Origin: a virus | IMG/VR virus record: IMGVR_UViG_3300045988_104662 | Reading direction: 5' to 3' (one strand) | DNA: 40,027 nucleotides | Shown: one piece after another, positions 1 to 40,027 of the stretch | How the letters are laid out: every line of letters starts with the position of its first letter | How positions within the stretch are numbered: the first letter of the stretch is position 1 | Notes under the pieces: generated by a model | Databases searched by the model: none | What the model saw: only the letters and a program-made list of their open reading frames with translations | What the model was told of the DNA's origin: nothing | Program-made: the position numbers and the translations under genes

Positions 1-119
1 ATGGTGGTTAACGGGAGCAACTTTCCCATAAAATAAAAACAGGCCATGAAAACGGCTTCATTCCAACGATTTCAAGACATGCATCCACTCTTTTGAGATG
101 GAAACCTAAAGAAAAAAAG
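1..119. repeat. Terminal direct repeat, copy 1 (identical to 39909..40027)
   Basis: Bases 1-119 match the last 119 bases letter for letter. The window begins and ends exactly on the repeat, as expected for a circular contig written with an end overlap, or a short DTR. Confidence 0.9.
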
Positions 120-208
120 CGAATCAAAAACACTTCTGAGGTAGTCTAGGAGTGGTATTTCAAGTGGTACCACCAATCACGAAAAGACACTGAAAAAGGA
201 AGACGGAA

Positions 209-1486
209 GTGCGCAGGTTCGGCAAGATCGTCGTCAAACCAAACAAGACCAATCCCAAATACCTCGAGGCGTCATATCCGACCCCGGTCGAGGCGTTCGA
301 CCAATGGCCGGGACTCCCGATGCGGCAGACCACCACCTTCCCACTCACGCAGGACGGACGCGACGACGCGGCCGCATGGCTCGCCTCCGCGCGCAAGAGG
401 ATCGAGGCCGGAGTCTGGCAGCCGGAGAAGATACGCCGCAAGCAGGAGAGTGAGAAGGCCATGACCTTCGCCGAATACGTCGACAAATGGAACCTCCACC
501 GCGCGAAATCCGGCGACCTGCACGAAGCCACCAAACGCCTGTCGGAACGCTACGCCCGAATCCTCTGCCGAACCTTCGGCGACATGCCGATCAGCCGCAT
601 CAGCCACAAGGACATCCAAGCCTACTCGGACTCGCTCGTCGGTGCCGTCACGCACAACGAACGCCGGTCCAGACTTGTCTACCTCAAGCAGATCCTCACA
701 GCCGCGGCGAAACCGGACGTTGACGGACACTCCATCATCCAGCGCTCGCCATTCGACATCAAGATACCGGCGTTCCACCAAAGCGAGGGATCCGCGCCGG
801 CGACGCCAGAAGAACTCCGGATCATCCACGACGCCATGCCCGAACACCTCCGCCTCGCCATCACGCTCGCCATCGCCGCGGGAGGCCTGCGCATCGGAGA
901 GGTCTGCGGACTGCAAAGGCAGGACATCGACATCGAACGCCACACCATATCCATCCGACGCACCAGGCTCGACGACATCCCGGGCATCATCGTCGGCGAC
1001 ACGAAGACACCCGGCAGCCGCCGGACCGAACCGCTGCCGGAATCCGTCATCCCGGAAATCGAAGAACACCTCCGCAAGTGGGTCCAGGACGGACCGGAGG
1101 CATGGATCTTCCGCGACATCCGCGACCTTCGCGCCGGCCGCGGCGCTATCCCAATCACATGCAGCGGACTCAGATACCGCTTCCGCCTCGCCCGCCGCGA
1201 AGCAGGCCGCGCTGACCTCAGATTCCACGACCTGCGCGCCACGGCGCTCACCATGCTCGCGCAACAAGGCGCCACCGTCCGCGAACTCATGGCCGCCGCC
1301 GGCCACACCACACCGACCATGGCCATCCACTACCAGCGCACCACCGAAAAAAGACGGAGGGCGCTCGCCGACAAGGTGGCCTCCACGCTCGATCCGGCCA
1401 CGGCGTCGAAGGCGTCCGAGCGCGACCAGGAAATCGCCAGGCTGCGCGCGCGGCTCGCCGAACTCGAGGCGATGGGGGAGAATTAG
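209..1486 (+). CDS. int: Tyrosine-type phage integrase
   Basis: 425-aa ORF with a GTG start and an AGGAAG RBS about 7 nt upstream. Catalytic boxes present: RIGEVCGL, HDLRATALT, AGHTTPTMAIHYQ (R..HxxR..H..Y). Confidence 0.9.
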   Translation: MRRFGKIVVKPNKTNPKYLEASYPTPVEAFDQWPGLPMRQTTTFPLTQDGRDDAAAWLASARKRIEAGVWQPEKIRRKQESEKAMTFAEYVDKWNLHRAKSGDLHEATKRLSERYARILCRTFGDMPISRISHKDIQAYSDSLVGAVTHNERRSRLVYLKQILTAAAKPDVDGHSIIQRSPFDIKIPAFHQSEGSAPATPEELRIIHDAMPEHLRLAITLAIAAGGLRIGEVCGLQRQDIDIERHTISIRRTRLDDIPGIIVGDTKTPGSRRTEPLPESVIPEIEEHLRKWVQDGPEAWIFRDIRDLRAGRGAIPITCSGLRYRFRLARREAGRADLRFHDLRATALTMLAQQGATVRELMAAAGHTTPTMAIHYQRTTEKRRRALADKVASTLDPATASKASERDQEIARLRARLAELEAMGEN

Positions 1487-1489
1487 CGG

Positions 1490-2164
1490 TTATTCGAAAT
1501 CGGCGTCCCCATCGGCGGGACAATGCGCCAGCTCCTCGCCATCAACGGTAAGGGCGAGCATCCAGGTGGGATTATCGCCCTTTTGATGGATCATCGTGTC
1601 CGGGATACTGGTTTCAAAGGTGGCGTCGTCGGTGGAGAGATTCCATCCTGGATACTTGTTGCTGTCATTCGTCGACAGATTCGTTATCTCCCGCTCGGTT
1701 TCGCCGGACTCCGTGAAATCGGTGAGATTCACTTGGTACCAGGTGCCATCGGGATCCTTGACCATGAGCGTGTAGGCGTAGAATTGCTTCGCGTCCAAAG
1801 CCTTGACATTATCGAATCCATCGATTGAGATGCCGAGGTACTGGCCTGTCGTCTCCACTCTCGCCGCCGGCATCAGGTCGGAATCACCATCGCAGAAACC
1901 GGACAACCCACTCGCCAATGAAGTCTCCTCGCCACTGTCGGCGGCAACCCGCGAATCCTGCGAGTCTGAGGCTTGACTATTGGCGCTCGCCGACTTCACT
2001 CCTGCCGTGTATGCGATTGGTGCCGTGGCCAGTCCGGTCGCGAAGACCAGTGCGGTGCAGATGATGGCTGCTGATCCAAAACTTACGTTGCGTTTGGCCA
2101 GCGCCTTGATATTGAGACCCAGCTTATGCGGCTGGCGTATTCTTAGACCATTCTTCGACGACAT
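1490..2164 (-). CDS. Secreted or membrane-anchored hypothetical protein (lysogeny-module moron)
   Basis: 224-aa ORF. The N-terminus is basic, followed by a hydrophobic helix (AAIICTALVFATGLATAPIAY), a Ser/Asp-rich linker and a globular C-terminus. It lies between int and the repressor, and the region looks more AT-rich by eye. Confidence 0.6.
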   Translation of the reverse strand: MSSKNGLRIRQPHKLGLNIKALAKRNVSFGSAAIICTALVFATGLATAPIAYTAGVKSASANSQASDSQDSRVAADSGEETSLASGLSGFCDGDSDLMPAARVETTGQYLGISIDGFDNVKALDAKQFYAYTLMVKDPDGTWYQVNLTDFTESGETEREITNLSTNDSNKYPGWNLSTDDATFETSIPDTMIHQKGDNPTWMLALTVDGEELAHCPADGDADFE

Positions 2165-2212
2165 GGTGTCCCTTTCTTTTCTCTGATGCCCGCTTCCAGC
2201 TTAGATAAGATA

Positions 2213-2245
2213 ACACCCCTGTCGCCACTTTTGCGGCAGGGGTGT
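2213..2245. terminator. Hairpin terminator between the repressor gene and the moron
   Basis: acacccctg (2213-2221) pairs with caggggtgt (2237-2245). T-rich tracts follow on both strands. Confidence 0.55.
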
Positions 2246-2250
2246 GTTGT

Positions 2251-2610
2251 TTAGTCGGACTTCTTTCTGCCCGTGCCGTCCATTGGCTCCGAGAGATAAT
2301 CCGGCACGGCGGCTTGTTGCTGCACGCGCCTGAGCATCTCGCGGCTGAGCTCGAGCATCGTGAATTCCTCGATTGGGTGGACTCCGGCGTTGTGGACTTC
2401 GTCCGGCGTGAGTGTTCCCTGTTCGACAAGCGCTTCGATTGGATTGCGCCCGTACGCACGGGCGATCGTCACGGCATCCTCCGCGGTGAATTCACCCTTG
2501 GTCCATTTGCGGTGGAATGTGGTCATTGGGATACCGGCCTTCATCGCGATCTCTCGATTGCTCGCGCCTTCGGTGATCTCCTGCACCCATTCCTCAAATG
2601 AATTTTTCAT
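2251..2610 (-). CDS. CI-like HTH repressor
   Basis: ATG at 2610 is preceded by AAGGAGGTGAAC. HTH segment NREIAMKAGIPMTTFHRKW. It is divergent from a Cro-like gene across an operator-rich spacer. Confidence 0.7.
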   Translation of the reverse strand: MKNSFEEWVQEITEGASNREIAMKAGIPMTTFHRKWTKGEFTAEDAVTIARAYGRNPIEALVEQGTLTPDEVHNAGVHPIEEFTMLELSREMLRRVQQQAAVPDYLSEPMDGTGRKKSD

Positions 2611-2731
2611 GTTCACCTCCTTTCCAGATTTTCCGTTTATGGAAAATACTGTACCACATCGAGTTGCATATTTTTTCCATCAGTGGTAATTTGTATTCCA
2701 GAAACGGAAAATGTTTGAAAGGACGGATGAC
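2611..2731. promoter_or_regulatory. Divergent lysogeny-switch region with repeated operator half-sites
   Basis: The dyad attttcc-N6-ggaaaat lies at 2628..2647. Further half-sites are tttttcc at 2672..2678 and ggaaaat at 2706..2712. The 11-mer attttccgttt (2628-2638) recurs inverted as aaacggaaaat (2702-2712). Confidence 0.6.
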
Positions 2732-2974
2732 ATGGCAGACGAAAACAAACTGCAAGCTTTGAGAATCTCTCCTGGATTCCTCGACAACCTCCAGAAGGAA
2801 CGCAACCTCAGCCACGAAGCGTTTCTCGCGGCCTGCGGACTCAATCAGCAAAGGTTCGACGAACTGTGCGAAGGCGCCTGCCCCTCGTATCTGGAATTCT
2901 CCAGAATCGTCGACGGATTCGGACTCGCCACCGGAGTCCCCATGGTCCCCGTGGCGCTCGCCGACGCGGCGTGA
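2711..2974 (+). CDS. Cro/XRE-like HTH protein (start at 2711 or 2732)
   Basis: 87-aa ORF with HTH-like segment LSHEAFLAACGLNQQRFDEL. It is divergent from the repressor. The alternative start ATG 2732 has an AGGA about 9 nt upstream. Confidence 0.6.
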   Translation: MFERTDDMADENKLQALRISPGFLDNLQKERNLSHEAFLAACGLNQQRFDELCEGACPSYLEFSRIVDGFGLATGVPMVPVALADAA

Positions 2975-2988
2975 GGGAGACATAGACG

Positions 2989-3198
2989 ATGACCGACGTG
3001 ATGGAACCGCCGAAATACATGATCTGGGTGCCGCTCAAGGAGGCCGCGGAAATGGTCGGGCTCTGCGAGAAGACGCTCATGAAGATGGCGAAGGAAGGCA
3101 AGGTCAAGATCAAACAGCCAAACGGCCCGCACGGCAAGCGCCTCGTCAAGGTCGCGAGCCTGCAGGACTTCGACGCCAAAGCGAAACACGGAATCTGA
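2989..3198 (+). CDS. Excisionase-family (HTH_17-like) DNA-binding protein
   Basis: 69 aa. RBS GAGGGAG. Motif PLKEAAEMVGLCEKTLMKMAKEGKV. Confidence 0.6.
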   Translation: MTDVMEPPKYMIWVPLKEAAEMVGLCEKTLMKMAKEGKVKIKQPNGPHGKRLVKVASLQDFDAKAKHGI

Positions 3199-3218
3199 AA
3201 AACACGGAAGGACACGAA

Positions 3219-3419
3219 ATGAAGGACATCAGGAAAGCCTGCGTCAAAGCAATCTTCGACGACTTTGACCAGCGCTCCGACGCCATCAGGCCTGCCGTCA
3301 ACGGTGAATGGGAGGAGATCGACGCGAGCCGTCCGCTCGGCCACATCGTCGGCTATGTCGACATCTGCGTCGCCGACCTCGTGGACATCGTCGTCGACAC
3401 GATCAACAAGGAGCTGTGA
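3219..3419 (+). CDS. Hypothetical acidic protein
   Basis: 66-aa ORF with a GGAAGGA RBS, tightly packed in the early operon. Confidence 0.55.
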   Translation: MKDIRKACVKAIFDDFDQRSDAIRPAVNGEWEEIDASRPLGHIVGYVDICVADLVDIVVDTINKEL

Positions 3420-3420
3420 G

Positions 3421-3615
3421 ATGAGCTGGATGGACGACGGCGGATTCGAGATCAGGACATTCGACGACAAGGCCGGGGGAGCGATGGCGCAGATGAGCTT
3501 CCGCACCTCCACGGGACACTTCGACATCATCCTCGGCAAGACCGAAGTGCAGCGCATCCGCCGCGAATGCGGACGCGTCATCAAGGAACTCGACCAGAAA
3601 AAGGAACGGAAATGA
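3421..3615 (+). CDS. Hypothetical protein
   Basis: ATG at 3421, directly after the preceding TGA. 64 aa. Confidence 0.5.
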   Translation: MSWMDDGGFEIRTFDDKAGGAMAQMSFRTSTGHFDIILGKTEVQRIRRECGRVIKELDQKKERK

Positions 3616-3869
3616 CCGACAGCGACTTCCGCAACGAAGACGACGCACCCACAGCCGACAAGCCGCGCATGGCGTCCATCCTCCTCCTAGCGCTCGCCGC
3701 GGGCCTGTGCCTGTGGGTGCTGTTCGGCACCGACGCGTGCCACCACCCGCTCGAACACGTCGCGGCCTTCGTGTGGCTGACCATGGCCATCCCGCCCATC
3801 GCGATGGCGTGGGCGGCCGGACGGAGGCCGGATCTGGCCGCCAGGGTCGAGTCCATGCTCGGCGCCTGA
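3612..3869 (+). CDS. Small membrane protein
   Basis: ATGA start/stop overlap at 3612. Two hydrophobic helices: ILLLALAAGLCLWVLFG and VAAFVWLTMAIPPIAMAWAA. Confidence 0.55.
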   Translation: MTDSDFRNEDDAPTADKPRMASILLLALAAGLCLWVLFGTDACHHPLEHVAAFVWLTMAIPPIAMAWAAGRRPDLAARVESMLGA

Positions 3870-3874
3870 CACCG

Positions 3875-4027
3875 GCCGGAGAACAAGGACGGGACCAATC
3901 GGTCCGACGGCGCGTGGCCGAATCCCCTTATCCATTACTTTCCTGCACATTGCGCGGATTGCATACACACGGCCACGACCAATCGGGCATGACGCCCCTG
4001 GAGGTTCGAATCCTCCCTCCGGCACTG
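3875..4027 (+). other. tRNA-like fragment: canonical T-arm plus a 7-bp acceptor pairing, no recognisable D or anticodon arm
   Basis: ggagg-ttcgaat-cctcc at 4000-4016 is followed by ctccggc (4017-4023), which is the perfect complement of gccggag at 3875-3881. It sits in a ~300-bp non-coding gap. gaccaatcgg occurs twice (3894, 3978). Confidence 0.35.
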
Positions 4028-4173
4028 GGATGCCGGCCGTCAACGCCACCCGGCGGCCTTCCCTTCAGCTTCGCCGCACGGGAACGATGGAGTCTTCTCT
4101 CGTCACTTCTCTTCGGGGCTCCAGCGGACGGCATCCGCCAAACGTCGCAACGACGACAGAAAGGACAACGAAA

Positions 4174-4776
4174 ATGCCAAAGGCAAGCGACCAGGAACAG
4201 GCCGAACACTGCGCGACCCCGCGCCGCGACCTGAGCAAAAGCGAGTACACCAGCGCCTTCCGCTGGAGGTCCAGGCGGATCGATTCGAGCGTGGCCGCGC
4301 ATGCGTCGCTGGTGATCGCCAAGAACGACGGTCTCAGCATCGACGAGGCCATCGCCAAGGTGACCGGCGGACGGGTGGACGCCTCGAAGCCCGTGCCGTA
4401 TCCGGCTCCGGAGCGTCATGAGCCGATCGTCGTCACCGCCGAACCCGAGCATGAGCCGCTCGGCGGGGATGGGGATGAGCTCGTGTTCGTCGACTTCGAC
4501 CAGATCCCGCGCGACATGCAGCCCAACAGGACGCCGAATCCGCGTTACTACGGCGTGGCCGAGCAGCTCCGCCGCCACGCCGGCCGCTGGGCATGCGTGA
4601 AGACCTTCGCCGACCAGAAGGACCCGCGCGAACGCGCCCGCCAGATGCGCCAGCGCATCCGCACCGGCAAGCTCGCGGCCTTCCGCCCGCGCGGACGCTT
4701 CGATGCGGTCATCACCACACCGGAACCGGACGGACCCACGCTCGTCTACGCGTCCTGCCGTCCGATGGAGGCGTGA
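4174..4776 (+). CDS. Hypothetical early protein
   Basis: ATG at 4174 with a GAAAGGA RBS. 200 aa. Confidence 0.55.
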   Translation: MPKASDQEQAEHCATPRRDLSKSEYTSAFRWRSRRIDSSVAAHASLVIAKNDGLSIDEAIAKVTGGRVDASKPVPYPAPERHEPIVVTAEPEHEPLGGDGDELVFVDFDQIPRDMQPNRTPNPRYYGVAEQLRRHAGRWACVKTFADQKDPRERARQMRQRIRTGKLAAFRPRGRFDAVITTPEPDGPTLVYASCRPMEA

Positions 4777-4784
4777 GGAACGCC

Positions 4785-5336
4785 ATGGCCGGAGAAACCA
4801 CACTCGCCATCGTCGGCAACCTCGCCGCGGATCCCGAACTGCGCACCACCCAGTCCGGCAAGCAGGTATGCAACGTGACCGTCGCGTCCACGCCACGCAT
4901 CTTCGACAGGCAGACGAACCAGTGGACCGACGGGCAGGCGCTCTTCCTGCGCTGCACCGCGTGGGGGGATTTCGCCACGCACATCGCCTCATCCATGTCA
5001 AAAGGCATGCGCGTCATAGCACAAGGCAGACTCACGCAACGCTCATGGCAGGACGAGCAGGGAGCCAACCACACCGTCATCGAAATGCAACTGGACGAGA
5101 TCGGGCCAAGCCTGCGCTACGCCACCGCGCAGGTCACCCGCATCACCCGCCAGCAGGTCCACCAGCCGCCGACGCCGGGCGGATACACCGGCGGCGCGTC
5201 CTTCGGCGCCACGGCACCGACCGCCGGCCCGCAGGCGCCCGCCACCGACCCATGGGGACAGCCAACCGACGGAGGAGCCACCTTCGGAAGCTTCGGCACC
5301 CCAGGAAGCGAAGCGGAGAAGGAGCCCGAATTCTGA
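4785..5336 (+). CDS. ssb: Single-stranded DNA-binding protein
   Basis: OB-fold N-terminus (LAIVGNLAADPELRTTQSGKQVCNVTVAS...RCTAWGDFA), a Gly/Pro-rich tail and an acidic C-terminus (EAEKEPEF). Confidence 0.9.
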   Translation: MAGETTLAIVGNLAADPELRTTQSGKQVCNVTVASTPRIFDRQTNQWTDGQALFLRCTAWGDFATHIASSMSKGMRVIAQGRLTQRSWQDEQGANHTVIEMQLDEIGPSLRYATAQVTRITRQQVHQPPTPGGYTGGASFGATAPTAGPQAPATDPWGQPTDGGATFGSFGTPGSEAEKEPEF

Positions 5337-5734
5337 TGATCGAAATCGACATCCCGATCGGCAGGCACATCTGGTGGACCCAAAACCGCCGAAGCCGCAC
5401 ATGGGTGACGCCATACCAACGGAAGAAAACCGTCAAACGCATCGCCCACCTCATCTTCCTCGACCACATCAACAGGCATGGAGGCAAGAGGCCGGCGGAC
5501 ACGGAAACCGACTGGCCGGTGCACGTCACCGCCATCATCCATCCGATCACCCACGGCAGATTCGACCCCGAAAACGCCGCGCCAATGGTCAAAGCCATCC
5601 TCGACGCGGGAACCCAGGCCGGCATGTGGCCCGACGACAACGCCAAATACATCATCGGCCCCGACTACCGGCCCGGCACGCCAAGCCCGGACAAGACCAC
5701 CTACCACATCACCATCCGCATCGAACACCAGTAG
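5336..5734 (+). CDS. rusA: RusA-like Holliday junction resolvase
   Basis: 132 aa. ATG overlaps the ssb TGA. RusA-type segment FDPENAAPMVKAILDAGTQAGMWPDDNAKYI. Confidence 0.7.
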   Translation: MIEIDIPIGRHIWWTQNRRSRTWVTPYQRKKTVKRIAHLIFLDHINRHGGKRPADTETDWPVHVTAIIHPITHGRFDPENAAPMVKAILDAGTQAGMWPDDNAKYIIGPDYRPGTPSPDKTTYHITIRIEHQ

Positions 5735-5754
5735 CGGGCACGAAAGGACACGAC

Positions 5755-6717
5755 ATGGCAAACAACGAAGGCTACGCACGCCTGTCCAACGGCCTCTGGC
5801 GCAACACCAAGATCCGCAAGATCGCCAGAAAAGACCCACAGGCGCTCGCCGACTGGATCATGGCCATCAGCTTCTGCAGCGACAAGCTCAGCGACGGCCA
5901 CCTCACCGAGGACGACATGCTTTTCAGCCTCGGCTTCGACGAGGAGTCCATCGGCAGGCTCGTCGGCCTCGGACTGCTCGACCAGGACGATGACGGCTGG
6001 ACCATCCACGGCTACCTCGACCTGCAGAACAGCAAGGCCGACGTGGAGAAATCCAAGGAGGACGCGCGCCAACGCAAGGCGCGCAGCCGCCGCAGGAACA
6101 CCGAAACCACCGAGGACACGCAGTCACGCGTGACCGAAACCGATGTCACATGTGACTCACGCGTGACCTTTAACCAAAACCAAAACCAAAACCAAAACTC
6201 TCTCACTCCTAACGTCGTGAGAGAGTGCGCGCCCGCGAACGAGACCGAGACAGAACGCAGGGAACGCGAGCTCATCGACATGTGGACGCCCACCGAAGCC
6301 CACCAGGGAGTCGCGGACGAACTCGCCGGCAAAGGCCGGCCACGCGTCGACCTCGACGAACTCGCCACCACCTTCCGCCTCAAGCTCCACGCCAAAGGCC
6401 TGAAGCACTACGGCTACAAGGCCACCCTCGACGGCCTCGACAACGCCTTCTTCGAGTGGATCCGCAGCGAATCCCGCCAGCTCGCCGAAGGACGCCCCAG
6501 CCATTCCGGCACTCCGGCCGACACCTGGAAGCCGCACACGCACACCTGGACATGCGGGCACGTCCTCGGCCTCCTCGACCGCACCGCCGCCACCGCCACG
6601 CCGGACGACGCCGCATGCATGCTCGCCGCCCGGCTCAACGACGGACTCGACCCCGCCAAGGCCATGCAGGCGCTCGCCGACGCGGGAGTCGTGGCCCTGG
6701 ACGGAGGCGCGGCATGA
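5755..6717 (+). CDS. Replication/initiator-like protein containing internal repeats
   Basis: 320 aa with a GAAAGGA RBS. The N-terminal domain looks winged-helix-like and the central linker is basic. Palindromes and a hexamer repeat sit inside the ORF. Confidence 0.55.
   Translation: MANNEGYARLSNGLWRNTKIRKIARKDPQALADWIMAISFCSDKLSDGHLTEDDMLFSLGFDEESIGRLVGLGLLDQDDDGWTIHGYLDLQNSKADVEKSKEDARQRKARSRRRNTETTEDTQSRVTETDVTCDSRVTFNQNQNQNQNSLTPNVVRECAPANETETERRERELIDMWTPTEAHQGVADELAGKGRPRVDLDELATTFRLKLHAKGLKHYGYKATLDGLDNAFFEWIRSESRQLAEGRPSHSGTPADTWKPHTHTWTCGHVLGLLDRTAATATPDDAACMLAARLNDGLDPAKAMQALADAGVVALDGGAA
6123..6198. repeat. Ori-like cluster: three GTCAC..GTGAC palindromes plus (aaccaa) x4.5
   Basis: gtcacgcgtgac at 6123-6134, gtcacatgtgac at 6145-6156, tcacgcgtga at 6157-6166, then the tandem hexamer aaccaa at 6172-6198 (encodes NQNQNQNQN). 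Confidence 0.6.
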
Positions 6718-6980
6718 GGGGCAACGGCCACGTGTTCGCGCACGTCGACTGGCGGCGGATGGACGAGGCTCAGCTCGACGGCATGCGGTACGTCGCATAC
6801 ACGCCGACCGGAGTGGTCGACGGACGTTTCGCGCCCATGCCGACGCGCAACGGCCTGCCGATGCCATACCTGGTCGACGAGGCCATCGGCTTCCCGATCC
6901 TCCTGCTGACCGCGCCCGACAGAGACAACATCCTCCTGCCGCCATTCGAATCGATCCTCACGCTCGAACGGAAATCCTGA
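6714..6980 (+). CDS. Hypothetical protein
   Basis: ATGA overlap with the upstream gene. 88 aa. Confidence 0.5.
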   Translation: MRGNGHVFAHVDWRRMDEAQLDGMRYVAYTPTGVVDGRFAPMPTRNGLPMPYLVDEAIGFPILLLTAPDRDNILLPPFESILTLERKS

Positions 6981-6999
6981 ACACCGAAAGGAAAATACC

Positions 7000-7353
7000 A
7001 TGGAAGAACAGAACAAGACCACCGAATCCGGACAGGCCGCGGCCGACCTCGACAAGAGCCTCGCGCGCCTCGAGACCGCCACCAGACTCACCGGCCTCGT
7101 CGTCGAACTGCAGAAGGCGGCCGCCAACCTCGAAGCCTACGCGGCATCGCTCCTCGGATCCGACGACATCATCGTCGACAAGGCCGCCAGCCTCATCCTG
7201 CACCTCAACCGCAAGGTCACCGACAGGGCGCACAGCATGCGCAACGCATGCGAGAACCTCGAACAATCCGACCGTCTCCTCGCCGAGAAGGCCAAGAGGA
7301 AAAGCCTCATGGACCACATCCTCACCATCCTGCTCGACGGAGAGGACGACTAG
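7000..7353 (+). CDS. Hypothetical coiled-coil protein
   Basis: 117 aa with a GAAAGGAAA RBS. Confidence 0.55.
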   Translation: MEEQNKTTESGQAAADLDKSLARLETATRLTGLVVELQKAAANLEAYAASLLGSDDIIVDKAASLILHLNRKVTDRAHSMRNACENLEQSDRLLAEKAKRKSLMDHILTILLDGEDD

Positions 7354-7354
7354 C

Positions 7355-7927
7355 ATGACCACCACCAGCACCAAGCCGGAAGCGCTCCTATGGATCGACG
7401 TGGAGACCACCGGCCCCGACCGCACCACAGCGCAGATCCTCGAAATCGGCATGGCCTGCACCGACAGCACCGCCACCCAGGACTACGGCGCCTTCCACGC
7501 GATCGTCAAACCCGACATCCTCGACATCAGCCGCATCACACCCTTGGCATGGGAGCACCACACAGCCAACGGCCTCATCGCCGAAGTCCGCGCCGCCAGC
7601 ACACGCCAGAACGGCCCAGCCGCCGTAGGCAACGCCGCGGAGGAATACCTCGAATCACTCGAACAACGGTTCCAGCTCGTACCAACCGGCACCAACGTCG
7701 ACTTCGACCTCGGATTCCTCGGACTCCTCGCCATCGACACCAGCCCGCTCAGCTACCGAAAACTCTACCTGACCACCATCAGACGCCTCATCACCATCCT
7801 CGGAGGACCCGACCCCTACGCGACCCACCACGAAGGCCGACACCGCGTCGAGGACTGCATCACCAGAGACATCCACGACTACCGCCACTACCTCGAAACC
7901 ATCCAACTCAAGGACTGCGGCAAATGA
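7355..7927 (+). CDS. DEDDh-type 3'-5' exonuclease (DnaQ/oligoribonuclease-like)
   Basis: Exo I motif LLWIDVETTG, a later TNVDFD motif, and a C-terminal H..VEDC. Confidence 0.7.
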   Translation: MTTTSTKPEALLWIDVETTGPDRTTAQILEIGMACTDSTATQDYGAFHAIVKPDILDISRITPLAWEHHTANGLIAEVRAASTRQNGPAAVGNAAEEYLESLEQRFQLVPTGTNVDFDLGFLGLLAIDTSPLSYRKLYLTTIRRLITILGGPDPYATHHEGRHRVEDCITRDIHDYRHYLETIQLKDCGK

Positions 7928-7943
7928 AACGGAAAGGCGGACG

Positions 7944-8036
7944 ATGGACGGACTCGCCGCATTCATCCTGCTCGCCGCGGTCTTCATCGCATGGCTCGGC
8001 GGAGACCACGACGGCCCTGCGGGACCACGGAAATGA
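7944..8036 (+). CDS. Small hydrophobic peptide (30 aa)
   Basis: MDGLAAFILLAAVFIAWLGGDHDGPAGPRK. A GAAAGG lies upstream. It fills the gap between flanking genes and is below the ORF-track cutoff. Confidence 0.35.
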   Translation: MDGLAAFILLAAVFIAWLGGDHDGPAGPRK

Positions 8037-8061
8037 CACCCCAACCACGAAAGGAAACACA

Positions 8062-8565
8062 ATGAGCGTGCTCTACCACGGAGGAGCCCCCGACCTCCAA
8101 CCCGGAGACCACATCGAACCAGGCCACAGCCGCGACATCCACGACGATTGCCCGATCTGCCGCGCCAGACGCGAAAAAGGCGCGGACGCGATCGAAGGCA
8201 CCGGACACCCCGAACAGGTGTACTGCACCAGATACCGCGACTACGCCGCCCTCTACGCGTCGATGTACGGCAAGGGCGACGTGTACCAGGTGCGGCCCGT
8301 CGGAGAGCTCGAAGCTTCCGACGAGGACTTCGACGGCTGCTACCGGTGCGACCGGCTGGTGATCGTCAGAGCCGTCGAAAGACACGTCACCCTCACACCG
8401 AAACGCCGCCGCAAGGTCATCCGCCTCATGCAACGCCTGGACGACGGCCCCTGCATCAACCCACTGCCACGCAACGCCACCCCGCAGATGGTCGAAAAGT
8501 TCATCCAACGCTCCGCCGCCGACACCATGCACATCATGCGCCAGGCCGAAAGGAGCATCCGATGA
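8062..8565 (+). CDS. Arr-like (rifampin ADP-ribosyltransferase family) domain protein
   Basis: Compared from memory with Arr: LYHGGAPDLQPGDHIEPG vs FYHGTKANLAIGDLL..G; KGDVYQVRPVGELEASDED vs GYIYIVEPTGPFEDDPN; YRCDRLVIVRAVE vs YRTCEPLRIVGVVE. It also carries a CPIC-containing insertion. Confidence 0.55.
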   Translation: MSVLYHGGAPDLQPGDHIEPGHSRDIHDDCPICRARREKGADAIEGTGHPEQVYCTRYRDYAALYASMYGKGDVYQVRPVGELEASDEDFDGCYRCDRLVIVRAVERHVTLTPKRRRKVIRLMQRLDDGPCINPLPRNATPQMVEKFIQRSAADTMHIMRQAERSIR

Positions 8566-8855
8566 CCGGACACGACACTGAACACAAAGGAATCATCATG
8601 ACCATCACCGAAGACGCCGACATGGACCCAAAACCATACATCCTCACCGCCATCTCCATCGGCCTTGAAGGCGCCGCCACGGGAATGGCGCTCGCCGGCG
8701 GCCATTGGCTGCTGTCCCTGCTGTTCCTGCTGCTGACCGTGCTGTTCGCCATCAACGGATGGCGGGCGGTCGGCAGGGCGCGCATGAGGAAGACCGAATG
8801 CAGGGAATTCGTCGTCGACGGATGCCACAACATCATCATCGCCGGCGATGACTGA
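8562..8855 (+). CDS. Membrane protein
   Basis: ATGA overlap. Hydrophobic helices ILTAISIGLEGAATGMALAGG and LLSLLFLLLTVLFAINGW. Confidence 0.5.
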   Translation: MTGHDTEHKGIIMTITEDADMDPKPYILTAISIGLEGAATGMALAGGHWLLSLLFLLLTVLFAINGWRAVGRARMRKTECREFVVDGCHNIIIAGDD

Positions 8856-8879
8856 CATCAACCACGAAAGGACAAGGGA

Positions 8880-9182
8880 ATGACCAACCACGAAGTCTGG
8901 GACAAGACGATCGAGCTCAACGGAGTCGCCATACAGAGCGTCGTCTGCATGAAGGAATGCTCGGAACTCATCAAAGCGATCAGCAAACGCCTGCGCGGCG
9001 AACTGGACATCGAGAACAACCTCGCCGAGGAGATGGCCGACGTGACGATCTGCCTCTACCAATTGGCTCGCATGTACGACGTCGACGACACCGACGTCCA
9101 CGCATGGATCGACCGCAAGACCGAACGGCAGCGCAAGCGCAACGCGCTGCAGGACCACCAAAGCGGGGAGACGACGAGATGA
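8880..9182 (+). CDS. MazG-like nucleotide pyrophosphohydrolase domain protein
   Basis: 100 aa. All-helical, with an EE..AD pattern (NNLAEEMADVTICLYQLARMYDVD). Confidence 0.5.
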   Translation: MTNHEVWDKTIELNGVAIQSVVCMKECSELIKAISKRLRGELDIENNLAEEMADVTICLYQLARMYDVDDTDVHAWIDRKTERQRKRNALQDHQSGETTR

Positions 9183-9340
9183 ACGCGACATCCGTCGAAT
9201 GGATCATCGGGCATTTCGCCGACGACATCACGGCCATGCGGACGGAGACCGAGAAACGATACGGCAGACAGCCACTCCAGACTCGCCCACAAATCCGAAT
9301 GGAAACGCGAATACCACAGGAAAAGGAAGGAAAACAATGA
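9179..9340 (+). CDS. Hypothetical small protein
   Basis: ATGA overlaps at both ends. 53 aa. Confidence 0.4.
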   Translation: MNATSVEWIIGHFADDITAMRTETEKRYGRQPLQTRPQIRMETRIPQEKEGKQ

Positions 9341-9789
9341 GAGACAGTGACGCAGACATCGCCATCGACGTGCTCAACAAACTCATCGACCAGGAACTCA
9401 AGGCCGCGAGCGCCGGAATGCGTGACGGGAACAGAATCCTCGAGGAATGCGCGTCGACACGATACCACGCCTACACCTTCGCCAGAGATGAGATCAGGAA
9501 GGCGCTCGCCGATGCCGTGGAGGAGCGGGATGCTCGGAACCCGTTCCAGTGTCAGCGTGATGAGTTGGTCACGCAGGATATGCATACGTGCGATTTGTGC
9601 GGCCGGTGGTGCCCGAGTCCCGTGTACCGCGTGTGCCTGTGCTACGCGGACCAGTCCAGGGTGGCGTCCGATGTGTGCGCCGACTGCATGTGGAGGCTTG
9701 GATTCAGGCCGGTCGGGACGGTGCCGCTCGAGGCGTATCGGCGGTATGAGCGGTGGGTGTCGGAGCATCCGACGGGAAGGAGGGGTTGA
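9337..9789 (+). CDS. Cys-rich hypothetical protein
   Basis: 150 aa with an AAGGAAGG RBS. Cys cluster CDLCGRWCPSPVYRVCLCYADQSRVASDVCADC. Confidence 0.55.
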   Translation: MRDSDADIAIDVLNKLIDQELKAASAGMRDGNRILEECASTRYHAYTFARDEIRKALADAVEERDARNPFQCQRDELVTQDMHTCDLCGRWCPSPVYRVCLCYADQSRVASDVCADCMWRLGFRPVGTVPLEAYRRYERWVSEHPTGRRG

Positions 9790-9790
9790 C

Positions 9791-10033
9791 ATGGCCACGA
9801 ACGTCACACAGAGGAACGAGGTCCTGCGCGAATTGCTGCGCTGGCATTTGGAGAAGGAGAGACTCGCCGCCAATCGTCTGTTCGACGGCGTCACGCCTCC
9901 ACGGCAAGCGGATGTCGTATGTGGAAAACTCCGCGCGCACACCGAATCGTCTAACCATATCCTCTCCATGCTCGGCTATCCGGACGCCTTGCCACCGGCT
10001 GGGAGGTGTCCAGATGATCTATCTGATCGTTGA
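9791..10033 (+). CDS. Hypothetical protein
   Basis: 80 aa with a GGAAGGAGGGG RBS. Confidence 0.5.
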   Translation: MATNVTQRNEVLRELLRWHLEKERLAANRLFDGVTPPRQADVVCGKLRAHTESSNHILSMLGYPDALPPAGRCPDDLSDR

Positions 10034-10184
10034 CGGCGAGCTGGTGGACATCCTCACCGAGATGGACGAGGCGCTCGCCAAAGCCAAGAAGCTCGCCGAA
10101 CATGCGGGCAAGGTCGAAATCGCGGATCTCGTCACGGGAAGACGCACCATCATCAAACACGTGGAAAAGGGAAATCACCGATGA
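10014..10184 (+). CDS. Hypothetical small protein
   Basis: 56 aa with a GGGAGG RBS. Confidence 0.45.
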   Translation: MIYLIVDGELVDILTEMDEALAKAKKLAEHAGKVEIADLVTGRRTIIKHVEKGNHR

Positions 10185-10462
10185 GCGGATTGGGAGAGGA
10201 AGTCAAGCGCGAGAAGGAGTCCCTGCGCGGCAAGGCGCCGTCGTTGCGCTCGCCGATCGCCGAGGCGGTCATTCAGGCGTACGCGGACGGCTACACGGCC
10301 GGTAGTCTGCGCCAGCCGTCGGACGCGGAGGTGGACGCCGCGCTCAGATACCTGCTCCGCCAGGGACTGCTGCGCGAGGGCATCACCATCATGGCCGCGA
10401 AATTCGCCGTGTCGGGCATGTGCTCGGCCATGGCGGAGGCGCTCGAAAAGGAGGAATCATGA
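10181..10462 (+). CDS. Hypothetical protein
   Basis: 93 aa with an ATGA overlap. Confidence 0.5.
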   Translation: MSGLGEEVKREKESLRGKAPSLRSPIAEAVIQAYADGYTAGSLRQPSDAEVDAALRYLLRQGLLREGITIMAAKFAVSGMCSAMAEALEKEES

Positions 10463-10869
10463 TAAAGGCGCAATACACGAAGCGAAACCACATGCTCAGC
10501 ATCATCGACACGAACGTCAGTCGCACGCCGACCGTGAGCGCCAAAAACGGATGCGTCGACATCGTCTTCGCGGACGACGAGACCGCCATGGCCGTGCGCG
10601 ACGCCATCACCGCCGAACATCCGTTCGAACCGACCGAACCGTCGGCGAGCGCCCAGTCGCCGGATGCGAAGGAGATGCGAGAACTGCTCTCCGAACTCGA
10701 GGACAAACTTAACAAGGCGATGTACATCGACCTGATGAGCCATCGGCGTGACATGGGGGACGTGCAGTTCAACCTCGGACGCGTGGCCGCGTACTCCAAT
10801 GCCGTTTCATGCTGCAAGAGCAGTCTCATGCTCATGGACCAGCGGGACGGGACGGAGGATAAGTCATGA
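10459..10869 (+). CDS. Hypothetical protein
   Basis: 136 aa with an AAAGGAGGAATC RBS. Confidence 0.55.
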   Translation: MIKAQYTKRNHMLSIIDTNVSRTPTVSAKNGCVDIVFADDETAMAVRDAITAEHPFEPTEPSASAQSPDAKEMRELLSELEDKLNKAMYIDLMSHRRDMGDVQFNLGRVAAYSNAVSCCKSSLMLMDQRDGTEDKS

Positions 10870-11015
10870 GCGACGCAACCGACCGCATCGAATCGGACGA
10901 GCTCCGCCGCCAGCTCGCACGGGCATGGGAGGCCGGATACTCCGCCGGATGGACCGACCAGCTATGCGACTTCCCACCACACACCGCCGACAATCCATAC
11001 AAGGAGGAATCATGA
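10866..11015 (+). CDS. Hypothetical small protein
   Basis: 49 aa with ATGA overlaps at both ends. Below the ORF-track cutoff. Confidence 0.4.
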   Translation: MSDATDRIESDELRRQLARAWEAGYSAGWTDQLCDFPPHTADNPYKEES

Positions 11016-11125
11016 AATGGATACTCAAGACCATCAGGCAGATACTCATGATTCCGGCGTTCCTCTCCATCTACCTGGCGCTCGCCATCATCGAACACCG
11101 CGAAAGGAGGCGGGGACGGAAATGA
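11012..11125 (+). CDS. Small membrane peptide
   Basis: 37 aa with an AAGGAGGAATC RBS. Helix ILMIPAFLSIYLALAII. Confidence 0.45.
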   Translation: MKWILKTIRQILMIPAFLSIYLALAIIEHRERRRGRK

Positions 11126-11274
11126 GGAAATCCACCGAACGCGACATCCTCCGATGGCACGAACGCGGATACACAGTGGCCGAAATCCACCGGATCCTGC
11201 CGCAATGCACCACCGACGAGATAACCGCCATCATCCACAACCATTCCACCGAAAACGGCGCTCGCCGACGGTAG
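11122..11274 (+). CDS. Small HTH-like protein
   Basis: 50 aa with an ATGA overlap. Segment GYTVAEIHRILPQCTTDEI. Confidence 0.4.
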   Translation: MRKSTERDILRWHERGYTVAEIHRILPQCTTDEITAIIHNHSTENGARRR

Positions 11275-11309
11275 AATCTAAGAGAACAAACGTTCGACCG
11301 AAGGAAGTC

Positions 11310-12077
11310 ATGAGAGACATTGAGACGCCATGCCCGAACTGCGGCAATCCAACCATGGCAGGGTGGTCCATCTGCCAATCCTGTCTGCGCCGGTATATCG
11401 AGGACATCGGCTCGCTGGCCCACGTGATTCCGGCACTCCGCGCGCTGGCCGACAGGACCGCCCGCATCGGCGGCCGCTCGCACGCACCGTCGCGCGGAGT
11501 CGCGCCACTGCCCATCAGCACCCACTGGCAGGAGCAGTGGGAGCGTGCCTCGCGCCTCATGCTCGACATCGCCTCCACCATCGACATCCGCTACGGCCTG
11601 CTCAGGACGGAATCATGGCGCAAGGCATGGCGCAAGGCCATCTCGAACCGCAACAGCCTGGCGGCCAGCGACAGGACGCCGGACCTCATGCTCGACCTGC
11701 ACGCCACGCTCATCGACCTTGACGGCATGATGCGCGAGCGTGATCCCCGCGTGACCGTGGTCTCCTGTACGGAGTGCGGTCAGCGGATAGCGGCCCCGTT
11801 CGGCATGAGGGCCGGTGATTGTCCGTCCTGTGGCGTGCGCTTGGATTTGGAGGCGTTGGTCGCGGAGCATGAGCGGGACGCGCGTTCGCGCACCGTGGAT
11901 GGCAGTCCTGCCGAGTTGGCGTCGTGGTTTTCCAATGTCATCGGCCGGCGTGTGTCTCGCAAGCAGGTCGAGTGGCTGTTGCGGTCGGGAAGGCTGCATG
12001 GCTGCGAGCGCCTTGGCTCGGGCAGGTGGCGTGTGACGGCGGGTGAGTTGCTTGATGCGTCGTCGCACGTCGGCTGA
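11310..12077 (+). CDS. Zn-ribbon / DNA-binding protein, candidate late-gene regulator
   Basis: 255 aa with a GAAGGAAG RBS. CPNC...CQSC and CTEC...CPSC pairs. It is the last gene before the packaging module. Confidence 0.45.
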   Translation: MRDIETPCPNCGNPTMAGWSICQSCLRRYIEDIGSLAHVIPALRALADRTARIGGRSHAPSRGVAPLPISTHWQEQWERASRLMLDIASTIDIRYGLLRTESWRKAWRKAISNRNSLAASDRTPDLMLDLHATLIDLDGMMRERDPRVTVVSCTECGQRIAAPFGMRAGDCPSCGVRLDLEALVAEHERDARSRTVDGSPAELASWFSNVIGRRVSRKQVEWLLRSGRLHGCERLGSGRWRVTAGELLDASSHVG

Positions 12078-12217
12078 CGCGACACGCCGAACATTTGTTC
12101 GATGTCCGCTCGCCGTTTAATGTGTATGATGAGCGCGAATTGTGGGTGGCCACTGGTTGCCTTGTTCGTGTCTTTTCGTGATTGGAGGCCATCTGGCGTT
12201 TGCCGGATGGCCTTCGT

Positions 12218-12362
12218 GCTTCGGTAGGCTCAGCGGTAGAGCTGTGGGACGGCACGGATTCCAATGAGTGGACCACTAACCGGTCATGGTTTCCTTTTCT
12301 CAATTGCCCGTCAACGATATGTGCCGTCCCGTGTGTCGCTGGTTCGACTCCAGCCCGAAGCG
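12218..12362 (+). ncRNA. tRNA-like element with acceptor stem, D-arm and T-arm, but a ~94-nt insert where the anticodon arm should be
   Basis: Acceptor gcttcgg (12218-24) pairs with ccgaagc (12355-61). D-arm gctc-agcggta-gagc at 12228-42. T-arm gctgg-ttcgact-ccagc at 12338-54. A 10-bp helix, gggacggcac (12246-55) with gtgccgtccc (12321-30), encloses 65 nt. No 7-nt anticodon loop was found by eye, and there is no encoded CCA. Confidence 0.4.
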
Positions 12363-12393
12363 CTATACACCTCTCTGTCGATGGGGGATTGCG

Positions 12394-12786
12394 ATGTACA
12401 AGGTATGCTCCACCTCCGGCTGCCCGCACCTGGTCTCCTCCGGCTCCCTGTGCGACGAGTGCAGGAAAGCCAAGGACAAGCGCCGCTCGCGCGGCCGCAA
12501 TCCATACACCTCGCCAGCCCACAGGCTCGCACGGGCCCGTGTGCTGGCGAGGGATCCGCGATGCGTCTGCCCAGGCGACGGACATGACGGATGCGGCAGG
12601 CACCATGGCCTGTGCGGCGCCCCCAGCACCATCGCCGACCATTGGCCGCTTGAACGCGTCGAGCTCGTCGAAGCCGGACTGGACCCAAACGATCCGGCAC
12701 GCATGCGCGGCCTGTGCAAGCGTTGCCACGACAGCAAGACCGCGAGAACGAAACCTTCAGGCTTCAACGGTCGAAGCCTTCGCTGA
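12394..12786 (+). CDS. HNH endonuclease (packaging-associated)
   Basis: 130 aa with a GGGGA RBS. Cys/His motifs (CDEC ... HH ... ADHWPL ... CKRCHDSKT). It lies immediately upstream of terS, as in cos-type phages. Confidence 0.8.
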   Translation: MYKVCSTSGCPHLVSSGSLCDECRKAKDKRRSRGRNPYTSPAHRLARARVLARDPRCVCPGDGHDGCGRHHGLCGAPSTIADHWPLERVELVEAGLDPNDPARMRGLCKRCHDSKTARTKPSGFNGRSLR

Positions 12787-13132
12787 TTCATCTCATCTGC
12801 TGCACGCATGCGGTACGTCGAGCCAAGCCGACGACGTCCGGCGCGCGCCGCAAGCGTGAGGCGAAGCGGAAAACAAAAAGCGATCAAGTCCTTTTCAATT
12901 CGGTTCGCCGCTCGGCGCGAAGACGAACGTGCAGTATTGGAAAACGTTGGAAAATCAACGAAAACAAACCATCGAAACACCCACGGGGGTACCCCTAACG
13001 GTTTGAGTGGCGGAACCGCCGGAGAGCTGTCTCCGAGGTGCGGAGGGTTCAAAAGTTTCAGAGGGGGCGGGCGAAAGGCCCGGCCGCCGACAGCGAAGGA
13101 ACGGCGCGAGGCCGTCCGACGATGGAGGAGAC

Positions 13133-13684
13133 ATGCCAAGAGGAGGAAAACGCGTCAGATCCGGTCCGATGCCGGATCCGTCGAGCGGTGCGAGCGAACG
13201 CAGGGGATACACGCTGCGCAGTCTGCCGAACACGGAATACAAGGGCCGGCCGCCGAAGTTTCCGCTGCCGCCTTACGTGATCCGCTATTTCGACAAGGAC
13301 TCGCAGGAATGGGTCGAGGACAGGGCCGGTTCGGAATCGTGGAATGACCGGGAGGCCGAACTGTGGAGGCAGTTGTGGCGTCTGCCGCAGGCGCGCGCGT
13401 GGAAACAGCCGCAGCTGAAGTATCTGCATTACCAGATCGCCTCGTATGTCCGCGAATGCGTGGTGTGCGAGAGCCCGTCGGCCAAGGCGGCCGACGTGGC
13501 CGTGAAGATCAGGCTCGAGGACCGGATAGGCCTGTCCGAGGCTGGATTGCAGGCGCTCGGCTGGAAGATCTCCGAGGACAACGTCGACATGGCCGCCCAC
13601 GAGGTGCCCGCCACGGACGCGGAGGCGTCCGAGAGCGGCATGGACACCAAGATCGTCCAGTTCCCACGACGCCTGAGGGCGTGA
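13133..13684 (+). CDS. terS: Terminase small subunit
   Basis: 183 aa with a GGAGGAG RBS. The N-terminus is basic (MPRGGKRVRSGPMPDP). It lies directly upstream of terL. Confidence 0.7.
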   Translation: MPRGGKRVRSGPMPDPSSGASERRGYTLRSLPNTEYKGRPPKFPLPPYVIRYFDKDSQEWVEDRAGSESWNDREAELWRQLWRLPQARAWKQPQLKYLHYQIASYVRECVVCESPSAKAADVAVKIRLEDRIGLSEAGLQALGWKISEDNVDMAAHEVPATDAEASESGMDTKIVQFPRRLRA

Positions 13685-13685
13685 C

Positions 13686-14804
13686 ATGGCCGACGACTGG
13701 ATCATCGACTTCCCGACGCTCGCAGACCTGCAGGATGCGTGGGTTCGGCGTCACGTGCGCCAGCCGGACGGTATTCTCCGCGGCAAGCCCTTCTGCTGGT
13801 CAGATTGGCAGTTCTGGTACGCCGCACACCGCTGGAGGGTGCGCGAGGACGCGGAATTCATCCCGCCCGAAGAGGTCACGGTGGACAATCCACTGGTTCT
13901 CAACCAGGCCTTCCAATATCGTCTGACCGGCTGCATTGGCCCGCAGAAGACAGGCAAGGGACCGACCGAGGCCTCATGCGCGATACTCGAGGCCTGCGGT
14001 CCGGTCGTGTTCGCCGGTTGGGCGAAGCCCGGCGACGTGTACCGATGCTCCGACAACGGCTGCCCCTGCGGATGGGTCTACCACTACAATCCGGGCGAGC
14101 CGAAAGGCATGCGTCATCCTTCGCCACTCATCCAGCTGACCGCGAACTCCGAGGACCAGGTGCGCAACGCCTACCGTCCACTCGTCGCGATGATCCGGCT
14201 CGGCCCGTTGAAGCAGCTGCTCAAGGTGCGCGAGGGCTTCATCCGCATCCTGCGCCCCGGAATCAACTTGGACGATGACGATCTCGACCTTGACCGCATC
14301 GATGTGGTGACCGCATCGGCCACCAGCCGTCTGGGCAACCCGATCAGCGATGCCGAACAGGACGAGGCCGGCCTGTACACCAAGTCGAACGGCATGCTCG
14401 ACGTGGCCGACACCCAACGCCGCGGCGCCGCCGGCATGGGCGGCAGAACGCACTTCTGGACCAACGCCTACGACCCCGGCGAAAATTCCTATGCCCAACA
14501 GCAATTCGAGACATCGGCATCGGATGTGTGGATCTTCTACCGCAACCCCGACCTCAACCCGGACCTGCGCCACAAGGACGGTACGCCATACAGCTTCAAC
14601 AACCGGCGCGAACGCCGCAAGATCCTCGAATGGGTGTACGCCGGCAGCCCCTGGGTGCCCTTGGATTCCGTCGAGGCGGAGGCCGAGGCCCTCATGGAGA
14701 AGGATCCCGCGCAGGCGGAACGCTTCTTTGGCAACCGCATGGTGCAGGGCGGCGGCGCATGGCTCGAGGACGGACTATGGGAGAGCTGCTATGCGGGACA
14801 ATAG
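13686..14804 (+). CDS. terL: Terminase large subunit, N-terminal ATPase fragment
   Basis: 372 aa. Walker A-like GPQKTGKG and Walker B-like AEQDEAG. It ends at a TAG after ...FFGNRMVQGGGAWLEDGLWESCYAGQ, before any nuclease motif. Confidence 0.8.
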   Translation: MADDWIIDFPTLADLQDAWVRRHVRQPDGILRGKPFCWSDWQFWYAAHRWRVREDAEFIPPEEVTVDNPLVLNQAFQYRLTGCIGPQKTGKGPTEASCAILEACGPVVFAGWAKPGDVYRCSDNGCPCGWVYHYNPGEPKGMRHPSPLIQLTANSEDQVRNAYRPLVAMIRLGPLKQLLKVREGFIRILRPGINLDDDDLDLDRIDVVTASATSRLGNPISDAEQDEAGLYTKSNGMLDVADTQRRGAAGMGGRTHFWTNAYDPGENSYAQQQFETSASDVWIFYRNPDLNPDLRHKDGTPYSFNNRRERRKILEWVYAGSPWVPLDSVEAEAEALMEKDPAQAERFFGNRMVQGGGAWLEDGLWESCYAGQ

Positions 14805-14823
14805 ACCACTCAACAAATCAAGG

Positions 14824-15535
14824 ATGCGGACGATGAGGCAATACAATCTTCCGCTGCTGCAAAAGGTGCGGACAGTTGGCCGATACGACATGCCAATGCT
14901 TGCAAAACAGGACGTCACCCCCCCCTGACACGTTGATAGGCTTCAATTACGCGACCGGCAAAAAGACAGTCAAGCATTGCGGAATCCATTTCTTCATCGA
15001 TGACTACCAGTTCCAGAGAGTCTGGAACCAGCCGGACAGATACATCGCACCGCTCAAACGCTTCCAGTGCGTGCTGACACCTGATTTCAGCACATACATG
15101 GACATGCCGGAAGCGATGAAGATCTATAACGTCTTCCGAAGCCGTCTGATCGGAGCATACTGGCAGGCCTGCGGACTGAAAGTCATCCCAACACTTCAAT
15201 GGGCGGGCCCAGAGTCATTCCCGTACTGCTTTTCAGGCATTCCAAACAACTCCACCGTCGCGGTAAGCACGGTCGGAACGAACGACAATCCGACGGCAGA
15301 ACTCTATTGGCGGCTCGGCATGCGATACGCGATCGACAGGCTCGCACCGGAAAAGATTCTCCTCTACGGAGATGCCATTCCGTTTTTCGACTTCAGTGGC
15401 ATCGAAGTGGTCACATACAAAAACAGCAATGCGGAAAGGATGAAAAAATGGGCGGAAGAGGATCAAGCTCAGGCGCAGGACGTGGCGGACATGGCGGCGG
15501 AGGGGGAGGCTCTTCCTCTGACCTTTCATCCGTAA
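14824..15535 (+). pseudogene. DUF4417-like gene, split across two frames at a C8 tract
   Basis: Frame A (MRTMRQYNLPLLQKVRTVGRYDMPMLAKQDVTPP*) stops at 14926-28. Frame B continues with DTLIGFNYATGKKTVKHCGIHFFIDDYQF...LTPDFSTY...VIPTLQW. A run of 8 C at 14918-14925 sits at the junction, and one C fewer would fuse the two frames. Confidence 0.5.
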
Positions 15536-15903
15536 GCGACACGGATCTCACCAAGATGATGCGCGACGCGGGAAACCGCATGGACACCGCATCGGAAATC
15601 ATGCAGAGAACCGCGCACGGAGCCACGCAATACAACCAGCGCATGCCGGAAAGCGTCTTTCCAGAGGCAACCAAGGCGAACTACGACAAATACCGGGCAG
15701 CCTCCAAGGCATTCCGCACCGCCAGGGCACAGCGCGACAGAATCTCCGACGAACAGATCCGACGCCAACCAAAATCAAGCGGCACAAGCCACGCATTCGT
15801 CAATTCCTTCGGCGAAGCGACAACAAGGGAGATCACAAACCAGAACTACCAGCGCTCGCAGAAGAGTTTGTCAAAATCGGTCTTGAGGAACATGGGATAT
15901 TAG
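15448..15903 (+). CDS. Gly-rich N-terminus hypothetical protein inside the terL insertion
   Basis: 151 aa with a GGAAAGGA RBS. Begins MGGRGSSSGAGRGGHGGGGGGSS. C-terminal segment FVNSFGEATTREITNQNYQRSQKSL. Confidence 0.5.
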   Translation: MGGRGSSSGAGRGGHGGGGGGSSSDLSSVSDTDLTKMMRDAGNRMDTASEIMQRTAHGATQYNQRMPESVFPEATKANYDKYRAASKAFRTARAQRDRISDEQIRRQPKSSGTSHAFVNSFGEATTREITNQNYQRSQKSLSKSVLRNMGY

Positions 15904-15904
15904 C

Positions 15905-16558
15905 GTGTCCGAGCATGAGCTTTGGCTTGAGAACCCGTCGAAGGGCACCGAGGTGTGCCTCGGCTTCGACGGTTCCGAGAACGACGACTGGACATGCATC
16001 AAGGCCGAAACACGCGAGGGCTTCATCTTCACTCCGCGCTACGGCGAGGACCGGCGTCCCACCATCTGGAACCCGAAGACATGGGGCGGTCGAATCCCGC
16101 GCAGCGAGGTCAACGCCGCCATGGACGAGCTCAACGACCGGTACAAGATCGTGCGCGCCTACTGCGACCCCGGATTCCGCGACGAGGTGTCGTGGGAGTC
16201 GCAGATCGAGGCATGGGACTCCCAATACGGGCCGAAGAAGTACATTCCCTGGTCGATGAGCGGCTCCAGCCGCATCACCGCCGTCTGGGAGGCATTGAAA
16301 CGCTTCGAATCCGACCTCGAGCACCACGCCATCACCCAGGATGGCTGTCCGATCACCATCACGCACATGCGCAACGCAAGACGCTTCGCCAAGTCCGGCG
16401 AACGGTACGGGCTCGGCAAGCCAAAACAGACAAGGAAAATCGACGCGGCGGTCACCAGCGTGCTCGCACATGAGGCGGCATGCGACGCGCGCGCCGCCGG
16501 CTGGGGCAGGAAACGCAAGGCCTACCTGCTGACCGGCTCGACAACAAGGGGATTCTGA
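15905..16558 (+). CDS. terL: Terminase large subunit, C-terminal RNase H-like nuclease fragment
   Basis: 217 aa with a GTG start one base after the preceding TAG. Motifs LGFDGSENDDWT, RAYCDPGF, KIDAAVTSVLAHEAA. Confidence 0.8.
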   Translation: MSEHELWLENPSKGTEVCLGFDGSENDDWTCIKAETREGFIFTPRYGEDRRPTIWNPKTWGGRIPRSEVNAAMDELNDRYKIVRAYCDPGFRDEVSWESQIEAWDSQYGPKKYIPWSMSGSSRITAVWEALKRFESDLEHHAITQDGCPITITHMRNARRFAKSGERYGLGKPKQTRKIDAAVTSVLAHEAACDARAAGWGRKRKAYLLTGSTTRGF

Positions 16559-18079
16559 ATGATTCGCACCGCCGCGGACGTGAACCGTATGGCGAACCTG
16601 CTCGCCATGAAGATAGAGCAGCGACGCTCGGACATTAGGAAGCACACGGACTACGTGCGCGGCAAGCGTGGCACCCTGAAATTCGCGTCCGACGAATTCA
16701 AACGCTACATGTCGGATCGTTTCAGCGGATTCGCCGATAACTGGTGCCTGCCTGTGGCGCAGGCGCCCGTGGAACGCATCCACTTCCGAGGCTTCATCCC
16801 ATACGGCGACGTCGAACTCGACTCGCACGTGATGCGCGTGTGGGAGCGCAACGACTGCGACCGCAAACTGCAGGAGACCGCCCTGATGATGACCGCCACA
16901 GGCAGAGCCTTCGGCCTGGTCACCTCGATGCCGGACGGCAGGGCGCGCATAAGTTTCGAACACCCCGACTCGGCGGCTGTCCACTACGATCCGCTCACCG
17001 GCGAGGTCGACGCCGGCCTCCTGGTCAGATACGACGAGGAGCACGAATTCGGCACGCTGCTGCTGCCCGACGTGGTCTTCGACGTGGTGCGCGTCCGCGC
17101 GGGCGGAGACGACGAACGAGACCGTCTGCCGCCGGGCGTCGAGGGATGGATGTTCCTGCCGGACTCCGCCCGCCCGAACCCGCTCGGCCGCGTCCCACTG
17201 GTCGAATTCCGCAACCAGATGCTCCTGGACAACCTTCCCATCAGCGACGTCGAGCAGGTCGAATCCATGCAGGACGCCGTCAACGTCTGCTGGGCATACA
17301 CCTTGAACGCATTGGACTTCGCGTCCATGCCCGCGAGGGTCATCCTCGGCGGCGACAGCCTGTCCGAACCGGTGTTCGACAAGGCCACCGGAGAGCAGGT
17401 GGGCGAACGTCCCGTGAACCTCGACAAGCAGGTCATGGAGCGCATCATGCAGATCACCGGCGACAACGTGTCGATCGGCGAATGGACGGCAAGCAACCTG
17501 CAGGCCTTCCTTCCGATCATCCAGAAGGCGGTCGAGCACATCGCCGCCGAGACGCGCACGCCAGGCCATTATCTTTTGACGAACGCGGAGGTGCCCGCCA
17601 CCGGCTACGAGGTCGCCGAAGCCGGATTGGTCAGCAAGACGTTGGAGCGCATCAGCTTCATGCGCCAGCCGGTGCGTGAGCTGTGCGAGATGGCCATGAC
17701 GCTCGAGGACGACGAGCAGTCAGCGCGCATCCTCGAGGACTCCAAGGTCGTGTTCGCCACGCCGCAGTACCGCAGCGAGGCCCTCATGGCCGACGCGATG
17801 CTCAAATACAAGCGGCTCGGCTACCCGCTGCAGTGGATCGCCGAACAGATGGGCCAGAGCCCCGAGGACATCAAGCGCATCATGCGCATGATCGACGAGG
17901 AGAACAGCGACCCGGAGATGGCCGAGATAGCGCGAACCCTGCAGGTCGGAGGTGCATCTGATGACGGTGACGATGGACAGCCTGTCGGACAACCGGCACA
18001 CCCTGGCCAGACTATGCCTGCTGGCCGTGAAGGCGGCGGACAAAACATGGAAGGGCGTGGATCCGCGACGGGTGCGTGA
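16559..18079 (+). CDS. Portal protein
   Basis: 506 aa, in the position after terL. It has an acidic/Gly-rich C-terminal tail and a size typical of SPP1-type portals. Confidence 0.8.
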   Translation: MIRTAADVNRMANLLAMKIEQRRSDIRKHTDYVRGKRGTLKFASDEFKRYMSDRFSGFADNWCLPVAQAPVERIHFRGFIPYGDVELDSHVMRVWERNDCDRKLQETALMMTATGRAFGLVTSMPDGRARISFEHPDSAAVHYDPLTGEVDAGLLVRYDEEHEFGTLLLPDVVFDVVRVRAGGDDERDRLPPGVEGWMFLPDSARPNPLGRVPLVEFRNQMLLDNLPISDVEQVESMQDAVNVCWAYTLNALDFASMPARVILGGDSLSEPVFDKATGEQVGERPVNLDKQVMERIMQITGDNVSIGEWTASNLQAFLPIIQKAVEHIAAETRTPGHYLLTNAEVPATGYEVAEAGLVSKTLERISFMRQPVRELCEMAMTLEDDEQSARILEDSKVVFATPQYRSEALMADAMLKYKRLGYPLQWIAEQMGQSPEDIKRIMRMIDEENSDPEMAEIARTLQVGGASDDGDDGQPVGQPAHPGQTMPAGREGGGQNMEGRGSATGA

Positions 18080-19178
18080 CAGCTGGAATCGGACGAACGC
18101 CGACTTCCTGACGCTCTTCGCCACCCTGCAGACGCGCGCCGCCGCCGACGCGATGGACTCATCCACGCTGATGCTCGCCGAACAGAGCGATTACATCCAG
18201 CCAGACGGCGGCATCGCGAATCCTCTCGCATTCGGAACCGGCTTCGCGCCGAGCGGCATCGACCTCGAATCGTATTTCGGCATCCCGGTCACGCACACCC
18301 TGTCGGCCATCAAGTCCGGCATGGACGAATCGGATGCCATGCAGGCTGGACGCGCGACGCTCCGCCAGATGGCCATGCAGGCCATCGAGGACACGTCAAT
18401 CAGCGCGATGGGCGTCAGCATCACACAAAGGGCAGGCGTCGGCTACGTGCGCGTCGAATCACCCGACTGCTGCCCACGATGCGCCATCCTCGCCGGAAAA
18501 TACTTCCGGCACAACAACGACTTCCTCCGACACCCGAAATGCCACGGCCGCACCATCCCCTGCAAAGGCAAGGAAAAGGCCGAGAAACAAGGCTGGATCA
18601 CCAGTCCGATGGACCGCTTCAACAATATGAGCGAAGAGGAGCAGGACAAGGTCTTCGGACATGCCGACGCACAGGCAATCAGAGACGGCGCCGACATCTA
18701 CCAGGTCGTCAACGCCCACCGCGGCATGCGGCCAATCGGACACGGCAACGTCCACATGACCACATCCGAAGGCACTGGCCGCTACGGATGGAGCCGCATG
18801 ATTCGCAAATACCAATACGGACAACAGCAACACCGCAGACTCACACCCGAAGGCATCTACAGCTTCAACCTCCCGCGCGAACAGACCATCGAACTCCTGA
18901 AGCGCGAGGGCTACATCCTCCCCGACAACTGGAGAACCCAAGTCCCAGCGCTCCGACGCCAGCAATGGCTCCACAACAACGAATGGCGCCAAGGCAGACA
19001 CGAAGAACAGACCGCCGCCCAGAAACGCCTCCAGAACGCACGACTCCGCTACGAAGCAGCGCTCGCCGGCCGCAACCCGTACCAGCCGGATTCGCCGGTC
19101 ACGCCTGACGTGCTGGCCAGAGCGGAGAACTCGTACCGCAGATGGCTCGCCAGCAACGGCGAGGTCTACACCAAATGA
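17961..19178 (+). CDS. MuF/SPP1 gp7-like minor head (head morphogenesis) protein
   Basis: ATG at 17961 with GGAGG 8 nt upstream. Motif CCPRCAILAGKYF...HPKCHG. It follows the portal gene. Confidence 0.7.
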   Translation: MTVTMDSLSDNRHTLARLCLLAVKAADKTWKGVDPRRVRDSWNRTNADFLTLFATLQTRAAADAMDSSTLMLAEQSDYIQPDGGIANPLAFGTGFAPSGIDLESYFGIPVTHTLSAIKSGMDESDAMQAGRATLRQMAMQAIEDTSISAMGVSITQRAGVGYVRVESPDCCPRCAILAGKYFRHNNDFLRHPKCHGRTIPCKGKEKAEKQGWITSPMDRFNNMSEEEQDKVFGHADAQAIRDGADIYQVVNAHRGMRPIGHGNVHMTTSEGTGRYGWSRMIRKYQYGQQQHRRLTPEGIYSFNLPREQTIELLKREGYILPDNWRTQVPALRRQQWLHNNEWRQGRHEEQTAAQKRLQNARLRYEAALAGRNPYQPDSPVTPDVLARAENSYRRWLASNGEVYTK

Positions 19179-19189
19179 AAGGAAACACC

Positions 19190-19780
19190 ATGTCCGAAGG
19201 ACAACAGCAGGATCCGAACACCAACGATCCGGGCGCGCAGGAGCCGCCCGTCGACTGGCATGACAAGTTCCTCGGCCAGAAGAAGGTCAATGGCGATCTC
19301 GAGGCGAAACTCAAGGCCGCCTACGAGAAGGCCGACCGTGTGGACGACTTGGAGAAGCAGGTCGCCGACTGGGAGAAGCGCGGCAAGGAATTTGACTCCG
19401 CGCAGGCCACCATCGCCGGACTGCAGAAGCAGGTGCTCCAGGCGAACGTCACCGCCGCAGCCACTGGCAAGCTCATCAATCCGGGTGACGCATTGAAGCT
19501 TATAGATTTCTCCGATCTGACCGCTGACGATCAGGGAGGATACGACCAGAACGCGATTTCCAAGAAAATCGACGCTCTGGTCGCAGCACATCCGTATCTC
19601 GCGCAAGGCGGGAACAAGGCTGGCCTGGCGGGAATCATCCCACCGTCGGGCGCCCGTGATGGCGATCATCAGGCGGGACAGCTTACCAGGGACGATCTGA
19701 AGAACATGACCACGAAACAGATCGACGAGGCGCGCCGCAAGGGCCGCCTGGATGATCTGCTCGCAGGCCGCAGCAAGTAA
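19190..19780 (+). CDS. Capsid scaffolding protein
   Basis: 196 aa. Helical, Lys/Glu/Asp-rich, directly upstream of the major capsid gene. Confidence 0.65.
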   Translation: MSEGQQQDPNTNDPGAQEPPVDWHDKFLGQKKVNGDLEAKLKAAYEKADRVDDLEKQVADWEKRGKEFDSAQATIAGLQKQVLQANVTAAATGKLINPGDALKLIDFSDLTADDQGGYDQNAISKKIDALVAAHPYLAQGGNKAGLAGIIPPSGARDGDHQAGQLTRDDLKNMTTKQIDEARRKGRLDDLLAGRSK

Positions 19781-19794
19781 GGAGGCCACCAGCA

Positions 19795-20739
19795 ATGGCA
19801 ATCACCAATTTCATTCCCGAGGTATGGTCCGCCGCCATCCTCGAAGCCCTGCGCGCGAAGCTCGTCTTTCCGAGCCTGTGCAACCGCGATTATGAGGGCG
19901 ACATCCGTGAGGCCGGCGATACCGTCCACATTACCGGATACGACGATGTGACTGTGCGCAAGTACGTCCGCGGCCAGGCGATCACCGTCGACGATGCCAA
20001 TGACAAGGAAGCAGCCGTCCTTGAAATCGATCAGTCCGACTATTTCGCCTTCAAGGTCAACGATCTCGACAAGGCTCAGGCCAAGGCGGACATGACCGGA
20101 AAGTTCACCAATTCCGCCGCCTACAACATGATGAAGAACGTGGAGAACTACATCTCCAATCTCATGGACACGGCCGTCAGCACGCCAGCCAAGACCGTGG
20201 CCGTCGGCACCCCCGCCGACGCGTATCTCGCCGTCGTGGAAGCCGGACGGAAACTGGATGTTCAAAACGTGCCCGACGAGGGCCGCTGGCTCGTCGTCAG
20301 CCCCGACTTCTACGCGCTCCTGCTGCAGGACTCCCGCTTCATCGAAGGCACCGAAGCAGGTCATAATACGCTGCTCAACGGCGTGGTCGGCCAGGTGCGC
20401 GGCTTCACCGTCGTTAAGTCCAACAACGTGCCGCACAAGTCCGCCAGCCCGGACACGCAGTCCATTCTCGCCGGCACTAACGCCGCCGTGACCTTCGCAC
20501 AGCAGGTCAGCAACGTCGAGGCCATGCGCATGCAGACCGACTTCGCCGACATGGTGCGCGGCCTCGATCTGTACGGTGCCAAGGTCATCCGCCCCGAGTG
20601 CCTGACCAAGATCACCCTGAACCTCTCCACCACCACCGGTCGTTCCCTGCAGGATGCGCAGGCCCCCGTCGTGAGCGATACCACCGCAGACGGCGACGGT
20701 GAAGAGGATGCTGCTGCAGGCAAGAAGAGCGGCAAGTAG
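19795..20739 (+). CDS. Major capsid protein
   Basis: 314 aa with an AAGGAGG RBS. N-terminus MAITNFIPEVWSAAILEAL, as in E-like capsid proteins. Confidence 0.85.
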   Translation: MAITNFIPEVWSAAILEALRAKLVFPSLCNRDYEGDIREAGDTVHITGYDDVTVRKYVRGQAITVDDANDKEAAVLEIDQSDYFAFKVNDLDKAQAKADMTGKFTNSAAYNMMKNVENYISNLMDTAVSTPAKTVAVGTPADAYLAVVEAGRKLDVQNVPDEGRWLVVSPDFYALLLQDSRFIEGTEAGHNTLLNGVVGQVRGFTVVKSNNVPHKSASPDTQSILAGTNAAVTFAQQVSNVEAMRMQTDFADMVRGLDLYGAKVIRPECLTKITLNLSTTTGRSLQDAQAPVVSDTTADGDGEEDAAAGKKSGK

Positions 20740-20764
20740 TCGAGTCCGATGATCGGAGGCTGAA

Positions 20765-21349
20765 ATGACCGCACTGGCCACCTTGGACGACCTGAAAAGC
20801 AACGGAATCGAAGTAACCGACGAGCAGAAGGCAACCAGTCTGCTCGATTCGGTCTCCGACGCCGTCCGCTCGGCCGCCGGCTGTCCGATCACGCTCGGCG
20901 AATGGACCGTCGACATCCCCGGCGAACAGTCCAGGAAACTCGACCTGCCATGCAAGGCCGTCAGAAGCGTTTCCAGGGTGCTCATCGACGGCAAGACCGT
21001 CTACGACTGGCGACTCCTCGGATCCTCGCTCTACCGCGAAGAGCCATGGAGTCCCTTCGGGCGCATCCCGTCGGTCGTGACCGTCACCTTCACGGGCGGC
21101 TGGAATCCGATACCCGCCGACGTCGTCAGACTCGTCTGCTCGTACGTCGCGGCCGGACTCCACCAGCTCGAGGACGGTGGCCCCGGCGCACACGTCGGCG
21201 TCAGCTATGAGCGCGTCGACGACGCACAGGTCGGCTACACGCAAGGCGATTCCGCCCAAATCGACGTGACCGAATTGCCGGAAGCGACCAAGCGCAGGCT
21301 GCGCAACCGCTTCGGCGCGAACGTTACGTCGATTGGAGTGTTCCGATGA
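20765..21349 (+). CDS. Head-tail connector/adaptor protein
   Basis: 194 aa. Assigned by position and an N-terminal TLDDLK-type segment. Confidence 0.55.
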   Translation: MTALATLDDLKSNGIEVTDEQKATSLLDSVSDAVRSAAGCPITLGEWTVDIPGEQSRKLDLPCKAVRSVSRVLIDGKTVYDWRLLGSSLYREEPWSPFGRIPSVVTVTFTGGWNPIPADVVRLVCSYVAAGLHQLEDGGPGAHVGVSYERVDDAQVGYTQGDSAQIDVTELPEATKRRLRNRFGANVTSIGVFR

Positions 21350-21759
21350 AAATCAGCGCATCATTCCTCGCCAAGGCCCGCCGCGACGCGGAAAACCTCA
21401 TGACCGACCATTGCACGGTGACCCGACCCGGCGAATCCACTACGGATCCGGACACGGGACTGCCGAACACCGGCACGGAGCAGGTGTACCAGGGCAAGTG
21501 CAAGGTGCAGACCTCTGGTGGTCTCGCCAGCGAGCAGGCCGAGGGGAGTGCTGCCCAGGCCATGGGCGCCGTAAGCCTCGTCTGGTCGCTCTACGTGCAC
21601 TTTCCCTACGACACCAATGGTTTGCGTGCCGGAGACGTCGTGGAGATCACCGAATCCGCGAACCCGCTGCTGACAGGCAGACGGCTCAGGCTCGTCTCCC
21701 CGCAATCCGAGAAGACGCACGCCACCGCCTGCCGCTGGAACGTGAAGGAGGATGCATGA
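21346..21759 (+). CDS. Head closure / head-tail joining protein
   Basis: 137 aa with an ATGA overlap. Assigned by position. Confidence 0.5.
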   Translation: MKISASFLAKARRDAENLMTDHCTVTRPGESTTDPDTGLPNTGTEQVYQGKCKVQTSGGLASEQAEGSAAQAMGAVSLVWSLYVHFPYDTNGLRAGDVVEITESANPLLTGRRLRLVSPQSEKTHATACRWNVKEDA

Positions 21760-22139
21760 ACGCCACGAGCCTGTTCGACGCGTCCGAGCTGACCGCCTTC
21801 GCCGACAAGCTGCTCGCCAAAGGCGTCGCCCGCCGCGCGGCGATCACCATGGCTGTGAAGAAAGGCGCGCAGAACGTCAAGAACGACCTGCGCGAAGACC
21901 TCTCCAGCTCCGGCAACAAGGCATTCCGACGCATCCCAATCACCTACACGGTGAAGGAAGCGCCGGGACGCATTTCCGCCGAGATAGGCCCTACCAAGGG
22001 CGGGGCTGGTTCGCTAGCCAATATCGCGTTCTTCGGAACCGCTAAAGGTGGTGGAACACACCGGTTCTACGAGCATGGCGAGGAAGAGCTGCCAAAGCTC
22101 GCGGAATATGTGGCTCGTGCCGCAGTGGAGGGATTCTAG
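21756..22139 (+). CDS. Neck/tail-component (HK97 gp10-like) protein
   Basis: 127 aa with an ATGA overlap. Assigned by position. Confidence 0.5.
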   Translation: MNATSLFDASELTAFADKLLAKGVARRAAITMAVKKGAQNVKNDLREDLSSSGNKAFRRIPITYTVKEAPGRISAEIGPTKGGAGSLANIAFFGTAKGGGTHRFYEHGEEELPKLAEYVARAAVEGF

Positions 22140-22555
22140 TGCAGTCGATAATGACCTTGTCGAACACGATTCTCGACCATGTGCCAAAACCTGCGGATGG
22201 GTGGAAGGTCTTCAAGCAGACCACGCCAAAACCGACGGAGAAGCCACCGTGGGTGATCGAAACGGTCACCACGAACGGGCACATCGTCGGGGAGACGCAA
22301 CACGTGCATTGCGGCATCGGCACTCTGCTGGTGCGCATCGTGAGCACTACCACCGATTCCGTCAACGTGCTGGCCGATGACCTCATGATTCCAGCCTTGG
22401 CTGGAAAACGGTTCGTCGCGCACGGGTTCGACACCGGCTGCCTGACGTTGTTCTCCGATTCCGGCGCATATGCGGCCGGACTCACCGCAGAGGACACAAG
22501 CCTGCTCTATCAGGTGCGCCTATTGACTTTCAAATTCAACTGGTCACGCATGTGA
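22139..22555 (+). CDS. Tail terminator/completion protein
   Basis: 138 aa. Lies immediately before the major tail gene. Confidence 0.45.
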   Translation: MQSIMTLSNTILDHVPKPADGWKVFKQTTPKPTEKPPWVIETVTTNGHIVGETQHVHCGIGTLLVRIVSTTTDSVNVLADDLMIPALAGKRFVAHGFDTGCLTLFSDSGAYAAGLTAEDTSLLYQVRLLTFKFNWSRM

Positions 22556-22578
22556 CCCAATATTTATAAGGAGGAGTC

Positions 22579-23097
22579 ATGGTTTTGACTCTTGGAACTG
22601 AAGTTCCTTCCACACCGGCGGACGGTCTGGTCAACACGATCTGGGTGCCGTCCATCAAAAACATTCAGAAGCCGACCGCTGCAGAGATCGGCGCCGGCAC
22701 CGACCTGAGCAACTACGTCACCCTTGGCGGCTGGTCATGCTCGCCGTCGCAGGATTCCACCTCCGACCAGCGCGAGAACAGCGCGCAGGATTACGAGAAT
22801 CCCGGACGCAAGAAGATCAGCGGCCCGAGCGTCGAGGTCATCGACAACACCAACACTTCGCATTCCACGCAGAACATGGCAATGGAGACGTTGACCGAGG
22901 GTGCGGAAGGCTACTTCGTGCGCCGCTATGGCAAGCAGACGGATTCGACTTTTGTCGCCGGCGACATCGTGAACGTGTACGCGGTCCGCGTCGGCATGAG
23001 CGCCAAGGTGGCGATCGCCGCGAACAGCGTCCTGCGCAGCAAGGTCAATTTCTCCGTCCGGGCTCCAGGCTGGGCGGAGAACGTGAAGGTCGCCTGA
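22579..23097 (+). CDS. Major tail protein
   Basis: 172 aa with a strong AAGGAGGAGTC RBS. It precedes the chaperone/TMP pair. Confidence 0.7.
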   Translation: MVLTLGTEVPSTPADGLVNTIWVPSIKNIQKPTAAEIGAGTDLSNYVTLGGWSCSPSQDSTSDQRENSAQDYENPGRKKISGPSVEVIDNTNTSHSTQNMAMETLTEGAEGYFVRRYGKQTDSTFVAGDIVNVYAVRVGMSAKVAIAANSVLRSKVNFSVRAPGWAENVKVA

Positions 23098-23200
23098 TTC
23101 ATTCTTCCCGCATCGGACTTTCGTTCCTTTCGCCGGCGCGGGACCCTCTTTTTTCTCTTCCCCAGTAAAGGAACATGAATATTAGAGCGAAGGAACAACA

Positions 23201-23710
23201 ATGCTTAAAGTCACCAGGCGCACGCGCGAGGTCGACATCATCCTCAACCAGCAGATCGCCGAGGACATCGCCAGATTGGGTGATACGCTGTCCGAGGAGA
23301 CCACGCGCGAACAGATTACGGAGGCCGGGACGAACCGGCAGGCTAAGGCCACCGCCAAACGCATCGAACAGCTACGCGAACAGGCGGATGCGGAGACATT
23401 GAAGCTCACGTTGCGGGCGTTGCCGGTCAGCAAGTGGGCGCAGGCATTGGCCGCGCACCGCAATGAGAACGGCACGAACGACATGTTCGGCACCGCAGCC
23501 GCGGCATTGCCGCTCATGCTTGATTCCGCGACCATCGGCGGCAAGCCGGTAGCCGACGAAGACAAGACCGAACAGGCGTGGCGCAATCTGTTCGACGAAC
23601 TCACCGATGGCCAGTTCACGCCGATCTGGCAGGCCATCGCCGAACTGAACGGCACCGCAGCGGACCCAAAAGCGGCATTCGACCTCGCCTCGAAGGTTCT
23701 CCGCAACTAG
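23201..23710 (+). CDS. Tail assembly chaperone (G-like)
   Basis: 169 aa. Lies between the major tail and tape measure genes. Confidence 0.7.
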   Translation: MLKVTRRTREVDIILNQQIAEDIARLGDTLSEETTREQITEAGTNRQAKATAKRIEQLREQADAETLKLTLRALPVSKWAQALAAHRNENGTNDMFGTAAAALPLMLDSATIGGKPVADEDKTEQAWRNLFDELTDGQFTPIWQAIAELNGTAADPKAAFDLASKVLRN

Positions 23711-24036
23711 TCGAGGACCTACGGATCTGCCGCCAGCTCGGCATCAGCTACAAGCGGTTCATGGGCTGGCGGCCGAGCAGGGGCGATGAGGTCGAATGGG
23801 ATGAGACGGAGCGTAATTGGATGCGCTCGTTGGCGGAATACGAACGCTCGTTGTGCCCACTATGCGGTTTGCCGCGCTCGATCTGCCAAGACCCGAAGGC
23901 CGAACTTACATTGCATGCCGAAACCAGCGTCTGCTGGGCCACCGCGCACATGCAGCAGGCCATGAAACGGTGGACTGATGCGAATGGCAGGGACAATCCG
24001 GCCGCGAACGCGTTGACCGCGCACCTGACCTGTTGA
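23201..24036 (+). CDS. Tail assembly chaperone, -1 frameshift-extended (GT-like) form
   Basis: The -1 frame is open from 23578 to 24036. After a slip at 23665-71 the product continues PKSGIRPRLEGSPQLVEDLRICRQLGISYKRF... Confidence 0.6.
23665..23671 (+). promoter_or_regulatory. -1 programmed frameshift slippery heptamer C CCA AAA
   Basis: In the G frame the sequence reads gaC CCA AAA gcg, an X XXY YYZ heptamer about 40 nt before the G stop, inside the overlap with the -1 ORF. Confidence 0.6.
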
Positions 24037-27000
24037 CATTTTTGGAGGATGCTTTGGCTGAGAACAAGAACATCGTCATCCGGCTGATGGCCGACACCGC
24101 CTCATATGAGGCGGCGATGACCCGCGCCGGAAGCACCGCGAAAACGGTCGCTTCGGACATGGAGAACACCGGCCGCAAGAGCGCGCTCATCACCAGCGGC
24201 CTCACCGCCGCCGGACTCGCCGCCGCCGCTTTCGGCGTCGCATCCATCAAGATGGCAGCCGACTTCGACCAGCAGATGAGCACTGTGCAGGCCAACACCG
24301 GAGCCACCGGAGCTGAACTCGACCAACTCCGCCAAGCCGCCATCGAAGCAGGCGCAAGCACCGTCTACTCCGCCAGCGAATCAGCCGACGCGATCAACGA
24401 CCTCGGCAAGGCCGGCATGAGCGTCACCGACATACTCTCCGGCGGCCTGACAGGGGCCCTCAACCTCGCCGCCTCGGACGGCATGGCCGTGGGCGACGCC
24501 GCGGAATACATGGCTAACGCATTGTCGATGTTCCACTTGTCCGGCAGCCAGGCTTCGCAGGTCGCCGACACGCTCGCCGCTGGCGCTGGCAAGGCAGTCG
24601 GCAACGTCAGCGACTTCGGAGAAGCGCTCAACAACTGCGGCGCGCAGGCCAACAGCTTCGGCATGAGCATCCAGGAGACCACCGGCGTCCTCAGCCTCTT
24701 CGCCCAGAACGGCACCATCGGCGCCGAAGCCGGCACACAATTGAACAGCATGCTCATGAAGCTCGCCGCGCCATCCAACGACGCGGCAGCCACCATGAAG
24801 GAGCTCGGCATCAGCGCATACGACGCTTCCGGCAACTTCGTCGGCATGGCCAATTTCGCCGGACAGCTGCAAAAAGCCGAGAAAAACCTCACGCAGGAAC
24901 AGCGCAACCAGGCGAATGCGACAATTTTCGGCAGCTACGCCATCAAGGCCGCCAACTACCTCTACGACGCCGGAGAGAAAGGCGTCAGGAACTGGACCAA
25001 GGCGGTATCCGAAAGCGGATACGCAGCCGAACAGGCAGCGGCAAAGAACAACAACCTCAAAGGCGACCTCGAAAACCTCTCCGGCAGCATGGAATCGCTC
25101 ATGATCTCCATCGGCGAAGGCGCGCAAGGGCCACTGCGCAAACTCGTCCAGGGGCTTGACACCCTCGTGGACTCCTTCGCCAGCCTTCCGGCCGGCGCGC
25201 AGCAGACCATCATCGTCATGGCCGCTCTCGGCGGCGTGCTCGGCGGCGTCCACAAGGCCGCAAGCAATCTCAACGGCAGCACCAGCACGATGGCCAACAA
25301 CATTGGTCTGGCCATCGACCCGATCCAGCGTATGAAAAGCGCTCTGGCCTCCGCGCAGACCGCCTTCCAGATGTTCCGTGCGAGCGGCATGAGCGCGCAG
25401 GAGCAGATGGAGGCGTTCGGCACGAGCGCCAGCAGAGCCGAACTGAAAACCGCCGGATTCAAAGCCGTCGGCAGCAGCGTCATGAGTCTGCTCGGCGGAC
25501 CGTGGGGCATCGCCCTCACCGTCGCCGGAGTGGCGCTCACCTCATTTATTGAGCGCCAGCAGAAGGCCAAGGAGGCCACCGAACAGCTCCAGTCCGCGCT
25601 TGAATCAGGCAGTGACGTCCGTAGCACCATCGCCGACTCCTACCAGAAGATGAACTTCGCCGGAGCCGACATGACGCATTGGATGGGCGAGGCAAAGGTC
25701 AGCCTGACCGACATGACCAGCGCAGCCATGGGCAACAAGGACGCGACTGACAAGGTCAACGCCGCGTTGAAGGAATACGGCAAGCAGGGCCATTCGCAGA
25801 TGGCTGTCGCGCAGAAGATGCGCGACAGCATCAAGGACGAAGCCAAGGCATACAGCGAAGCCAAGGAACAGACCAAGCAGAAGGCCGCAGCCACCAAGAA
25901 CGCCGTGGACGCCGACGGCAACGCATCGAAGGCCGCCAAGGACACCGCCAGCGCGAACAAGGACCTCGGAAGCAGCGCCAAGGACGCGGCCGAGGAAATC
26001 GACGGACTTGTCAAATCGCTCTTCGGCTTGGAATCCAACAACCTGACCGCCGACGAGGCCGTGGACCAGCTCAACCAGAAGATCGGCCAACTGTCGGACA
26101 CCTGCAAAGACAATGGTCGAGTGTTCAACGAGAACGGCGACCTGCTCGACCGATTCAGCGAGAAGGGCACAAAGACCAGGCAGGCCTTGGAGGATATCGC
26201 CAGCAGCGCGCAGAACGCTGCGGAGAAGATACTCAAGCAGGGTGAGAACACCAACTTCACCGGAGGCGAGATCGAACGCGCCAACGGCGTCCTGCAGGAT
26301 GCGCGCGAAGCCCTCATAAGGCAGGCCGAAGCTTCGGGCATGGGCGAACAGGCCGCTAACGCTTTGGCGGACCGGTGGGGTCTGAGTTCCGACAGCATCA
26401 AAGCGGCGATCGACAACATCAAGAAGACCGCCGAAGGCAACCAGCCGAAGCTCGACGTGGACGACTCCAAGGCCAAGAAGAAAACCAAGGATTCCGAGAC
26501 CAACCTCGACAAATTCAACAAGAAGGTTGCGAAAGCCAAGCTCGAAGCCGACGACAAGAAGGCCACGGACAGCGCCAAGAAGGCGCGGAAGATGATGGAC
26601 GACTTCGGCAAGAAGCACGTCAAAGGCACCATCGACGCGACCGACAAGGCATCCAAGAAGGCCAAGACCGCATCCGCGAACGTCAACAAGCTCAACGGCA
26701 AGAAGGCCACGGCCAAACTCGACGCGAAAGACAACGCGTCTCCGAAGGTCGACAAGGCCAACTCGAAGAAGCTGACCAACAAGCGCAACACCTTGGACTC
26801 CACGGACAAGGCCACGCCGAAGACGAACGCGGCCAACTCCAAGAGGCTCAAAGACAAGCGCAACACGCTCGATTCGGCCGACAAGGCCGGACCGAAGGTC
26901 GACGCCGTCAACCGCAAGAAGCTGAACGACAAGAAGAGCACCGCCTCGGTCAACGACCAGGCGACTCCGGTGCTCCGGTTCATCAACAACTTCAAGATCG

Positions 27001-27461
27001 CGGACAAGAGCTTCACCGTCACGGAGAAAACGAAGAAGGAAGGCGGTTACACAGGCGGCATGTTCACGGACGGCACCTTCCAGCAGTTCGCCGGAGGTGG
27101 CGAGTTCGTCGGCTACGTGGATCCGGCATGGGCGCCCGGCAATGGTCTGAGCGACAGCGTGTACCTGCTCAACGCTCGTCTCGCCGCGGGCGAGTACACG
27201 CACAATGCCGCGGCCACGGCCTATTACGGCGTCGATACCATGCGCCTGCTGAACGAGCGGAAGATTCCACGCGAAGTGTTTGCCACAGCCAATCAGATGA
27301 CAGGCAATCAGGTCAGCATACAGGTTGATACCGCTTCCGTGGTGGCGGCGATAACCAGCCTGCACAACGATCTTGGCGCGATCATCAGCGCCGCGTCCGA
27401 TGATTCGACGGTCGGCGATCGTGACTTGGGGAGGTTGATCCGCAGATATGCGCGAGCTTAG
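24033..27461 (+). CDS. Tape measure protein (start TTG 24033 or TTG 24054)
   Basis: About 1140 aa. Ala/Gly-rich helical N-terminus and Lys-rich repeats. GGAGGA at 24044-49 favours TTG 24054 as the start. Confidence 0.85.
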   Translation: MTFLEDALAENKNIVIRLMADTASYEAAMTRAGSTAKTVASDMENTGRKSALITSGLTAAGLAAAAFGVASIKMAADFDQQMSTVQANTGATGAELDQLRQAAIEAGASTVYSASESADAINDLGKAGMSVTDILSGGLTGALNLAASDGMAVGDAAEYMANALSMFHLSGSQASQVADTLAAGAGKAVGNVSDFGEALNNCGAQANSFGMSIQETTGVLSLFAQNGTIGAEAGTQLNSMLMKLAAPSNDAAATMKELGISAYDASGNFVGMANFAGQLQKAEKNLTQEQRNQANATIFGSYAIKAANYLYDAGEKGVRNWTKAVSESGYAAEQAAAKNNNLKGDLENLSGSMESLMISIGEGAQGPLRKLVQGLDTLVDSFASLPAGAQQTIIVMAALGGVLGGVHKAASNLNGSTSTMANNIGLAIDPIQRMKSALASAQTAFQMFRASGMSAQEQMEAFGTSASRAELKTAGFKAVGSSVMSLLGGPWGIALTVAGVALTSFIERQQKAKEATEQLQSALESGSDVRSTIADSYQKMNFAGADMTHWMGEAKVSLTDMTSAAMGNKDATDKVNAALKEYGKQGHSQMAVAQKMRDSIKDEAKAYSEAKEQTKQKAAATKNAVDADGNASKAAKDTASANKDLGSSAKDAAEEIDGLVKSLFGLESNNLTADEAVDQLNQKIGQLSDTCKDNGRVFNENGDLLDRFSEKGTKTRQALEDIASSAQNAAEKILKQGENTNFTGGEIERANGVLQDAREALIRQAEASGMGEQAANALADRWGLSSDSIKAAIDNIKKTAEGNQPKLDVDDSKAKKKTKDSETNLDKFNKKVAKAKLEADDKKATDSAKKARKMMDDFGKKHVKGTIDATDKASKKAKTASANVNKLNGKKATAKLDAKDNASPKVDKANSKKLTNKRNTLDSTDKATPKTNAANSKRLKDKRNTLDSADKAGPKVDAVNRKKLNDKKSTASVNDQATPVLRFINNFKIADKSFTVTEKTKKEGGYTGGMFTDGTFQQFAGGGEFVGYVDPAWAPGNGLSDSVYLLNARLAAGEYTHNAAATAYYGVDTMRLLNERKIPREVFATANQMTGNQVSIQVDTASVVAAITSLHNDLGAIISAASDDSTVGDRDLGRLIRRYARA
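26630..26950 (+). repeat. In-frame ~63-bp (21-aa) tandem repeats inside the tape measure gene (approximate bounds)
   Basis: Peptide units DAKDNASPKVDKANSKKLTNKRNTL / DSTDKATPKTNAANSKRLKDKRNTL / DSADKAGPKVDAVNRKKLNDKKST, with more degenerate copies upstream. Confidence 0.6.
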
Positions 27462-28302
27462 ATACGCGTCGCATGATGGCACGGTCATCGACCTCAACAC
27501 CGATAGTCTGTGGGTGGCCGACCTGCAGGAGATGCGCGGGTACGCATGGACGTACACTTTGGCCACTCGCGGTATCAAATCGGTGAGCCGGAACGCGTCG
27601 ACGGCGAAAATGACCGTCCGCACCACGGATCCGTCAAGATTGGACGTGGTGCAGACGGCTTTCGATTCGGACGTGCAGGCGGTTACGCCAGGCACGTTGA
27701 CGGTGGATGGCGAATGGTTCCAGCGGGCGTATGTCGTCGGCTCATCGCTCGGTCTCGTGCCATGGCCGGAATACGCGCAAGTCGATTACACGATTGTCCT
27801 TTGCGATGGTGTTTGGCGTCGCGCGCTGCCGGTGCAGCATTTCTTCCCGATGACGCCAGGCACCGGTTCGCAGATTGACCTCCCCCTGGACCTGCCGACC
27901 GATTTGGCTCCGTCGAAAATCGCCTTGACGGTGAATAATCCGACCGGCGAGGCCGCCGAGTTCACTGCGGTCATTTTCGGTCCTTGCGTCAACCCGTCTT
28001 TCCAGATCGGCGGCAACACTTATGCGGTTGATGTGACGGTGCCGGAAGGCGGTCATGTGTCGCTGTCGGCCACTGGATTGCGGAAGACGATAACGTTGAC
28101 AGCTGAAAACGGCGACGTTTCGGATGTTTTCGACAAGGGCGTTCGTGGCAACGGCAGGGGAAGCGGCTCATATGTTTTCGAGCCGATACCGGCCGGAGAT
28201 TCGCTGTTGACGGTTTCCGGCAATTATGGCATCGATTTGACCATGTTTGACGTTTCGGGAGGTGTGCCTTGGCTGACGTTATCCTCGCCGACGGCAAGCT
28301 GA
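27448..28302 (+). CDS. Distal tail protein (Dit-like)
   Basis: 284 aa. Overlaps the TMP stop and holds the first position after the TMP. Confidence 0.65.
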   Translation: MRELRYASHDGTVIDLNTDSLWVADLQEMRGYAWTYTLATRGIKSVSRNASTAKMTVRTTDPSRLDVVQTAFDSDVQAVTPGTLTVDGEWFQRAYVVGSSLGLVPWPEYAQVDYTIVLCDGVWRRALPVQHFFPMTPGTGSQIDLPLDLPTDLAPSKIALTVNNPTGEAAEFTAVIFGPCVNPSFQIGGNTYAVDVTVPEGGHVSLSATGLRKTITLTAENGDVSDVFDKGVRGNGRGSGSYVFEPIPAGDSLLTVSGNYGIDLTMFDVSGGVPWLTLSSPTAS

Positions 28303-29834
28303 CGCCACGTGCGATCGTTTCGCAGGTGACGTTGGATTGGGCTTGCGGCACGGACGAAAACGACTTCGAATTGACCATCGACGATCCGGATGCGCCGGAA
28401 ATCGAACGTGGTTGGTATTTCTGGCTTGACGGCAGTGACGTGGGCGGCCGGATCATCGACCGTCGTGTGACCGTTTCCGGTGGCGTGTCCACGGCCATGT
28501 GGATCGGCCAATCGTGGACTGGCATGTTGGCGGCGAAGATATTGCAGCCGGACGCGAATCAGGATTACCTGACCGTCTCCGGCAAGCTGCCTGACATCCT
28601 TAAAAGCCTTTTGAAGCGCATCGGTTTGGATTCGGTGTTTACCGTCGATTCCTCCGATGCTTCCACTTTGTCGAATTGGATGTTCCGAAATCCACGCTAC
28701 GTGGACGCCTACACAGGATTCCGTAATCTGCTCGCATCCTGTGGCAGACGCCTCGATTTCCAAGCCAAGGATAATCGCATCCTGCTTGGCATCACGCCGG
28801 TCGGCATCATCGACAACACGATCGATTCCGACTTGGTGGACTTCAAGGCCGAAACCAACTGTCGCGCGGTGAATCATCTCATCGGCCTTGGCTCGCAGGA
28901 GCTTAAAGATCGTCTGGTGGTCAATTATTTCGCTGATGCAGCCGGTGCGGTGAGTCAGACGCAGACGCTCATTGGCGTCGATGAGGTATGCGCCACATAC
29001 GACTATTCCAACGCGGATTTGTCCACGCTGCAATCCGAGACGAAGAAACATCTGCAGGAGTTGCAGACCGGTGGTTCGGTCGAGGTGACGTTGTCCGATG
29101 AGGTCGGTGATGGTCTGCACGTGGATGACAAGATCGTCGCGACGGATCAGGCTTCCGGTGTCAATGTCACCGCCGTGGTGACGAAGCAGATTGTGAAAAT
29201 CGATTCCGGGATTTTGACTTCGACGTTCGAGGTCGGACTGCCGGTGCAGTCGGCGAATGCGAACTATTCCGGCTCTTCCTCTTCGTCTTCCGGTGGTTCG
29301 CCTGGTGGTGGCGTGTCTTTGACGGCTGGTCGTGGCCTGTCGATTTCAGGCGGCACGATAAACGCGGATGTCGATTCTGATGATTTGAATGCCGTCAGGC
29401 AGGTTGCCGAGGCGGCTAACAAGACGGCTTCCGATTACGCGGCGCAGATTGGAGCGGCGAACAAGACCGCCGAGGATGCGAAGACCGTTGCGGATGCGGC
29501 GAAGAGTGTGGCCGATGGTGCGAAGTCGGGCATGATGACCGACGGTGAACGGTCTAAGCTCGCTTCGGTCGAACGGGGCGCGAACGCTTACGCGCTGCCG
29601 AAGGCGTCCACGGACGTGTTGGGTGGCGTGAGGGTGGATGGTTCCACGATTGTGAGCGTGGACGGTGTGATAAGCGCCCATGTGAACGGTGGCTCCGGCA
29701 GTACGGGAAAGGTCGTGTTTCCAATCGGCTATGTCGTGATGAACACGACCGGTGTTGACCCTGCGGTGGATTTCGGTGGTACGTGGAGGCAGTTGCCTTC
29801 GCTTGGTTGTTCCATGTTTGAAAGGATTGGATAG
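28269..29834 (+). CDS. Tail-associated / baseplate hub protein with fibre-like C-terminus (Tal-like)
   Basis: 521 aa. TTG start with a GGGAGG RBS. Ser/Gly linker, then a coiled segment AAQIGAANKTAEDAKTVADAAKSVADGAKS. Confidence 0.6.
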   Translation: MADVILADGKLTPRAIVSQVTLDWACGTDENDFELTIDDPDAPEIERGWYFWLDGSDVGGRIIDRRVTVSGGVSTAMWIGQSWTGMLAAKILQPDANQDYLTVSGKLPDILKSLLKRIGLDSVFTVDSSDASTLSNWMFRNPRYVDAYTGFRNLLASCGRRLDFQAKDNRILLGITPVGIIDNTIDSDLVDFKAETNCRAVNHLIGLGSQELKDRLVVNYFADAAGAVSQTQTLIGVDEVCATYDYSNADLSTLQSETKKHLQELQTGGSVEVTLSDEVGDGLHVDDKIVATDQASGVNVTAVVTKQIVKIDSGILTSTFEVGLPVQSANANYSGSSSSSSGGSPGGGVSLTAGRGLSISGGTINADVDSDDLNAVRQVAEAANKTASDYAAQIGAANKTAEDAKTVADAAKSVADGAKSGMMTDGERSKLASVERGANAYALPKASTDVLGGVRVDGSTIVSVDGVISAHVNGGSGSTGKVVFPIGYVVMNTTGVDPAVDFGGTWRQLPSLGCSMFERIG

Positions 29835-30085
29835 TGAAGTCTGACGGTTACTCGAAGTACGTGTGCGACAAGTGCGGCAAGACCGCGTATGTCGCAGCTG
29901 GCGATACGGAGGCGCGTGAATGGTTCACCGTGCGCCGGTATTCCGCTGGCAAGGCGACCCGCATCGCGGATGATGTGACGCCTGACATCTACGAATTGTG
30001 CTCCCAGTGCAATGCGTCTTTCATGGCGTTCATGCAGAAGGACGACGCTTCTTTTGAAGCATGGTTGAAGGAGGCTGAACAGTGA
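29834..30085 (+). CDS. Small Zn-ribbon protein
   Basis: 83 aa with CDKC ... CSQC pairs. Confidence 0.45.
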   Translation: MKSDGYSKYVCDKCGKTAYVAAGDTEAREWFTVRRYSAGKATRIADDVTPDIYELCSQCNASFMAFMQKDDASFEAWLKEAEQ

Positions 30086-30867
30086 CCATCGAACTTGTTG
30101 ACGGCAAAGCCGGAGTCGCGCACATCTCGAGCGAGGACAAGGCGATCATCCATCAGGCCAAGTTTTCGAAGTCCGACGTGGTGTTCGACTGGGGCGACGC
30201 GTTCAAGTGTTCGATGAGTTCGCCCAACAGGGCGACGATCGGCACCGGCTGCGCGTCGATTCAAGGCTTGGACTGGCATATCACGGCGGCGGAATCCGTG
30301 ACGATCTCCAACGGGTCGCAGGGCGTGAAACGCAATGACATCATCTGCGCGCATTACCATCGAGATTCCAAGACCGGTAATGAGCTGGTGGAATTGACCG
30401 TGTTGAAGGGCACGCCGAACGCGACGACTGCCGCCGACCCGACCATTCCGTCAGGGAAGATACTGTCCGGCGCGGTTGACGCGTACATGCCGTTGTGGCG
30501 TATCCCATTGGACGGTATCACGGTCGGCACTCCGGTGCGCCTGTTCACGCCGAAGGGGGCTTTGTGGGATTCCGTAACCCAACCGTGGAAACCGCCGTAT
30601 ACGAACAACAGCCTCACGCTGTGTCGGGTCGGACGCACAGTCACGGTCAACGGCAACGTCAAGTTCACCGGCAGCGGAGTGCAGAACTACGCGATGGCGG
30701 TTGAGACCATCCCTGAAGCGTTCCGCCCACTCGCCGATCAGAGCATCATCGCGTTCCCGTCCTGCGGTTTCAGCCTGCTTGTCATGCGTGACGGGAAGGT
30801 GCAGATGCTTGGCGACCCGAAATCCGCCTACTCCACGGCGCACGGCTGCTGGATAACAGCACAGTAG
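30082..30867 (+). CDS. Receptor-binding / tail fibre protein: constant part (aa 1 to ~161) plus the currently expressed variable cassette V0
   Basis: 261 aa. Crossover site R0 lies in frame at codons W162-D-S-V-T. The C-terminal 95 aa resemble silent cassette A (IPEAFRPL...DGKVQMLGD vs LPEAYRPP...NGIIRVANM). Confidence 0.75.
   Translation: MTIELVDGKAGVAHISSEDKAIIHQAKFSKSDVVFDWGDAFKCSMSSPNRATIGTGCASIQGLDWHITAAESVTISNGSQGVKRNDIICAHYHRDSKTGNELVELTVLKGTPNATTAADPTIPSGKILSGAVDAYMPLWRIPLDGITVGTPVRLFTPKGALWDSVTQPWKPPYTNNSLTLCRVGRTVTVNGNVKFTGSGVQNYAMAVETIPEAFRPLADQSIIAFPSCGFSLLVMRDGKVQMLGDPKSAYSTAHGCWITAQ
30565..30580 (+). repeat. Shufflon site R0 (expression site): tgg gat tcc gta acc c
   Basis: Lies in frame in the RBP gene and reads W D S V T. 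It shares the 11-nt core ttccgtaaccc with R1-R3. Confidence 0.75.
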
Positions 30868-30880
30868 CTTTCCGTAACCC
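30865..30880 (+). repeat. Shufflon site R1: tag ctt tcc gta acc c
   Basis: The 16-mer is identical to R2 and to R3 on the opposite strand. Its TAG is the stop codon of the RBP gene. Confidence 0.8.
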
Positions 30881-31164
30881 TCTATAATGCCGATGGTTTC
30901 GTTGTCATCAAAGCCGGAATATTGATGCTCGTGAAGTTTAGCGGCGCGATAGGGGTCGGAAGCTGGGATGCGAAACAGTGCAAGTATGTTCTGCCGGAAG
31001 CGTATAGGCCGCCAATCGAGGTCAACAGCATGTGCTGCGTCGCGAATGGCCAGACCGCGCGAACGCTTATCGTACAGGCCAACGGTATCATCCGGGTAGC
31101 CAACATGGGATCGACTGGTAGCAGCCAAGGTTGCGTCGGAACTGTCGTATACCCAATCTGCTAG
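30881..31164 (+). other. Silent C-terminal cassette A
   Basis: Open from R1 to the TAG of R2, in the same frame as the RBP gene. No convincing RBS or start of its own. Confidence 0.7.
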
Positions 31165-31177
31165 CTTTCCGTAACCC
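31162..31177 (+). repeat. Shufflon site R2: tag ctt tcc gta acc c
   Basis: Identical 16-mer. Its TAG terminates cassette A. Confidence 0.8.
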
Positions 31178-31500
31178 TCACCAAGACGAACACTAACTGG
31201 AATGTGGATTACCGTACCGCGCTGGTCGGCAAGATGCTGATAGTCGCATTCCACGCCACACGCCTCAACTCCGACTGGAATGCTGCGAAGGAGTGGGAGA
31301 TATCCCAGCTTTTCACGCTACCAACCGGCTTGGAGGCGGCTTTCGAGGTGCATTGCGCCGCCGTGTCCAATTCCAGCGTCGGGCTGCATGGCGTCGAAGT
31401 GCAGACCGCGGGCAACGCCATCGCCCTCCGCTCGTCGGAGAAGATGACGATCGGCAAGGGCGGATGGGTCGAGGGATGCATCACGGTGCCGCTCGCCTAG
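31178..31500 (+). other. Silent C-terminal cassette B
   Basis: Open from R2 to the TAG at 31498-31500, in the same frame. No RBS. Confidence 0.7.
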
Positions 31501-31843
31501 GCGAATGTCACGCCATCTGGCACGGGGATAATCTTCGAGAAGCATTGGATGACATCGTTTGGCCCTACACCGCCGATGAGGACCACCGACCCGTCCGTGT
31601 TCCAAGTCGCCTGTTTTCCGTACGCGATGCCGGCCACATTCGCGACGCACCCCAAACTGACCGCTTTGGAGGGTTTCACACCCGATTTGAACGTCCAGAC
31701 GGTGAAGTTGCCGGTGTTCACGGCGCTTCGGAACGATGACAGGTCAACGAAGATCAGACCATCCCTGACCTTGATGGTGTTCGAAGCGCTGTAAGGCGCC
31801 GGAACGAACGAGCCGGTGGACTGCCATTGTAATTGGCACGTCT
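31497..31843 (-). other. Silent C-terminal cassette C (inverted)
   Basis: On the minus strand it is open from R3 (LSVT QTCQLQWQSTGSF...) to a TAG. It converges with cassette B at the palindrome cctagg. Confidence 0.7.
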
Positions 31844-31859
31844 GGGTTACGGAAAGCTA
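31844..31859 (-). repeat. Shufflon site R3 (inverted), abutting the recombinase stop codon
   Basis: gggttacggaaagcta is the reverse complement of tagctttccgtaaccc. It lies 1 nt from the TGA of the recombinase gene. Confidence 0.8.
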
Positions 31860-31860
31860 T

Positions 31861-32733
31861 TCAGCAGGTCAACACCAGTCGTTGCCATGCTCGCTGCATG
31901 TCCTTGAGGACGCTCAGATCAGGCTTCAAATAATACCTTGCGGTGGTCTGGATGTCGGAATGGCCGAGCTGTCGTGCGACCACGCTGATGTCGGTGCCCG
32001 CCTTGATTGCCAGCGTGCCGAACGTGTGACGCAGATTGCGTGGCGGGACAGAGGGTAGTTTCATTCGCTGGCACCATGACTTGTAACGGTTAGCGACTTG
32101 GTTCGCGTTCAGATTGCCGACCAGTCTGCCGGTCTTCGTGCCGTGCCGTAGTTCCGCCAACCGTTTGACGGCAAATCGCGGCAACGCCACGGTTCGACGG
32201 CTCAAATCGGTCTTCGGCTCGGTGACCGTCTCATGTCCTGCGACCCACTGCACGGAACGTTTGACTGTTACCGTGCCACGCCGCAGGTCAAGGTCAGACC
32301 ATTCGATGCCGACCGACTCGCAACGGCGCAAACCGGCGCATACCGACACCAACAGCCATGCTTCGAGCGGATGCCCGTAGAAGCCTTTCAACAGCTTGCG
32401 CACCTCCTGCGCCGACAACACTCGCGGCTCATAGTGACGTAGGCGGGGGAGTCTGATTTCCCTTCTGGTCACATCATTGTCCGTCATGCCGCGCCGGAAC
32501 GCGAGCCTGAGAATCGCACGGAACACGGCCCATGCTTTTCGCGCCGCTCCCGGCTTGTCGAAGGAGTCCAACCATGATTCGATGTCCGCCACCGTGATCG
32601 AGTCCAGGTCTTTTCCGCTCCATTGTGGGAGGATATGACGGTTCAGGGCGCTTTCATATCCCACTAGAGTGCATTCGCGGAGTTTCGCGCATGAGGGTTT
32701 CCAAACAGTGGATGCGAATGTGCCGAAAAGCAT
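31861..32733 (-). CDS. Shufflon-type tyrosine recombinase (Rci/Rin-like)
   Basis: ATG at 32733 with GGGAAGGA 5 nt upstream. 290 aa. Motifs AGLRRCE, NLRHTFGT, LGHSDIQTTARYY. It sits inside the tail-fibre region and is distinct from int. Confidence 0.85.
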   Translation of the reverse strand: MLFGTFASTVWKPSCAKLRECTLVGYESALNRHILPQWSGKDLDSITVADIESWLDSFDKPGAARKAWAVFRAILRLAFRRGMTDNDVTRREIRLPRLRHYEPRVLSAQEVRKLLKGFYGHPLEAWLLVSVCAGLRRCESVGIEWSDLDLRRGTVTVKRSVQWVAGHETVTEPKTDLSRRTVALPRFAVKRLAELRHGTKTGRLVGNLNANQVANRYKSWCQRMKLPSVPPRNLRHTFGTLAIKAGTDISVVARQLGHSDIQTTARYYLKPDLSVLKDMQRAWQRLVLTC

Positions 32734-32847
32734 TGGTTCCTTCCCGATTATTGTTGAATAATCCCACACATTGTCGTGTTGCCGTTGGCCTGACATGCGT
32801 GTGGGTTTCTTATTGTTTCACATCCATGATTCTCCGTTCATGTTTTT

Positions 32848-32877
32848 AAACCCGTCGATTTCGACGGGTTTTGTTTT
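32848..32877. terminator. Hairpin plus T-run between the recombinase and the next tail gene
   Basis: aaacccgtcga-tt-tcgacgggttt is followed by tgttttt on the + strand. Confidence 0.55.
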
Positions 32878-32902
32878 TAACGCTTCTTTTAAGGAGGATG
32901 TT

Positions 32903-33301
32903 TTGACTCAGATCAAATTCGATTTCGGCCATCCGAGTGCGGATGGCATCGCCGACTTGGCCGGTGAGACGGTTCACGTGATTCCGACGAGCCGTTTCAA
33001 CAGCGGTAAGCGCATCGTGGTGCGTGACTCGTTCGAGGTGAGACTGGACGAGTATGGCACCGCGACCGTCACCGTTCCGCCGACCGATAACACGTTCGCC
33101 TACGAGGTGACCATCGGCGATAGCGCCGATTCATGGCGGTTCATTCGCGTCGTGCAGGTGCCGGATTCGACTTCGGTGTTGAATTTCTCCGATCTGGTTG
33201 AAGTTGATTCTACCACGCTCACGCCGGTGGGTACCGGCAATCCGTTGGCTGACATCGACCAGTCCGACATCGACTGGGCGTTGGCCGCCATCCGCAACTG
33301 A
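32903..33301 (+). CDS. Minor tail / fibre-associated hypothetical protein
   Basis: TTG start with AAGGAGGA 4-5 nt upstream. 132 aa. Lies directly upstream of the DGR target gene. Confidence 0.55.
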   Translation: MTQIKFDFGHPSADGIADLAGETVHVIPTSRFNSGKRIVVRDSFEVRLDEYGTATVTVPPTDNTFAYEVTIGDSADSWRFIRVVQVPDSTSVLNFSDLVEVDSTTLTPVGTGNPLADIDQSDIDWALAAIRN

Positions 33302-33314
33302 GAAAGGACAGAAA

Positions 33315-34898
33315 ATGGCAAATCCGGACAAGTTCATCCGCCTGCGCGATTTCGCGAAGATCATGCGCGCCCTGCGCGAGACCGACGTGGACGGCACGAC
33401 CTTCCATTACGACGAATCGAAGCACGAATACGCGAATGTCAAGGAGTTCTACAGTCAGCACCGCTCCGGCCGAATCTACGGCGTGCAGTTCCCTCGCTAC
33501 TCCTTCTCCCATGTGCCCACAGGCGCGAAGACCCACGACAACGCAAACCTGTCCGTGACGGTATCCACCGCCGCGAACGCCGGACGCGACGACTACGCCT
33601 ACCTCAACGCCTTCCAATGGCGCGATGTGAACGCCACCGTGGACGACTCCGGCGTGCCGCACATCACCGCCATCGAAGGGGACAGCCGATTCCGCCGCGA
33701 CGGATCCAACGGAGACGTGTTCGTCATGGTCGCGCCCGGATATTTCCGCATCGACGGAGACGACAACCACATCGAACTGCTTTACAGCGACGAGCAGTAC
33801 GACGGCTTCGAACCGATGCCGGGACTGCTCCTGCCGGACGGCACCGAACGCCCATGCCTGCTGTTCGCGAAATACGCGGCATCCCTGTCCGGCGGCATAC
33901 CGCGCTCCTGGAGCAGCCAGAAGATCGACCCCGGCTTCGGCTGCCAGAACGACCAGATCGACCTCGCCCTGAAAAAGGGCAAGGGGTACGCCGGCCAATG
34001 CCAGCCGGACGTCTTCTACTTCCAGCTGATGCTCATGCTGAAATTCGCCACCAAGGACATGGAGGCGGCGCTCGGCGGCTGCTTCGAAAACTACATGGCT
34101 CAGGGGCCGGTCACCAAGGCCGAATCCAACGCCAAACGCGTCATCATCGCCAAGGACACCGCCGACAACATCCTCGTCGGATCCACCATCAACATCGGCA
34201 CCGACAAGGAACGCAACAACAGCGGCAACCACTCCATGGCCGAGGCCCGCACCGTCCTGTCCAAGACCACCATCGACGCGACGAACGTGGCCCTCAACAT
34301 CGACGGCGCCGCCATCACCACCACGACCACCGCGTTCGTCAGCACCATGCCGTGGAAGACCGGCGCCACCGACTCCATCCGCGGCAGGGGAGACGGACGC
34401 CCGCAGGCCGACCACGCCGGATGGCAGCCGGTGCGTCTGCAGGGCATCGAACGCGGCAACGGCATCTACGAGGTCGACGCGGACGCCATCGTCAACGCCT
34501 ACAAGGACGCCGACGGCATCGGCCACACCGCCCTCTACCTCGTGCACGACATCACCAAGGCATCCAAGACCAGCACCGACAACTACACTCTCGTAGGCGA
34601 GTTTCCGACCCGCGACAAGACCAACGACTCGAGCTCGCGCTTCGCCGAGGACTTCAACGTCGTCGACGGGCGCGTGTTCCTGCCGACCGGCATCGGCGCC
34701 ACCTCCAGCACCGGCCTCACCGACGCCGTCTATGCCAATCCGGTCCAGGCACAGGGGCTCCGACAGGTGCTCCGGTTCGGCGTTCTCGGTGTTGGCTCGT
34801 TCTGCGGCGCGTTCCGCGCGTACCTGGGCAGGGACCTGTCGAGCCGCGGGTGGGACATCGGCGGCCGCCTATCCGCGCTCGGCCGCTCGAAGGCATGA
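33315..34898 (+). CDS. DGR target protein (distal tail / receptor-binding candidate) with C-terminal variable region
   Basis: ATG at 33315 with a GAAAGGA RBS. 527 aa. VR occupies the last ~40 codons: ...VLRFGVLGVGSFCGAFRAYLGRDLSSRGWDIGGRL, a C-type-lectin-like DGR VR pattern. Confidence 0.85.
   Translation: MANPDKFIRLRDFAKIMRALRETDVDGTTFHYDESKHEYANVKEFYSQHRSGRIYGVQFPRYSFSHVPTGAKTHDNANLSVTVSTAANAGRDDYAYLNAFQWRDVNATVDDSGVPHITAIEGDSRFRRDGSNGDVFVMVAPGYFRIDGDDNHIELLYSDEQYDGFEPMPGLLLPDGTERPCLLFAKYAASLSGGIPRSWSSQKIDPGFGCQNDQIDLALKKGKGYAGQCQPDVFYFQLMLMLKFATKDMEAALGGCFENYMAQGPVTKAESNAKRVIIAKDTADNILVGSTINIGTDKERNNSGNHSMAEARTVLSKTTIDATNVALNIDGAAITTTTTAFVSTMPWKTGATDSIRGRGDGRPQADHAGWQPVRLQGIERGNGIYEVDADAIVNAYKDADGIGHTALYLVHDITKASKTSTDNYTLVGEFPTRDKTNDSSSRFAEDFNVVDGRVFLPTGIGATSSTGLTDAVYANPVQAQGLRQVLRFGVLGVGSFCGAFRAYLGRDLSSRGWDIGGRLSALGRSKA
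34767..34868 (+). repeat. DGR variable repeat (VR)
   Basis: Aligns without gaps over 102 bp to 35005..35106. There are 15 mismatches, all opposite a TR adenine, and 0 mismatches at C, G or T. Confidence 0.9.
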
Positions 34899-34926
34899 GC
34901 CAAGAGCGGTGAGGGGTGAGCGCAGC

Positions 34927-34946
34927 GAGGGGGCGCAAGCCCCCTC
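34927..34946 (+). promoter_or_regulatory. GC hairpin downstream of VR (candidate DGR target-recognition stem-loop)
   Basis: gagggggc-gcaa-gccccctc: an 8-bp stem and 4-nt loop, about 60 nt after the end of VR/TR homology. No T-run follows it. Confidence 0.55.
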
Positions 34947-35004
34947 ATCGTCCCGCTGAAAAACATGTGGGACTCGGAGTGGCGCGCCTACCGTCCTTCG
35001 CGTC

Positions 35005-35106
35005 GTGCACCGGTTCGGCAATCTCAGTGATGGCTCGAACTGCGGCGCGTTCCACGCGAACCTGAACAGGGACCTGACGAACCGCAGGTGGAACATCGGC
35101 GGCCGC
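35005..35106 (+). repeat. DGR template repeat (TR)
   Basis: Contains 21 adenines, 15 of them substituted in VR. Four AAC codons and one AAT codon in the VR frame (VHRFGNLSDGSNCGAFHANLNRDLTNRRWNIGGR). Homology ends in the GC-only run cggcggccgc. Confidence 0.9.
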
Positions 35107-35280
35107 ATACCTGGACAATCCTGTCGAAAACATCAGAACACTCCGATTACCGTCGGCCACGATCTAAGCCAGACGGCATGCCACGGCCAGATCCGAAAAT
35201 GCAACACGAGCACGCGGCCGGTAGATGAACCCATCCAGCCACATCGACAGCCGCGCAAAGTCCAGATAGGAACAGCTCAA

Positions 35281-36384
35281 TTGAAAACCTACTGCCGTCA
35301 CACGCATTGCGGCACACCGGCCTTCGTCAGGAAGGCCATAGACCATTACCTGCAAGGCAAAACATCAAGACGCGACGTCACGAGATTCCTGGAACACCAC
35401 CCGGACCTCGACGACCTCGCCATCAGACTCGCCGGCCAGATCAGGACCGGCGGATTCGACCATCCACGTATCCGATACTTCAACCGTGTCGAACCGATTT
35501 CCGGCAAGCATCGCGTCATCGGCCGTGAGGCCGTCGAACAGCAGATCCTCGACCACGTCGCGGTCATCGCCCTCATGCCCTTGTTCGACGCGAAGATAGG
35601 ACGATGGCAGACCGCGAGCATCCCGGACCGCGGCACCAACGACGCACGACGTGTCATCCGCAAATGGATCCGCGAACCATCGAGCAAAGTCTTCGTCAAA
35701 CTCGATGTGCGCAAATGCTATCCATCGATTGATCGGCCGACGCTCAAGGCGATGCTCTCGCACGACGTCGGCGACATGACGCTCCTGCGCCTCGTCTTCC
35801 ACCTCATCGACTCCTACGCCGGCGATAACGGCCTGAACATCGGCAGCTACCTCAGCCAATACCTGGCGAATTATTACCTGTCGTCCATCTGGCACTTCTG
35901 CGAGCACGGACTCACCAAAACCAGACGGCACAGGGACGGCACCACCACGAAGCGAAGGCTCGTCACCCACGTCCTCTTCTACATGGACGACATCCTGCTG
36001 CTCGGACGCTCGAAACGCGACCTGTCGATCGCGGCAAGACGCATCACCACCTTCGCGCACGACCGGCTCAAACTCGACATGCACCCCGAATGGAACGTCA
36101 AGCACGTCGGCATCGAACCAATCGACATGGTCGGCTACACGTTCCGGCCCGGCCGGACGAACATCAGACCCGGCATATTCCTGCGAGCCGGACGGACCTT
36201 CGCCAGATTCCGCCGACACCCAAGGAACCTGACACTGGCGCGCAGATGCGCCAGCTACTACGGATACTTCATCCACTCCGACTCGACGCTCGTGCGCCGC
36301 CGCCGGCAGGTGGACAAGACAATGCGCATGGCCAAGCGGACGCTGGCCCGCGCCAACCAACAACCAAGGAAGGAAAAAAGATGA
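35281..36384 (+). CDS. DGR reverse transcriptase (start uncertain; TTG 35281 proposed)
   Basis: Motifs LDVRKCYPSID, NIGSYLSQYLANYYL (the DGR-typical [ILV]GxxxSQ), FYMDDILLLG, IDMVGYTF. There is no in-frame ATG or GTG before the RT motifs. TTG 35281 has AGGAA about 8 nt upstream. Confidence 0.85.
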   Translation: MKTYCRHTHCGTPAFVRKAIDHYLQGKTSRRDVTRFLEHHPDLDDLAIRLAGQIRTGGFDHPRIRYFNRVEPISGKHRVIGREAVEQQILDHVAVIALMPLFDAKIGRWQTASIPDRGTNDARRVIRKWIREPSSKVFVKLDVRKCYPSIDRPTLKAMLSHDVGDMTLLRLVFHLIDSYAGDNGLNIGSYLSQYLANYYLSSIWHFCEHGLTKTRRHRDGTTTKRRLVTHVLFYMDDILLLGRSKRDLSIAARRITTFAHDRLKLDMHPEWNVKHVGIEPIDMVGYTFRPGRTNIRPGIFLRAGRTFARFRRHPRNLTLARRCASYYGYFIHSDSTLVRRRRQVDKTMRMAKRTLARANQQPRKEKR

Positions 36385-36749
36385 GCAAACTCGTCACCAG
36401 CGCCACACCGCTGGAAAAGGTCGAATACTTCAGGCGGGGCGACGGCCTCGCCGACATCTGGCTCCGCGAGGACATCAAGCAGGTCCAGCATCTCGGCACC
36501 GATGGCACCGAGACCACCGAATACACGGCGCAGGAAACCTACCTGTGCCGCGACCTGACCGAACAGGAGGCGGTCGAGCAATTCGACAGCCTCATCCAAT
36601 CGGCCGAGATCGAATCGATGGACGACAAGGAGCGCATCGCACAGCTCGAGCAGCAGGCCGTCGACAACGCCACCGCCATCGCGGCCCTCTACGAGGCGCA
36701 ACTCACCACAGCGTCCGCCAACGATGCCGGAGCAAAGGAGCAAGCATGA
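36381..36749 (+). CDS. Acidic hypothetical protein
   Basis: 122 aa. ATGA overlap with the RT stop. Strongly acidic, so unlike Avd. Confidence 0.5.
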   Translation: MSKLVTSATPLEKVEYFRRGDGLADIWLREDIKQVQHLGTDGTETTEYTAQETYLCRDLTEQEAVEQFDSLIQSAEIESMDDKERIAQLEQQAVDNATAIAALYEAQLTTASANDAGAKEQA

Positions 36750-36889
36750 ACACCCTGCAGCAAGCCATGATCGCCATCTACGCCAACCTCGTCCGCTCCG
36801 GAGCCCGCACCATCGACTCCATCCCCAAAAACCTGCGCGACGAAGTCCAGAAGCGCCTCGACCCATGGAGCTCGGACGACGCCGCTTAA
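36746..36889 (+). CDS. Small hypothetical protein
   Basis: 47 aa with an ATGA overlap. Confidence 0.4.
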   Translation: MNTLQQAMIAIYANLVRSGARTIDSIPKNLRDEVQKRLDPWSSDDAA

Positions 36890-36950
36890 CCTCTTTTCAA
36901 GCACGGAATTCTGGACGTCTCTCATCGTCGCCCTGATCGGCGGTGGAGGA

Positions 36951-37268
36951 GTGGGTGCCATCATCGGCGCCATCTCCAGCAGACGCAAGGACACCGCGGA
37001 CATCGCCGCGAAGGCTTGCGACATCCTCACCGATTCCGTCATCAAGCCTTTGAGGGAACAGGTCGAGTCGCAGGAGGAGCAGATCCAGCACCTGGAGGAT
37101 CAGCAGCGAAAATACTTCGCGCTCGCCGCATACACGAGGCAGCTGTTCCATTGGTTGCAACAGTTCTGCGAGATCGTCGAGCCCGATTTCCTCAAGCGGC
37201 ATCCGAAACCGCACCTGCCGGACGAGCTGCGCGCCGACGTGGCGCCGGAGACCGTGGAGGACGCATGA
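36951..37268 (+). CDS. Coiled-coil protein of the lysis region (true start uncertain)
   Basis: 105 aa from GTG 36951. The frame stays open upstream to ~36888 and encodes a TM-like FWTSLIVALIGGGGVGAIIGAI, but with no canonical start codon. Confidence 0.4.
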   Translation: MGAIIGAISSRRKDTADIAAKACDILTDSVIKPLREQVESQEEQIQHLEDQQRKYFALAAYTRQLFHWLQQFCEIVEPDFLKRHPKPHLPDELRADVAPETVEDA

Positions 37269-37336
37269 CCTTCGTCATCGCCTGGATCGGTCTCGTCGCG
37301 CTCGTCCTGTTTTTCAATCGTGGCGCCCACATGTGA
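37265..37336 (+). CDS. Small hydrophobic peptide (23 aa)
   Basis: MTFVIAWIGLVALVLFFNRGAHM with an ATGA overlap. Confidence 0.35.
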   Translation: MTFVIAWIGLVALVLFFNRGAHM

Positions 37337-37400
37337 CGCCATCAACCATGAAACCACGCGTGAAAACGTGGGGTTTCCCGTTTTCAGAGAAAGGAAATGA

Positions 37401-38639
37401 ATGCGCAAGCACAAGCCTCCGTGGCTCAAACGAATCCGGCTGGCGGTGACCGGCGTGGTCATGGCCATCACCATGGCCGTAGCGCCCGCCGCGATGGCCG
37501 ACCTGAACGGATACGACGTATCCGGCTACCAGGCCCCGGACATCACGCAGGTCGCTCCGGCCGACTTCGCGATCGTCAAGGTCAACCAGGGCTGGTACAT
37601 CAACTCCAGCTGGGGCCAGCAAGCATCCGGCGCCGTCAACACCGGCAAGGAGCTAGGCCTGTACGATTACGCGTCCGGAATGGACGCCACGACCGAAGCC
37701 GACAACTTCGTCAACCACATCACCGGATACGTCGGCAAGGCCATGCTCGTCCTCGACTGGGAGCCATATCAGAACGCCGCGTGGGGCAACAGCAACTGGG
37801 TGCGGACGTGGGTATACCGCGTCCACGCCAGGACGGGAGTGTGGCCCGTCGTCTACTGCTCCAAGGGCTTCGTCGACCAGATACCGGCGGACGTCCGAGC
37901 CAAGTGCATGCTGTGGGCGGCGCAGTACGCCAACAACTACGCGACCGGCTACCAGGACTCCCCATGGCTCGCCGGATCGCAGGGCGAAGGCATGCTCCAG
38001 TACACGAGCACTGGCTACCTCAACGGACATGGACCGCTCGACCTCGACAAATTCTTCGGAGACAGGACGGCATGGCGCAAGATCGCCTGCGGCGAACGCG
38101 CCGGCTGCTCCACCACCGGAGGATCCACCGGCACGCCGAACGTCCACGTGGAGAAGCGGACGACCAACACCACCGACCTGAACGCCATGGCCACCGCCGT
38201 CATCCGCGGCGATTACGGCAACGGCGCCGATCGGCAGTCCCGTCTCGGCGACAACTACCAGGCGGTGATGAACATCGTCAACAGCCGCCTGTCCGGTTCG
38301 ACGTACTCCGGCCCGACCACCGTGACCCGCACGACGACCCGCACCTACGTGGTCCGCTCCGGCGACACCGTGTCGGCCATCGCCGAGCGCACCGGCCTCA
38401 AGCCGGCCTCCGCATGGCGCGTGCCGTCCGGCAACATCAACCGGATCTACGTCGGCCAGACGATCACCTACTACGGCTCGTCCACCGTCTCCACGCCGTC
38501 CACGACCTACTCGTCCACGCACGTGGTCAGCGCAGGCGAGAGCCTGTGGAAGATCTACGGATCCGGCTGGTACGCCGCGGCCCAGCGCAACGGCCTCCGT
38601 CCGCCGTACACCATCTATCCAGGCCAGCGGCTCCGCTGA
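37401..38639 (+). CDS. Endolysin: signal peptide, GH25 muramidase, CW_7-like repeat, two LysM-like repeats
   Basis: N-terminus MRKHKPPWLKRIRLAVTGVVMAITMAVAPAAMA/DL. GH25-like segment GYDVSGYQ...FAIVKVNQG...LGLYDYA. LNAMATAVIRGDYGNGADRQSRLG. YVVRSGDTVSAIAERTG and HVVSAGESLWKIYG. Confidence 0.8.
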   Translation: MRKHKPPWLKRIRLAVTGVVMAITMAVAPAAMADLNGYDVSGYQAPDITQVAPADFAIVKVNQGWYINSSWGQQASGAVNTGKELGLYDYASGMDATTEADNFVNHITGYVGKAMLVLDWEPYQNAAWGNSNWVRTWVYRVHARTGVWPVVYCSKGFVDQIPADVRAKCMLWAAQYANNYATGYQDSPWLAGSQGEGMLQYTSTGYLNGHGPLDLDKFFGDRTAWRKIACGERAGCSTTGGSTGTPNVHVEKRTTNTTDLNAMATAVIRGDYGNGADRQSRLGDNYQAVMNIVNSRLSGSTYSGPTTVTRTTTRTYVVRSGDTVSAIAERTGLKPASAWRVPSGNINRIYVGQTITYYGSSTVSTPSTTYSSTHVVSAGESLWKIYGSGWYAAAQRNGLRPPYTIYPGQRLR

Positions 38640-38705
38640 CCGGACTCCAGCTCCACGATTAAGCGTTGTGGAGCCGGTTCCTGCAACACATAAAGGAGGT
38701 GTGGA

Positions 38706-38957
38706 ATGGACAAGGACACCAAGACTGAGCTCGACTATCTGCTGCCCGACAAGGCATACGAGATCCTCAAGTGGGTCGCGCTGATCGCCCTGCCGGCCGT
38801 CGCATGGCTGGTCGGCGCGGTCGGCCCGCAGTGGGGACTGCCTCACTGCGGCGAGATCGTCACGACCATCAACGCCGTCGGCGTTTTCGTCGGCGCTCTG
38901 ATCGGCGTGAGCCAGCTCACGGCCACCAAGCCGGACGATGATTCCGACAAAGATTAA
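38706..38957 (+). CDS. Holin
   Basis: 83 aa with an AAAGGAGGTG RBS. Two TM helices and a charged C-terminus (KPDDDSDKD). Adjacent to the lysin. Confidence 0.7.
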   Translation: MDKDTKTELDYLLPDKAYEILKWVALIALPAVAWLVGAVGPQWGLPHCGEIVTTINAVGVFVGALIGVSQLTATKPDDDSDKD

Positions 38958-38991
38958 GCGTTGCCACAAAATCAGCGACAACACTTAACAG

Positions 38992-39045
38992 AACTTCGTA
39001 TCGGACTTAACAGCTGTTAAGCTGCCGCTAAGTCCATACGAAGTT
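38992..39045. repeat. Large imperfect inverted repeat with inner 14-bp palindrome
   Basis: aacttcgtatcggactta pairs with taagtccatacgaagtt. The inner palindrome is ttaacagctgttaa (39007-39020). cttaacag also occurs at 38984. Confidence 0.6.
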
Positions 39046-39084
39046 GCCCCTCTCTCAGCCAAGGCTGGGGGAGGGGCTTTTCTT
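39046..39084 (+). terminator. Rho-independent terminator of the late/lysis operon
   Basis: gcccctc...gaggggc stem (39046-39077), followed by ttttctt. Confidence 0.75.
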
Positions 39085-39085
39085 G

Positions 39086-39292
39086 TTATTCGGTCTTGTT
39101 CTTGCGTGGGCGTCCTCCGCCGACGCCGCGACCGGGACGACTGGCGTTCCATCGGTCGATGGTGTCGGGGAGCCATCCGCGAGTGCGGCCGATCGTGGCG
39201 TCCGGCTCGGGGAGCTTGTAGGCGCTGACTGCGGCCGTGCTGATGCCGAGCCGTTTGGCCACGTCGGTGACGCCCAGGTATTCGGTGGTCAT
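39086..39292 (-). CDS. xis: Excisionase-family HTH protein (Xis candidate)
   Basis: ATG at 39292 with a GGGAGGA RBS. 68 aa. Segment YLGVTDVAKRLGISTAAVSAYKLPEPD...WLPDTIDRW. It lies across the attP-like region from int. Confidence 0.6.
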   Translation of the reverse strand: MTTEYLGVTDVAKRLGISTAAVSAYKLPEPDATIGRTRGWLPDTIDRWNASRPGRGVGGGRPRKNKTE

Positions 39293-39447
39293 TCGCCGTC
39301 CTCCCATTTCGTGGAGGCGAGGGCGAGGATTCCGGCGAAGCATCCGAGCGTGCCTGCCGGGAGGGCCTTGCCGCCGACGCCGAGCAGCAGGCTCACGATT
39401 CCTGCCGCGAACGCGATTTTGATGAGTTTGTCCTTCATGATGTTCAT
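39289..39447 (-). CDS. Small membrane protein (52 aa)
   Basis: MNIMKDKLIKIAFAAGIVSLLLGVGGKALPAGTLGCFAGILALASTKWEDGE. Its TGA overlaps the xis ATG. The RBS is weak. Confidence 0.4.
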   Translation of the reverse strand: MNIMKDKLIKIAFAAGIVSLLLGVGGKALPAGTLGCFAGILALASTKWEDGE

Positions 39448-39464
39448 GGGTTAATCTGGTGGGG

Positions 39465-39503
39465 CCGAGTCCCGGATAGGTAGAGAATCCGGGACTCGGT
39501 TTT
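39465..39503 (+). terminator. Hairpin plus TTTT (plus-strand orientation)
   Basis: ccgagtcccgga (39465-76) pairs with tccgggactcgg (39488-99), followed by tttt. Confidence 0.55.
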
Positions 39504-39631
39504 CAGCGCCGTCCGTGGCGGCTTGGCCGGTGGATGAATATCAGGATGACGGTTGATATTCCGACCAGCGCGGAGCCGATGTCGCCGAGTATCGCGGCGA
39601 TGTCCTTGACGGTCTGCCAGATGTTTTCCAT
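39503..39631 (-). CDS. Small hydrophobic protein (42 aa)
   Basis: MENIWQTVKDIAAILGDIGSALVGISTVILIFIHRPSRHGRR. It is preceded by GGAAAGGAGGTGAACATG, the same 18-nt RBS/start context as the repressor gene. Confidence 0.5.
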   Translation of the reverse strand: MENIWQTVKDIAAILGDIGSALVGISTVILIFIHRPSRHGRR

Positions 39632-39908
39632 GTTCACCTCCTTTCCTTGACATAAAATATATTAGCACAGTAAATAAAGTAATGCAAGTCGAAACACAAG
39701 AAAACACCATGGAAGGCGGAGTCAGGCAATGCAAGGCTCCGCCTCTCTTTCACTTTGCGCGCGTCGACAGCCGAAGAGGTGGTGGGTGGTGCAGTGGAAA
39801 AATAGCGAATCCACTGACATCCTCGAGGTGGTATTTCAAGTGGCGCAGGAAAACGAGAATCATTTGAAACGGCTTCATTCCAACGATTCCATCGATTTGC
39901 TCACATAT

Positions 39909-40027
39909 ATGGTGGTTAACGGGAGCAACTTTCCCATAAAATAAAAACAGGCCATGAAAACGGCTTCATTCCAACGATTTCAAGACATGCATCCACTCTT
40001 TTGAGATGGAAACCTAAAGAAAAAAAG
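39909..40027. repeat. Terminal direct repeat, copy 2 (identical to 1..119)
   Basis: See copy 1. The unique genome length would be 39,908 bp. Confidence 0.9.

Follow-up and report, generated by a model that had tools for sequence, protein, structure and literature searches.

We found that the large terminase (TerL) of a temperate Bifidobacterium siphophage is encoded by two cistrons, an ATPase half (TerL-N) and an RNase-H-like nuclease half (TerL-C), and that a 1.1-kb cassette of two unrelated genes lies between them. Our data make it likely that this TerL is naturally bipartite, that its two-gene state is older than the insertion, and that a two-gene accessory cassette recombined between the cistrons. 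A two-ORF TerL is already known; the cassette between its halves is a real insertion and did not split the enzyme. The stretch of DNA analyzed here (the window; 40,027 nt, IMG/VR record IMGVR_UViG_3300045988_104662) is a complete phage genome of ~39.9 kb. Its ends share an exact 119-bp overlap, consistent with a circular complete genome assembly, and dozens of independent contigs of ~40 kb have the same organization. A paper on inducible Bifidobacterium prophages concerns a phiSASD1-like lineage, which is different from the phage in the window.

Table 1. Features of the terminase region (positions in the window)
Feature	Position	Strand	Basis or description
Putative small terminase subunit	13007..13684	+	34% identity, E=3e-19, to Gordonia phage Nyceirae gp4 'terminase small subunit'
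TerL-N, ATPase half of large terminase, own cistron	13686..14804	+	372 aa, stop TAG 14802-14804
Segment replacing one base of the empty site	14799..15913	+	Net insertion 1114 nt; versus 36 empty-site alleles
Cassette core, two genes moving as a unit	14822..15897	+	91.8% nt identity to L123 3268-4345
DUF4417 gene, frameshifted in the window	14825..15535	+	PF14386 match
C8 homopolymer causing +1 frameshift in DUF4417	14918..14925	+	Allele comparison
ORF B, 151 aa	15448..15903	+	MGGRGSSSG leader, Gly-rich linker, helical hairpin, conserved C-terminus
TerL-C, RNase-H-like nuclease half of large terminase, own cistron	15905..16558	+	217 aa, GTG start
Portal protein, next packaging-operon gene	16559..18079	+	PF05133 E=2.4e-12; phrog_104 E=8e-86

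Two cistrons encode the large terminase

TerL-N matches phrog_19179 (E=1.7e-172, profile positions 4-346 of 347) and TerL-C matches phrog_21277 (E=2.3e-101, positions 2-206 of 208), both of which are half-TerL families matched end to end. On the full-length TerL profile phrog_9, the two proteins align as contiguous parts (76-469 for TerL-N and 476-678 for TerL-C). These matches bear out a preliminary description of the same DNA, which had read the two ORFs as the ATPase and nuclease halves of TerL. TerL-N is 54-55% identical (tblastn) to the 'terminase large subunit, ATPase domain' genes of Nyceirae and Auxilium, and in alignments with relatives the Walker A (GPQKTGKG), Walker B (DAEQDEAG), and nuclease acidic (GFDGSE, YCDP, and KIDAA) motifs are kept. 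The motifs were assigned by eye, PDB sequence searches with both halves returned no true matches, and the identity of TerL is based on PHROG profiles and annotated homologs. TerL-N ends in ...GLWESCYAGQ, and the TerL-C ORF opens with GTG (sequence SEHELWLENPSKGTEVCLGFDGSENDDWT). The L-W-(L)-E motifs previously pointed out at both edges of the insert are real; they are a conserved part of each half and not a duplicated junction, because insert-free alleles have them too, as do Gordonia and Arthrobacter phages.

The putative small terminase gene lies directly upstream of TerL-N; its PHROG match, phrog_226, is labelled differently, and its true start is probably an internal ATG near 13133. Between 12000 and 17000 we found no plus-strand terminator-like site and no sigma-70-like promoter, and the sequence suggests that the TerL and cassette region forms one co-transcribed operon. 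Further upstream, the ORF at 12286-12786 looks HNH-like by eye; since it has no Pfam or NCBIfam match, we make no HNH claim for it.

Both TerL halves are under strong purifying selection despite the insert. Among insert-bearing loci (22-30 distinct alleles), dN/dS was 0.031 for TerL-N and 0.037 for TerL-C, and the values without the insert were 0.038 and 0.032, respectively (dS 0.32-0.40). Since dN/dS is ~0.03 on both halves with the insert present, the terminase probably works as two polypeptides. The insert DNA is coding, with stops in all frames between TerL-N and TerL-C, and frameshift fusion of TerL is excluded here because 1.1 kb and two unrelated genes separate the halves. Our data suggest that TerL-N and TerL-C are translated separately and that the two polypeptides assemble in trans.

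The split is present in alleles lacking the cassette

Our comparison set comprised 72 near-identical Bifidobacterium phage contigs with a TerL-N identity of at least 98%. An insert of 1113-1115 nt is present at exactly one point in 36 of the 72 loci, and the other 36 have none, yet their TerL is also made up of two overlapping cistrons, with the break at the same residue; this 36:36 ratio is not a population frequency since most loci come from IMG/VR 3300045988. TerL-N of the 36 insert-free contigs is 98-100% identical to that of the window. In these empty alleles TerL-N closes with ...CYAGT-TGA, and TerL-C, which is in the +1 frame, opens with ATG-CAG-GAA-CAT-GAG; the two overlap by 14 nt.

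No insert is present in any of the other split relatives: Bifidobacterium prophages (72-74% identity), an Actinomycetaceae prophage, Gordonia phage Nyceirae, and Arthrobacter phage Auxilium. For a second locus, from Actinomyces, the contig is short and leaves the start of the C-half unclear. TerL-C is in the +1 frame in every insert-free split relative, and relatives down to ~55% identity share the break residue and the frame offset. All split members end ...W-E-x-x-Y-A-G-x* and restart M-...-W-L-x-N-P, and in those closely inspected the TerL-C start lies inside the conserved ...W-E-x-x-Y-A-G codons with a GGGAG or AAGGAG Shine-Dalgarno sequence upstream. More distant relatives have one intact TerL (Streptomyces phage Dubu, Brevibacterium phage AGM1, and Microbacterium and Streptomyces prophages). 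Prior work described a two-ORF TerL as characteristic of most cluster AY Arthrobacter phages (PMC12820723). We found nothing in the literature under the name 'split terminase' and no study on the mechanism of the annotated actinobacteriophage two-ORF TerL.

The insertion is discrete and remodels the junction

The empty site reads ...TGCTATGCAGGA[A]CATGAGCTTTGG..., which can also be read as ...TGCTATGCAGGA-A-CATGAGC..., where the stop of TerL-N and the start of TerL-C overlap. From the inserted segment, TerL-N takes its new final sense codon and its stop (CAA TAG), and TerL-C its new start and two codons (GTG TCC GAG). This GTG lies 1 nt past the ORF B stop (TAG-C-GTG), and a sister cassette variant has ATG where the GTG stands here (TAG-C-ATG). 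The edges of the cassette unit are the start of its first gene and the stop of its last gene.

The gap between the halves (14805..15904) has a GC content of 0.544, compared to 0.642 for TerL-N and 0.633 for TerL-C, and only 0.6% of 1100-bp windows of the genome have a GC content as low as that of the insert. The proposal of an AT-richer insertion of ~1.1 kb, carrying two foreign-looking ORFs and placed exactly at the ATPase/nuclease boundary, is confirmed. The junction pair is common to 35 other contigs, from more than 10 metagenomes and one MAG, and misassembly at 14.8 or 15.9 kb is excluded because these junctions are identical. A repeat search found no terminal inverted or direct repeats and no target duplication bracketing the insert, only short chance repeats, and no transposase domain was found in the insert with Pfam or PHROG; a transposon or insertion sequence was rejected on these grounds.

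The cassette encodes a DUF4417 protein and an MGGRG-leader protein

The first cassette gene matches PF14386 with E=9.1e-61 and 205 bits (cutoff 28.9), in agreement with the DUF4417 assignment made from the sequence alone, while its start is ATG 14825 or 14834 and not, as first described, TTG 14876; gene callers prefer the second ATG (14834; 233 aa, P0092). The gene is in two pieces in the window, a 5' piece at 14825-14928 (34 codons, then TGA) and a remainder in the frame of 14876-15535. It is intact (236 aa; C7 or CCACCCC) in 29 of the 36 insert-bearing loci, window counted, and frameshifted in six of the 36 (C8 in four, window counted, and C6 in two). The C8 run may be a genuine slippage variant or arise from a sequencing error in the homopolymer; either the cassette of the window is partly decayed or the sequence is in error.

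Sequence searches of the PDB with DUF4417 gave only spurious TssM matches (E ~1), and a PDB profile search and NCBIfam returned nothing. The AF2 model is confident (pLDDT 90). Foldseek against the PDB found no significant nuclease; the best match (E=0.028, TM 0.33) was an EAL domain-containing protein, and other low-scoring matches were the alpha/beta-barrel enzymes PdxJ and transaldolase (TM 0.33-0.37). Against a viral library, DUF4417 relatives came first, followed by weak matches (E 0.007-0.04, TM 0.41-0.48) to phage models labelled 'queuine tRNA-ribosyltransferase'. The likeness of the model to tRNA-guanine-transglycosylase-like proteins hints at a base-exchange or DNA-modification enzyme, which we treat as a lead and not a result. 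DUF4417 also has invariant His and Asp residues, typical of a metal-dependent enzyme. The family matched 385 Mycobacterium phage records, and those cluster A genomes that were examined have it as gene 1 or 2.

The Gly-rich ORF noted earlier is real and corresponds to ORF B, not to the whole of 15199..15903. ORF B overlaps the 3' end of the DUF4417 gene by 88 nt, has AAGGA 7 nt 5' of its ATG, and has a dN/dS of 0.13. Its conserved C-terminus reads FVNSFGEAT..REIT..Y.R.Q..VLRNMGY. ORF B has no Pfam, PHROG, or NCBIfam match and no tblastn match in GenBank phages, and its AF2 model (a helical hairpin, pLDDT 78) gave only generic coiled-coil matches, none of them informative.

We found 91 homologs of ORF B, and a DUF4417 gene lies directly upstream in every context examined. 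In a B. adolescentis-type prophage and in another Caudoviricetes contig, terminase genes lie downstream of DUF4417 and the ORF B homolog that follows it, and Streptococcus phage A25 has a DUF4417/MGGRG-leader pair upstream of its terminase genes. These arrangements point to a widespread phage module in which DUF4417 precedes an MGGRG-leader protein whose body varies, and such bodies include a polymorphic-toxin glutamine deamidase in mycobacteriophages. We found no description of this module in the literature and nothing relevant on 'MGGRG'.

The cassette is young and occurs at a second site

The cassette has a dS of 0.08-0.10, which is 3-4x lower than that of its flanks (0.32-0.40), and both of its proteins are under purifying selection. 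Cassette DNA with 91.8% nucleotide identity is found at another site in a B. adolescentis-type prophage (L123), where its neighbors are a TerS-like gene on one side and an intact 539-aa TerL on the other; this flanking TerL is only ~67% (nucleotide) and 44% (amino acid) identical to that of the window. Association between flanking SNPs and the insert is complete at 4 bp (r2=1.0), 0.8-0.9 at 22-45 bp, and ~0.2 beyond 100 bp; of the 14 left-flank differences that separate the closest filled/empty pair, 10 fall no more than 94 bp from the junction. The cassette appears to spread by flanking homologous recombination, while its first arrival at the junction needs an illegitimate event or a nuclease beyond homologous recombination. 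The association and co-conversion pattern fits nuclease-driven homing and general recombination equally well.

We propose that ATPase and nuclease cistrons would be translated separately in a clade of actinobacterial phages with this common architecture, and that a discrete cassette of an enzyme-like DUF4417 protein and a protein with an invariant MGGRGSSSG leader, which is found at the head of the packaging operon in other Gram-positive phages, recombined into the 14-nt TerL-N/TerL-C overlap. Remodeling of the junction would have cost neither half anything, with CAA TAG ending TerL-N and GTG (ATG in the sister variant) starting TerL-C, which is probably translated by stop-start coupling with ORF B within one transcript. 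Presence or absence of the cassette is polymorphic, ~1:1 among the sampled genomes, and homologous recombination through flanking terminase sequence has probably placed it on diverged TerL backgrounds together with ~100-150 bp of flank. Our best guess is that the cassette is linked to late expression or packaging as an accessory or effector module and is not needed by the terminase.

Alternative explanations for the locus

DUF4417 and the MGGRG-leader protein could instead constitute an undescribed phage system coupled to packaging or a new terminase-targeting homing element, which we consider unlikely. If the pair is an undescribed system, its DUF4417 enzyme would have an alpha/beta fold that is new or highly divergent, and it would act on or load proteins with an invariant MGGRG(A/S)SS tag at the N-terminus and interchangeable C-terminal bodies. 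A tag with swappable bodies would be the architecture expected of virion-delivered or packaging-coupled effectors, and the placement of the pair within the terminase operon of the window would reflect functional coupling to DNA packaging.

It is rather improbable that DUF4417, with or without ORF B, is a site-specific nuclease that cuts the empty TerL-N/TerL-C junction in co-infection, with repair from the insert-bearing genome copying the cassette and a short flank. Such homing is consistent with an insert that is present or absent at one precise point of a conserved region of essential genes, with disruption of the putative target by the insertion, with the short co-conversion-like tract (~100-150 bp), with a cassette younger than its flanks, and with a second site that also adjoins a TerL gene. 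The invariant His and Asp residues would suit a metal-dependent enzyme, and some records and phrog_940 call DUF4417 homologs 'nuclease'. However, these labels appear to stem from a ParB-like domain fused in other proteins, Pfam, NCBIfam, and the PDB profile search found no known homing-endonuclease domain (LAGLIDADG, GIY-YIG, HNH, His-Cys box, PD-(D/E)xK, and EDxHD were not recognized in the cassette), and the confident DUF4417 model has no significant nuclease match. Furthermore, DUF4417 is conserved in Mycobacterium phages, whereas homing genes are usually sporadic, and it is frameshifted in six of 36 insert-bearing loci.

The preliminary description had favored an insertion that split a once-intact TerL gene into a two-piece enzyme. 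One intact TerL gene in more distant relatives and an insert exactly at the ATPase/nuclease boundary agree with this idea, but the near-identical insert-free alleles are already split at the same residue and the cassette is much younger than its flanks (dS 0.09 versus 0.35). Close relatives with a two-gene TerL and no inserted ORFs (36 contigs), along with distant phages, were found among the relatives lacking the insertion. The claim is refuted because empty-site alleles are already two-gene, and we give it very little credence. What stands is the real insertion and an apparently functional two-piece terminase; what does not is the selfish insertion as the origin of the split.

A decaying, inactive prophage with a TerL pseudogene, also raised earlier, would account for the DUF4417 frameshift. 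We regard this as highly improbable given the dN/dS of ~0.03 on both TerL halves across distinct insert-bearing alleles, the apparently complete and circular assembly, the same organization in dozens of independent contigs, and the same two-gene TerL in the cultured, plaque-forming phages Nyceirae and Auxilium. Introns and inteins are known from the terminase genes of other phages, but the chance that a group I/II intron or an intein is removed here to give a single TerL is negligible, since Rfam gave no match at E<=1 over 14500-16200 on both strands, both proteins encoded by the insert are under purifying selection, neither a Hint nor an intein domain was found, and TerL-N has its own stop (a TAG in the window) and TerL-C its own start in another frame, also in empty alleles.

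Implications

An overlapping, +1-frame two-ORF TerL leaves a frameshift-fused full-length protein possible, and the insert-bearing locus is a natural experiment on this point. With coding DNA between two halves that are both under very strong purifying selection, it argues that ATPase and nuclease polypeptides may be able to build a working packaging motor in trans. Such a motor would matter for models of TerL nuclease positioning and regulation and may also matter for host sensors that recognize TerL. In addition, the filled/empty polymorphism is a clean system for distinguishing passive movement of DUF4417 cassettes from nuclease-driven homing, and the module of DUF4417 and polymorphic MGGRG-leader proteins at the head of packaging operons in many Gram-positive phages offers an entry to DUF4417 function. 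Apart from these points, the locus is ordinary phage mosaicism.

Comparison with known systems

The TerL halves are homologous to the two-ORF TerL of Nyceirae (gp5/gp6), Auxilium (gp2/gp3), cluster AY phages, and PHROGs 19179/21277. GenBank annotates the Nyceirae and Auxilium genes as 'terminase large subunit, ATPase domain' and 'nuclease domain'; identity to the window is 54-55% (N) and 51% (C) by tblastn and 58-60% and 54% by local alignment. The break column is the same (...WLEDGLWExxYAGx* / M...WLxNPxxGTxxCxGFDGSE), as is the gene order of TerS, TerL-N, TerL-C, and portal. In two-ORF actinobacteriophages the cistrons overlap by 14-35 nt in the +1 frame, whereas in the window 1.1 kb and two unrelated genes come between them; adjacent, overlapping cistrons are absent in the window (1100 nt apart) and present in the 36 insert-free sister alleles.

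Phage DUF4417 (PF14386) is often fused to a ParB-CTPase-fold domain (bioRxiv 10.1101/2025.10.10.680097). The DUF4417 of the window has no ParB domain and stands alone, like Streptococcus phage A25 gp22 and mycobacteriophage gene 1; it differs in lying between terminase halves and not upstream of terminase genes, and in being frameshifted.

The cassette resembles the free-standing seg/mob homing genes of T4 in its optional insertion, precise intergenic point, polymorphism, and short co-conversion-like tracts, but it has no recognized endonuclease domain or fold, and the DUF4417 family is syntenic in many phage groups. It resembles phage 'morons' and mosaic accessory cassettes in its gene-boundary edges, its atypical composition, and its presence in unrelated backbones. 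Unlike 'morons', it has no detected promoter or terminator of its own and is located inside the two-cistron unit of an essential enzyme.

The terminase region of the Bifidobacterium phage genome

The window begins and ends with a 119-bp exact direct repeat, the signature of a circular assembly, and probably represents an entire phage genome (39,908 bp), not a prophage flanked by host DNA. Its nearest genome record is an uncultured Bifidobacterium metagenome-assembled genome whose TerL-N is 99% identical, and 242 relatives were confirmed in IMG/VR, from which we kept 80 loci, mostly 98-100% identical. The gene order is putative TerS (34% identity to TerS of Gordonia phage Nyceirae, E=3e-19), TerL-N, the insert, TerL-C, and a portal gene matching PF05133. 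Neither a sigma-70-like promoter nor a plus-strand terminator-like site was found between positions 12 and 17 kb. Directly upstream of the putative TerS lies a Cys/His-rich ORF that resembles an HNH endonuclease by eye and has no match in Pfam and NCBIfam.

The ATPase and nuclease halves of the large terminase, TerL-N and TerL-C, lie where the preliminary description had placed them and cover adjoining segments (76-469 and 476-678) of the full-length TerL profile phrog_9. Since neither half is detected by Pfam or PDB sequence search, the assignment rests on PHROGs and annotated homologs.

Features of the terminase region and genome ends, in window coordinates
Feature	Position	Length	Properties
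TerL-N	13686..14804	372 aa	C-terminus ...GLWESCYAGQ-TAG; whole-length match to phrog_19179, E=1.7e-172
TerL-C	15905..16558	217 aa	GTG start; whole-length match to phrog_21277, E=2.3e-101
DUF4417 gene	from ATG 14825 or from 14834	236 aa or 233 aa	PF14386, E=9e-61
ORF B	15448-15903		invariant MGGRGxSS start, Gly-rich linker, helical hairpin
Segment replacing the single A of empty loci	14799..15913
Cassette tract shared with L123	14822-15897		91.8% DNA identity
C8 run in the DUF4417 gene	14918-14925
G-rich overlap	15448-15535		holds the joint of fusion allele P0098
Cys/His-rich ORF	12286-12786	166 aa	directly upstream of putative TerS
Direct terminal repeat	1-119 and 39909-40027	119 bp	exact

The split terminase is a family architecture

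Distant blastn matches among GenBank phages, namely Nyceirae and its relatives and Arthrobacter phages such as Auxilium and Richie, span two adjoining genes annotated 'terminase large subunit, ATPase domain' and 'terminase large subunit, nuclease domain'. In a protein alignment, TerL is broken at one column in the window (N half ending ...GAWLEDGLWESCYAGQ, C half starting MSEHELWLENPSKGTEVCLGFDGSE), Nyceirae (...GAWLEDGLWERAYAGA and MHMPAREMRWLPNPPRGTQICAGFDGSE), and Auxilium (...GTWLRDGLWEGAYAGR... and MQDVWLPNPPDGTAICLGFDGSE). A reading-frame check of 54 further loci placed the C half in the +1 frame in all Bifidobacterium prophages of the window's clade (72-100% identity), in Nyceirae and Auxilium, and in two Actinomyces/Actinomycetaceae loci, one of which is a short contig with an ambiguous C-half start. 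In the split loci inspected in detail, the C-half start codon falls inside or beside conserved Y-A-G codons and is preceded by GGGAG or AAGGAG, derived from conserved W-E codons. TerL is one intact ORF in Microbacterium, Rathayibacter, Streptomyces, Amycolatopsis, Brevibacterium, and B. adolescentis-type relatives.

Insert-free relatives thus already carry TerL as two genes, the very observation that the preliminary description had named as speaking against its proposal that the insertion split TerL. The split is ancestral, had been recognised before, and was not caused by the insertion as proposed.

The N half of intact Microbacterium and Rathayibacter TerL (L010, L011, L016, and L017; two representatives compared) is 71-73% identical to the split N half of an Actinomycetaceae locus (L013) and 64-68% identical to Bifidobacterium N halves, while C-half identity to any of the split forms is just 42-50%. 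These discordant domain histories suggest that the domains were exchanged, or fused again, where ATPase and nuclease meet.

A two-gene cassette occupies the junction in half of the loci

We compared the junction across 72 loci with TerL-N at least 98% identical, the window among them. The site is empty in 36 of the 72 and reads ...GGGAGAGCTGCTATGCAGGA-A-CATGAGCTTTGGCTTGAGAA... (across the junction, ...GCTGCTATGCAGGAACATGAGCTTTGGC...); here TerL-N ends ...CYAGT-TGA, TerL-C starts ATG-CAG-GAA-CAT-GAG (MQEHELW), and the two overlap by 14 nt. In the 36 filled loci the single A is replaced by 1113-1115 nt, and the last codon and stop of TerL-N (CAA TAG) are now insert-derived. The insert likewise supplies the TerL-C start, one base beyond the stop codon that ends the cassette's last gene; the cassette has two variants here, TAG-C-GTG-TCC-GAG (window) and TAG-C-ATG-TCC-GAG, so this position keeps a start codon in both.

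No inverted or direct repeats bracketing the insert were found, and the 'LW(L)E' motifs at its edges, earlier read as a possible duplication, are present equally in empty alleles. The GC content of the 1100-nt gap is 0.544 versus 0.64 in the flanks, and just 0.6% of the genome's 1100-bp windows are as low. The comparison of filled and empty loci therefore establishes a genuine foreign insertion at the ATPase/nuclease boundary, made of AT-richer DNA and carrying the DUF4417-like and Gly-rich ORFs that had been proposed; the original observation stands, with corrections of detail.

Both terminase halves remain under selection

Selection, estimated as dN/dS by the Nei-Gojobori method on distinct alleles, is equally strong on both halves with and without the insert: dN/dS is 0.031 (dS 0.32) with and 0.038 (dS 0.34) without it for TerL-N, and 0.037 (dS 0.37) with and 0.032 (dS 0.40) without it for TerL-C. 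In insert-bearing genomes it is impossible to join the halves by frameshift. Because selection is nonetheless kept, we infer that the terminase of these phages must work as two polypeptides, the functional two-piece terminase that had been suggested before. A cassette lodged between the two cistrons, the new element here, is natural evidence for separately acting terminase halves.

The cassette is a mobile unit

A second copy of the cassette, in a B. adolescentis-type prophage (L123, 3268-4345), is flanked by a TerS-like gene and by an intact 539-aa TerL whose protein is only ~44% identical to the window's halves. Homology starts 3 nt upstream of the first DUF4417 ATG and stops 6 nt short of the ORF B stop codon. 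Among insert-bearing loci, dS is 0.10 for the DUF4417 gene and 0.08 for ORF B, 3-4x below the flanking TerL genes, and dN/dS is 0.23 and 0.13, respectively. These values indicate that the cassette is younger than its flanks, has spread over diverged backgrounds, and encodes constrained proteins.

Flanking SNPs at 4 bp are fully associated with the insert; the association is 0.8-0.9 at 22-28 bp to the left and 45 bp to the right, and ~0.2 beyond ~100 bp. In the closest filled/empty pair (L085/L094), 25 of 1200 flanking positions differ, and 10 of the 14 left-flank differences lie at most 94 bp from the junction. The cassette may be transferred by homologous recombination with co-conversion of a short flank, and the flank pattern fits such recombination equally with a passive or a nuclease-initiated (homing) start.

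That the cassette is itself a homing element is the sole serious rival for the mobility step, and we consider it unlikely: it would account for the presence/absence polymorphism and the short co-conversion tracts, but no nuclease domain or fold was found in the cassette, and DUF4417 genes keep their synteny across large groups of phages (385 Mycobacterium phage records). Direct evidence contradicts the other readings, namely a split caused by the insertion (filled and empty loci, further split loci), an intron (no Rfam match at E<=1 on either strand of 14500-16200) or intein (TerL-N ends in its own stop), a dead prophage (dN/dS on both halves, circular complete assembly), and a misassembly (junctions recur across loci). 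The filled/empty polymorphism also offers a tractable system.

Products of the cassette genes

Of the 36 insert-bearing loci, 29 have an unbroken DUF4417 reading frame. The window's own copy goes out of frame after codon 34 because of a C8 run; four loci, the window included, have C8, two have C6, and sister loci also carry C7 or interrupted CCACCCC. This frameshift may reflect true slippage or phase variation, or else an error in sequencing the homopolymer. Across 38 aligned sequences, H52, D56, D57, and D84 are among the invariant residues. The AlphaFold2 model is confident (pLDDT 90.3, pTM 0.83); Foldseek found no significant match in the PDB (best E=0.028, TM 0.33) and, in a viral library, a weak likeness to phage queuine-tRNA-ribosyltransferase-like models (E 0.007-0.04). 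The literature mentions DUF4417 solely as a domain that is enriched in phages and fused to ParB-CTPase folds (bioRxiv 10.1101/2025.10.10.680097).

ORF B has a conserved C-terminus (FVNSFGEAT.R.IT...Y.R.Q.....VLRNMGY) and neither a family nor a fold match in Pfam, PHROG, NCBIfam, GenBank-phage tblastn, and model comparison. Its homologs lie directly 3' of the DUF4417 gene, mostly overlapping it, in all contexts examined. An in-frame DUF4417::ORF B fusion allele (database protein P0098, 356 aa, 63 member sequences) was read in sequence, its joint inside the G-rich overlap and the MGGRG leader skipped; a second is probable (P0100, 356 aa, 120 members). These fusions may be biological, by slippage or programmed fusion, or a sequencing artefact.

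A wider DUF4417/MGGRG-leader module

We surveyed 63 diverse IMG/VR DUF4417 loci (from L150-L213), each ~50% identical to the window's. A gene encoding an MGG[RK]G-starting product begins -200 to +120 nt from the DUF4417 stop in 45 of them, the two genes usually overlapping; further examples are L133:369-2085, L132:3456-4519, and L007:3096-4015. The module lies just upstream of the terminase genes in Streptococcus phage A25, the B. adolescentis-type prophage, and another Caudoviricetes contig, and at the left genome end in cluster A mycobacteriophages. In the window, the module is thus displaced from its usual place at the head of the packaging operon. In B. parmae and B. pluvialisilvae prophages with split TerL (L007:3096-3623, L008:3109-3693), a DUF4417 homolog 50-55% identical lies ~1.4-1.9 kb upstream of TerL-N, not between the halves, and is followed in L007 by an MGGRGSSSG-leader gene of 'YGTEY' type.

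The most intriguing side result is this module, for whose architecture we found no description in the literature. The downstream products share the leader consensus MGG[RK]G(A/S)SS and carry C-terminal bodies of several unrelated sequence types, most full-length ones being 125-259 aa. The set includes A25 gp23 (L132:4136-4519), whose annotated start (MSDKGDKYG...) is apparently ~9 codons too short; at L162, an IMG/VR locus nearly identical to it, the product begins MGGRGASSGMSDKGDKYGTEY..., from an ATG farther 5' that overlaps the DUF4417 gene. Mycobacteriophage Gail gp2, 3' of DUF4417 gp1, joins MGGRGSAGG and poly-Gly to a glutamine-deamidase toxin domain (Pfam Gln_amidase, papain-fold toxin 1). 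An N-terminal tag that stays constant while the cargo behind it is variable and interchangeable resembles the architecture of polymorphic effectors.

Follow-up and report, generated by a model that had tools for sequence, protein, structure and literature searches.

The window, a 40,027-nt stretch of viral DNA considered here over its full length, carries a distal-tail module in the order TMP (24033-27461), Dit-like, Tal-like, RBP and DGR target, followed by endolysin and holin. Two systems occupy neighbouring parts of this module: a Rin-type shufflon (30082-32796), in which a constant RBP N-terminus is accompanied by four 11-bp rix sites, four in-frame C-terminal cassettes and a tyrosine invertase, and a complete DGR (33315-36749), made up of a target gene with a 3' VR, a TR, a GC hairpin and an RT. 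They have no component in common, and each module is also found alone among related loci. The features are as follows.

24033-27461: TMP, 1142 aa, upstream of the Dit-position ORF
Between TMP and the Tal-like gene: Dit-position ORF, 284 aa
28269-29834, plus strand: Tal-like minor tail protein, upstream of the RBP (phrog_538 minor tail protein, 2.6e-42)
29834-30085, plus: 83-aa Cys-rich small protein between Tal and RBP (phrog_28750; weak Pfam zinc-ribbon-type matches)
30082-30569, plus: Rc, constant RBP N-terminus, about 163 aa (phrog_13141 and phrog_9994 cover residues 1-167)
30570-30580, plus: rix site 1, within the expressed RBP gene; homology breakpoints of L005, L007 and L010 fall here
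30581-30867, plus: Rv cassette A, fused to Rc and expressed (stop at 30865-30867)
30870-30880, plus: rix site 2
30881-31164, plus: Rv cassette B, silent in this configuration; its frame continues from rix 2, and L007 has it joined to Rc
31167-31177, plus: rix site 3
31178-31500, plus: Rv cassette C, also silent in this configuration; its frame continues from rix 3
31497-31843, minus: Rv cassette D, silent and inverted; its minus-strand frame continues from rix 4
31844-31854, minus: rix site 4, the sole inverted site in the present configuration
31861-32796, minus: rin, a tyrosine DNA invertase of the armless type (Pfam: Phage_integrase at 7e-17 and SAM-like core-binding domains)
32848-32871, plus: terminator-like 10-bp stem-loop followed by TGTTTTT (putative function)
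32903-33301, plus: orf132, probable tail adaptor (phrog_6614 minor tail protein over the N-terminal 109 aa, 1e-6)
33315-34898, plus: DGR target, 527 aa, the second distal-tail protein (phrog_17147, 3e-84; phrog_5302 tail protein, 1e-20)
34767-34871, plus: VR, target codons 485-519; hypervariable in near-identical relatives, at TR-adenine positions only
34927-34946, plus: hairpin GAGGGGGC-GCAA-GCCCCCTC, 28 nt past the target stop codon
35005-35109, plus: TR, with 23 adenines and five AAC codons; invariant in L001, L006 and L007
35110-35280, plus: TR-RT spacer, defined by position only
35281-36384, plus: DGR RT (RVT_1; phrog_1423, 6e-72; PDB 8ub7 bRT, 1.3e-21)
36387-36749, plus: orf120, acidic 120-aa protein, constant companion of the RT

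The anatomy, the gene order of the module and the phrog matches bear out the claim of the earlier note that two systems lie side by side and act on two different distal-tail genes; both are complete, and only the terminator-like stem-loop and the single 132-aa ORF separate them, just as it had stated. The N-terminal ~108 aa of orf132 are kept in Rin loci both with and without a DGR, and the slot after rin holds very different modules among relatives, including a collagen-like protein; on these sequence comparisons orf132 is a probable tail adaptor that precedes whichever fibre module fills the slot.

Within the shufflon, the 11-mer TTCCGTAACCC occurs four times in the whole stretch, at 30570(+), 30870(+), 31167(+) and 31844(-), against 0.31 occurrences expected by shuffling, with 0 of 100 shuffles reaching four. 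Sites 2-4 have the longer identical motif TAGCTTTCCGTAACCC in common, and each of the four sites reads on in frame as S-V-T into an open cassette of 97-118 aa, the cassettes being mutually 19-25% identical. Rc, by comparison, is conserved at 90-100% in Rin loci regardless of the cassette downstream. Cassettes C and D are convergent, overlap at CTAG and travel as one unit in all loci. Because rix 1, 2 and 3 are direct repeats in this configuration, first-step inversions must involve rix 4; cassette D is expressible by a single rix 1-rix 4 inversion, and B and C are two inversions away.

The rin gene directly adjoins rix 4 and encodes a product of 290-311 aa, with a probable start at Met22 (32733) and homologues that align from residue 14-22 on. 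Its NCBIfam matches are Xer-like, all under the cut-off, and it has 84% nucleotide identity with the gene at the same position in Bifidobacterium phage PMBT6, annotated there as 'integrase'. The HxxR box of Rin reads RNLRH, with Arg apparently in place of the first His. A Gin/Cin/Min-type serine invertase switch was rejected, the recombinase being of the tyrosine family, as was membership in the R64-type (Rci/sfx) shufflons, which work similarly, given the phage tail module context and the different rix sequence.

Among named systems, the Rin shufflons of Bb423phi1, Bl157phi1 and Bl30698phi1 (PMC6109161) likewise place an armless tyrosine invertase beside the cassettes and an 11-bp asymmetric rix in the RBP gene and before each cassette. 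As in the window, these systems combine a constant N-terminus of about 165 aa (a 168-aa Rc is given) with variable heads of 95-120 aa, are sited after TMP, Dit and Tal, and show inversions between related genomes (PMC6109161). The rix core differs by one base, TTCCGTAACCC in the window versus TTCCCTAACCC there (PMC6109161), and the window, unlike those systems, has four cassettes, two of which form a convergent overlapping pair. Min, Gin and Cin (of p15B, Mu and P1) and R64 Rci also swap a C-terminal part among silent cassettes by inversion, acting on an adhesin or tail-fibre gene, and R64 Rci further resembles the window in its tyrosine recombinase and convergent paired cassettes. In contrast to the window, however, the recombinases of Min, Gin and Cin are of the serine family, the target of R64 Rci is the pilus adhesin pilV of a conjugative plasmid, reached via sfx sites, and none of the four is known to have a DGR partner.

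Evidence for rearrangement comes from loci L005, L006, L007 and L010, whose rin is 94-100% identical to that of the window and which carry the same cassettes re-ordered and inverted, all homology breakpoints coinciding with rix sites; a pattern search that allowed G or C at the variable base also located such sites where cassettes begin or end in related loci. Between contigs whose rin and RT are 99-100% identical, the cassettes are the same but permuted, exactly at rix sites, and the VRs differ at 11-15 TR-adenine positions under an unchanged TR. Cassette A is inverted or relocated in L006, L007 and L010, and the cassette order of L007 lies three legal inversions from that of the window, with all four cassettes computed to be expressible. 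At least 15 related contigs terminate within 100 nt of rix 4. In L006, a block 99.7% identical to the window through the lysis genes is joined to an unrelated Rc and Tal, exactly on a rix site.

Turning to the DGR, VR and TR form 105-nt repeats of 85% identity, in which each of the 16 mismatches coincides with one of the 23 TR adenines, the remaining 82 of the 105 positions being identical, a distribution whose probability by chance is, by our own arithmetic, below 1e-10. Sixteen TR codons contain adenines and 13 of them differ from the VR in the present copy, which corrects the figure of 12 variable codons given earlier. The shared repeat ends in the GC-rich CGGCGGCCGC, at the IMH position, beyond which the sequences diverge. 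Across DGR types, the hairpin keeps an 8-bp GC stem, a GCAA or GAAA loop and a location 27-30 nt past the stop codon, although the targets of these types are only 44-60% identical. This gene organisation follows the BPP-1 DGR (mtd-avd-TR-brt) in the order of target with 3' VR, TR and RT, in adenine-only TR-to-VR differences, in an AAC-rich TR and in having, beyond the VR, a GC-rich stem closed by a 4-nt loop (CGGGGCC-GAAA-GGCCCCG in BPP-1). The hairpin is comparable to that of BPP-1, and its role is putative. The BPP-1 hairpin directly follows the mtd stop codon, whereas that of the window lies ~28 nt past the target stop; BPP-1 has avd between target and TR, whereas the window has no avd and instead an acidic 120-aa ORF after the RT; and the host of the window is Gram-positive, unlike that of BPP-1. 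From the TR-to-brt interval of BPP-1, the spacer at 35110-35280 is presumably part of the DGR RNA.

The best PDB match of the RT is the Bordetella phage DGR RT 8ub7, with IGSYLSQ and YMDD aligned, and across cassette types the SQ motif is invariant and the catalytic box reads FY(M/A)DD. The RT core most likely starts at a TTG at 35281; the ORF is open from 35005 because the reading frame runs through the TR. Directly after the RT, orf120 is present in 70 of 70 judgeable loci, and it was not detected in sampled Rin loci without a DGR. Searches of Pfam, NCBIfam and PDB gave no match for orf120, which also shows no similarity to bAvd, and none for any other small ORF of 32.9-37.3 kb, so that no Avd-like gene was detected there. 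Avd is essential in BPP-1; it is frequent but not universal in DGRs, so its absence here does not exclude DGR membership. More speculatively, orf120 might serve the DGR as a new kind of accessory factor that is Avd-independent, or act as a target-specific chaperone.

Variation among relatives follows the TR closely. Loci L001, L006 and L007 have TRs identical to that of the window, and relative to its VR theirs carry 13, 15 and 11 changes at TR-adenine positions against 0, 0 and 1 elsewhere in the repeat; outside the VR, they differ at 6, 3 and 8 sites over the remaining ~2.9 kb. Over all related loci, 1408 of 1481 TR/VR mismatches (95%) are at adenines. Where contigs show 99-100% identity across ~8 kb, nearly all of their differences lie in the VR and in cassette order, which implies recent events. 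To judge from this variation, which was compared between metagenome contigs, both systems look active in nature. The earlier note had held that a degenerate active site or a lack of variation would speak for inactivity of one system; the RT and the recombinase both retain their motifs, and the variation among close relatives is of just the kinds expected.

Two other explanations of this variation have to be weighed. One system could be a relic in this copy, the diversity of relatives being ancestral, with the DGR disabled without Avd or Rin too weak. This would fit the failure to find an Avd, the TTG start inferred for the RT and the decaying TRs of relatives L005 (8 adenines lost) and L014 (only 6 left). 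The TR of the window, though, keeps 23 of 23 adenines and equals the TRs of three relatives whose VRs all differ, the RT motifs are undamaged, about 100 loci show diversification by the same cassette, with orf120 and no Avd, and nearly identical contigs differ in little beyond the two diversified parts, and we consider a relic quite improbable. Even less credible, in our judgment, is that the rearrangements and VR differences are metagenomic assembly artefacts or ordinary recombination between co-occurring phages. All comparison sequences are indeed metagenome contigs, and L006, where a right arm of 99.7% identity meets an unrelated left arm exactly on a rix site, may have been assembled as a chimera, but rix-site breakpoints occur in several independent contigs from different samples, VR changes are confined to TR-adenine positions, a restriction predicted by neither misassembly nor homologous recombination, and Rin inversion has been seen in sequencing reads from cultured lysogens and induced virions (PMC6109161). 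It is very probable that the whole stretch is from a temperate Bifidobacterium siphophage of the gut, whose distal-tail module bears two independent, functional diversification systems on neighbouring genes. Points that weigh against this are the undetected Avd, the target's failure to match Mtd or any Pfam or PDB entry, the limit that the direct repeats set on first-step inversions, and the apparent Arg in the HxxR box of Rin.

Mechanistically, Rin would recombine inverted pairs of 11-bp rix sites, each inversion joining the 163-aa Rc to one of four unrelated head cassettes of 97-118 aa. The RT would copy TR RNA with adenine-specific errors, and the cDNA would replace the VR at the 3' end of the target, randomising up to 16 codons to give about 8e12 possible protein variants. 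The combined output would then be a few discrete heads on the RBP and near-continuous variation on the DGR target. We infer receptor binding to the host by both proteins, as well as the mode in which the genes of both systems are expressed. The VR domain may have the lectin fold that the earlier note gave it, and the TR-encoded peptide (FGNLSDGSNCGAFHANLNRDLTNRRWNIGGR) may resemble lectin-fold VRs. For the target itself, Pfam and PDB gave no match, no receptor-binding or lectin domain could be recognised, AF2 modelling was unsuccessful (pLDDT 37 and 39), and hhalign against Mtd gave 0.6% probability, with no detectable similarity. Clusters of its homologues at 90% identity take in thousands of distinct sequences, with up to 5616 members, in line with an active DGR.

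Gene position and annotation suggest that the DGR target is a host-range determinant. Alternatively, it might decorate the virion or be non-structural, binding, for example, mucus glycans or another surface, in which case the two systems would not multiply host range. The absence of a recognisable binding domain would agree with this, as would the separate RBP (Rc-Rv) already present and the variety of modules in the slot after rin, the collagen-like protein among them, a variety typical of accessory fibres. Against it stand the phrog_5302 'tail protein' match, the name 'tail collar fiber protein' that some database sources give to homologues, the location of the gene between baseplate and lysis genes, and a B. 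breve isolate, in whose prophage the homologue takes the place of an RBP, after a BppU_N baseplate protein. The isolated phage PMBT6 (MK932884) also shares with the window the series of TMP, tail genes, small cassettes, rin, fibre slot and lysin, and in its slot are a protein of 219 aa and one of 214 aa that is annotated as a tail fiber protein; unlike the window, PMBT6 has no RT. On balance we hold a target unrelated to host range to be unlikely.

If the target does act in host range, four RBP heads and a second tail protein randomised over ~1e12 variants would mean a very plastic host range. Bifidobacteria are dominant in the infant gut and lytic hosts for their phages are hard to find. Rin-bearing prophages were inducible, and a permissive host was not found (PMC6109161). 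Such plasticity would be of relevance to sequence-based phage-host prediction, infant strain dynamics and bifidophage engineering, and the pairing would provide a natural system for studying how two adhesins of one baseplate share out discrete and continuous diversification. The mechanisms themselves are not new.

Each system singly is already described in bifidophages. The 2018 study of Rin mentions RT or DGR 0 times (PMC6109161), and a 2021 paper has prophages of B. longum and B. breve in which both an RT and a tail inversion are marked, leaving the pair unnamed (PMC8705816, Fig. 4f). In BlongAF05-2ph1, BreDRBB29ph1 and BreBR3ph5, an RT lies beside a tail gene together with a tail-associated inversion, an architecture that is probably the same as that of the window; the RT is called a likely DGR 'not yet described in Bifidobacterium', TR and VR are undefined, and the inversion is linked to neither Rin nor shufflon, neither word being used (PMC8705816). 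Prophages of Eggerthella lenta, also among the gut Actinobacteria, have a Rin shufflon and experimentally active DGRs, the system types of the window, with Rin in clade 1 and DGRs in clades 2, 3, 4, 7 and 10, and pairing in the same phage is unreported (PMC8778435).

We ran the co-occurrence survey that the earlier note had proposed, on a sample biased toward relatives of the window: this DGR family adjoins rin in 44 of 72 judgeable Rin loci, and Rin is present in 25 of 69 judgeable DGR loci. Since the pairing is common in public data, the rarity implied earlier is weakened, while its uncharacterised status holds, no explicit description of a Rin shufflon paired with a DGR having been found in the literature. 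The pairing is real, its mechanism ordinary and the combination modestly new. In this biased sample, the DGR frequency at Rin loci is far above that in B. longum prophages overall, roughly 9% (bioRxiv 10.64898/2026.02.18.706556). A tentative further reading, which we think has only a small chance of being right, is that the cassettes and rin are transferred jointly with orf132, the DGR and orf120 as a host-range island in which both systems tune two subunits of one baseplate complex; it is hinted at by the L006 joint on a rix site, by this difference in frequency and by the invariable linkage of orf120.

At 40 kb and ~61% G+C, the window looks like the almost complete genome of a temperate siphophage. 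It encodes a replication initiator, a nuclease, a portal, a protease and the major head protein, and Rfam and tRNA scans of its whole length found nothing. An earlier note had proposed that its tail module carries a DNA-inversion shufflon and a diversity-generating retroelement (DGR) next to each other. Both the pair and its mechanistic reading proved correct, and the anatomy of each system was confirmed, as detailed here. One relative, L001, is an uncultured Bifidobacterium MAG that matches the window at 99-100% protein identity in rin, orf132 (the 132-aa ORF between the two systems), the reverse transcriptase (RT) and orf120, and at 98% in the DGR target; the genomes of B. breve, B. reuteri and B. 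imperatoris also contain homologues of the target. The surrounding tail and lysis genes are:

24033-27461, tape measure ORF, 1142 aa
27448-28302, ORF at the Dit position
28269-29834, Tal-like minor tail protein (phrog_538)
29834-30085, 83-aa protein between Tal and RBP, with two Cys pairs (phrog_28750)
37401-38639, endolysin, downstream of the shufflon/DGR region
38706-38957, holin, downstream of the shufflon/DGR region

The 83-aa protein is zinc-ribbon-like, with weak Pfam matches only, and its start and stop codons overlap both neighbours.

The shufflon is built on an 11-mer, TTCCGTAACCC, that occurs four times in the window (30570, 30870 and 31167 on the plus strand, 31844 on the minus strand; 0.31 occurrences expected from shuffles). 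The first of these rix sites lies inside a 261-aa ORF (30082-30867), sites 2-4 have the longer common sequence TAGCTTTCCGTAACCC, and downstream of each site an in-frame S-V-T leads into an open cassette:

30581-30867, plus strand, cassette A, the expressed one
30881-31164, plus strand, cassette B
31178-31500, plus strand, cassette C
31843-31497, minus strand (the other strand), cassette D
31861-32796, minus strand, rin, encoding a tyrosine recombinase that has a SAM-like core-binding domain but lacks an arm-binding domain, adjoining rix 4

The four cassettes encode 97-118 aa and are pairwise 19-25% identical, sharing a faint scaffold. C and D converge, with the palindrome CTAG at 31497-31500 forming their overlapping stop codons, and in every locus examined they are mobile as one unit with a rix at each outer end, much as segments are paired in the R64 shufflon. 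The Rin shufflon as described comprises an 11-bp rix, TTCCCTAACCC, a 168-residue constant N-terminus, variable C-termini of 95-100 residues and an armless tyrosine invertase, and its inversions have been seen in sequencing reads of both prophages and virions (PMC6109161); the rix of the window differs from that published site by one base. As the recombinase belongs to the tyrosine type, a serine-invertase (Min/Gin) switch was rejected, and a role of rin as prophage integrase was likewise rejected, given its missing arm-binding domain, its position inside the tail module and the separate integrase in a relative. The rin start at 32733 that had been put forward from sequence is plausible, since alignments of homologues begin at residue 14-22. 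Searches of the RBP against PDB by sequence gave no meaningful match. Under a model in which recombination is permitted only between inverted sites, 12 configurations are reachable from the present one, a single inversion being enough to express D, and two to express B or C.

Past rin and orf132 comes the DGR; the features from the rin start onward are:

32848-32871, plus strand, 10-bp stem-loop with a T-run, in the 106-nt gap from the rin start to orf132
33315-34898, target ORF, 527 aa
34767-34871, variable repeat (VR), codons 485-519 of the target
34927-34946, hairpin GAGGGGGC-GCAA-GCCCCCTC, 28 nt past the target stop codon
35005-35109, template repeat (TR), 23 A in 105 nt
35281-36384, RT, with a probable TTG start and AGGAA ahead of it
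36387-36749, orf120, an acidic 120-aa ORF (phrog_37768, no other match)

TR and VR show 16 mismatches, 16/16 at TR adenines, and none of the 82 other positions differs; the repeat common to both copies terminates in CGGCGGCCGC, beyond which they diverge. Sixteen TR codons bear adenines, five of them AAC, and 13 of the 16 differ in the copy of the window, with computation giving ~8e12 protein variants allowed by the TR and no possible stop codon. The RT, whose start is best taken as the TTG at 35281, has the Bordetella DGR RT as its best PDB match (8ub7, E 1.3e-21). IGSYLSQ and YMDD line up in that alignment, and the RT motifs are kept across three divergent cassette types, one of which has FYADD. 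The hairpin past the target is comparable to the CGGGGCC-GAAA-GGCCCCG that follows mtd in the Bordetella phage BPP-1. In relatives with targets only 44-60% identical, its stem recurs at equal distance, closed by a loop of either GAAA or GCAA. The stem-loop upstream of orf132 is terminator-like and would stop late transcripts reading antisense through rin; it overlaps the stretch that must contain the rin promoter.

Searches for Avd with Pfam, NCBIfam and PDB on orf132, orf120, a 47-aa ORF and a 105-aa ORF did not find it, and BLASTP of orf120 against bAvd was negative. Whether or not Rin is present, orf120 lies directly 3' of the RT in all 70 judgeable DGR loci (L103-L172), and it was undetected in the sampled Rin loci without a DGR, making it a candidate accessory factor for the DGR, or a candidate chaperone or partner specific to the target.

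The target, with a putative lectin-fold tip in the reading of the earlier note, matched nothing in sequence and profile searches of PDB and Pfam, hhalign against BPP-1 Mtd gave 0.6% probability, and AlphaFold2 models of the full protein (30-sequence alignment) and of its C-terminal 198 aa (36 sequences) both remained below pLDDT 40; searching proteins with its C-terminal 147 aa yielded 16 fragments only and left alignment depth unchanged. It does match phrog_5302, "tail protein". In the isolated Bifidobacterium phage PMBT6, an annotated tail fiber protein occupies the slot after rin, and a B. breve isolate that lacks Rin has the target after a BppU_N baseplate protein. In Rin loci without a DGR, the slot after rin is filled either by an orf132-like N-terminus that is fused to a collagen-like protein or has one behind it, or by a number of small ORFs. 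Together, these slot contents, the BppU_N neighbour and the phrog_5302 match place the target at a peripheral baseplate or fibre position, from which we infer that it sets host range. The collagen-like protein of one such locus, L036, has 328 aa (GEKGEKGEKGD...). In three others (L012, L059 and L065), consecutive overlapping small ORFs of 119-200 aa lie between the orf132 homologue and the lysis genes and finish in near-identical peptides such as LPLVFAA.DHPY; they may represent a further array of interchangeable C-termini.

The survey of co-occurrence that the earlier note had proposed found the pairing from both sides. Starting from Rin (best 80 of 190 relatives in an IMG/VR scan, plus 4 loci from species-representative genomes), a homologous target-TR-RT-orf120 cassette stood in the same place and order in 44 of the 72 loci with sufficient flank, and these cassettes fell into three types by target identity (≥88%, 46-48% and 44%). 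Starting from the RT (best 80 of 261 relatives, 11 of them unjudgeable), Rin was adjacent in 25 and not adjacent in 44 of 69 loci. Both samples were ranked by similarity to the window and IMG/VR is redundant, so these counts are not population frequencies; they imply that the modules assort independently, often together, and finding the two next to each other is frequent among Bifidobacterium phages of the gut. One 83.7-kb contig (IMGVR_UViG_2877182016_000001; L023 and L045) carries two separate loci with both Rin and DGR, spaced by ~40 kb; this points to a genome with two related prophages or a tandem arrangement.

Against GenBank phages, megablast of the locus recovered only the rin of PMBT6 and one cassette fragment, tblastn of the target matched only unannotated metagenomic phages at 25-30% identity, and the INPHARED GenBank phage records held neither a close homologue of the target nor a deposited phage with the Rin and DGR pair. 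Within the searchable library, none of the seven papers naming both a shufflon and a diversity-generating retroelement describes both in one phage. The Rin description leaves RT unmentioned (Mavrich 2018, PMC6109161), and E. lenta prophages have Rin in one clade and DGRs in five others (PMC8778435). A 2021 survey (PMC8705816) marked an RT near a tail gene together with a tail-associated inversion in BlongAF05-2ph1, BreDRBB29ph1 and BreBR3ph5, calling the RT of these prophages a likely DGR "not yet described in Bifidobacterium" and leaving the inversion untied to Rin; tail-targeting DGRs have since been reported in 26/286 B. longum prophages (2026 preprint, bioRxiv 10.64898/2026.02.18.706556). 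As far as could be searched, then, the pairing has already been pictured and not explicitly recognised. Each system is a member of a described family with ordinary mechanisms, and the pairing merits a brief account and experimental work rather than being presented as a novel type of system.

Comparisons between contigs suggest that both systems were recently active in the lineage of the window. Four loci (L005, L006, L007 and L010) are 98-99.7% identical to it over ~5.7-8 kb spanning lysis genes, DGR and rin, and despite this identity their cassette arrays differ, with all homology breakpoints coinciding with rix sites. The array of L007 reads Rc-B-A-D/C(inverted), Rc being the constant RBP N-terminus, and is three legal inversions away under the inverted-sites-only model; in L006, B, A and C each lie in the opposite orientation to Rc, and L005 and L010 have partly different cassettes. 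At least 15 of the 84 Rin contigs (L001, L002, L003, L004, L012, L014, L015, L020, L025, L028, L042, L043, L048, L070 and L074) terminate ≤100 nt past the rin stop codon, the position of rix 4, as expected if within-sample inversion heterogeneity breaks short-read assemblies. The 99.7% identity of L006 (IMGVR_UViG_3300045988_062358) takes in the lysis genes, the DGR, rin and every one of the four cassettes and ends exactly at the Rc-side rix (9526-9536, equivalent to rix 1 at 30570-30580), past which Rc is 41% and Tal 37% identical to the window. The junction reflects either mosaicism at a rix site or an assembly chimera.

On the DGR side, L001, L006 and L007 have a TR identical to that of the window and differ from it as follows.

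Differences from the window in VR and in the remaining ~2.9 kb
L001: 13 in VR at TR-adenine positions, 0 elsewhere in VR; 6 in the remainder
L006: 15 in VR at TR-adenine positions, 0 elsewhere in VR; 3 in the remainder
L007: 11 in VR at TR-adenine positions, 1 elsewhere in VR; 8 in the remainder

Across all fetched loci, 1408 of 1481 TR/VR mismatches fall at adenines, and target clusters at 90% identity hold up to 5616 distinct sequences. In L005 (the same contig as L093 and L101; IMGVR_UViG_3300045988_156981) the TR, equivalent to 35005-35109 of the window and otherwise invariant, has lost 8 of 23 adenines, and the TR of L014 has only 6 adenines left; in both, the template itself seems to have undergone mutagenesis or overwriting, and such loss of TR adenines would progressively disable the DGR.

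Follow-up and report, generated by a model that had tools for sequence, protein, structure and literature searches.

The locus analyzed here raises the question of why the gene for a receptor-binding tail protein of a prophage is followed by three further open segments, punctuated by copies of one short repeat, and by a gene for a tyrosine recombinase. The question bears on bifidobacteria, key gut commensals for which plaque-forming phages are very hard to find; variability of the receptor-binding proteins is one of the reasons that have been proposed for this scarcity. The locus lies in a stretch of 40,027 nucleotides of viral DNA (IMG/VR record IMGVR_UViG_3300045988_104662; hereafter, the window), in which the prophage additionally encodes a portal protein, a tape-measure protein, a lysin and a holin. 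The sequence comparisons described below make it very probable that the locus is a Rin-type shufflon, that is, a switch in which multiple inversions change the receptor-binding tail protein in its C-terminal domain.

The receptor-binding gene is located at the end of the tail module, after the genes for the tape-measure protein, a Dit-like protein, a minor tail protein and an 83-aa protein. Its open reading frame (30082..30867; 261 aa) starts with GTG, with AAGGAGG upstream, and consists of a constant N-terminal part, Rc (30082..30569, + strand, 163 codons), and the variable segment V0, which had been correctly recognized in the preliminary description as the current 3' end of the gene. The boundary between the two parts is apparent from protein comparisons: the matches to PHROGs 13141, 9994 and 25635 are confined to residues 1-167 of the Rc-V0 product, and most of the matches retrieved from 1.8 billion representative proteins end at residue 155-170. 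When clustered at 90% identity, the proteins that match the Rc-V protein form more than 2,000 clusters, and a family profile built from 102 diverse representatives matches a solved 261-aa PDB structure of a 'receptor-binding protein' (E 8.6e-8). Single-sequence and shallow-profile searches of PDB sequences with Rc-V0 produced noise only, and no Pfam family for Rc-V0 was found. The AlphaFold2 model of Rc-V0, for which the input consisted of 30 homologues, all at least 90% identical, has a pLDDT of 29 and a pTM of 0.18 and is too poor to be of use.

The repeat that delimits the open segments (rix) has an 11-nt core, TTCCGTAACCC, which the scan of the window recovered at the same four positions as previously claimed, three in direct orientation (30570, 30870 and 31167, + strand) and one inverted (31844, - strand). 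By chance, 0.31 copies are expected in the 40-kb window, and none of 100 shuffles reached four; no further copies were found elsewhere in the window with one mismatch allowed. The first site, R0 (30570..30580, +), is embedded in the expressed gene, where the core encodes (D)SVT, being read from its second base as tcc, gta and acc with a single t and c at the ends. The other three sites share, as had been noted, the 16-mer TAGCTTTCCGTAACCC: R1 (30865..30880, +) consists of the V0 stop codon TAG, CT and the core, R2 (31162..31177, +) contains the core and matches the same 16-mer, and R3 (31844..31859, -), the sole inverted site, adjoins the recombinase gene. The stretch common to R1 and R2 is 18 nt long. 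Each internal site comes immediately after an in-frame TAG, and the same layout is found in the relatives, where the logo of 159 sites other than R0 is a-TAG-(c/t)-(t/a)-TTCCGTAACCC. Ten of the 11 core positions are invariant among these 159 sites, wobble bases included, the exception being position 5 (G in 155 sites, C in 4), and the flanks are variable; at R3 of the relatives, the flank on the rin side is constant and the cassette on the opposite side varies. These patterns indicate that the rix sites did not arise by chance and are more conserved than their coding role would require.

Each core is followed by a segment that is open in the frame set by the core, in agreement with the preliminary description, with 98, 97, 110 and 118 open codons in V0, A, B and C, respectively. 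V0 (30581..30867, +; cluster type 1) is the C-terminus that is now expressed, in the 261-aa product, whereas A (30881..31164, +; type 7), B (31178..31500, +; type 6) and C (31497..31843, -; type 2) are silent, with predicted fusions to Rc of 260, 273 and 281 aa. B and C are arranged tail to tail, as anticipated, and their stop codons overlap in CTAG at 31497-31500. The claim that V0 and A are recognizably homologous turned out to be too strong: the similarity is marginal (37% over 27 aa, E 0.019 in two-sequence BLASTP). Among the relatives, at least 25 cassette types are represented, and in 202 of the 204 complete cassettes, the frame set by the core stays open for 87 codons or more (median, 102 codons), a pattern which indicates that the cassettes are coding.

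Coding cassettes could also be independent small tail genes that share an N-terminal SVT motif, with the repeat conserved for coding. The cassettes of phage PMBT6 are indeed called as separate hypothetical proteins in the deposited annotation, and the contention that A, B and C lack starts of their own stands only in part, as none is present at the 5' end of a cassette and internal in-frame TTG and GTG codons exist in all three. The invariance of the core at synonymous positions in the 159 sites, the inversion of one copy next to a recombinase gene, the TAG immediately ahead of each internal site and the occurrence in relatives of identical cassettes fused to Rc, with junctions exactly at the core, render this reading extremely improbable. 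A mere protein-motif artefact as the origin of the repeat is likewise ruled out by the synonymous-site invariance and the junction evidence.

The fusions predicted under the shufflon interpretation were found among the relatives of Rc, which comprise 168 IMG/VR contigs. In other human-gut metagenomes, there are nearly identical phages whose four cassettes are the same but differ in order and orientation, and all four predicted fusions exist in nature, those with V0, A and B on a backbone that is at least 99.8% identical, so that the four C-termini which had been proposed to be accessible are all represented. The arrangement in the window is V0> A> B> <C. Rc-A is present in contig L088, in which 14.4 kb match the window at 99.8% identity, and in L002/L087, with the order A> V0> C> <B in L002. 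Rc-B is present in L099 (B> <C <V0 <A; 99.85% identical to the window over 8.6 kb), L102 and L098; the cassette is 100% identical, and Rc is 99.8% identical in L099 and L102. The Rc-B junction was not found by an exact-match scan of IMG/VR and was found by a metagenome scan with a degenerate pattern. Rc-C is present in L094, L096 and L085 (C> <B <V0 <A in the latter); in L094 and L096, the product reads exactly ALWDSVT followed by QTCQLQW, the junction that had been foretold for inversion between R0 and R3 (translated junction of L094: ALWDSVTQTCQLQW). The V0 cassette, 100% identical to that of the window, comes second in L002 and lies in inverted orientation in L099 and L085. When the window is compared with L002, L085 and L099, the homology blocks overlap on exactly the 11-nt core (30570..30580).

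The arrangements bear the marks of inversion. From the current order, inversions alone reach 12 of the 384 possible signed orders, and L002, L099 and L085, all three fully resolved alternatives, belong to these 12. In the first IMG/VR set, each of the 55 loci with multiple sites has all + sites ahead of all - sites, and the site strings listed for the second set, of 80, show the same order without exception; this order is expected from inversions alone because inversion between opposite sites preserves it. Nothing visible would keep the three direct sites from recombining to delete the DNA between them, and cassettes are indeed lost and gained, since relatives carry from 1 to 8 of them.

Differences between samples are proof of rearrangement in the course of evolution but not of a rate, and the shufflon could be frozen or decaying, that is, once active but no longer switching here, with old, fixed differences between samples. 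Degenerate relatives do exist: L047 retains one cassette and a partial rin, L037 and L155 have no detectable inverted site, and L019 carries only a fragment of rin. In the window, however, none of the four cores has a defect, every cassette is open, and a full-length rin encodes all catalytic residues; furthermore, backbones that are 99.8-99.85% identical already differ in arrangement, and therefore the switches are recent. Contig breaks at rix sites are also very frequent: 26 of the 82 related contigs end 7-141 nt after R0, and many others stop just past other rix sites. Such breaks are an assembly signature of a mixed population, which could alternatively consist of several co-existing strains, each with a fixed arrangement. 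A scan of species-representative genomes yielded just two Bifidobacterium MAG contigs, both cut at R0. We consider a frozen locus improbable and infer that switching occurs in the prophage of the window at an appreciable rate.

The presumed invertase gene, rin (31861..32733, -; 290 aa), lies one base away from the inverted 16-mer, and the earlier assertion that a second tyrosine recombinase abuts this site thus holds. The start at 32733 agrees with the usual length of the homologues and with a GGAAGG ribosome-binding site. Rin matches the Pfam family Phage_integrase (PF00589; 7e-17), contains a SAM-like N-terminal domain and lacks an arm-binding domain; its best PDB match is XerD (1a0p, 1e-10), and R136, K174, R235/H236, H258 and Y267/Y268 are invariant among 21 Rin homologues. 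Rin as the integrase of the prophage was ruled out, given that a separate, 425-aa integrase of the lambda-Int type is encoded at the prophage end (209..1486).

Rin adjoins the last inverted site in every relative that extends that far, across three lineages of Rc with about 40%, about 72% and at least 87% amino-acid identity, which argues that it catalyzes the inversions. The alternative is that the inversions are real but are catalyzed by another enzyme, be it the phage integrase, host XerC/D or homologous recombination, with Rin otherwise employed. RecA-dependent recombination, however, is inefficient at repeats of 11-16 nt, which are too short for it, and the lambda-type integrase of the phage shares just 25% identity with Rin, over 161 aa only. 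We consider catalysis by another enzyme very unlikely, while noting that Rin is linked to the inversions by adjacency only and that a second bifidophage inversion locus has no adjacent recombinase (PMC6109161).

In the surroundings of rin, a consensus scan for its promoter detected nothing above background, and a putative terminator-like hairpin (32848..32880, +; consensus match with a 10-bp stem followed by a T run) is located just past the shufflon-rin block. There is no tRNA gene in the window that would indicate a tRNA attachment site. A classic diversity-generating retroelement (DGR) is present 2 kb downstream, in the same tail module.

Under the mechanism that we propose, transcription and translation would begin solely at Rc (30082), and the reading frame would pass through the first rix core (SVT) into whichever cassette follows, with the TAG ahead of every other rix terminating translation; the other three cassettes would be silent, as none has its own start at the 5' end. 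Rin, the likely catalyst, would bring together one + and one - site and carry out strand exchange in the asymmetric 11-nt core, so that all the DNA between the paired sites is inverted. Recombination between R0 and R3 would produce Rc-C in a single step, and further steps would lead to Rc-B and Rc-A, with B and C remaining joined tail to tail as one segment. The outcome would be a population of lysogens and virions that mixes four receptor-binding variants of 260-281 aa, which may bind different receptors and presumably differ in host range.

The preliminary description had guessed at a likeness to the shufflons of bifidobacterial prophages, and rightly so: the system in the window is of the same kind as the Rin shufflon found in Bb423phi1, Bl157phi1 and Bl30698phi1, Bifidobacterium prophages integrated at dnaJ2, and its mechanism is already described (Mavrich et al. 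2018, Sci Rep 8:12772, PMC6109161). As in the Bb423phi1-type systems, Rc in the tail module ends in rix, tandem and inverted variable segments (Rv) of about 95-118 codons are each preceded by an 11-bp asymmetric rix, a second rix directly follows the stop codon of the expressed gene, and the cassettes are flanked by the gene for an XerD-like tyrosine invertase that has no arm-binding domain and is not the phage integrase. In Bb423phi1, inversions at the homologous rix sites were seen at the level of reads, in both virion and lysogen DNA (PMC6109161); for the window, inversions at rix sites are seen by comparison of relatives (four arrangements or fusions on the same backbone). The published core, TTCCCTAACCC (PMC6109161), differs from TTCCGTAACCC in 1 of 11 bases (position 5, G here and C in the published core), the cassette sets differ as well, with four cassettes in the window and five in Bb423phi1, and no DGR is mentioned in PMC6109161, in contrast to the one 2 kb downstream in the window. 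The host of the window probably differs from those of the Mavrich prophages, the closest named homologues being from B. pseudocatenulatum, B. adolescentis and B. longum. The relation was gauged by proxy: Rc of an IMG/VR contig with the published core (L066, standing in for Bb423phi1) is 93% identical to that of the window, so that Rc proteins 93% identical to each other are found with either core variant, and a B. longum prophage next to dnaJ with the G-type core (L084) encodes a Rin 84% identical over 290 aa (tblastn). The Rin system is very common in Bifidobacterium prophages.

Beyond bifidobacteria, clade 1 prophages of Eggerthella lenta carry a Rin shufflon in which the Rv cassettes contain H-type lectin domains (PMC8778435). 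These prophages, which are likened to the window by description and infect a host from a different actinobacterial class, also have a tyrosine recombinase beside small Rv genes and a larger Rc, in an arrangement that varies between prophages; in E. lenta, the shufflon and DGRs occur in different prophage clades (PMC8778435), whereas both are found in one phage in the window.

The system in the window is not a member of the R64-type Rci family, from which its sites and target set it apart. In the R64/IncI shufflon, found on a conjugative plasmid of Enterobacteria, the Rci recombinase acts on 19-bp sfx sites and performs inversions only, with pilV, which encodes the tip adhesin of the type IV pilus, as its target. 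The 19-bp sfx sites are unrelated to the 11-16-nt rix, and the target is pilV rather than a phage tail protein. The likeness is one of design, a dedicated tyrosine recombinase beside the cassettes, with multiple asymmetric sites, that swaps the C-terminus of a surface adhesin (see also PMC9045228). Inversion also swaps the C-terminal part of a host-recognition protein in the systems of Gin (Mu), Cin (P1) and Min (p15B), the last of which is a multi-segment shufflon as well (PMC6109161). These recombinases belong to the serine/resolvase family, in contrast to Rin, which matches tyrosine-recombinase families only (PF00589), so that the chemistry and sites differ, and presumably also the control of directionality.

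Sequence identity between the window and other phages jumps sharply at rix sites. In L085 and L105, the identity to the window is 100% for V0, A, B, rin and the following 1 kb, 99.4% for C and 99.5% for the downstream 3.3 kb, whereas the amino-acid identity is only about 41-42% for Rc and 37% for Dit and Tal; the shared sequence starts within the 18 nt at R0. In L104 and L107, Rc is 90% identical at the nucleotide level, B+C 99.5% and rin 100%. We tentatively suggest, while considering it somewhat doubtful, that rix sites also serve as exchange points for whole right arms between otherwise unrelated bifidophages, each arm comprising all cassettes, rin and the tail genes farther downstream with their DGR, possibly through the action of Rin between two co-resident genomes. 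The DGR neighbor and the identity jump at rix sites go beyond the searchable literature.

The window adds little to the mechanism published in 2018, of which it is a well-supported new example. The comparative data, for their part, show a widespread system and suggest that it is actively used, with near-identical phages in different people apparently expressing different cassettes, and they provide a large natural data set on how an armless tyrosine recombinase favors inversion over deletion. If arms are indeed exchanged at rix sites, the locus, together with the adjacent DGR, would be a portable host-range module with two layers of diversification. Host range in these phages is probably shaped both by the choice of cassette and by DGR mutagenesis of a neighboring tail protein.

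An exact search of the window places the 11-nt core of the recombination sites, TTCCGTAACCC (rix in the nomenclature of Mavrich et al. 2018), at 30570, 30870 and 31167 on the + strand (R0, R1 and R2) and, inverted, at 31844 on the - strand (R3), which reproduces the positions in the preliminary description; no further copies were found in the 40-kb window with one mismatch allowed. These four copies compare with 0.31 expected by chance, and none of 100 shuffles reached four. The 16-mer previously noticed at the last three sites, TAGCTTTCCGTAACCC, is indeed common to R1, R2 and R3, that is, to all rix sites except the first. The core sets a reading frame (t/tcc/gta/acc/c, encoding SVT) in which, as proposed, each copy is followed by an open segment, of 98, 97, 110 and 118 codons for cassettes V0, A, B and C, respectively. 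V0 forms the 3′ end of a 261-aa gene (30082..30867), whose constant 5′ part is denoted Rc; the third and fourth segments (B and C) converge, with their stop codons overlapping in CTAG (31497-31500). Given that the sites, open frames and recombinase were all verified, the original observation is confirmed, apart from two minor corrections: the cassettes V0 and A, described as recognizably homologous, are barely similar (E 0.019, pairwise BLASTP), so that slight similarity stands and clear homology does not; and the silent cassettes, said to lack starts of their own, do contain in-frame internal TTG/GTG codons, with an RBS plus start present only at Rc.

The recombinase gene rin (31861..32733, - strand) is a 290-aa ORF whose end lies a single base away from the inverted 16-mer. 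Its product matches Pfam Phage_integrase (7e-17), along with a SAM-like N-terminal domain, and PHROG 1 “integrase” (5e-48); the best solved relative is XerD (1e-10), and residues R136, K174, R235/H236, H258 and Y267/Y268 are invariant in 21 Rin homologues with identity down to 54%. Rin and the 425-aa prophage integrase (209..1486) share just 25% identity over 161 residues; in agreement with the earlier claim, Rin is a second tyrosine recombinase, separate from that integrase and abutting the inverted site. The product of the target gene, Rc-V (Rc plus the adjoining cassette), matched no Pfam family. Among 1.8 billion representative proteins searched, 3,489 relatives were found, and most of these matches end at residue 155-170, exactly the fusion point. 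Because a profile built from 102 diverse relatives hits the chain of a solved 261-aa “receptor-binding protein” (30yz_W, E 8.6e-8) and some relatives have H-type lectin, Gp10_C or Gp53-like C-termini, the name “receptor-binding gene” given to the target initially appears reasonable as a predicted function.

The cassettes of the window, arranged V0> A> B> <C (“>” and “<” denote orientation), occur in other orders in nature. Locus L002 reads A> V0> C> <B, with Rc 99% (aa) and rin 99.9% (nt) identical to those of the window; L099, a 371-kb human-gut contig, reads B> <C <V0 <A, with the upstream 8.6 kb 99.85% identical; and L085 reads C> <B <V0 <A, with V0, A, B and rin 100% and C 99.4% identical. 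Individual fusions are represented by Rc-A in L088, where the contig ends after it and the upstream 14.4 kb are 99.8% identical to the window, Rc-B in L102 (Rc 99.8%, nt), and Rc-C in L094 and L096 (Rc 95-97%, nt; junction ALWDSVTQTCQLQW). Wherever the loci were compared, the homology blocks overlap precisely on the 11-16 nt of a rix site, with the breakpoints in the core. The fusion of C to the constant part, anticipated as the outcome of an R0xR3 inversion, is thus found in L094, L096 and L085, and all four alternative C-termini thought to be accessible exist as fusions among the window and its relatives. Enumeration of inversions between oppositely oriented sites, starting from the window arrangement, gives 12 reachable states, with 384 signed orders possible; L002, L099 and L085 are all among the 12, at 3, 2 and 3 steps from the window, respectively.

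One isolate genome (IMGVR_UViG_2877182016_000001) carries two related prophages, L016 and L018, 42.4 kb apart, with tail regions ~99.2% identical and divergent upstream sequences. Between the two, the shufflon segments are 99.8-100% identical, yet their order differs, 3> <2 <5 <0 versus 0> 5> 3> <2 (numbers are cassette cluster types).

An IMG/VR scan with the 163-aa constant part yielded 168 relatives, 80 of which were fetched, and nearly all of these carry between 1 and 7 copies of the same core; loci from a second scan, with rin as the query, contain up to 8 core copies. Across the 159 non-R0 sites of the relatives, ten of the eleven core positions, including wobble bases, never vary, and position 5 carries G at 155 sites and C at 4; a TAG in frame precedes the core, and the outer flanks are variable. 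The + sites all precede the - sites in the first set (55 of 55 multi-site loci) as well as in every locus listed in the second, as expected given that inversion between opposite sites keeps that order. Furthermore, 26 of 82 related contigs terminate 7-141 nt past R0, eight of these within the core or on its last base, compared with fewer than one such end if contig ends were uniform along a 30-40-kb phage (a rough estimate rather than a computed control); among rin-anchored contigs, too, many stop at the rin-proximal site. Breaks at rix are the assembler outcome expected when several arrangements coexist in a population.

The best-supported reading has three parts, namely expression, inversion and linkage. 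Expression would depend on the RBS and start codon at Rc only, with translation proceeding through R0 into the adjoining cassette and terminating with the TAG of the following site; the four possible products would comprise 261, 260, 273 and 281 aa. Rin would pair a + site with a - site and exchange strands inside the asymmetric core, so that the DNA between them is inverted. B and C, which move as one because no site lies between them, would form a single two-faced linked segment. We infer that Rin is the catalyst, and likewise infer the rate at which this lysogen switches and the differing receptor specificities.

When each cassette was translated from its core and clustered at 70% identity, the 204 complete cassettes of the relatives (202 of at least 87 codons; median 102) fell into 25 types. 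Relatives carry one to eight cassettes, so cassette loss and gain do occur. The tail-to-tail pair types vary by lineage, with 6/2 in the window and 2/3, 3/5, 1/2 and 0/6 elsewhere; because no rix lies between the members of such a pair, rix inversions cannot split it, and some additional process must therefore reassort cassettes. Comparison of window 30570-35199 with two other loci revealed abrupt changes of identity at the rix sites. In L085/L105 (IMGVR_UViG_3300045988_062358), the perfect identity of V0, A, B and rin continues over the next 1 kb, and the downstream 3.3 kb are 99.5% identical, whereas Rc is just ~41-42% and Dit and Tal 37% identical (aa); the shared sequence begins within 18 nt of R0. 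In L104/L107, Rc is 90% (nt), B+C 99.5% and rin 100% identical. Such changes across the shufflon hint that whole cassette-plus-rin arms were exchanged between divergent phages at rix sites, a scenario we regard as possible but doubtful; an assembly chimera is an unlikely but conceivable source of the jumps.

In L007/L089 (IMGVR_UViG_3300014512_000006), direct rix sites at 5489 and 5562 lie 73 nt apart, so that Rc is fused to a 21-codon stub, which may represent a truncated or “off” state, or else the scar of a deletion. L037/L155 has two direct sites, and no inverted one was detected there; L047 has a single cassette with a partial rin, and L019 only a rin fragment; to judge from these degenerate-looking loci, the shufflon has evidently decayed in some lineages.

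The window is a nearly complete prophage that encodes, besides the integrase, a portal (16559..18079) and a tape-measure protein (24033..27461), followed by a 284-aa Dit-position protein, a 521-aa minor tail protein (PHROG 538), an 83-aa protein, the Rc-V gene, cassettes, rin and further tail genes, and then a GH25/LysM lysin (37401..38639) and a Dp-1-type holin (38706..38957). Just beyond rin lies a strong terminator-like hairpin (32848-32880, + strand; 10-bp stem, then TGTTTTT), which would halt tail-operon transcripts running through the cassettes antisense to rin, in which case the tail gene that follows (TTG at 32904, after AAGGAGG) would require a separate promoter. The tail module also contains, 2 kb downstream from the shufflon, an element (33312-36384) that, judged by its sequence, is a classic diversity-generating retroelement (DGR): the 105-nt template repeat (35005-35109) and the variable repeat (34767-34871) are 85% identical over 105 nt, with 16 of 16 mismatches at template adenines. 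The variable repeat lies at the 3′ end of a tail-protein gene (~528-566 aa; PHROG 5302 “tail protein”, 1e-20), and the reverse transcriptase ORF (35005..36384) matches Pfam RVT_1 and PHROG 1423 (6e-77). The reverse transcriptase is also present in at least 16 of 40 rin-bearing relatives. Tail-targeting DGRs are already known from B. longum prophages; a literature search found no publication on a single phage that combines Rin with a DGR.

Among deposited phages, Bifidobacterium phage PMBT6 (MH444512), a phage of B. thermophilum, is the closest; it carries the same system (record 29704-32100): Rc, three TTCCGTAACCC sites and a rin counterpart 84% (nt) and 87% (aa) identical. There, the system is annotated merely as hypothetical proteins and an “integrase”. 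Named protein homologues come from B. pseudocatenulatum, B. adolescentis and B. longum. The suspected resemblance to bifidobacterial prophage shufflons is borne out: by its published description and two linking loci, the system is the Rin shufflon of Mavrich et al. 2018 (PMC6109161), reported from the dnaJ2-integrated prophages Bb423phi1, Bl157phi1 and Bl30698phi1, with an Rc of ~168 residues, Rv cassettes of 95-100 residues, an 11-bp rix (TTCCCTAACCC) ahead of each Rv and immediately behind the expressed gene, plus a XerD-like invertase distinct from the integrase. These authors detected rix inversions in virion and lysogen reads and asked how an armless recombinase avoids deletion between direct sites. 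The window differs in one base of the core, in the number and identity of its cassettes and, probably, in its host. Of the linking loci, L066, an IMG/VR contig carrying the published core, encodes an Rc with 93% identity to that of the window, and L084, a B. longum prophage adjoining dnaJ, combines a G-type core with a rin that matches at 84% identity along all 290 aa. A Rin shufflon has been reported from Eggerthella lenta prophages as well (PMC8778435). The R64 Rci/pilV shufflon and the Gin, Cin and Min serine-invertase switches work alike, but the former differs in sites and target and the latter in recombinase class, and the window system lies outside both families. The shufflon mechanism is already known, and the window represents a further example, one that a specialist would readily recognize.

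Follow-up and report, generated by a model that had tools for sequence, protein, structure and literature searches.

Analysis of the window, the whole stretch of 40,027 nucleotides of the IMG/VR virus record IMGVR_UViG_3300045988_104662, revealed that a temperate siphovirus of Bifidobacterium very probably carries a diversity-generating retroelement (DGR), which rewrites the tip of a tail-fibre-like protein. A variable region (VR) at the end of the target gene, a template repeat (TR) and a reverse transcriptase (RT) gene follow each other on the plus strand, and this VR-TR-RT gene order is conserved across species.

The VR (34767-34868, plus strand) lies in frame at the 3' end of the target gene, where it covers codons 485-518 of 527. 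The TR (35005-35106, plus strand) is non-coding, contains 21 adenines and is located in the 382-nt gap between the target gene and the RT gene, separated from the target stop codon by 106 gene-free nucleotides (34899-35004). Ungapped alignment of the two copies shows 87 identical positions out of 102. The 15 mismatches all fall on TR adenines, and not a single C, G or T position of the TR differs from the VR. The hypergeometric probability of 15 out of 15 mismatches landing on the 21 TR adenines is 1.6e-13. The identity of the pair, the confinement of the differences to adenines and the substitution of 15 of the 21 template adenines had been announced in the original prediction, and the position-by-position alignment and the count reproduce them. 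The prediction also named A>G and A>T substitutions, but its description of five A>T-only and several mixed sites gives way to an exact tally of 8 A>G, 7 A>T and no A>C. An independent repeat finder returned the pair as the largest direct repeat within 32000-38000 and extended it to 105 nt (34767-34871 and 35005-35109). At repeat position 103, the TR has A and the VR has C in 10 of 10 relatives, so this site is read as a fixed IMH/IMH* difference and not as mutagenesis, the mutagenised stretch ending there. No second copy of the TR scaffold, as would be expected for a remote VR, was found elsewhere in the window on either strand.

The target gene (33315-34898, plus strand, with its ATG at 33315) encodes a tail-fibre-like protein of 527 aa and is located between tape-measure/tail genes and lysis genes. 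The protein matches phrog_17147 (E 3e-84) and phrog_5302, annotated as 'tail protein' (E 1e-20), and its homologues in nr are labelled 'tail collar fiber protein'. Variable columns of the VR extend from 34771 to 34857. Relative to the TR, 12 codons of the VR are altered, changing 12 residues. This number and the alteration of the AAT codon were correctly stated at the outset, whereas the AAC codons had been counted as four: read in the VR frame, the TR contains five AAC codons, all of them altered, and one AAT codon. All 21 TR adenines occupy codon position 1 or 2 of this frame, no stop codon can be reached by substituting them, and the TR repertoire amounts to 1.7e12 peptides.

The same RT was found at 91-99% identity in eleven viral contigs and one MAG. 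Among the 10 close relatives compared, the TRs are nearly identical, the window TR being the family consensus, whereas the VRs all differ from one another, in the TR-adenine columns. Using 28 distinct VR/TR pairs, which comprise close relatives as well as more remote ones from B. imperatoris and metagenomes, 303 of 318 mismatches (95%) map to TR adenines. TR-adenine sites are substituted at a rate of 0.61 each, compared to 0.006 for each other site, and the adenines are replaced by G, T and C in 179, 96 and 28 cases, respectively. Related genomes thus carry different VRs next to a near-invariant TR rather than identical VRs, and substitutions outside the adenines are far from comparable in frequency. 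At the protein level, no two of 26 natural homologues (the full-length proteins of the 90% cluster plus close loci) share a VR peptide. Column entropy averages 1.96 bits at the 15 adenine-bearing codons, compared to 0.06 bits at the other VR codons and 0.08 bits over residues 1-484, and all 15 adenine-bearing codons rank among the 20 most variable of the 527 residues. The nearest relative (L012) is 99.58% identical to the window over 6 kb and has an identical TR. The two differ at 25 sites. Of these, 13 fall within the VR of 102 nt and coincide without exception with TR-adenine columns (binomial P = 4e-17), and 12 are distributed over the other 5.9 kb, which indicates very recent turnover. Variation at the population level thus supports recent mutagenic homing.

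These comparisons also bear on the possibility that the VR was diversified in the past and that the window copy is a fossil, inactive now. Such a state would fit the absence of Avd described below, and decay is seen in two relatives: an internal deletion affects the RT of one (L019), and the TR of another (L009) has eight A>N changes, accompanied by non-adenine differences in its VR. In the window, however, the RT reading frame is uninterrupted and retains its catalytic motifs, the TR is identical to the family consensus, and the comparison with L012 places 13 differences in VR adenine columns against 12 in the remaining 5.9 kb. We therefore consider a fossil element improbable and infer, from the comparison with the relatives, that the DGR of the window is active.

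The RT gene (35281-36384, plus strand) begins with a TTG codon 175 nt downstream of the TR and encodes a protein of 367 aa matching RVT_1 (E 1e-11) and the RT family phrog_1423 (E 1e-71). In relatives, indels of 1-2 nt located shortly before the TTG disrupt a longer open reading frame that starts at 35005 and would fuse TR and RT, and tblastn alignments of the relatives begin at RT residue 1. The protein aligns with Brt of the Bordetella phage BPP-1 (29% identity over 320 aa, E 5e-27) and contains the motifs IGSYLSQ at residues 187-193 and YMDD at residues 234-237. Based on the IGxxxSQ and YMDD motifs and on the alignment with Brt, it is classified as a DGR-type RT. Megablast of the cassette against GenBank phages gave no match, and tblastn against GenBank phages returned only RTs, at no more than 34% identity. 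The RT could in principle belong to another retroelement, such as a group II intron, a retron or a defence RT, and the repeat pair be unrelated to it, as weak sub-threshold NCBIfam matches to a group II intron RT (60 bits, cut-off 300) and to Drt3a (28 bits, cut-off 200) might suggest. Both matches are, however, far below their cut-offs, Rfam finds no group II intron or retron RNA, and the DGR-type IGxxxSQ motif, the end-to-end alignment with Brt and the VR-TR-RT order kept across species make this explanation highly improbable. An ordinary diverged duplication or partial gene-conversion tract with a coincidental adenine bias, for which nothing speaks beyond the existence of the repeat, is refuted by the adenine statistics (P = 1.6e-13 for the window alone), by the same bias in 28 independent pairs and by the comparison with L012, in addition to the adjoining RT and to a TR that is invariant while the VR varies, leaving it a probability close to nil. 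The reading of the locus as a DGR made in the original prediction is thus supported by the RT adjoining the TR, by the codon design and by the variation among relatives.

Avd is required in the Bordetella BPP-1 system. In the cassette genes and in the 44 small open reading frames of the window, no match to Avd (PF05635) or HRDC was detected, and tblastn with the BPP-1 Avd returned nothing below E 2.5. Among curated DGRs, avd is present in 74% and lacking in 26%, and it is poorly conserved (PMC5758913). Wu et al. 2018 proposed an Avd-independent mechanism and described a small acidic accessory gene, CH1, found solely in avd-less DGRs (PMC5758913). In the window, the RT gene is followed by a gene for a small acidic protein of 122 aa with a pI of 4.2 (36381-36749, plus strand), the start of which overlaps the RT stop codon (ATGA), an arrangement shared by most relatives. 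Homologues with 44-100% identity are found directly after a DGR RT in every context examined, namely in B. imperatoris, B. longum, B. pseudocatenulatum and metagenomes. None without an RT occurs among the contexts found, which all belong to one module family. Since all contexts represent a single syntenic module, this co-occurrence is no proof of a role in the DGR, and the gene may encode an accessory factor or may just be a phage gene kept in synteny. Its product has no Pfam, PDB or cultured-phage match. The cassette shares with the Avd-less CH1 DGRs the lack of avd, HRDC and MSL genes and the presence of a small acidic reading frame tightly linked to the RT (PMC5758913). Compared by description only, CH1 is longer, with 160-169 aa against 110-155 aa for the proteins found here (PMC5758913).

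The spacer between TR and RT contains a structured RNA (35146-35257, plus strand) corresponding to the Rfam family RT-19 (RF03073; cmscan 77.7 bits, E 1e-15). The score of the window copy is 0.6 bits below the gathering score of 78.3, with a full-length match to the model (1-99 of 99), and the orthologous elements in relatives reach 80.4-104.5 bits. In an alignment of seven divergent copies, 98.2% of cells are paired, compared to 34-40% in slid-partner controls, and compensatory changes on both sides are observed in 8 of the 16 pairs. Inspection by eye of the TR 3' end against the spacer, for a BPP-1-like template:primer pairing, revealed no covariation beyond the internal RT-19 stem. Weinberg et al. 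2017 connected a single RT motif, RT-10, with a DGR, namely that of BPP-1; to the other RT motifs they assigned no role but speculated on a function in further DGRs (PMC5737381). The location upstream of an RT gene and the full-length model match agree with the Rfam description of RT-19, and here the element is additionally fixed about 40 nt after a bona fide TR, as it always is in the relatives. The orphan Rfam motif RT-19 can thus be assigned to a DGR, as its TR-RT spacer. The spacer RNA of BPP-1 acts as the primer of cDNA synthesis and is wrapped around the RT-Avd complex (bioRxiv 10.1101/2023.10.23.563531). By analogy, the RT-19 spacer would play a similar role.

At its 3' end, downstream of the last variable adenine, the VR terminates in an invariant GC-rich segment, TCGGCGGCCGC then CTA (34858-34871, plus strand), and the TR counterpart ends in ATA (35096-35109, plus strand). 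In all VRs the base after TCGGCGGCCGC is C, in all TRs it is A, and VR/TR homology stops after position 103. These segments resemble IMH and IMH*, respectively, and according to the Bordetella model (PMC5758913) the IMH-like segment would be the homing initiation site. In the DNA beyond the VR, single-sequence folding gave an immediate hairpin no better than shuffles (z = -0.66), so comparative alignment was needed. The RNAalifold consensus of five divergent relatives contains a 7-bp stem, GCCGCTC / GAGCGGT, with a 15-nt loop (34882-34910, plus strand), which begins 11 nt past the end of VR/TR homology and spans the target stop codon. Two of its pairs are retained via double changes (C-G to U-A and U-A to A-U). 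A second, GC-rich hairpin of 8 bp with a 4-nt loop, GAGGGGGC-GCAA-GCCCCCTC, is located 59 nt after the VR (34927-34946, plus strand). Its stem is nearly invariant, with a single G-C to G-U change in one relative, and it keeps its place even where the target proteins of relatives are no more than about 60% identical. Its loop differs among relatives (GCAA, GAAA, CTAG). This hairpin represents the GC-rich inverted repeat downstream of the VR that is known as a DGR feature and is present in 34% of curated DGRs. It may act either as a target-recognition cruciform or as a terminator; it has no T-run in the window, and a promoter/terminator scan of 34700-36500 gave nothing useful. The stem at 34882-34910 could be an alternative candidate for the target-recognition cruciform.

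The variable peptide had been proposed to match the C-type-lectin-like pattern of DGR variable regions, a claim for which we found no support. Sequence searches of the target against Pfam, NCBIfam and PDB assigned no family, and hhalign against Mtd gave a probability of 0.3%. The AlphaFold2 model of the full-length target is unusable, with a pLDDT of 38.5. Using a deeper alignment, the C-terminal 148 aa were modelled as a mostly beta domain with a pLDDT of 77 and a pTM of 0.74, the VR segment having pLDDT values of 59-75. In Foldseek searches with this model, nothing in the PDB matched (best E 0.9, TM not above 0.2), but tail fibres predicted for crAss-like and other gut phages resembled it (TM 0.6-0.73, E as low as 3e-7). 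Exhaustive HMMER searches with the last 148 residues recovered 90 distant relatives in proteins of 71-1263 aa, where the domain is C-terminal in the great majority, and the relatives have in common the scaffold G.REWL.FG.L..G..AGL...L...W.IGSRLS..GR. Given the confidence of the VR segment in the model, the domain may still be a divergent CLec fold. Uncharacterised VR domains in phage tail fibres were also noted by Roux et al., who suspected novel C-Lec variants.

The window represents an almost complete genome of a temperate siphovirus. It encodes an integrase (209-1486), an SPP1-type portal and capsid, a tape measure, tail proteins, a Dp-1-type holin and tail tube protein, and a GH25-CW_7-LysM endolysin (37401-38639). 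Its nearest genome match is an uncultured Bifidobacterium MAG, the 90% protein cluster includes B. pseudocatenulatum WP_174768224.1, and target homologues at about 60% identity are found in B. imperatoris, B. breve and B. reuteri. Judged from these matches, the host is Bifidobacterium and the virus a B. pseudocatenulatum-type prophage. A module composed of a Rin-like invertase, a target of 523-527 aa, the TR, the RT, small genes and the GH25 lysin recurs in B. longum, B. pseudocatenulatum and B. imperatoris. In the B. imperatoris and metagenomic loci, which are those compared directly, the identity is about 60% for the target protein and about 66-69% for the RT. The Rin-like tyrosine recombinase/invertase (31861-32796) matches PF00589. 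In the Rin shufflon described previously, a tyrosine invertase lies beside short cassettes for the C-terminus of a receptor-binding protein, with rix sites of about 11 bp between them (PMC6109161). Four rix-like sites with the sequence TTCCGTAACCC are present in the window, the published site being TTCCCTAACCC (PMC6109161), and relatives are inverted with breakpoints at the rix-like sites. An active Rin shufflon is thus located just upstream of the DGR, and the phage has two independent ways to change its adsorption apparatus.

In the proposed mechanism, the RT (35281-36384) would reverse-transcribe an RNA spanning the TR and the RT-19 spacer (35005-35106 and 35146-35257), with misincorporation opposite the adenines of the template. 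The cDNA would then take the place of the VR in the 3'-terminal part of the target gene, with the GC-rich IMH-like end imposing directionality so that the TR is left unchanged. Such a process could produce as many as about 1.7e12 variants of a C-terminal surface of 34 residues, differing at 15 positions. Spacer-primed cDNA synthesis, IMH-directed homing and a receptor-binding role of the target would be expected from Bordetella BPP-1, and by the same analogy the variation of the VR most likely alters receptor binding and host range. The element shares with the BPP-1 DGR (mtd-avd-TR-brt) a VR in the 3'-terminal part of a tail-fibre gene, a non-coding TR that precedes the RT in the same orientation, adenine-specific differences, a GC-rich IMH-like end of the VR, a structured TR-RT spacer and the IGxxxSQ and YMDD motifs. 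Unlike in BPP-1, there is no avd between target and TR, the spacer corresponds to RT-19 instead of RT-10 (PMC5737381), no similarity to Mtd can be detected in the target, the TR has a length of 102 nt instead of 134 nt, and the host is a Gram-positive actinobacterium. It is conceivable, if rather unlikely in our view, that this prophage family represents an Avd-independent DGR lineage in which RT-19 and the acidic protein replace Avd and its binding stem-loop, and in which the variable residues are carried by a beta-rich C-terminal domain without solved structural relative, common to tail fibres of crAss-like and other gut phages.

Roux et al. listed Bifidobacterium among the DGR-bearing genera, and DGRs in Bifidobacterium prophages were already reported (PMC8705816, 2021; bioRxiv 10.64898/2026.02.18.706556, 2026; bioRxiv 10.1101/2020.04.01.020958), with tail-targeting DGRs in 26 of 286 B. 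longum prophages (bioRxiv 10.64898/2026.02.18.706556). In the portions of these reports consulted here, the presence of DGRs is described, with no account of TR/VR anatomy, lack of Avd, RT-19 spacer or VR fold. The mechanism is thus already on record for Bifidobacterium prophages and the element is a further clean example of it, leaving the general picture of DGRs unchanged. Its significance lies in an apparently active and well-documented DGR in a prophage of an important genus of the infant and adult gut. For DGR biology, it offers a lineage that appears to be naturally active without a recognisable Avd, together with a candidate accessory gene and a variable domain that has no solved relative.

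The target gene of the diversity-generating retroelement (DGR) is immediately preceded by a Rin-type shufflon, at window positions 30082-32796. Its tyrosine invertase is encoded on the minus strand at 31861-32796, and four rix-like sites, TTCCGTAACCC, flank the gene, three of them on the plus strand (30569-30580, 30869-30880 and 31166-31177) and one on the minus strand (31844-31855). These sites set apart short cassettes within the region, and they occur both within and at the end of an RBP-like gene (30082-30867). The arrangement matches the Rin system of bifidobacterial prophages (PMC6109161), for which the published site is TTCCCTAACCC, compared with TTCCGTAACCC in the window. In four related loci that are near-identical to the window (L001, L002, L003 and L009), different segments are inverted, with breakpoints at the rix-like sites, and the contig of the nearest relative, L012, ends at 31844. 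By these sequence comparisons, the shufflon is an active system of the Rin type. Since it adjoins the DGR, the phage carries two tail diversifiers side by side.

On the other side of the DGR, the acidic ORF that follows the reverse transcriptase (RT) gene is succeeded by a gene for a 47-aa CD1375-family protein (36746-36889; NCBIfam NF040910, E 3e-13; phrog_1382), which is kept in all relatives and is followed in turn by a 105-aa ORF with no family match (36951-37268). Further away, the early region (7390-8565 and neighbours) encodes DUF4417, SSB, RNase_T-like exonuclease, MazG-like and Cro-like proteins; ORF 7390-8565 itself matches a rifampin ADP-ribosyltransferase domain weakly, below threshold (E 5e-4).

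In P0119, a homologue of the target protein, the C-terminus (NIGGRISGQSCQHDH...) does not look like the end of the variable repeat (VR) but like a translation of the template repeat (TR) and of what follows it. This suggests either that homologous recombination has produced a VR-TR deletion or that the assembly collapsed across the repeat. The related locus L019 encodes an RT (L019:3129-3998) that lacks residues ~190-297 through an internal deletion, and despite this loss its VR still differs from its own TR at 13 adenine positions. L019 exemplifies a decayed DGR in which the footprint of earlier activity has been kept. In L009, an IMG/VR relative, the putative TR (L009:3725-3826) has other bases in place of eight adenines of the family consensus TR and departs from that consensus nowhere else, and the L009 VR also differs from the L009 TR at six non-adenine positions. 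This TR looks as if it had been overwritten by mutagenised cDNA or had recombined with a VR, and either event would disable that element.
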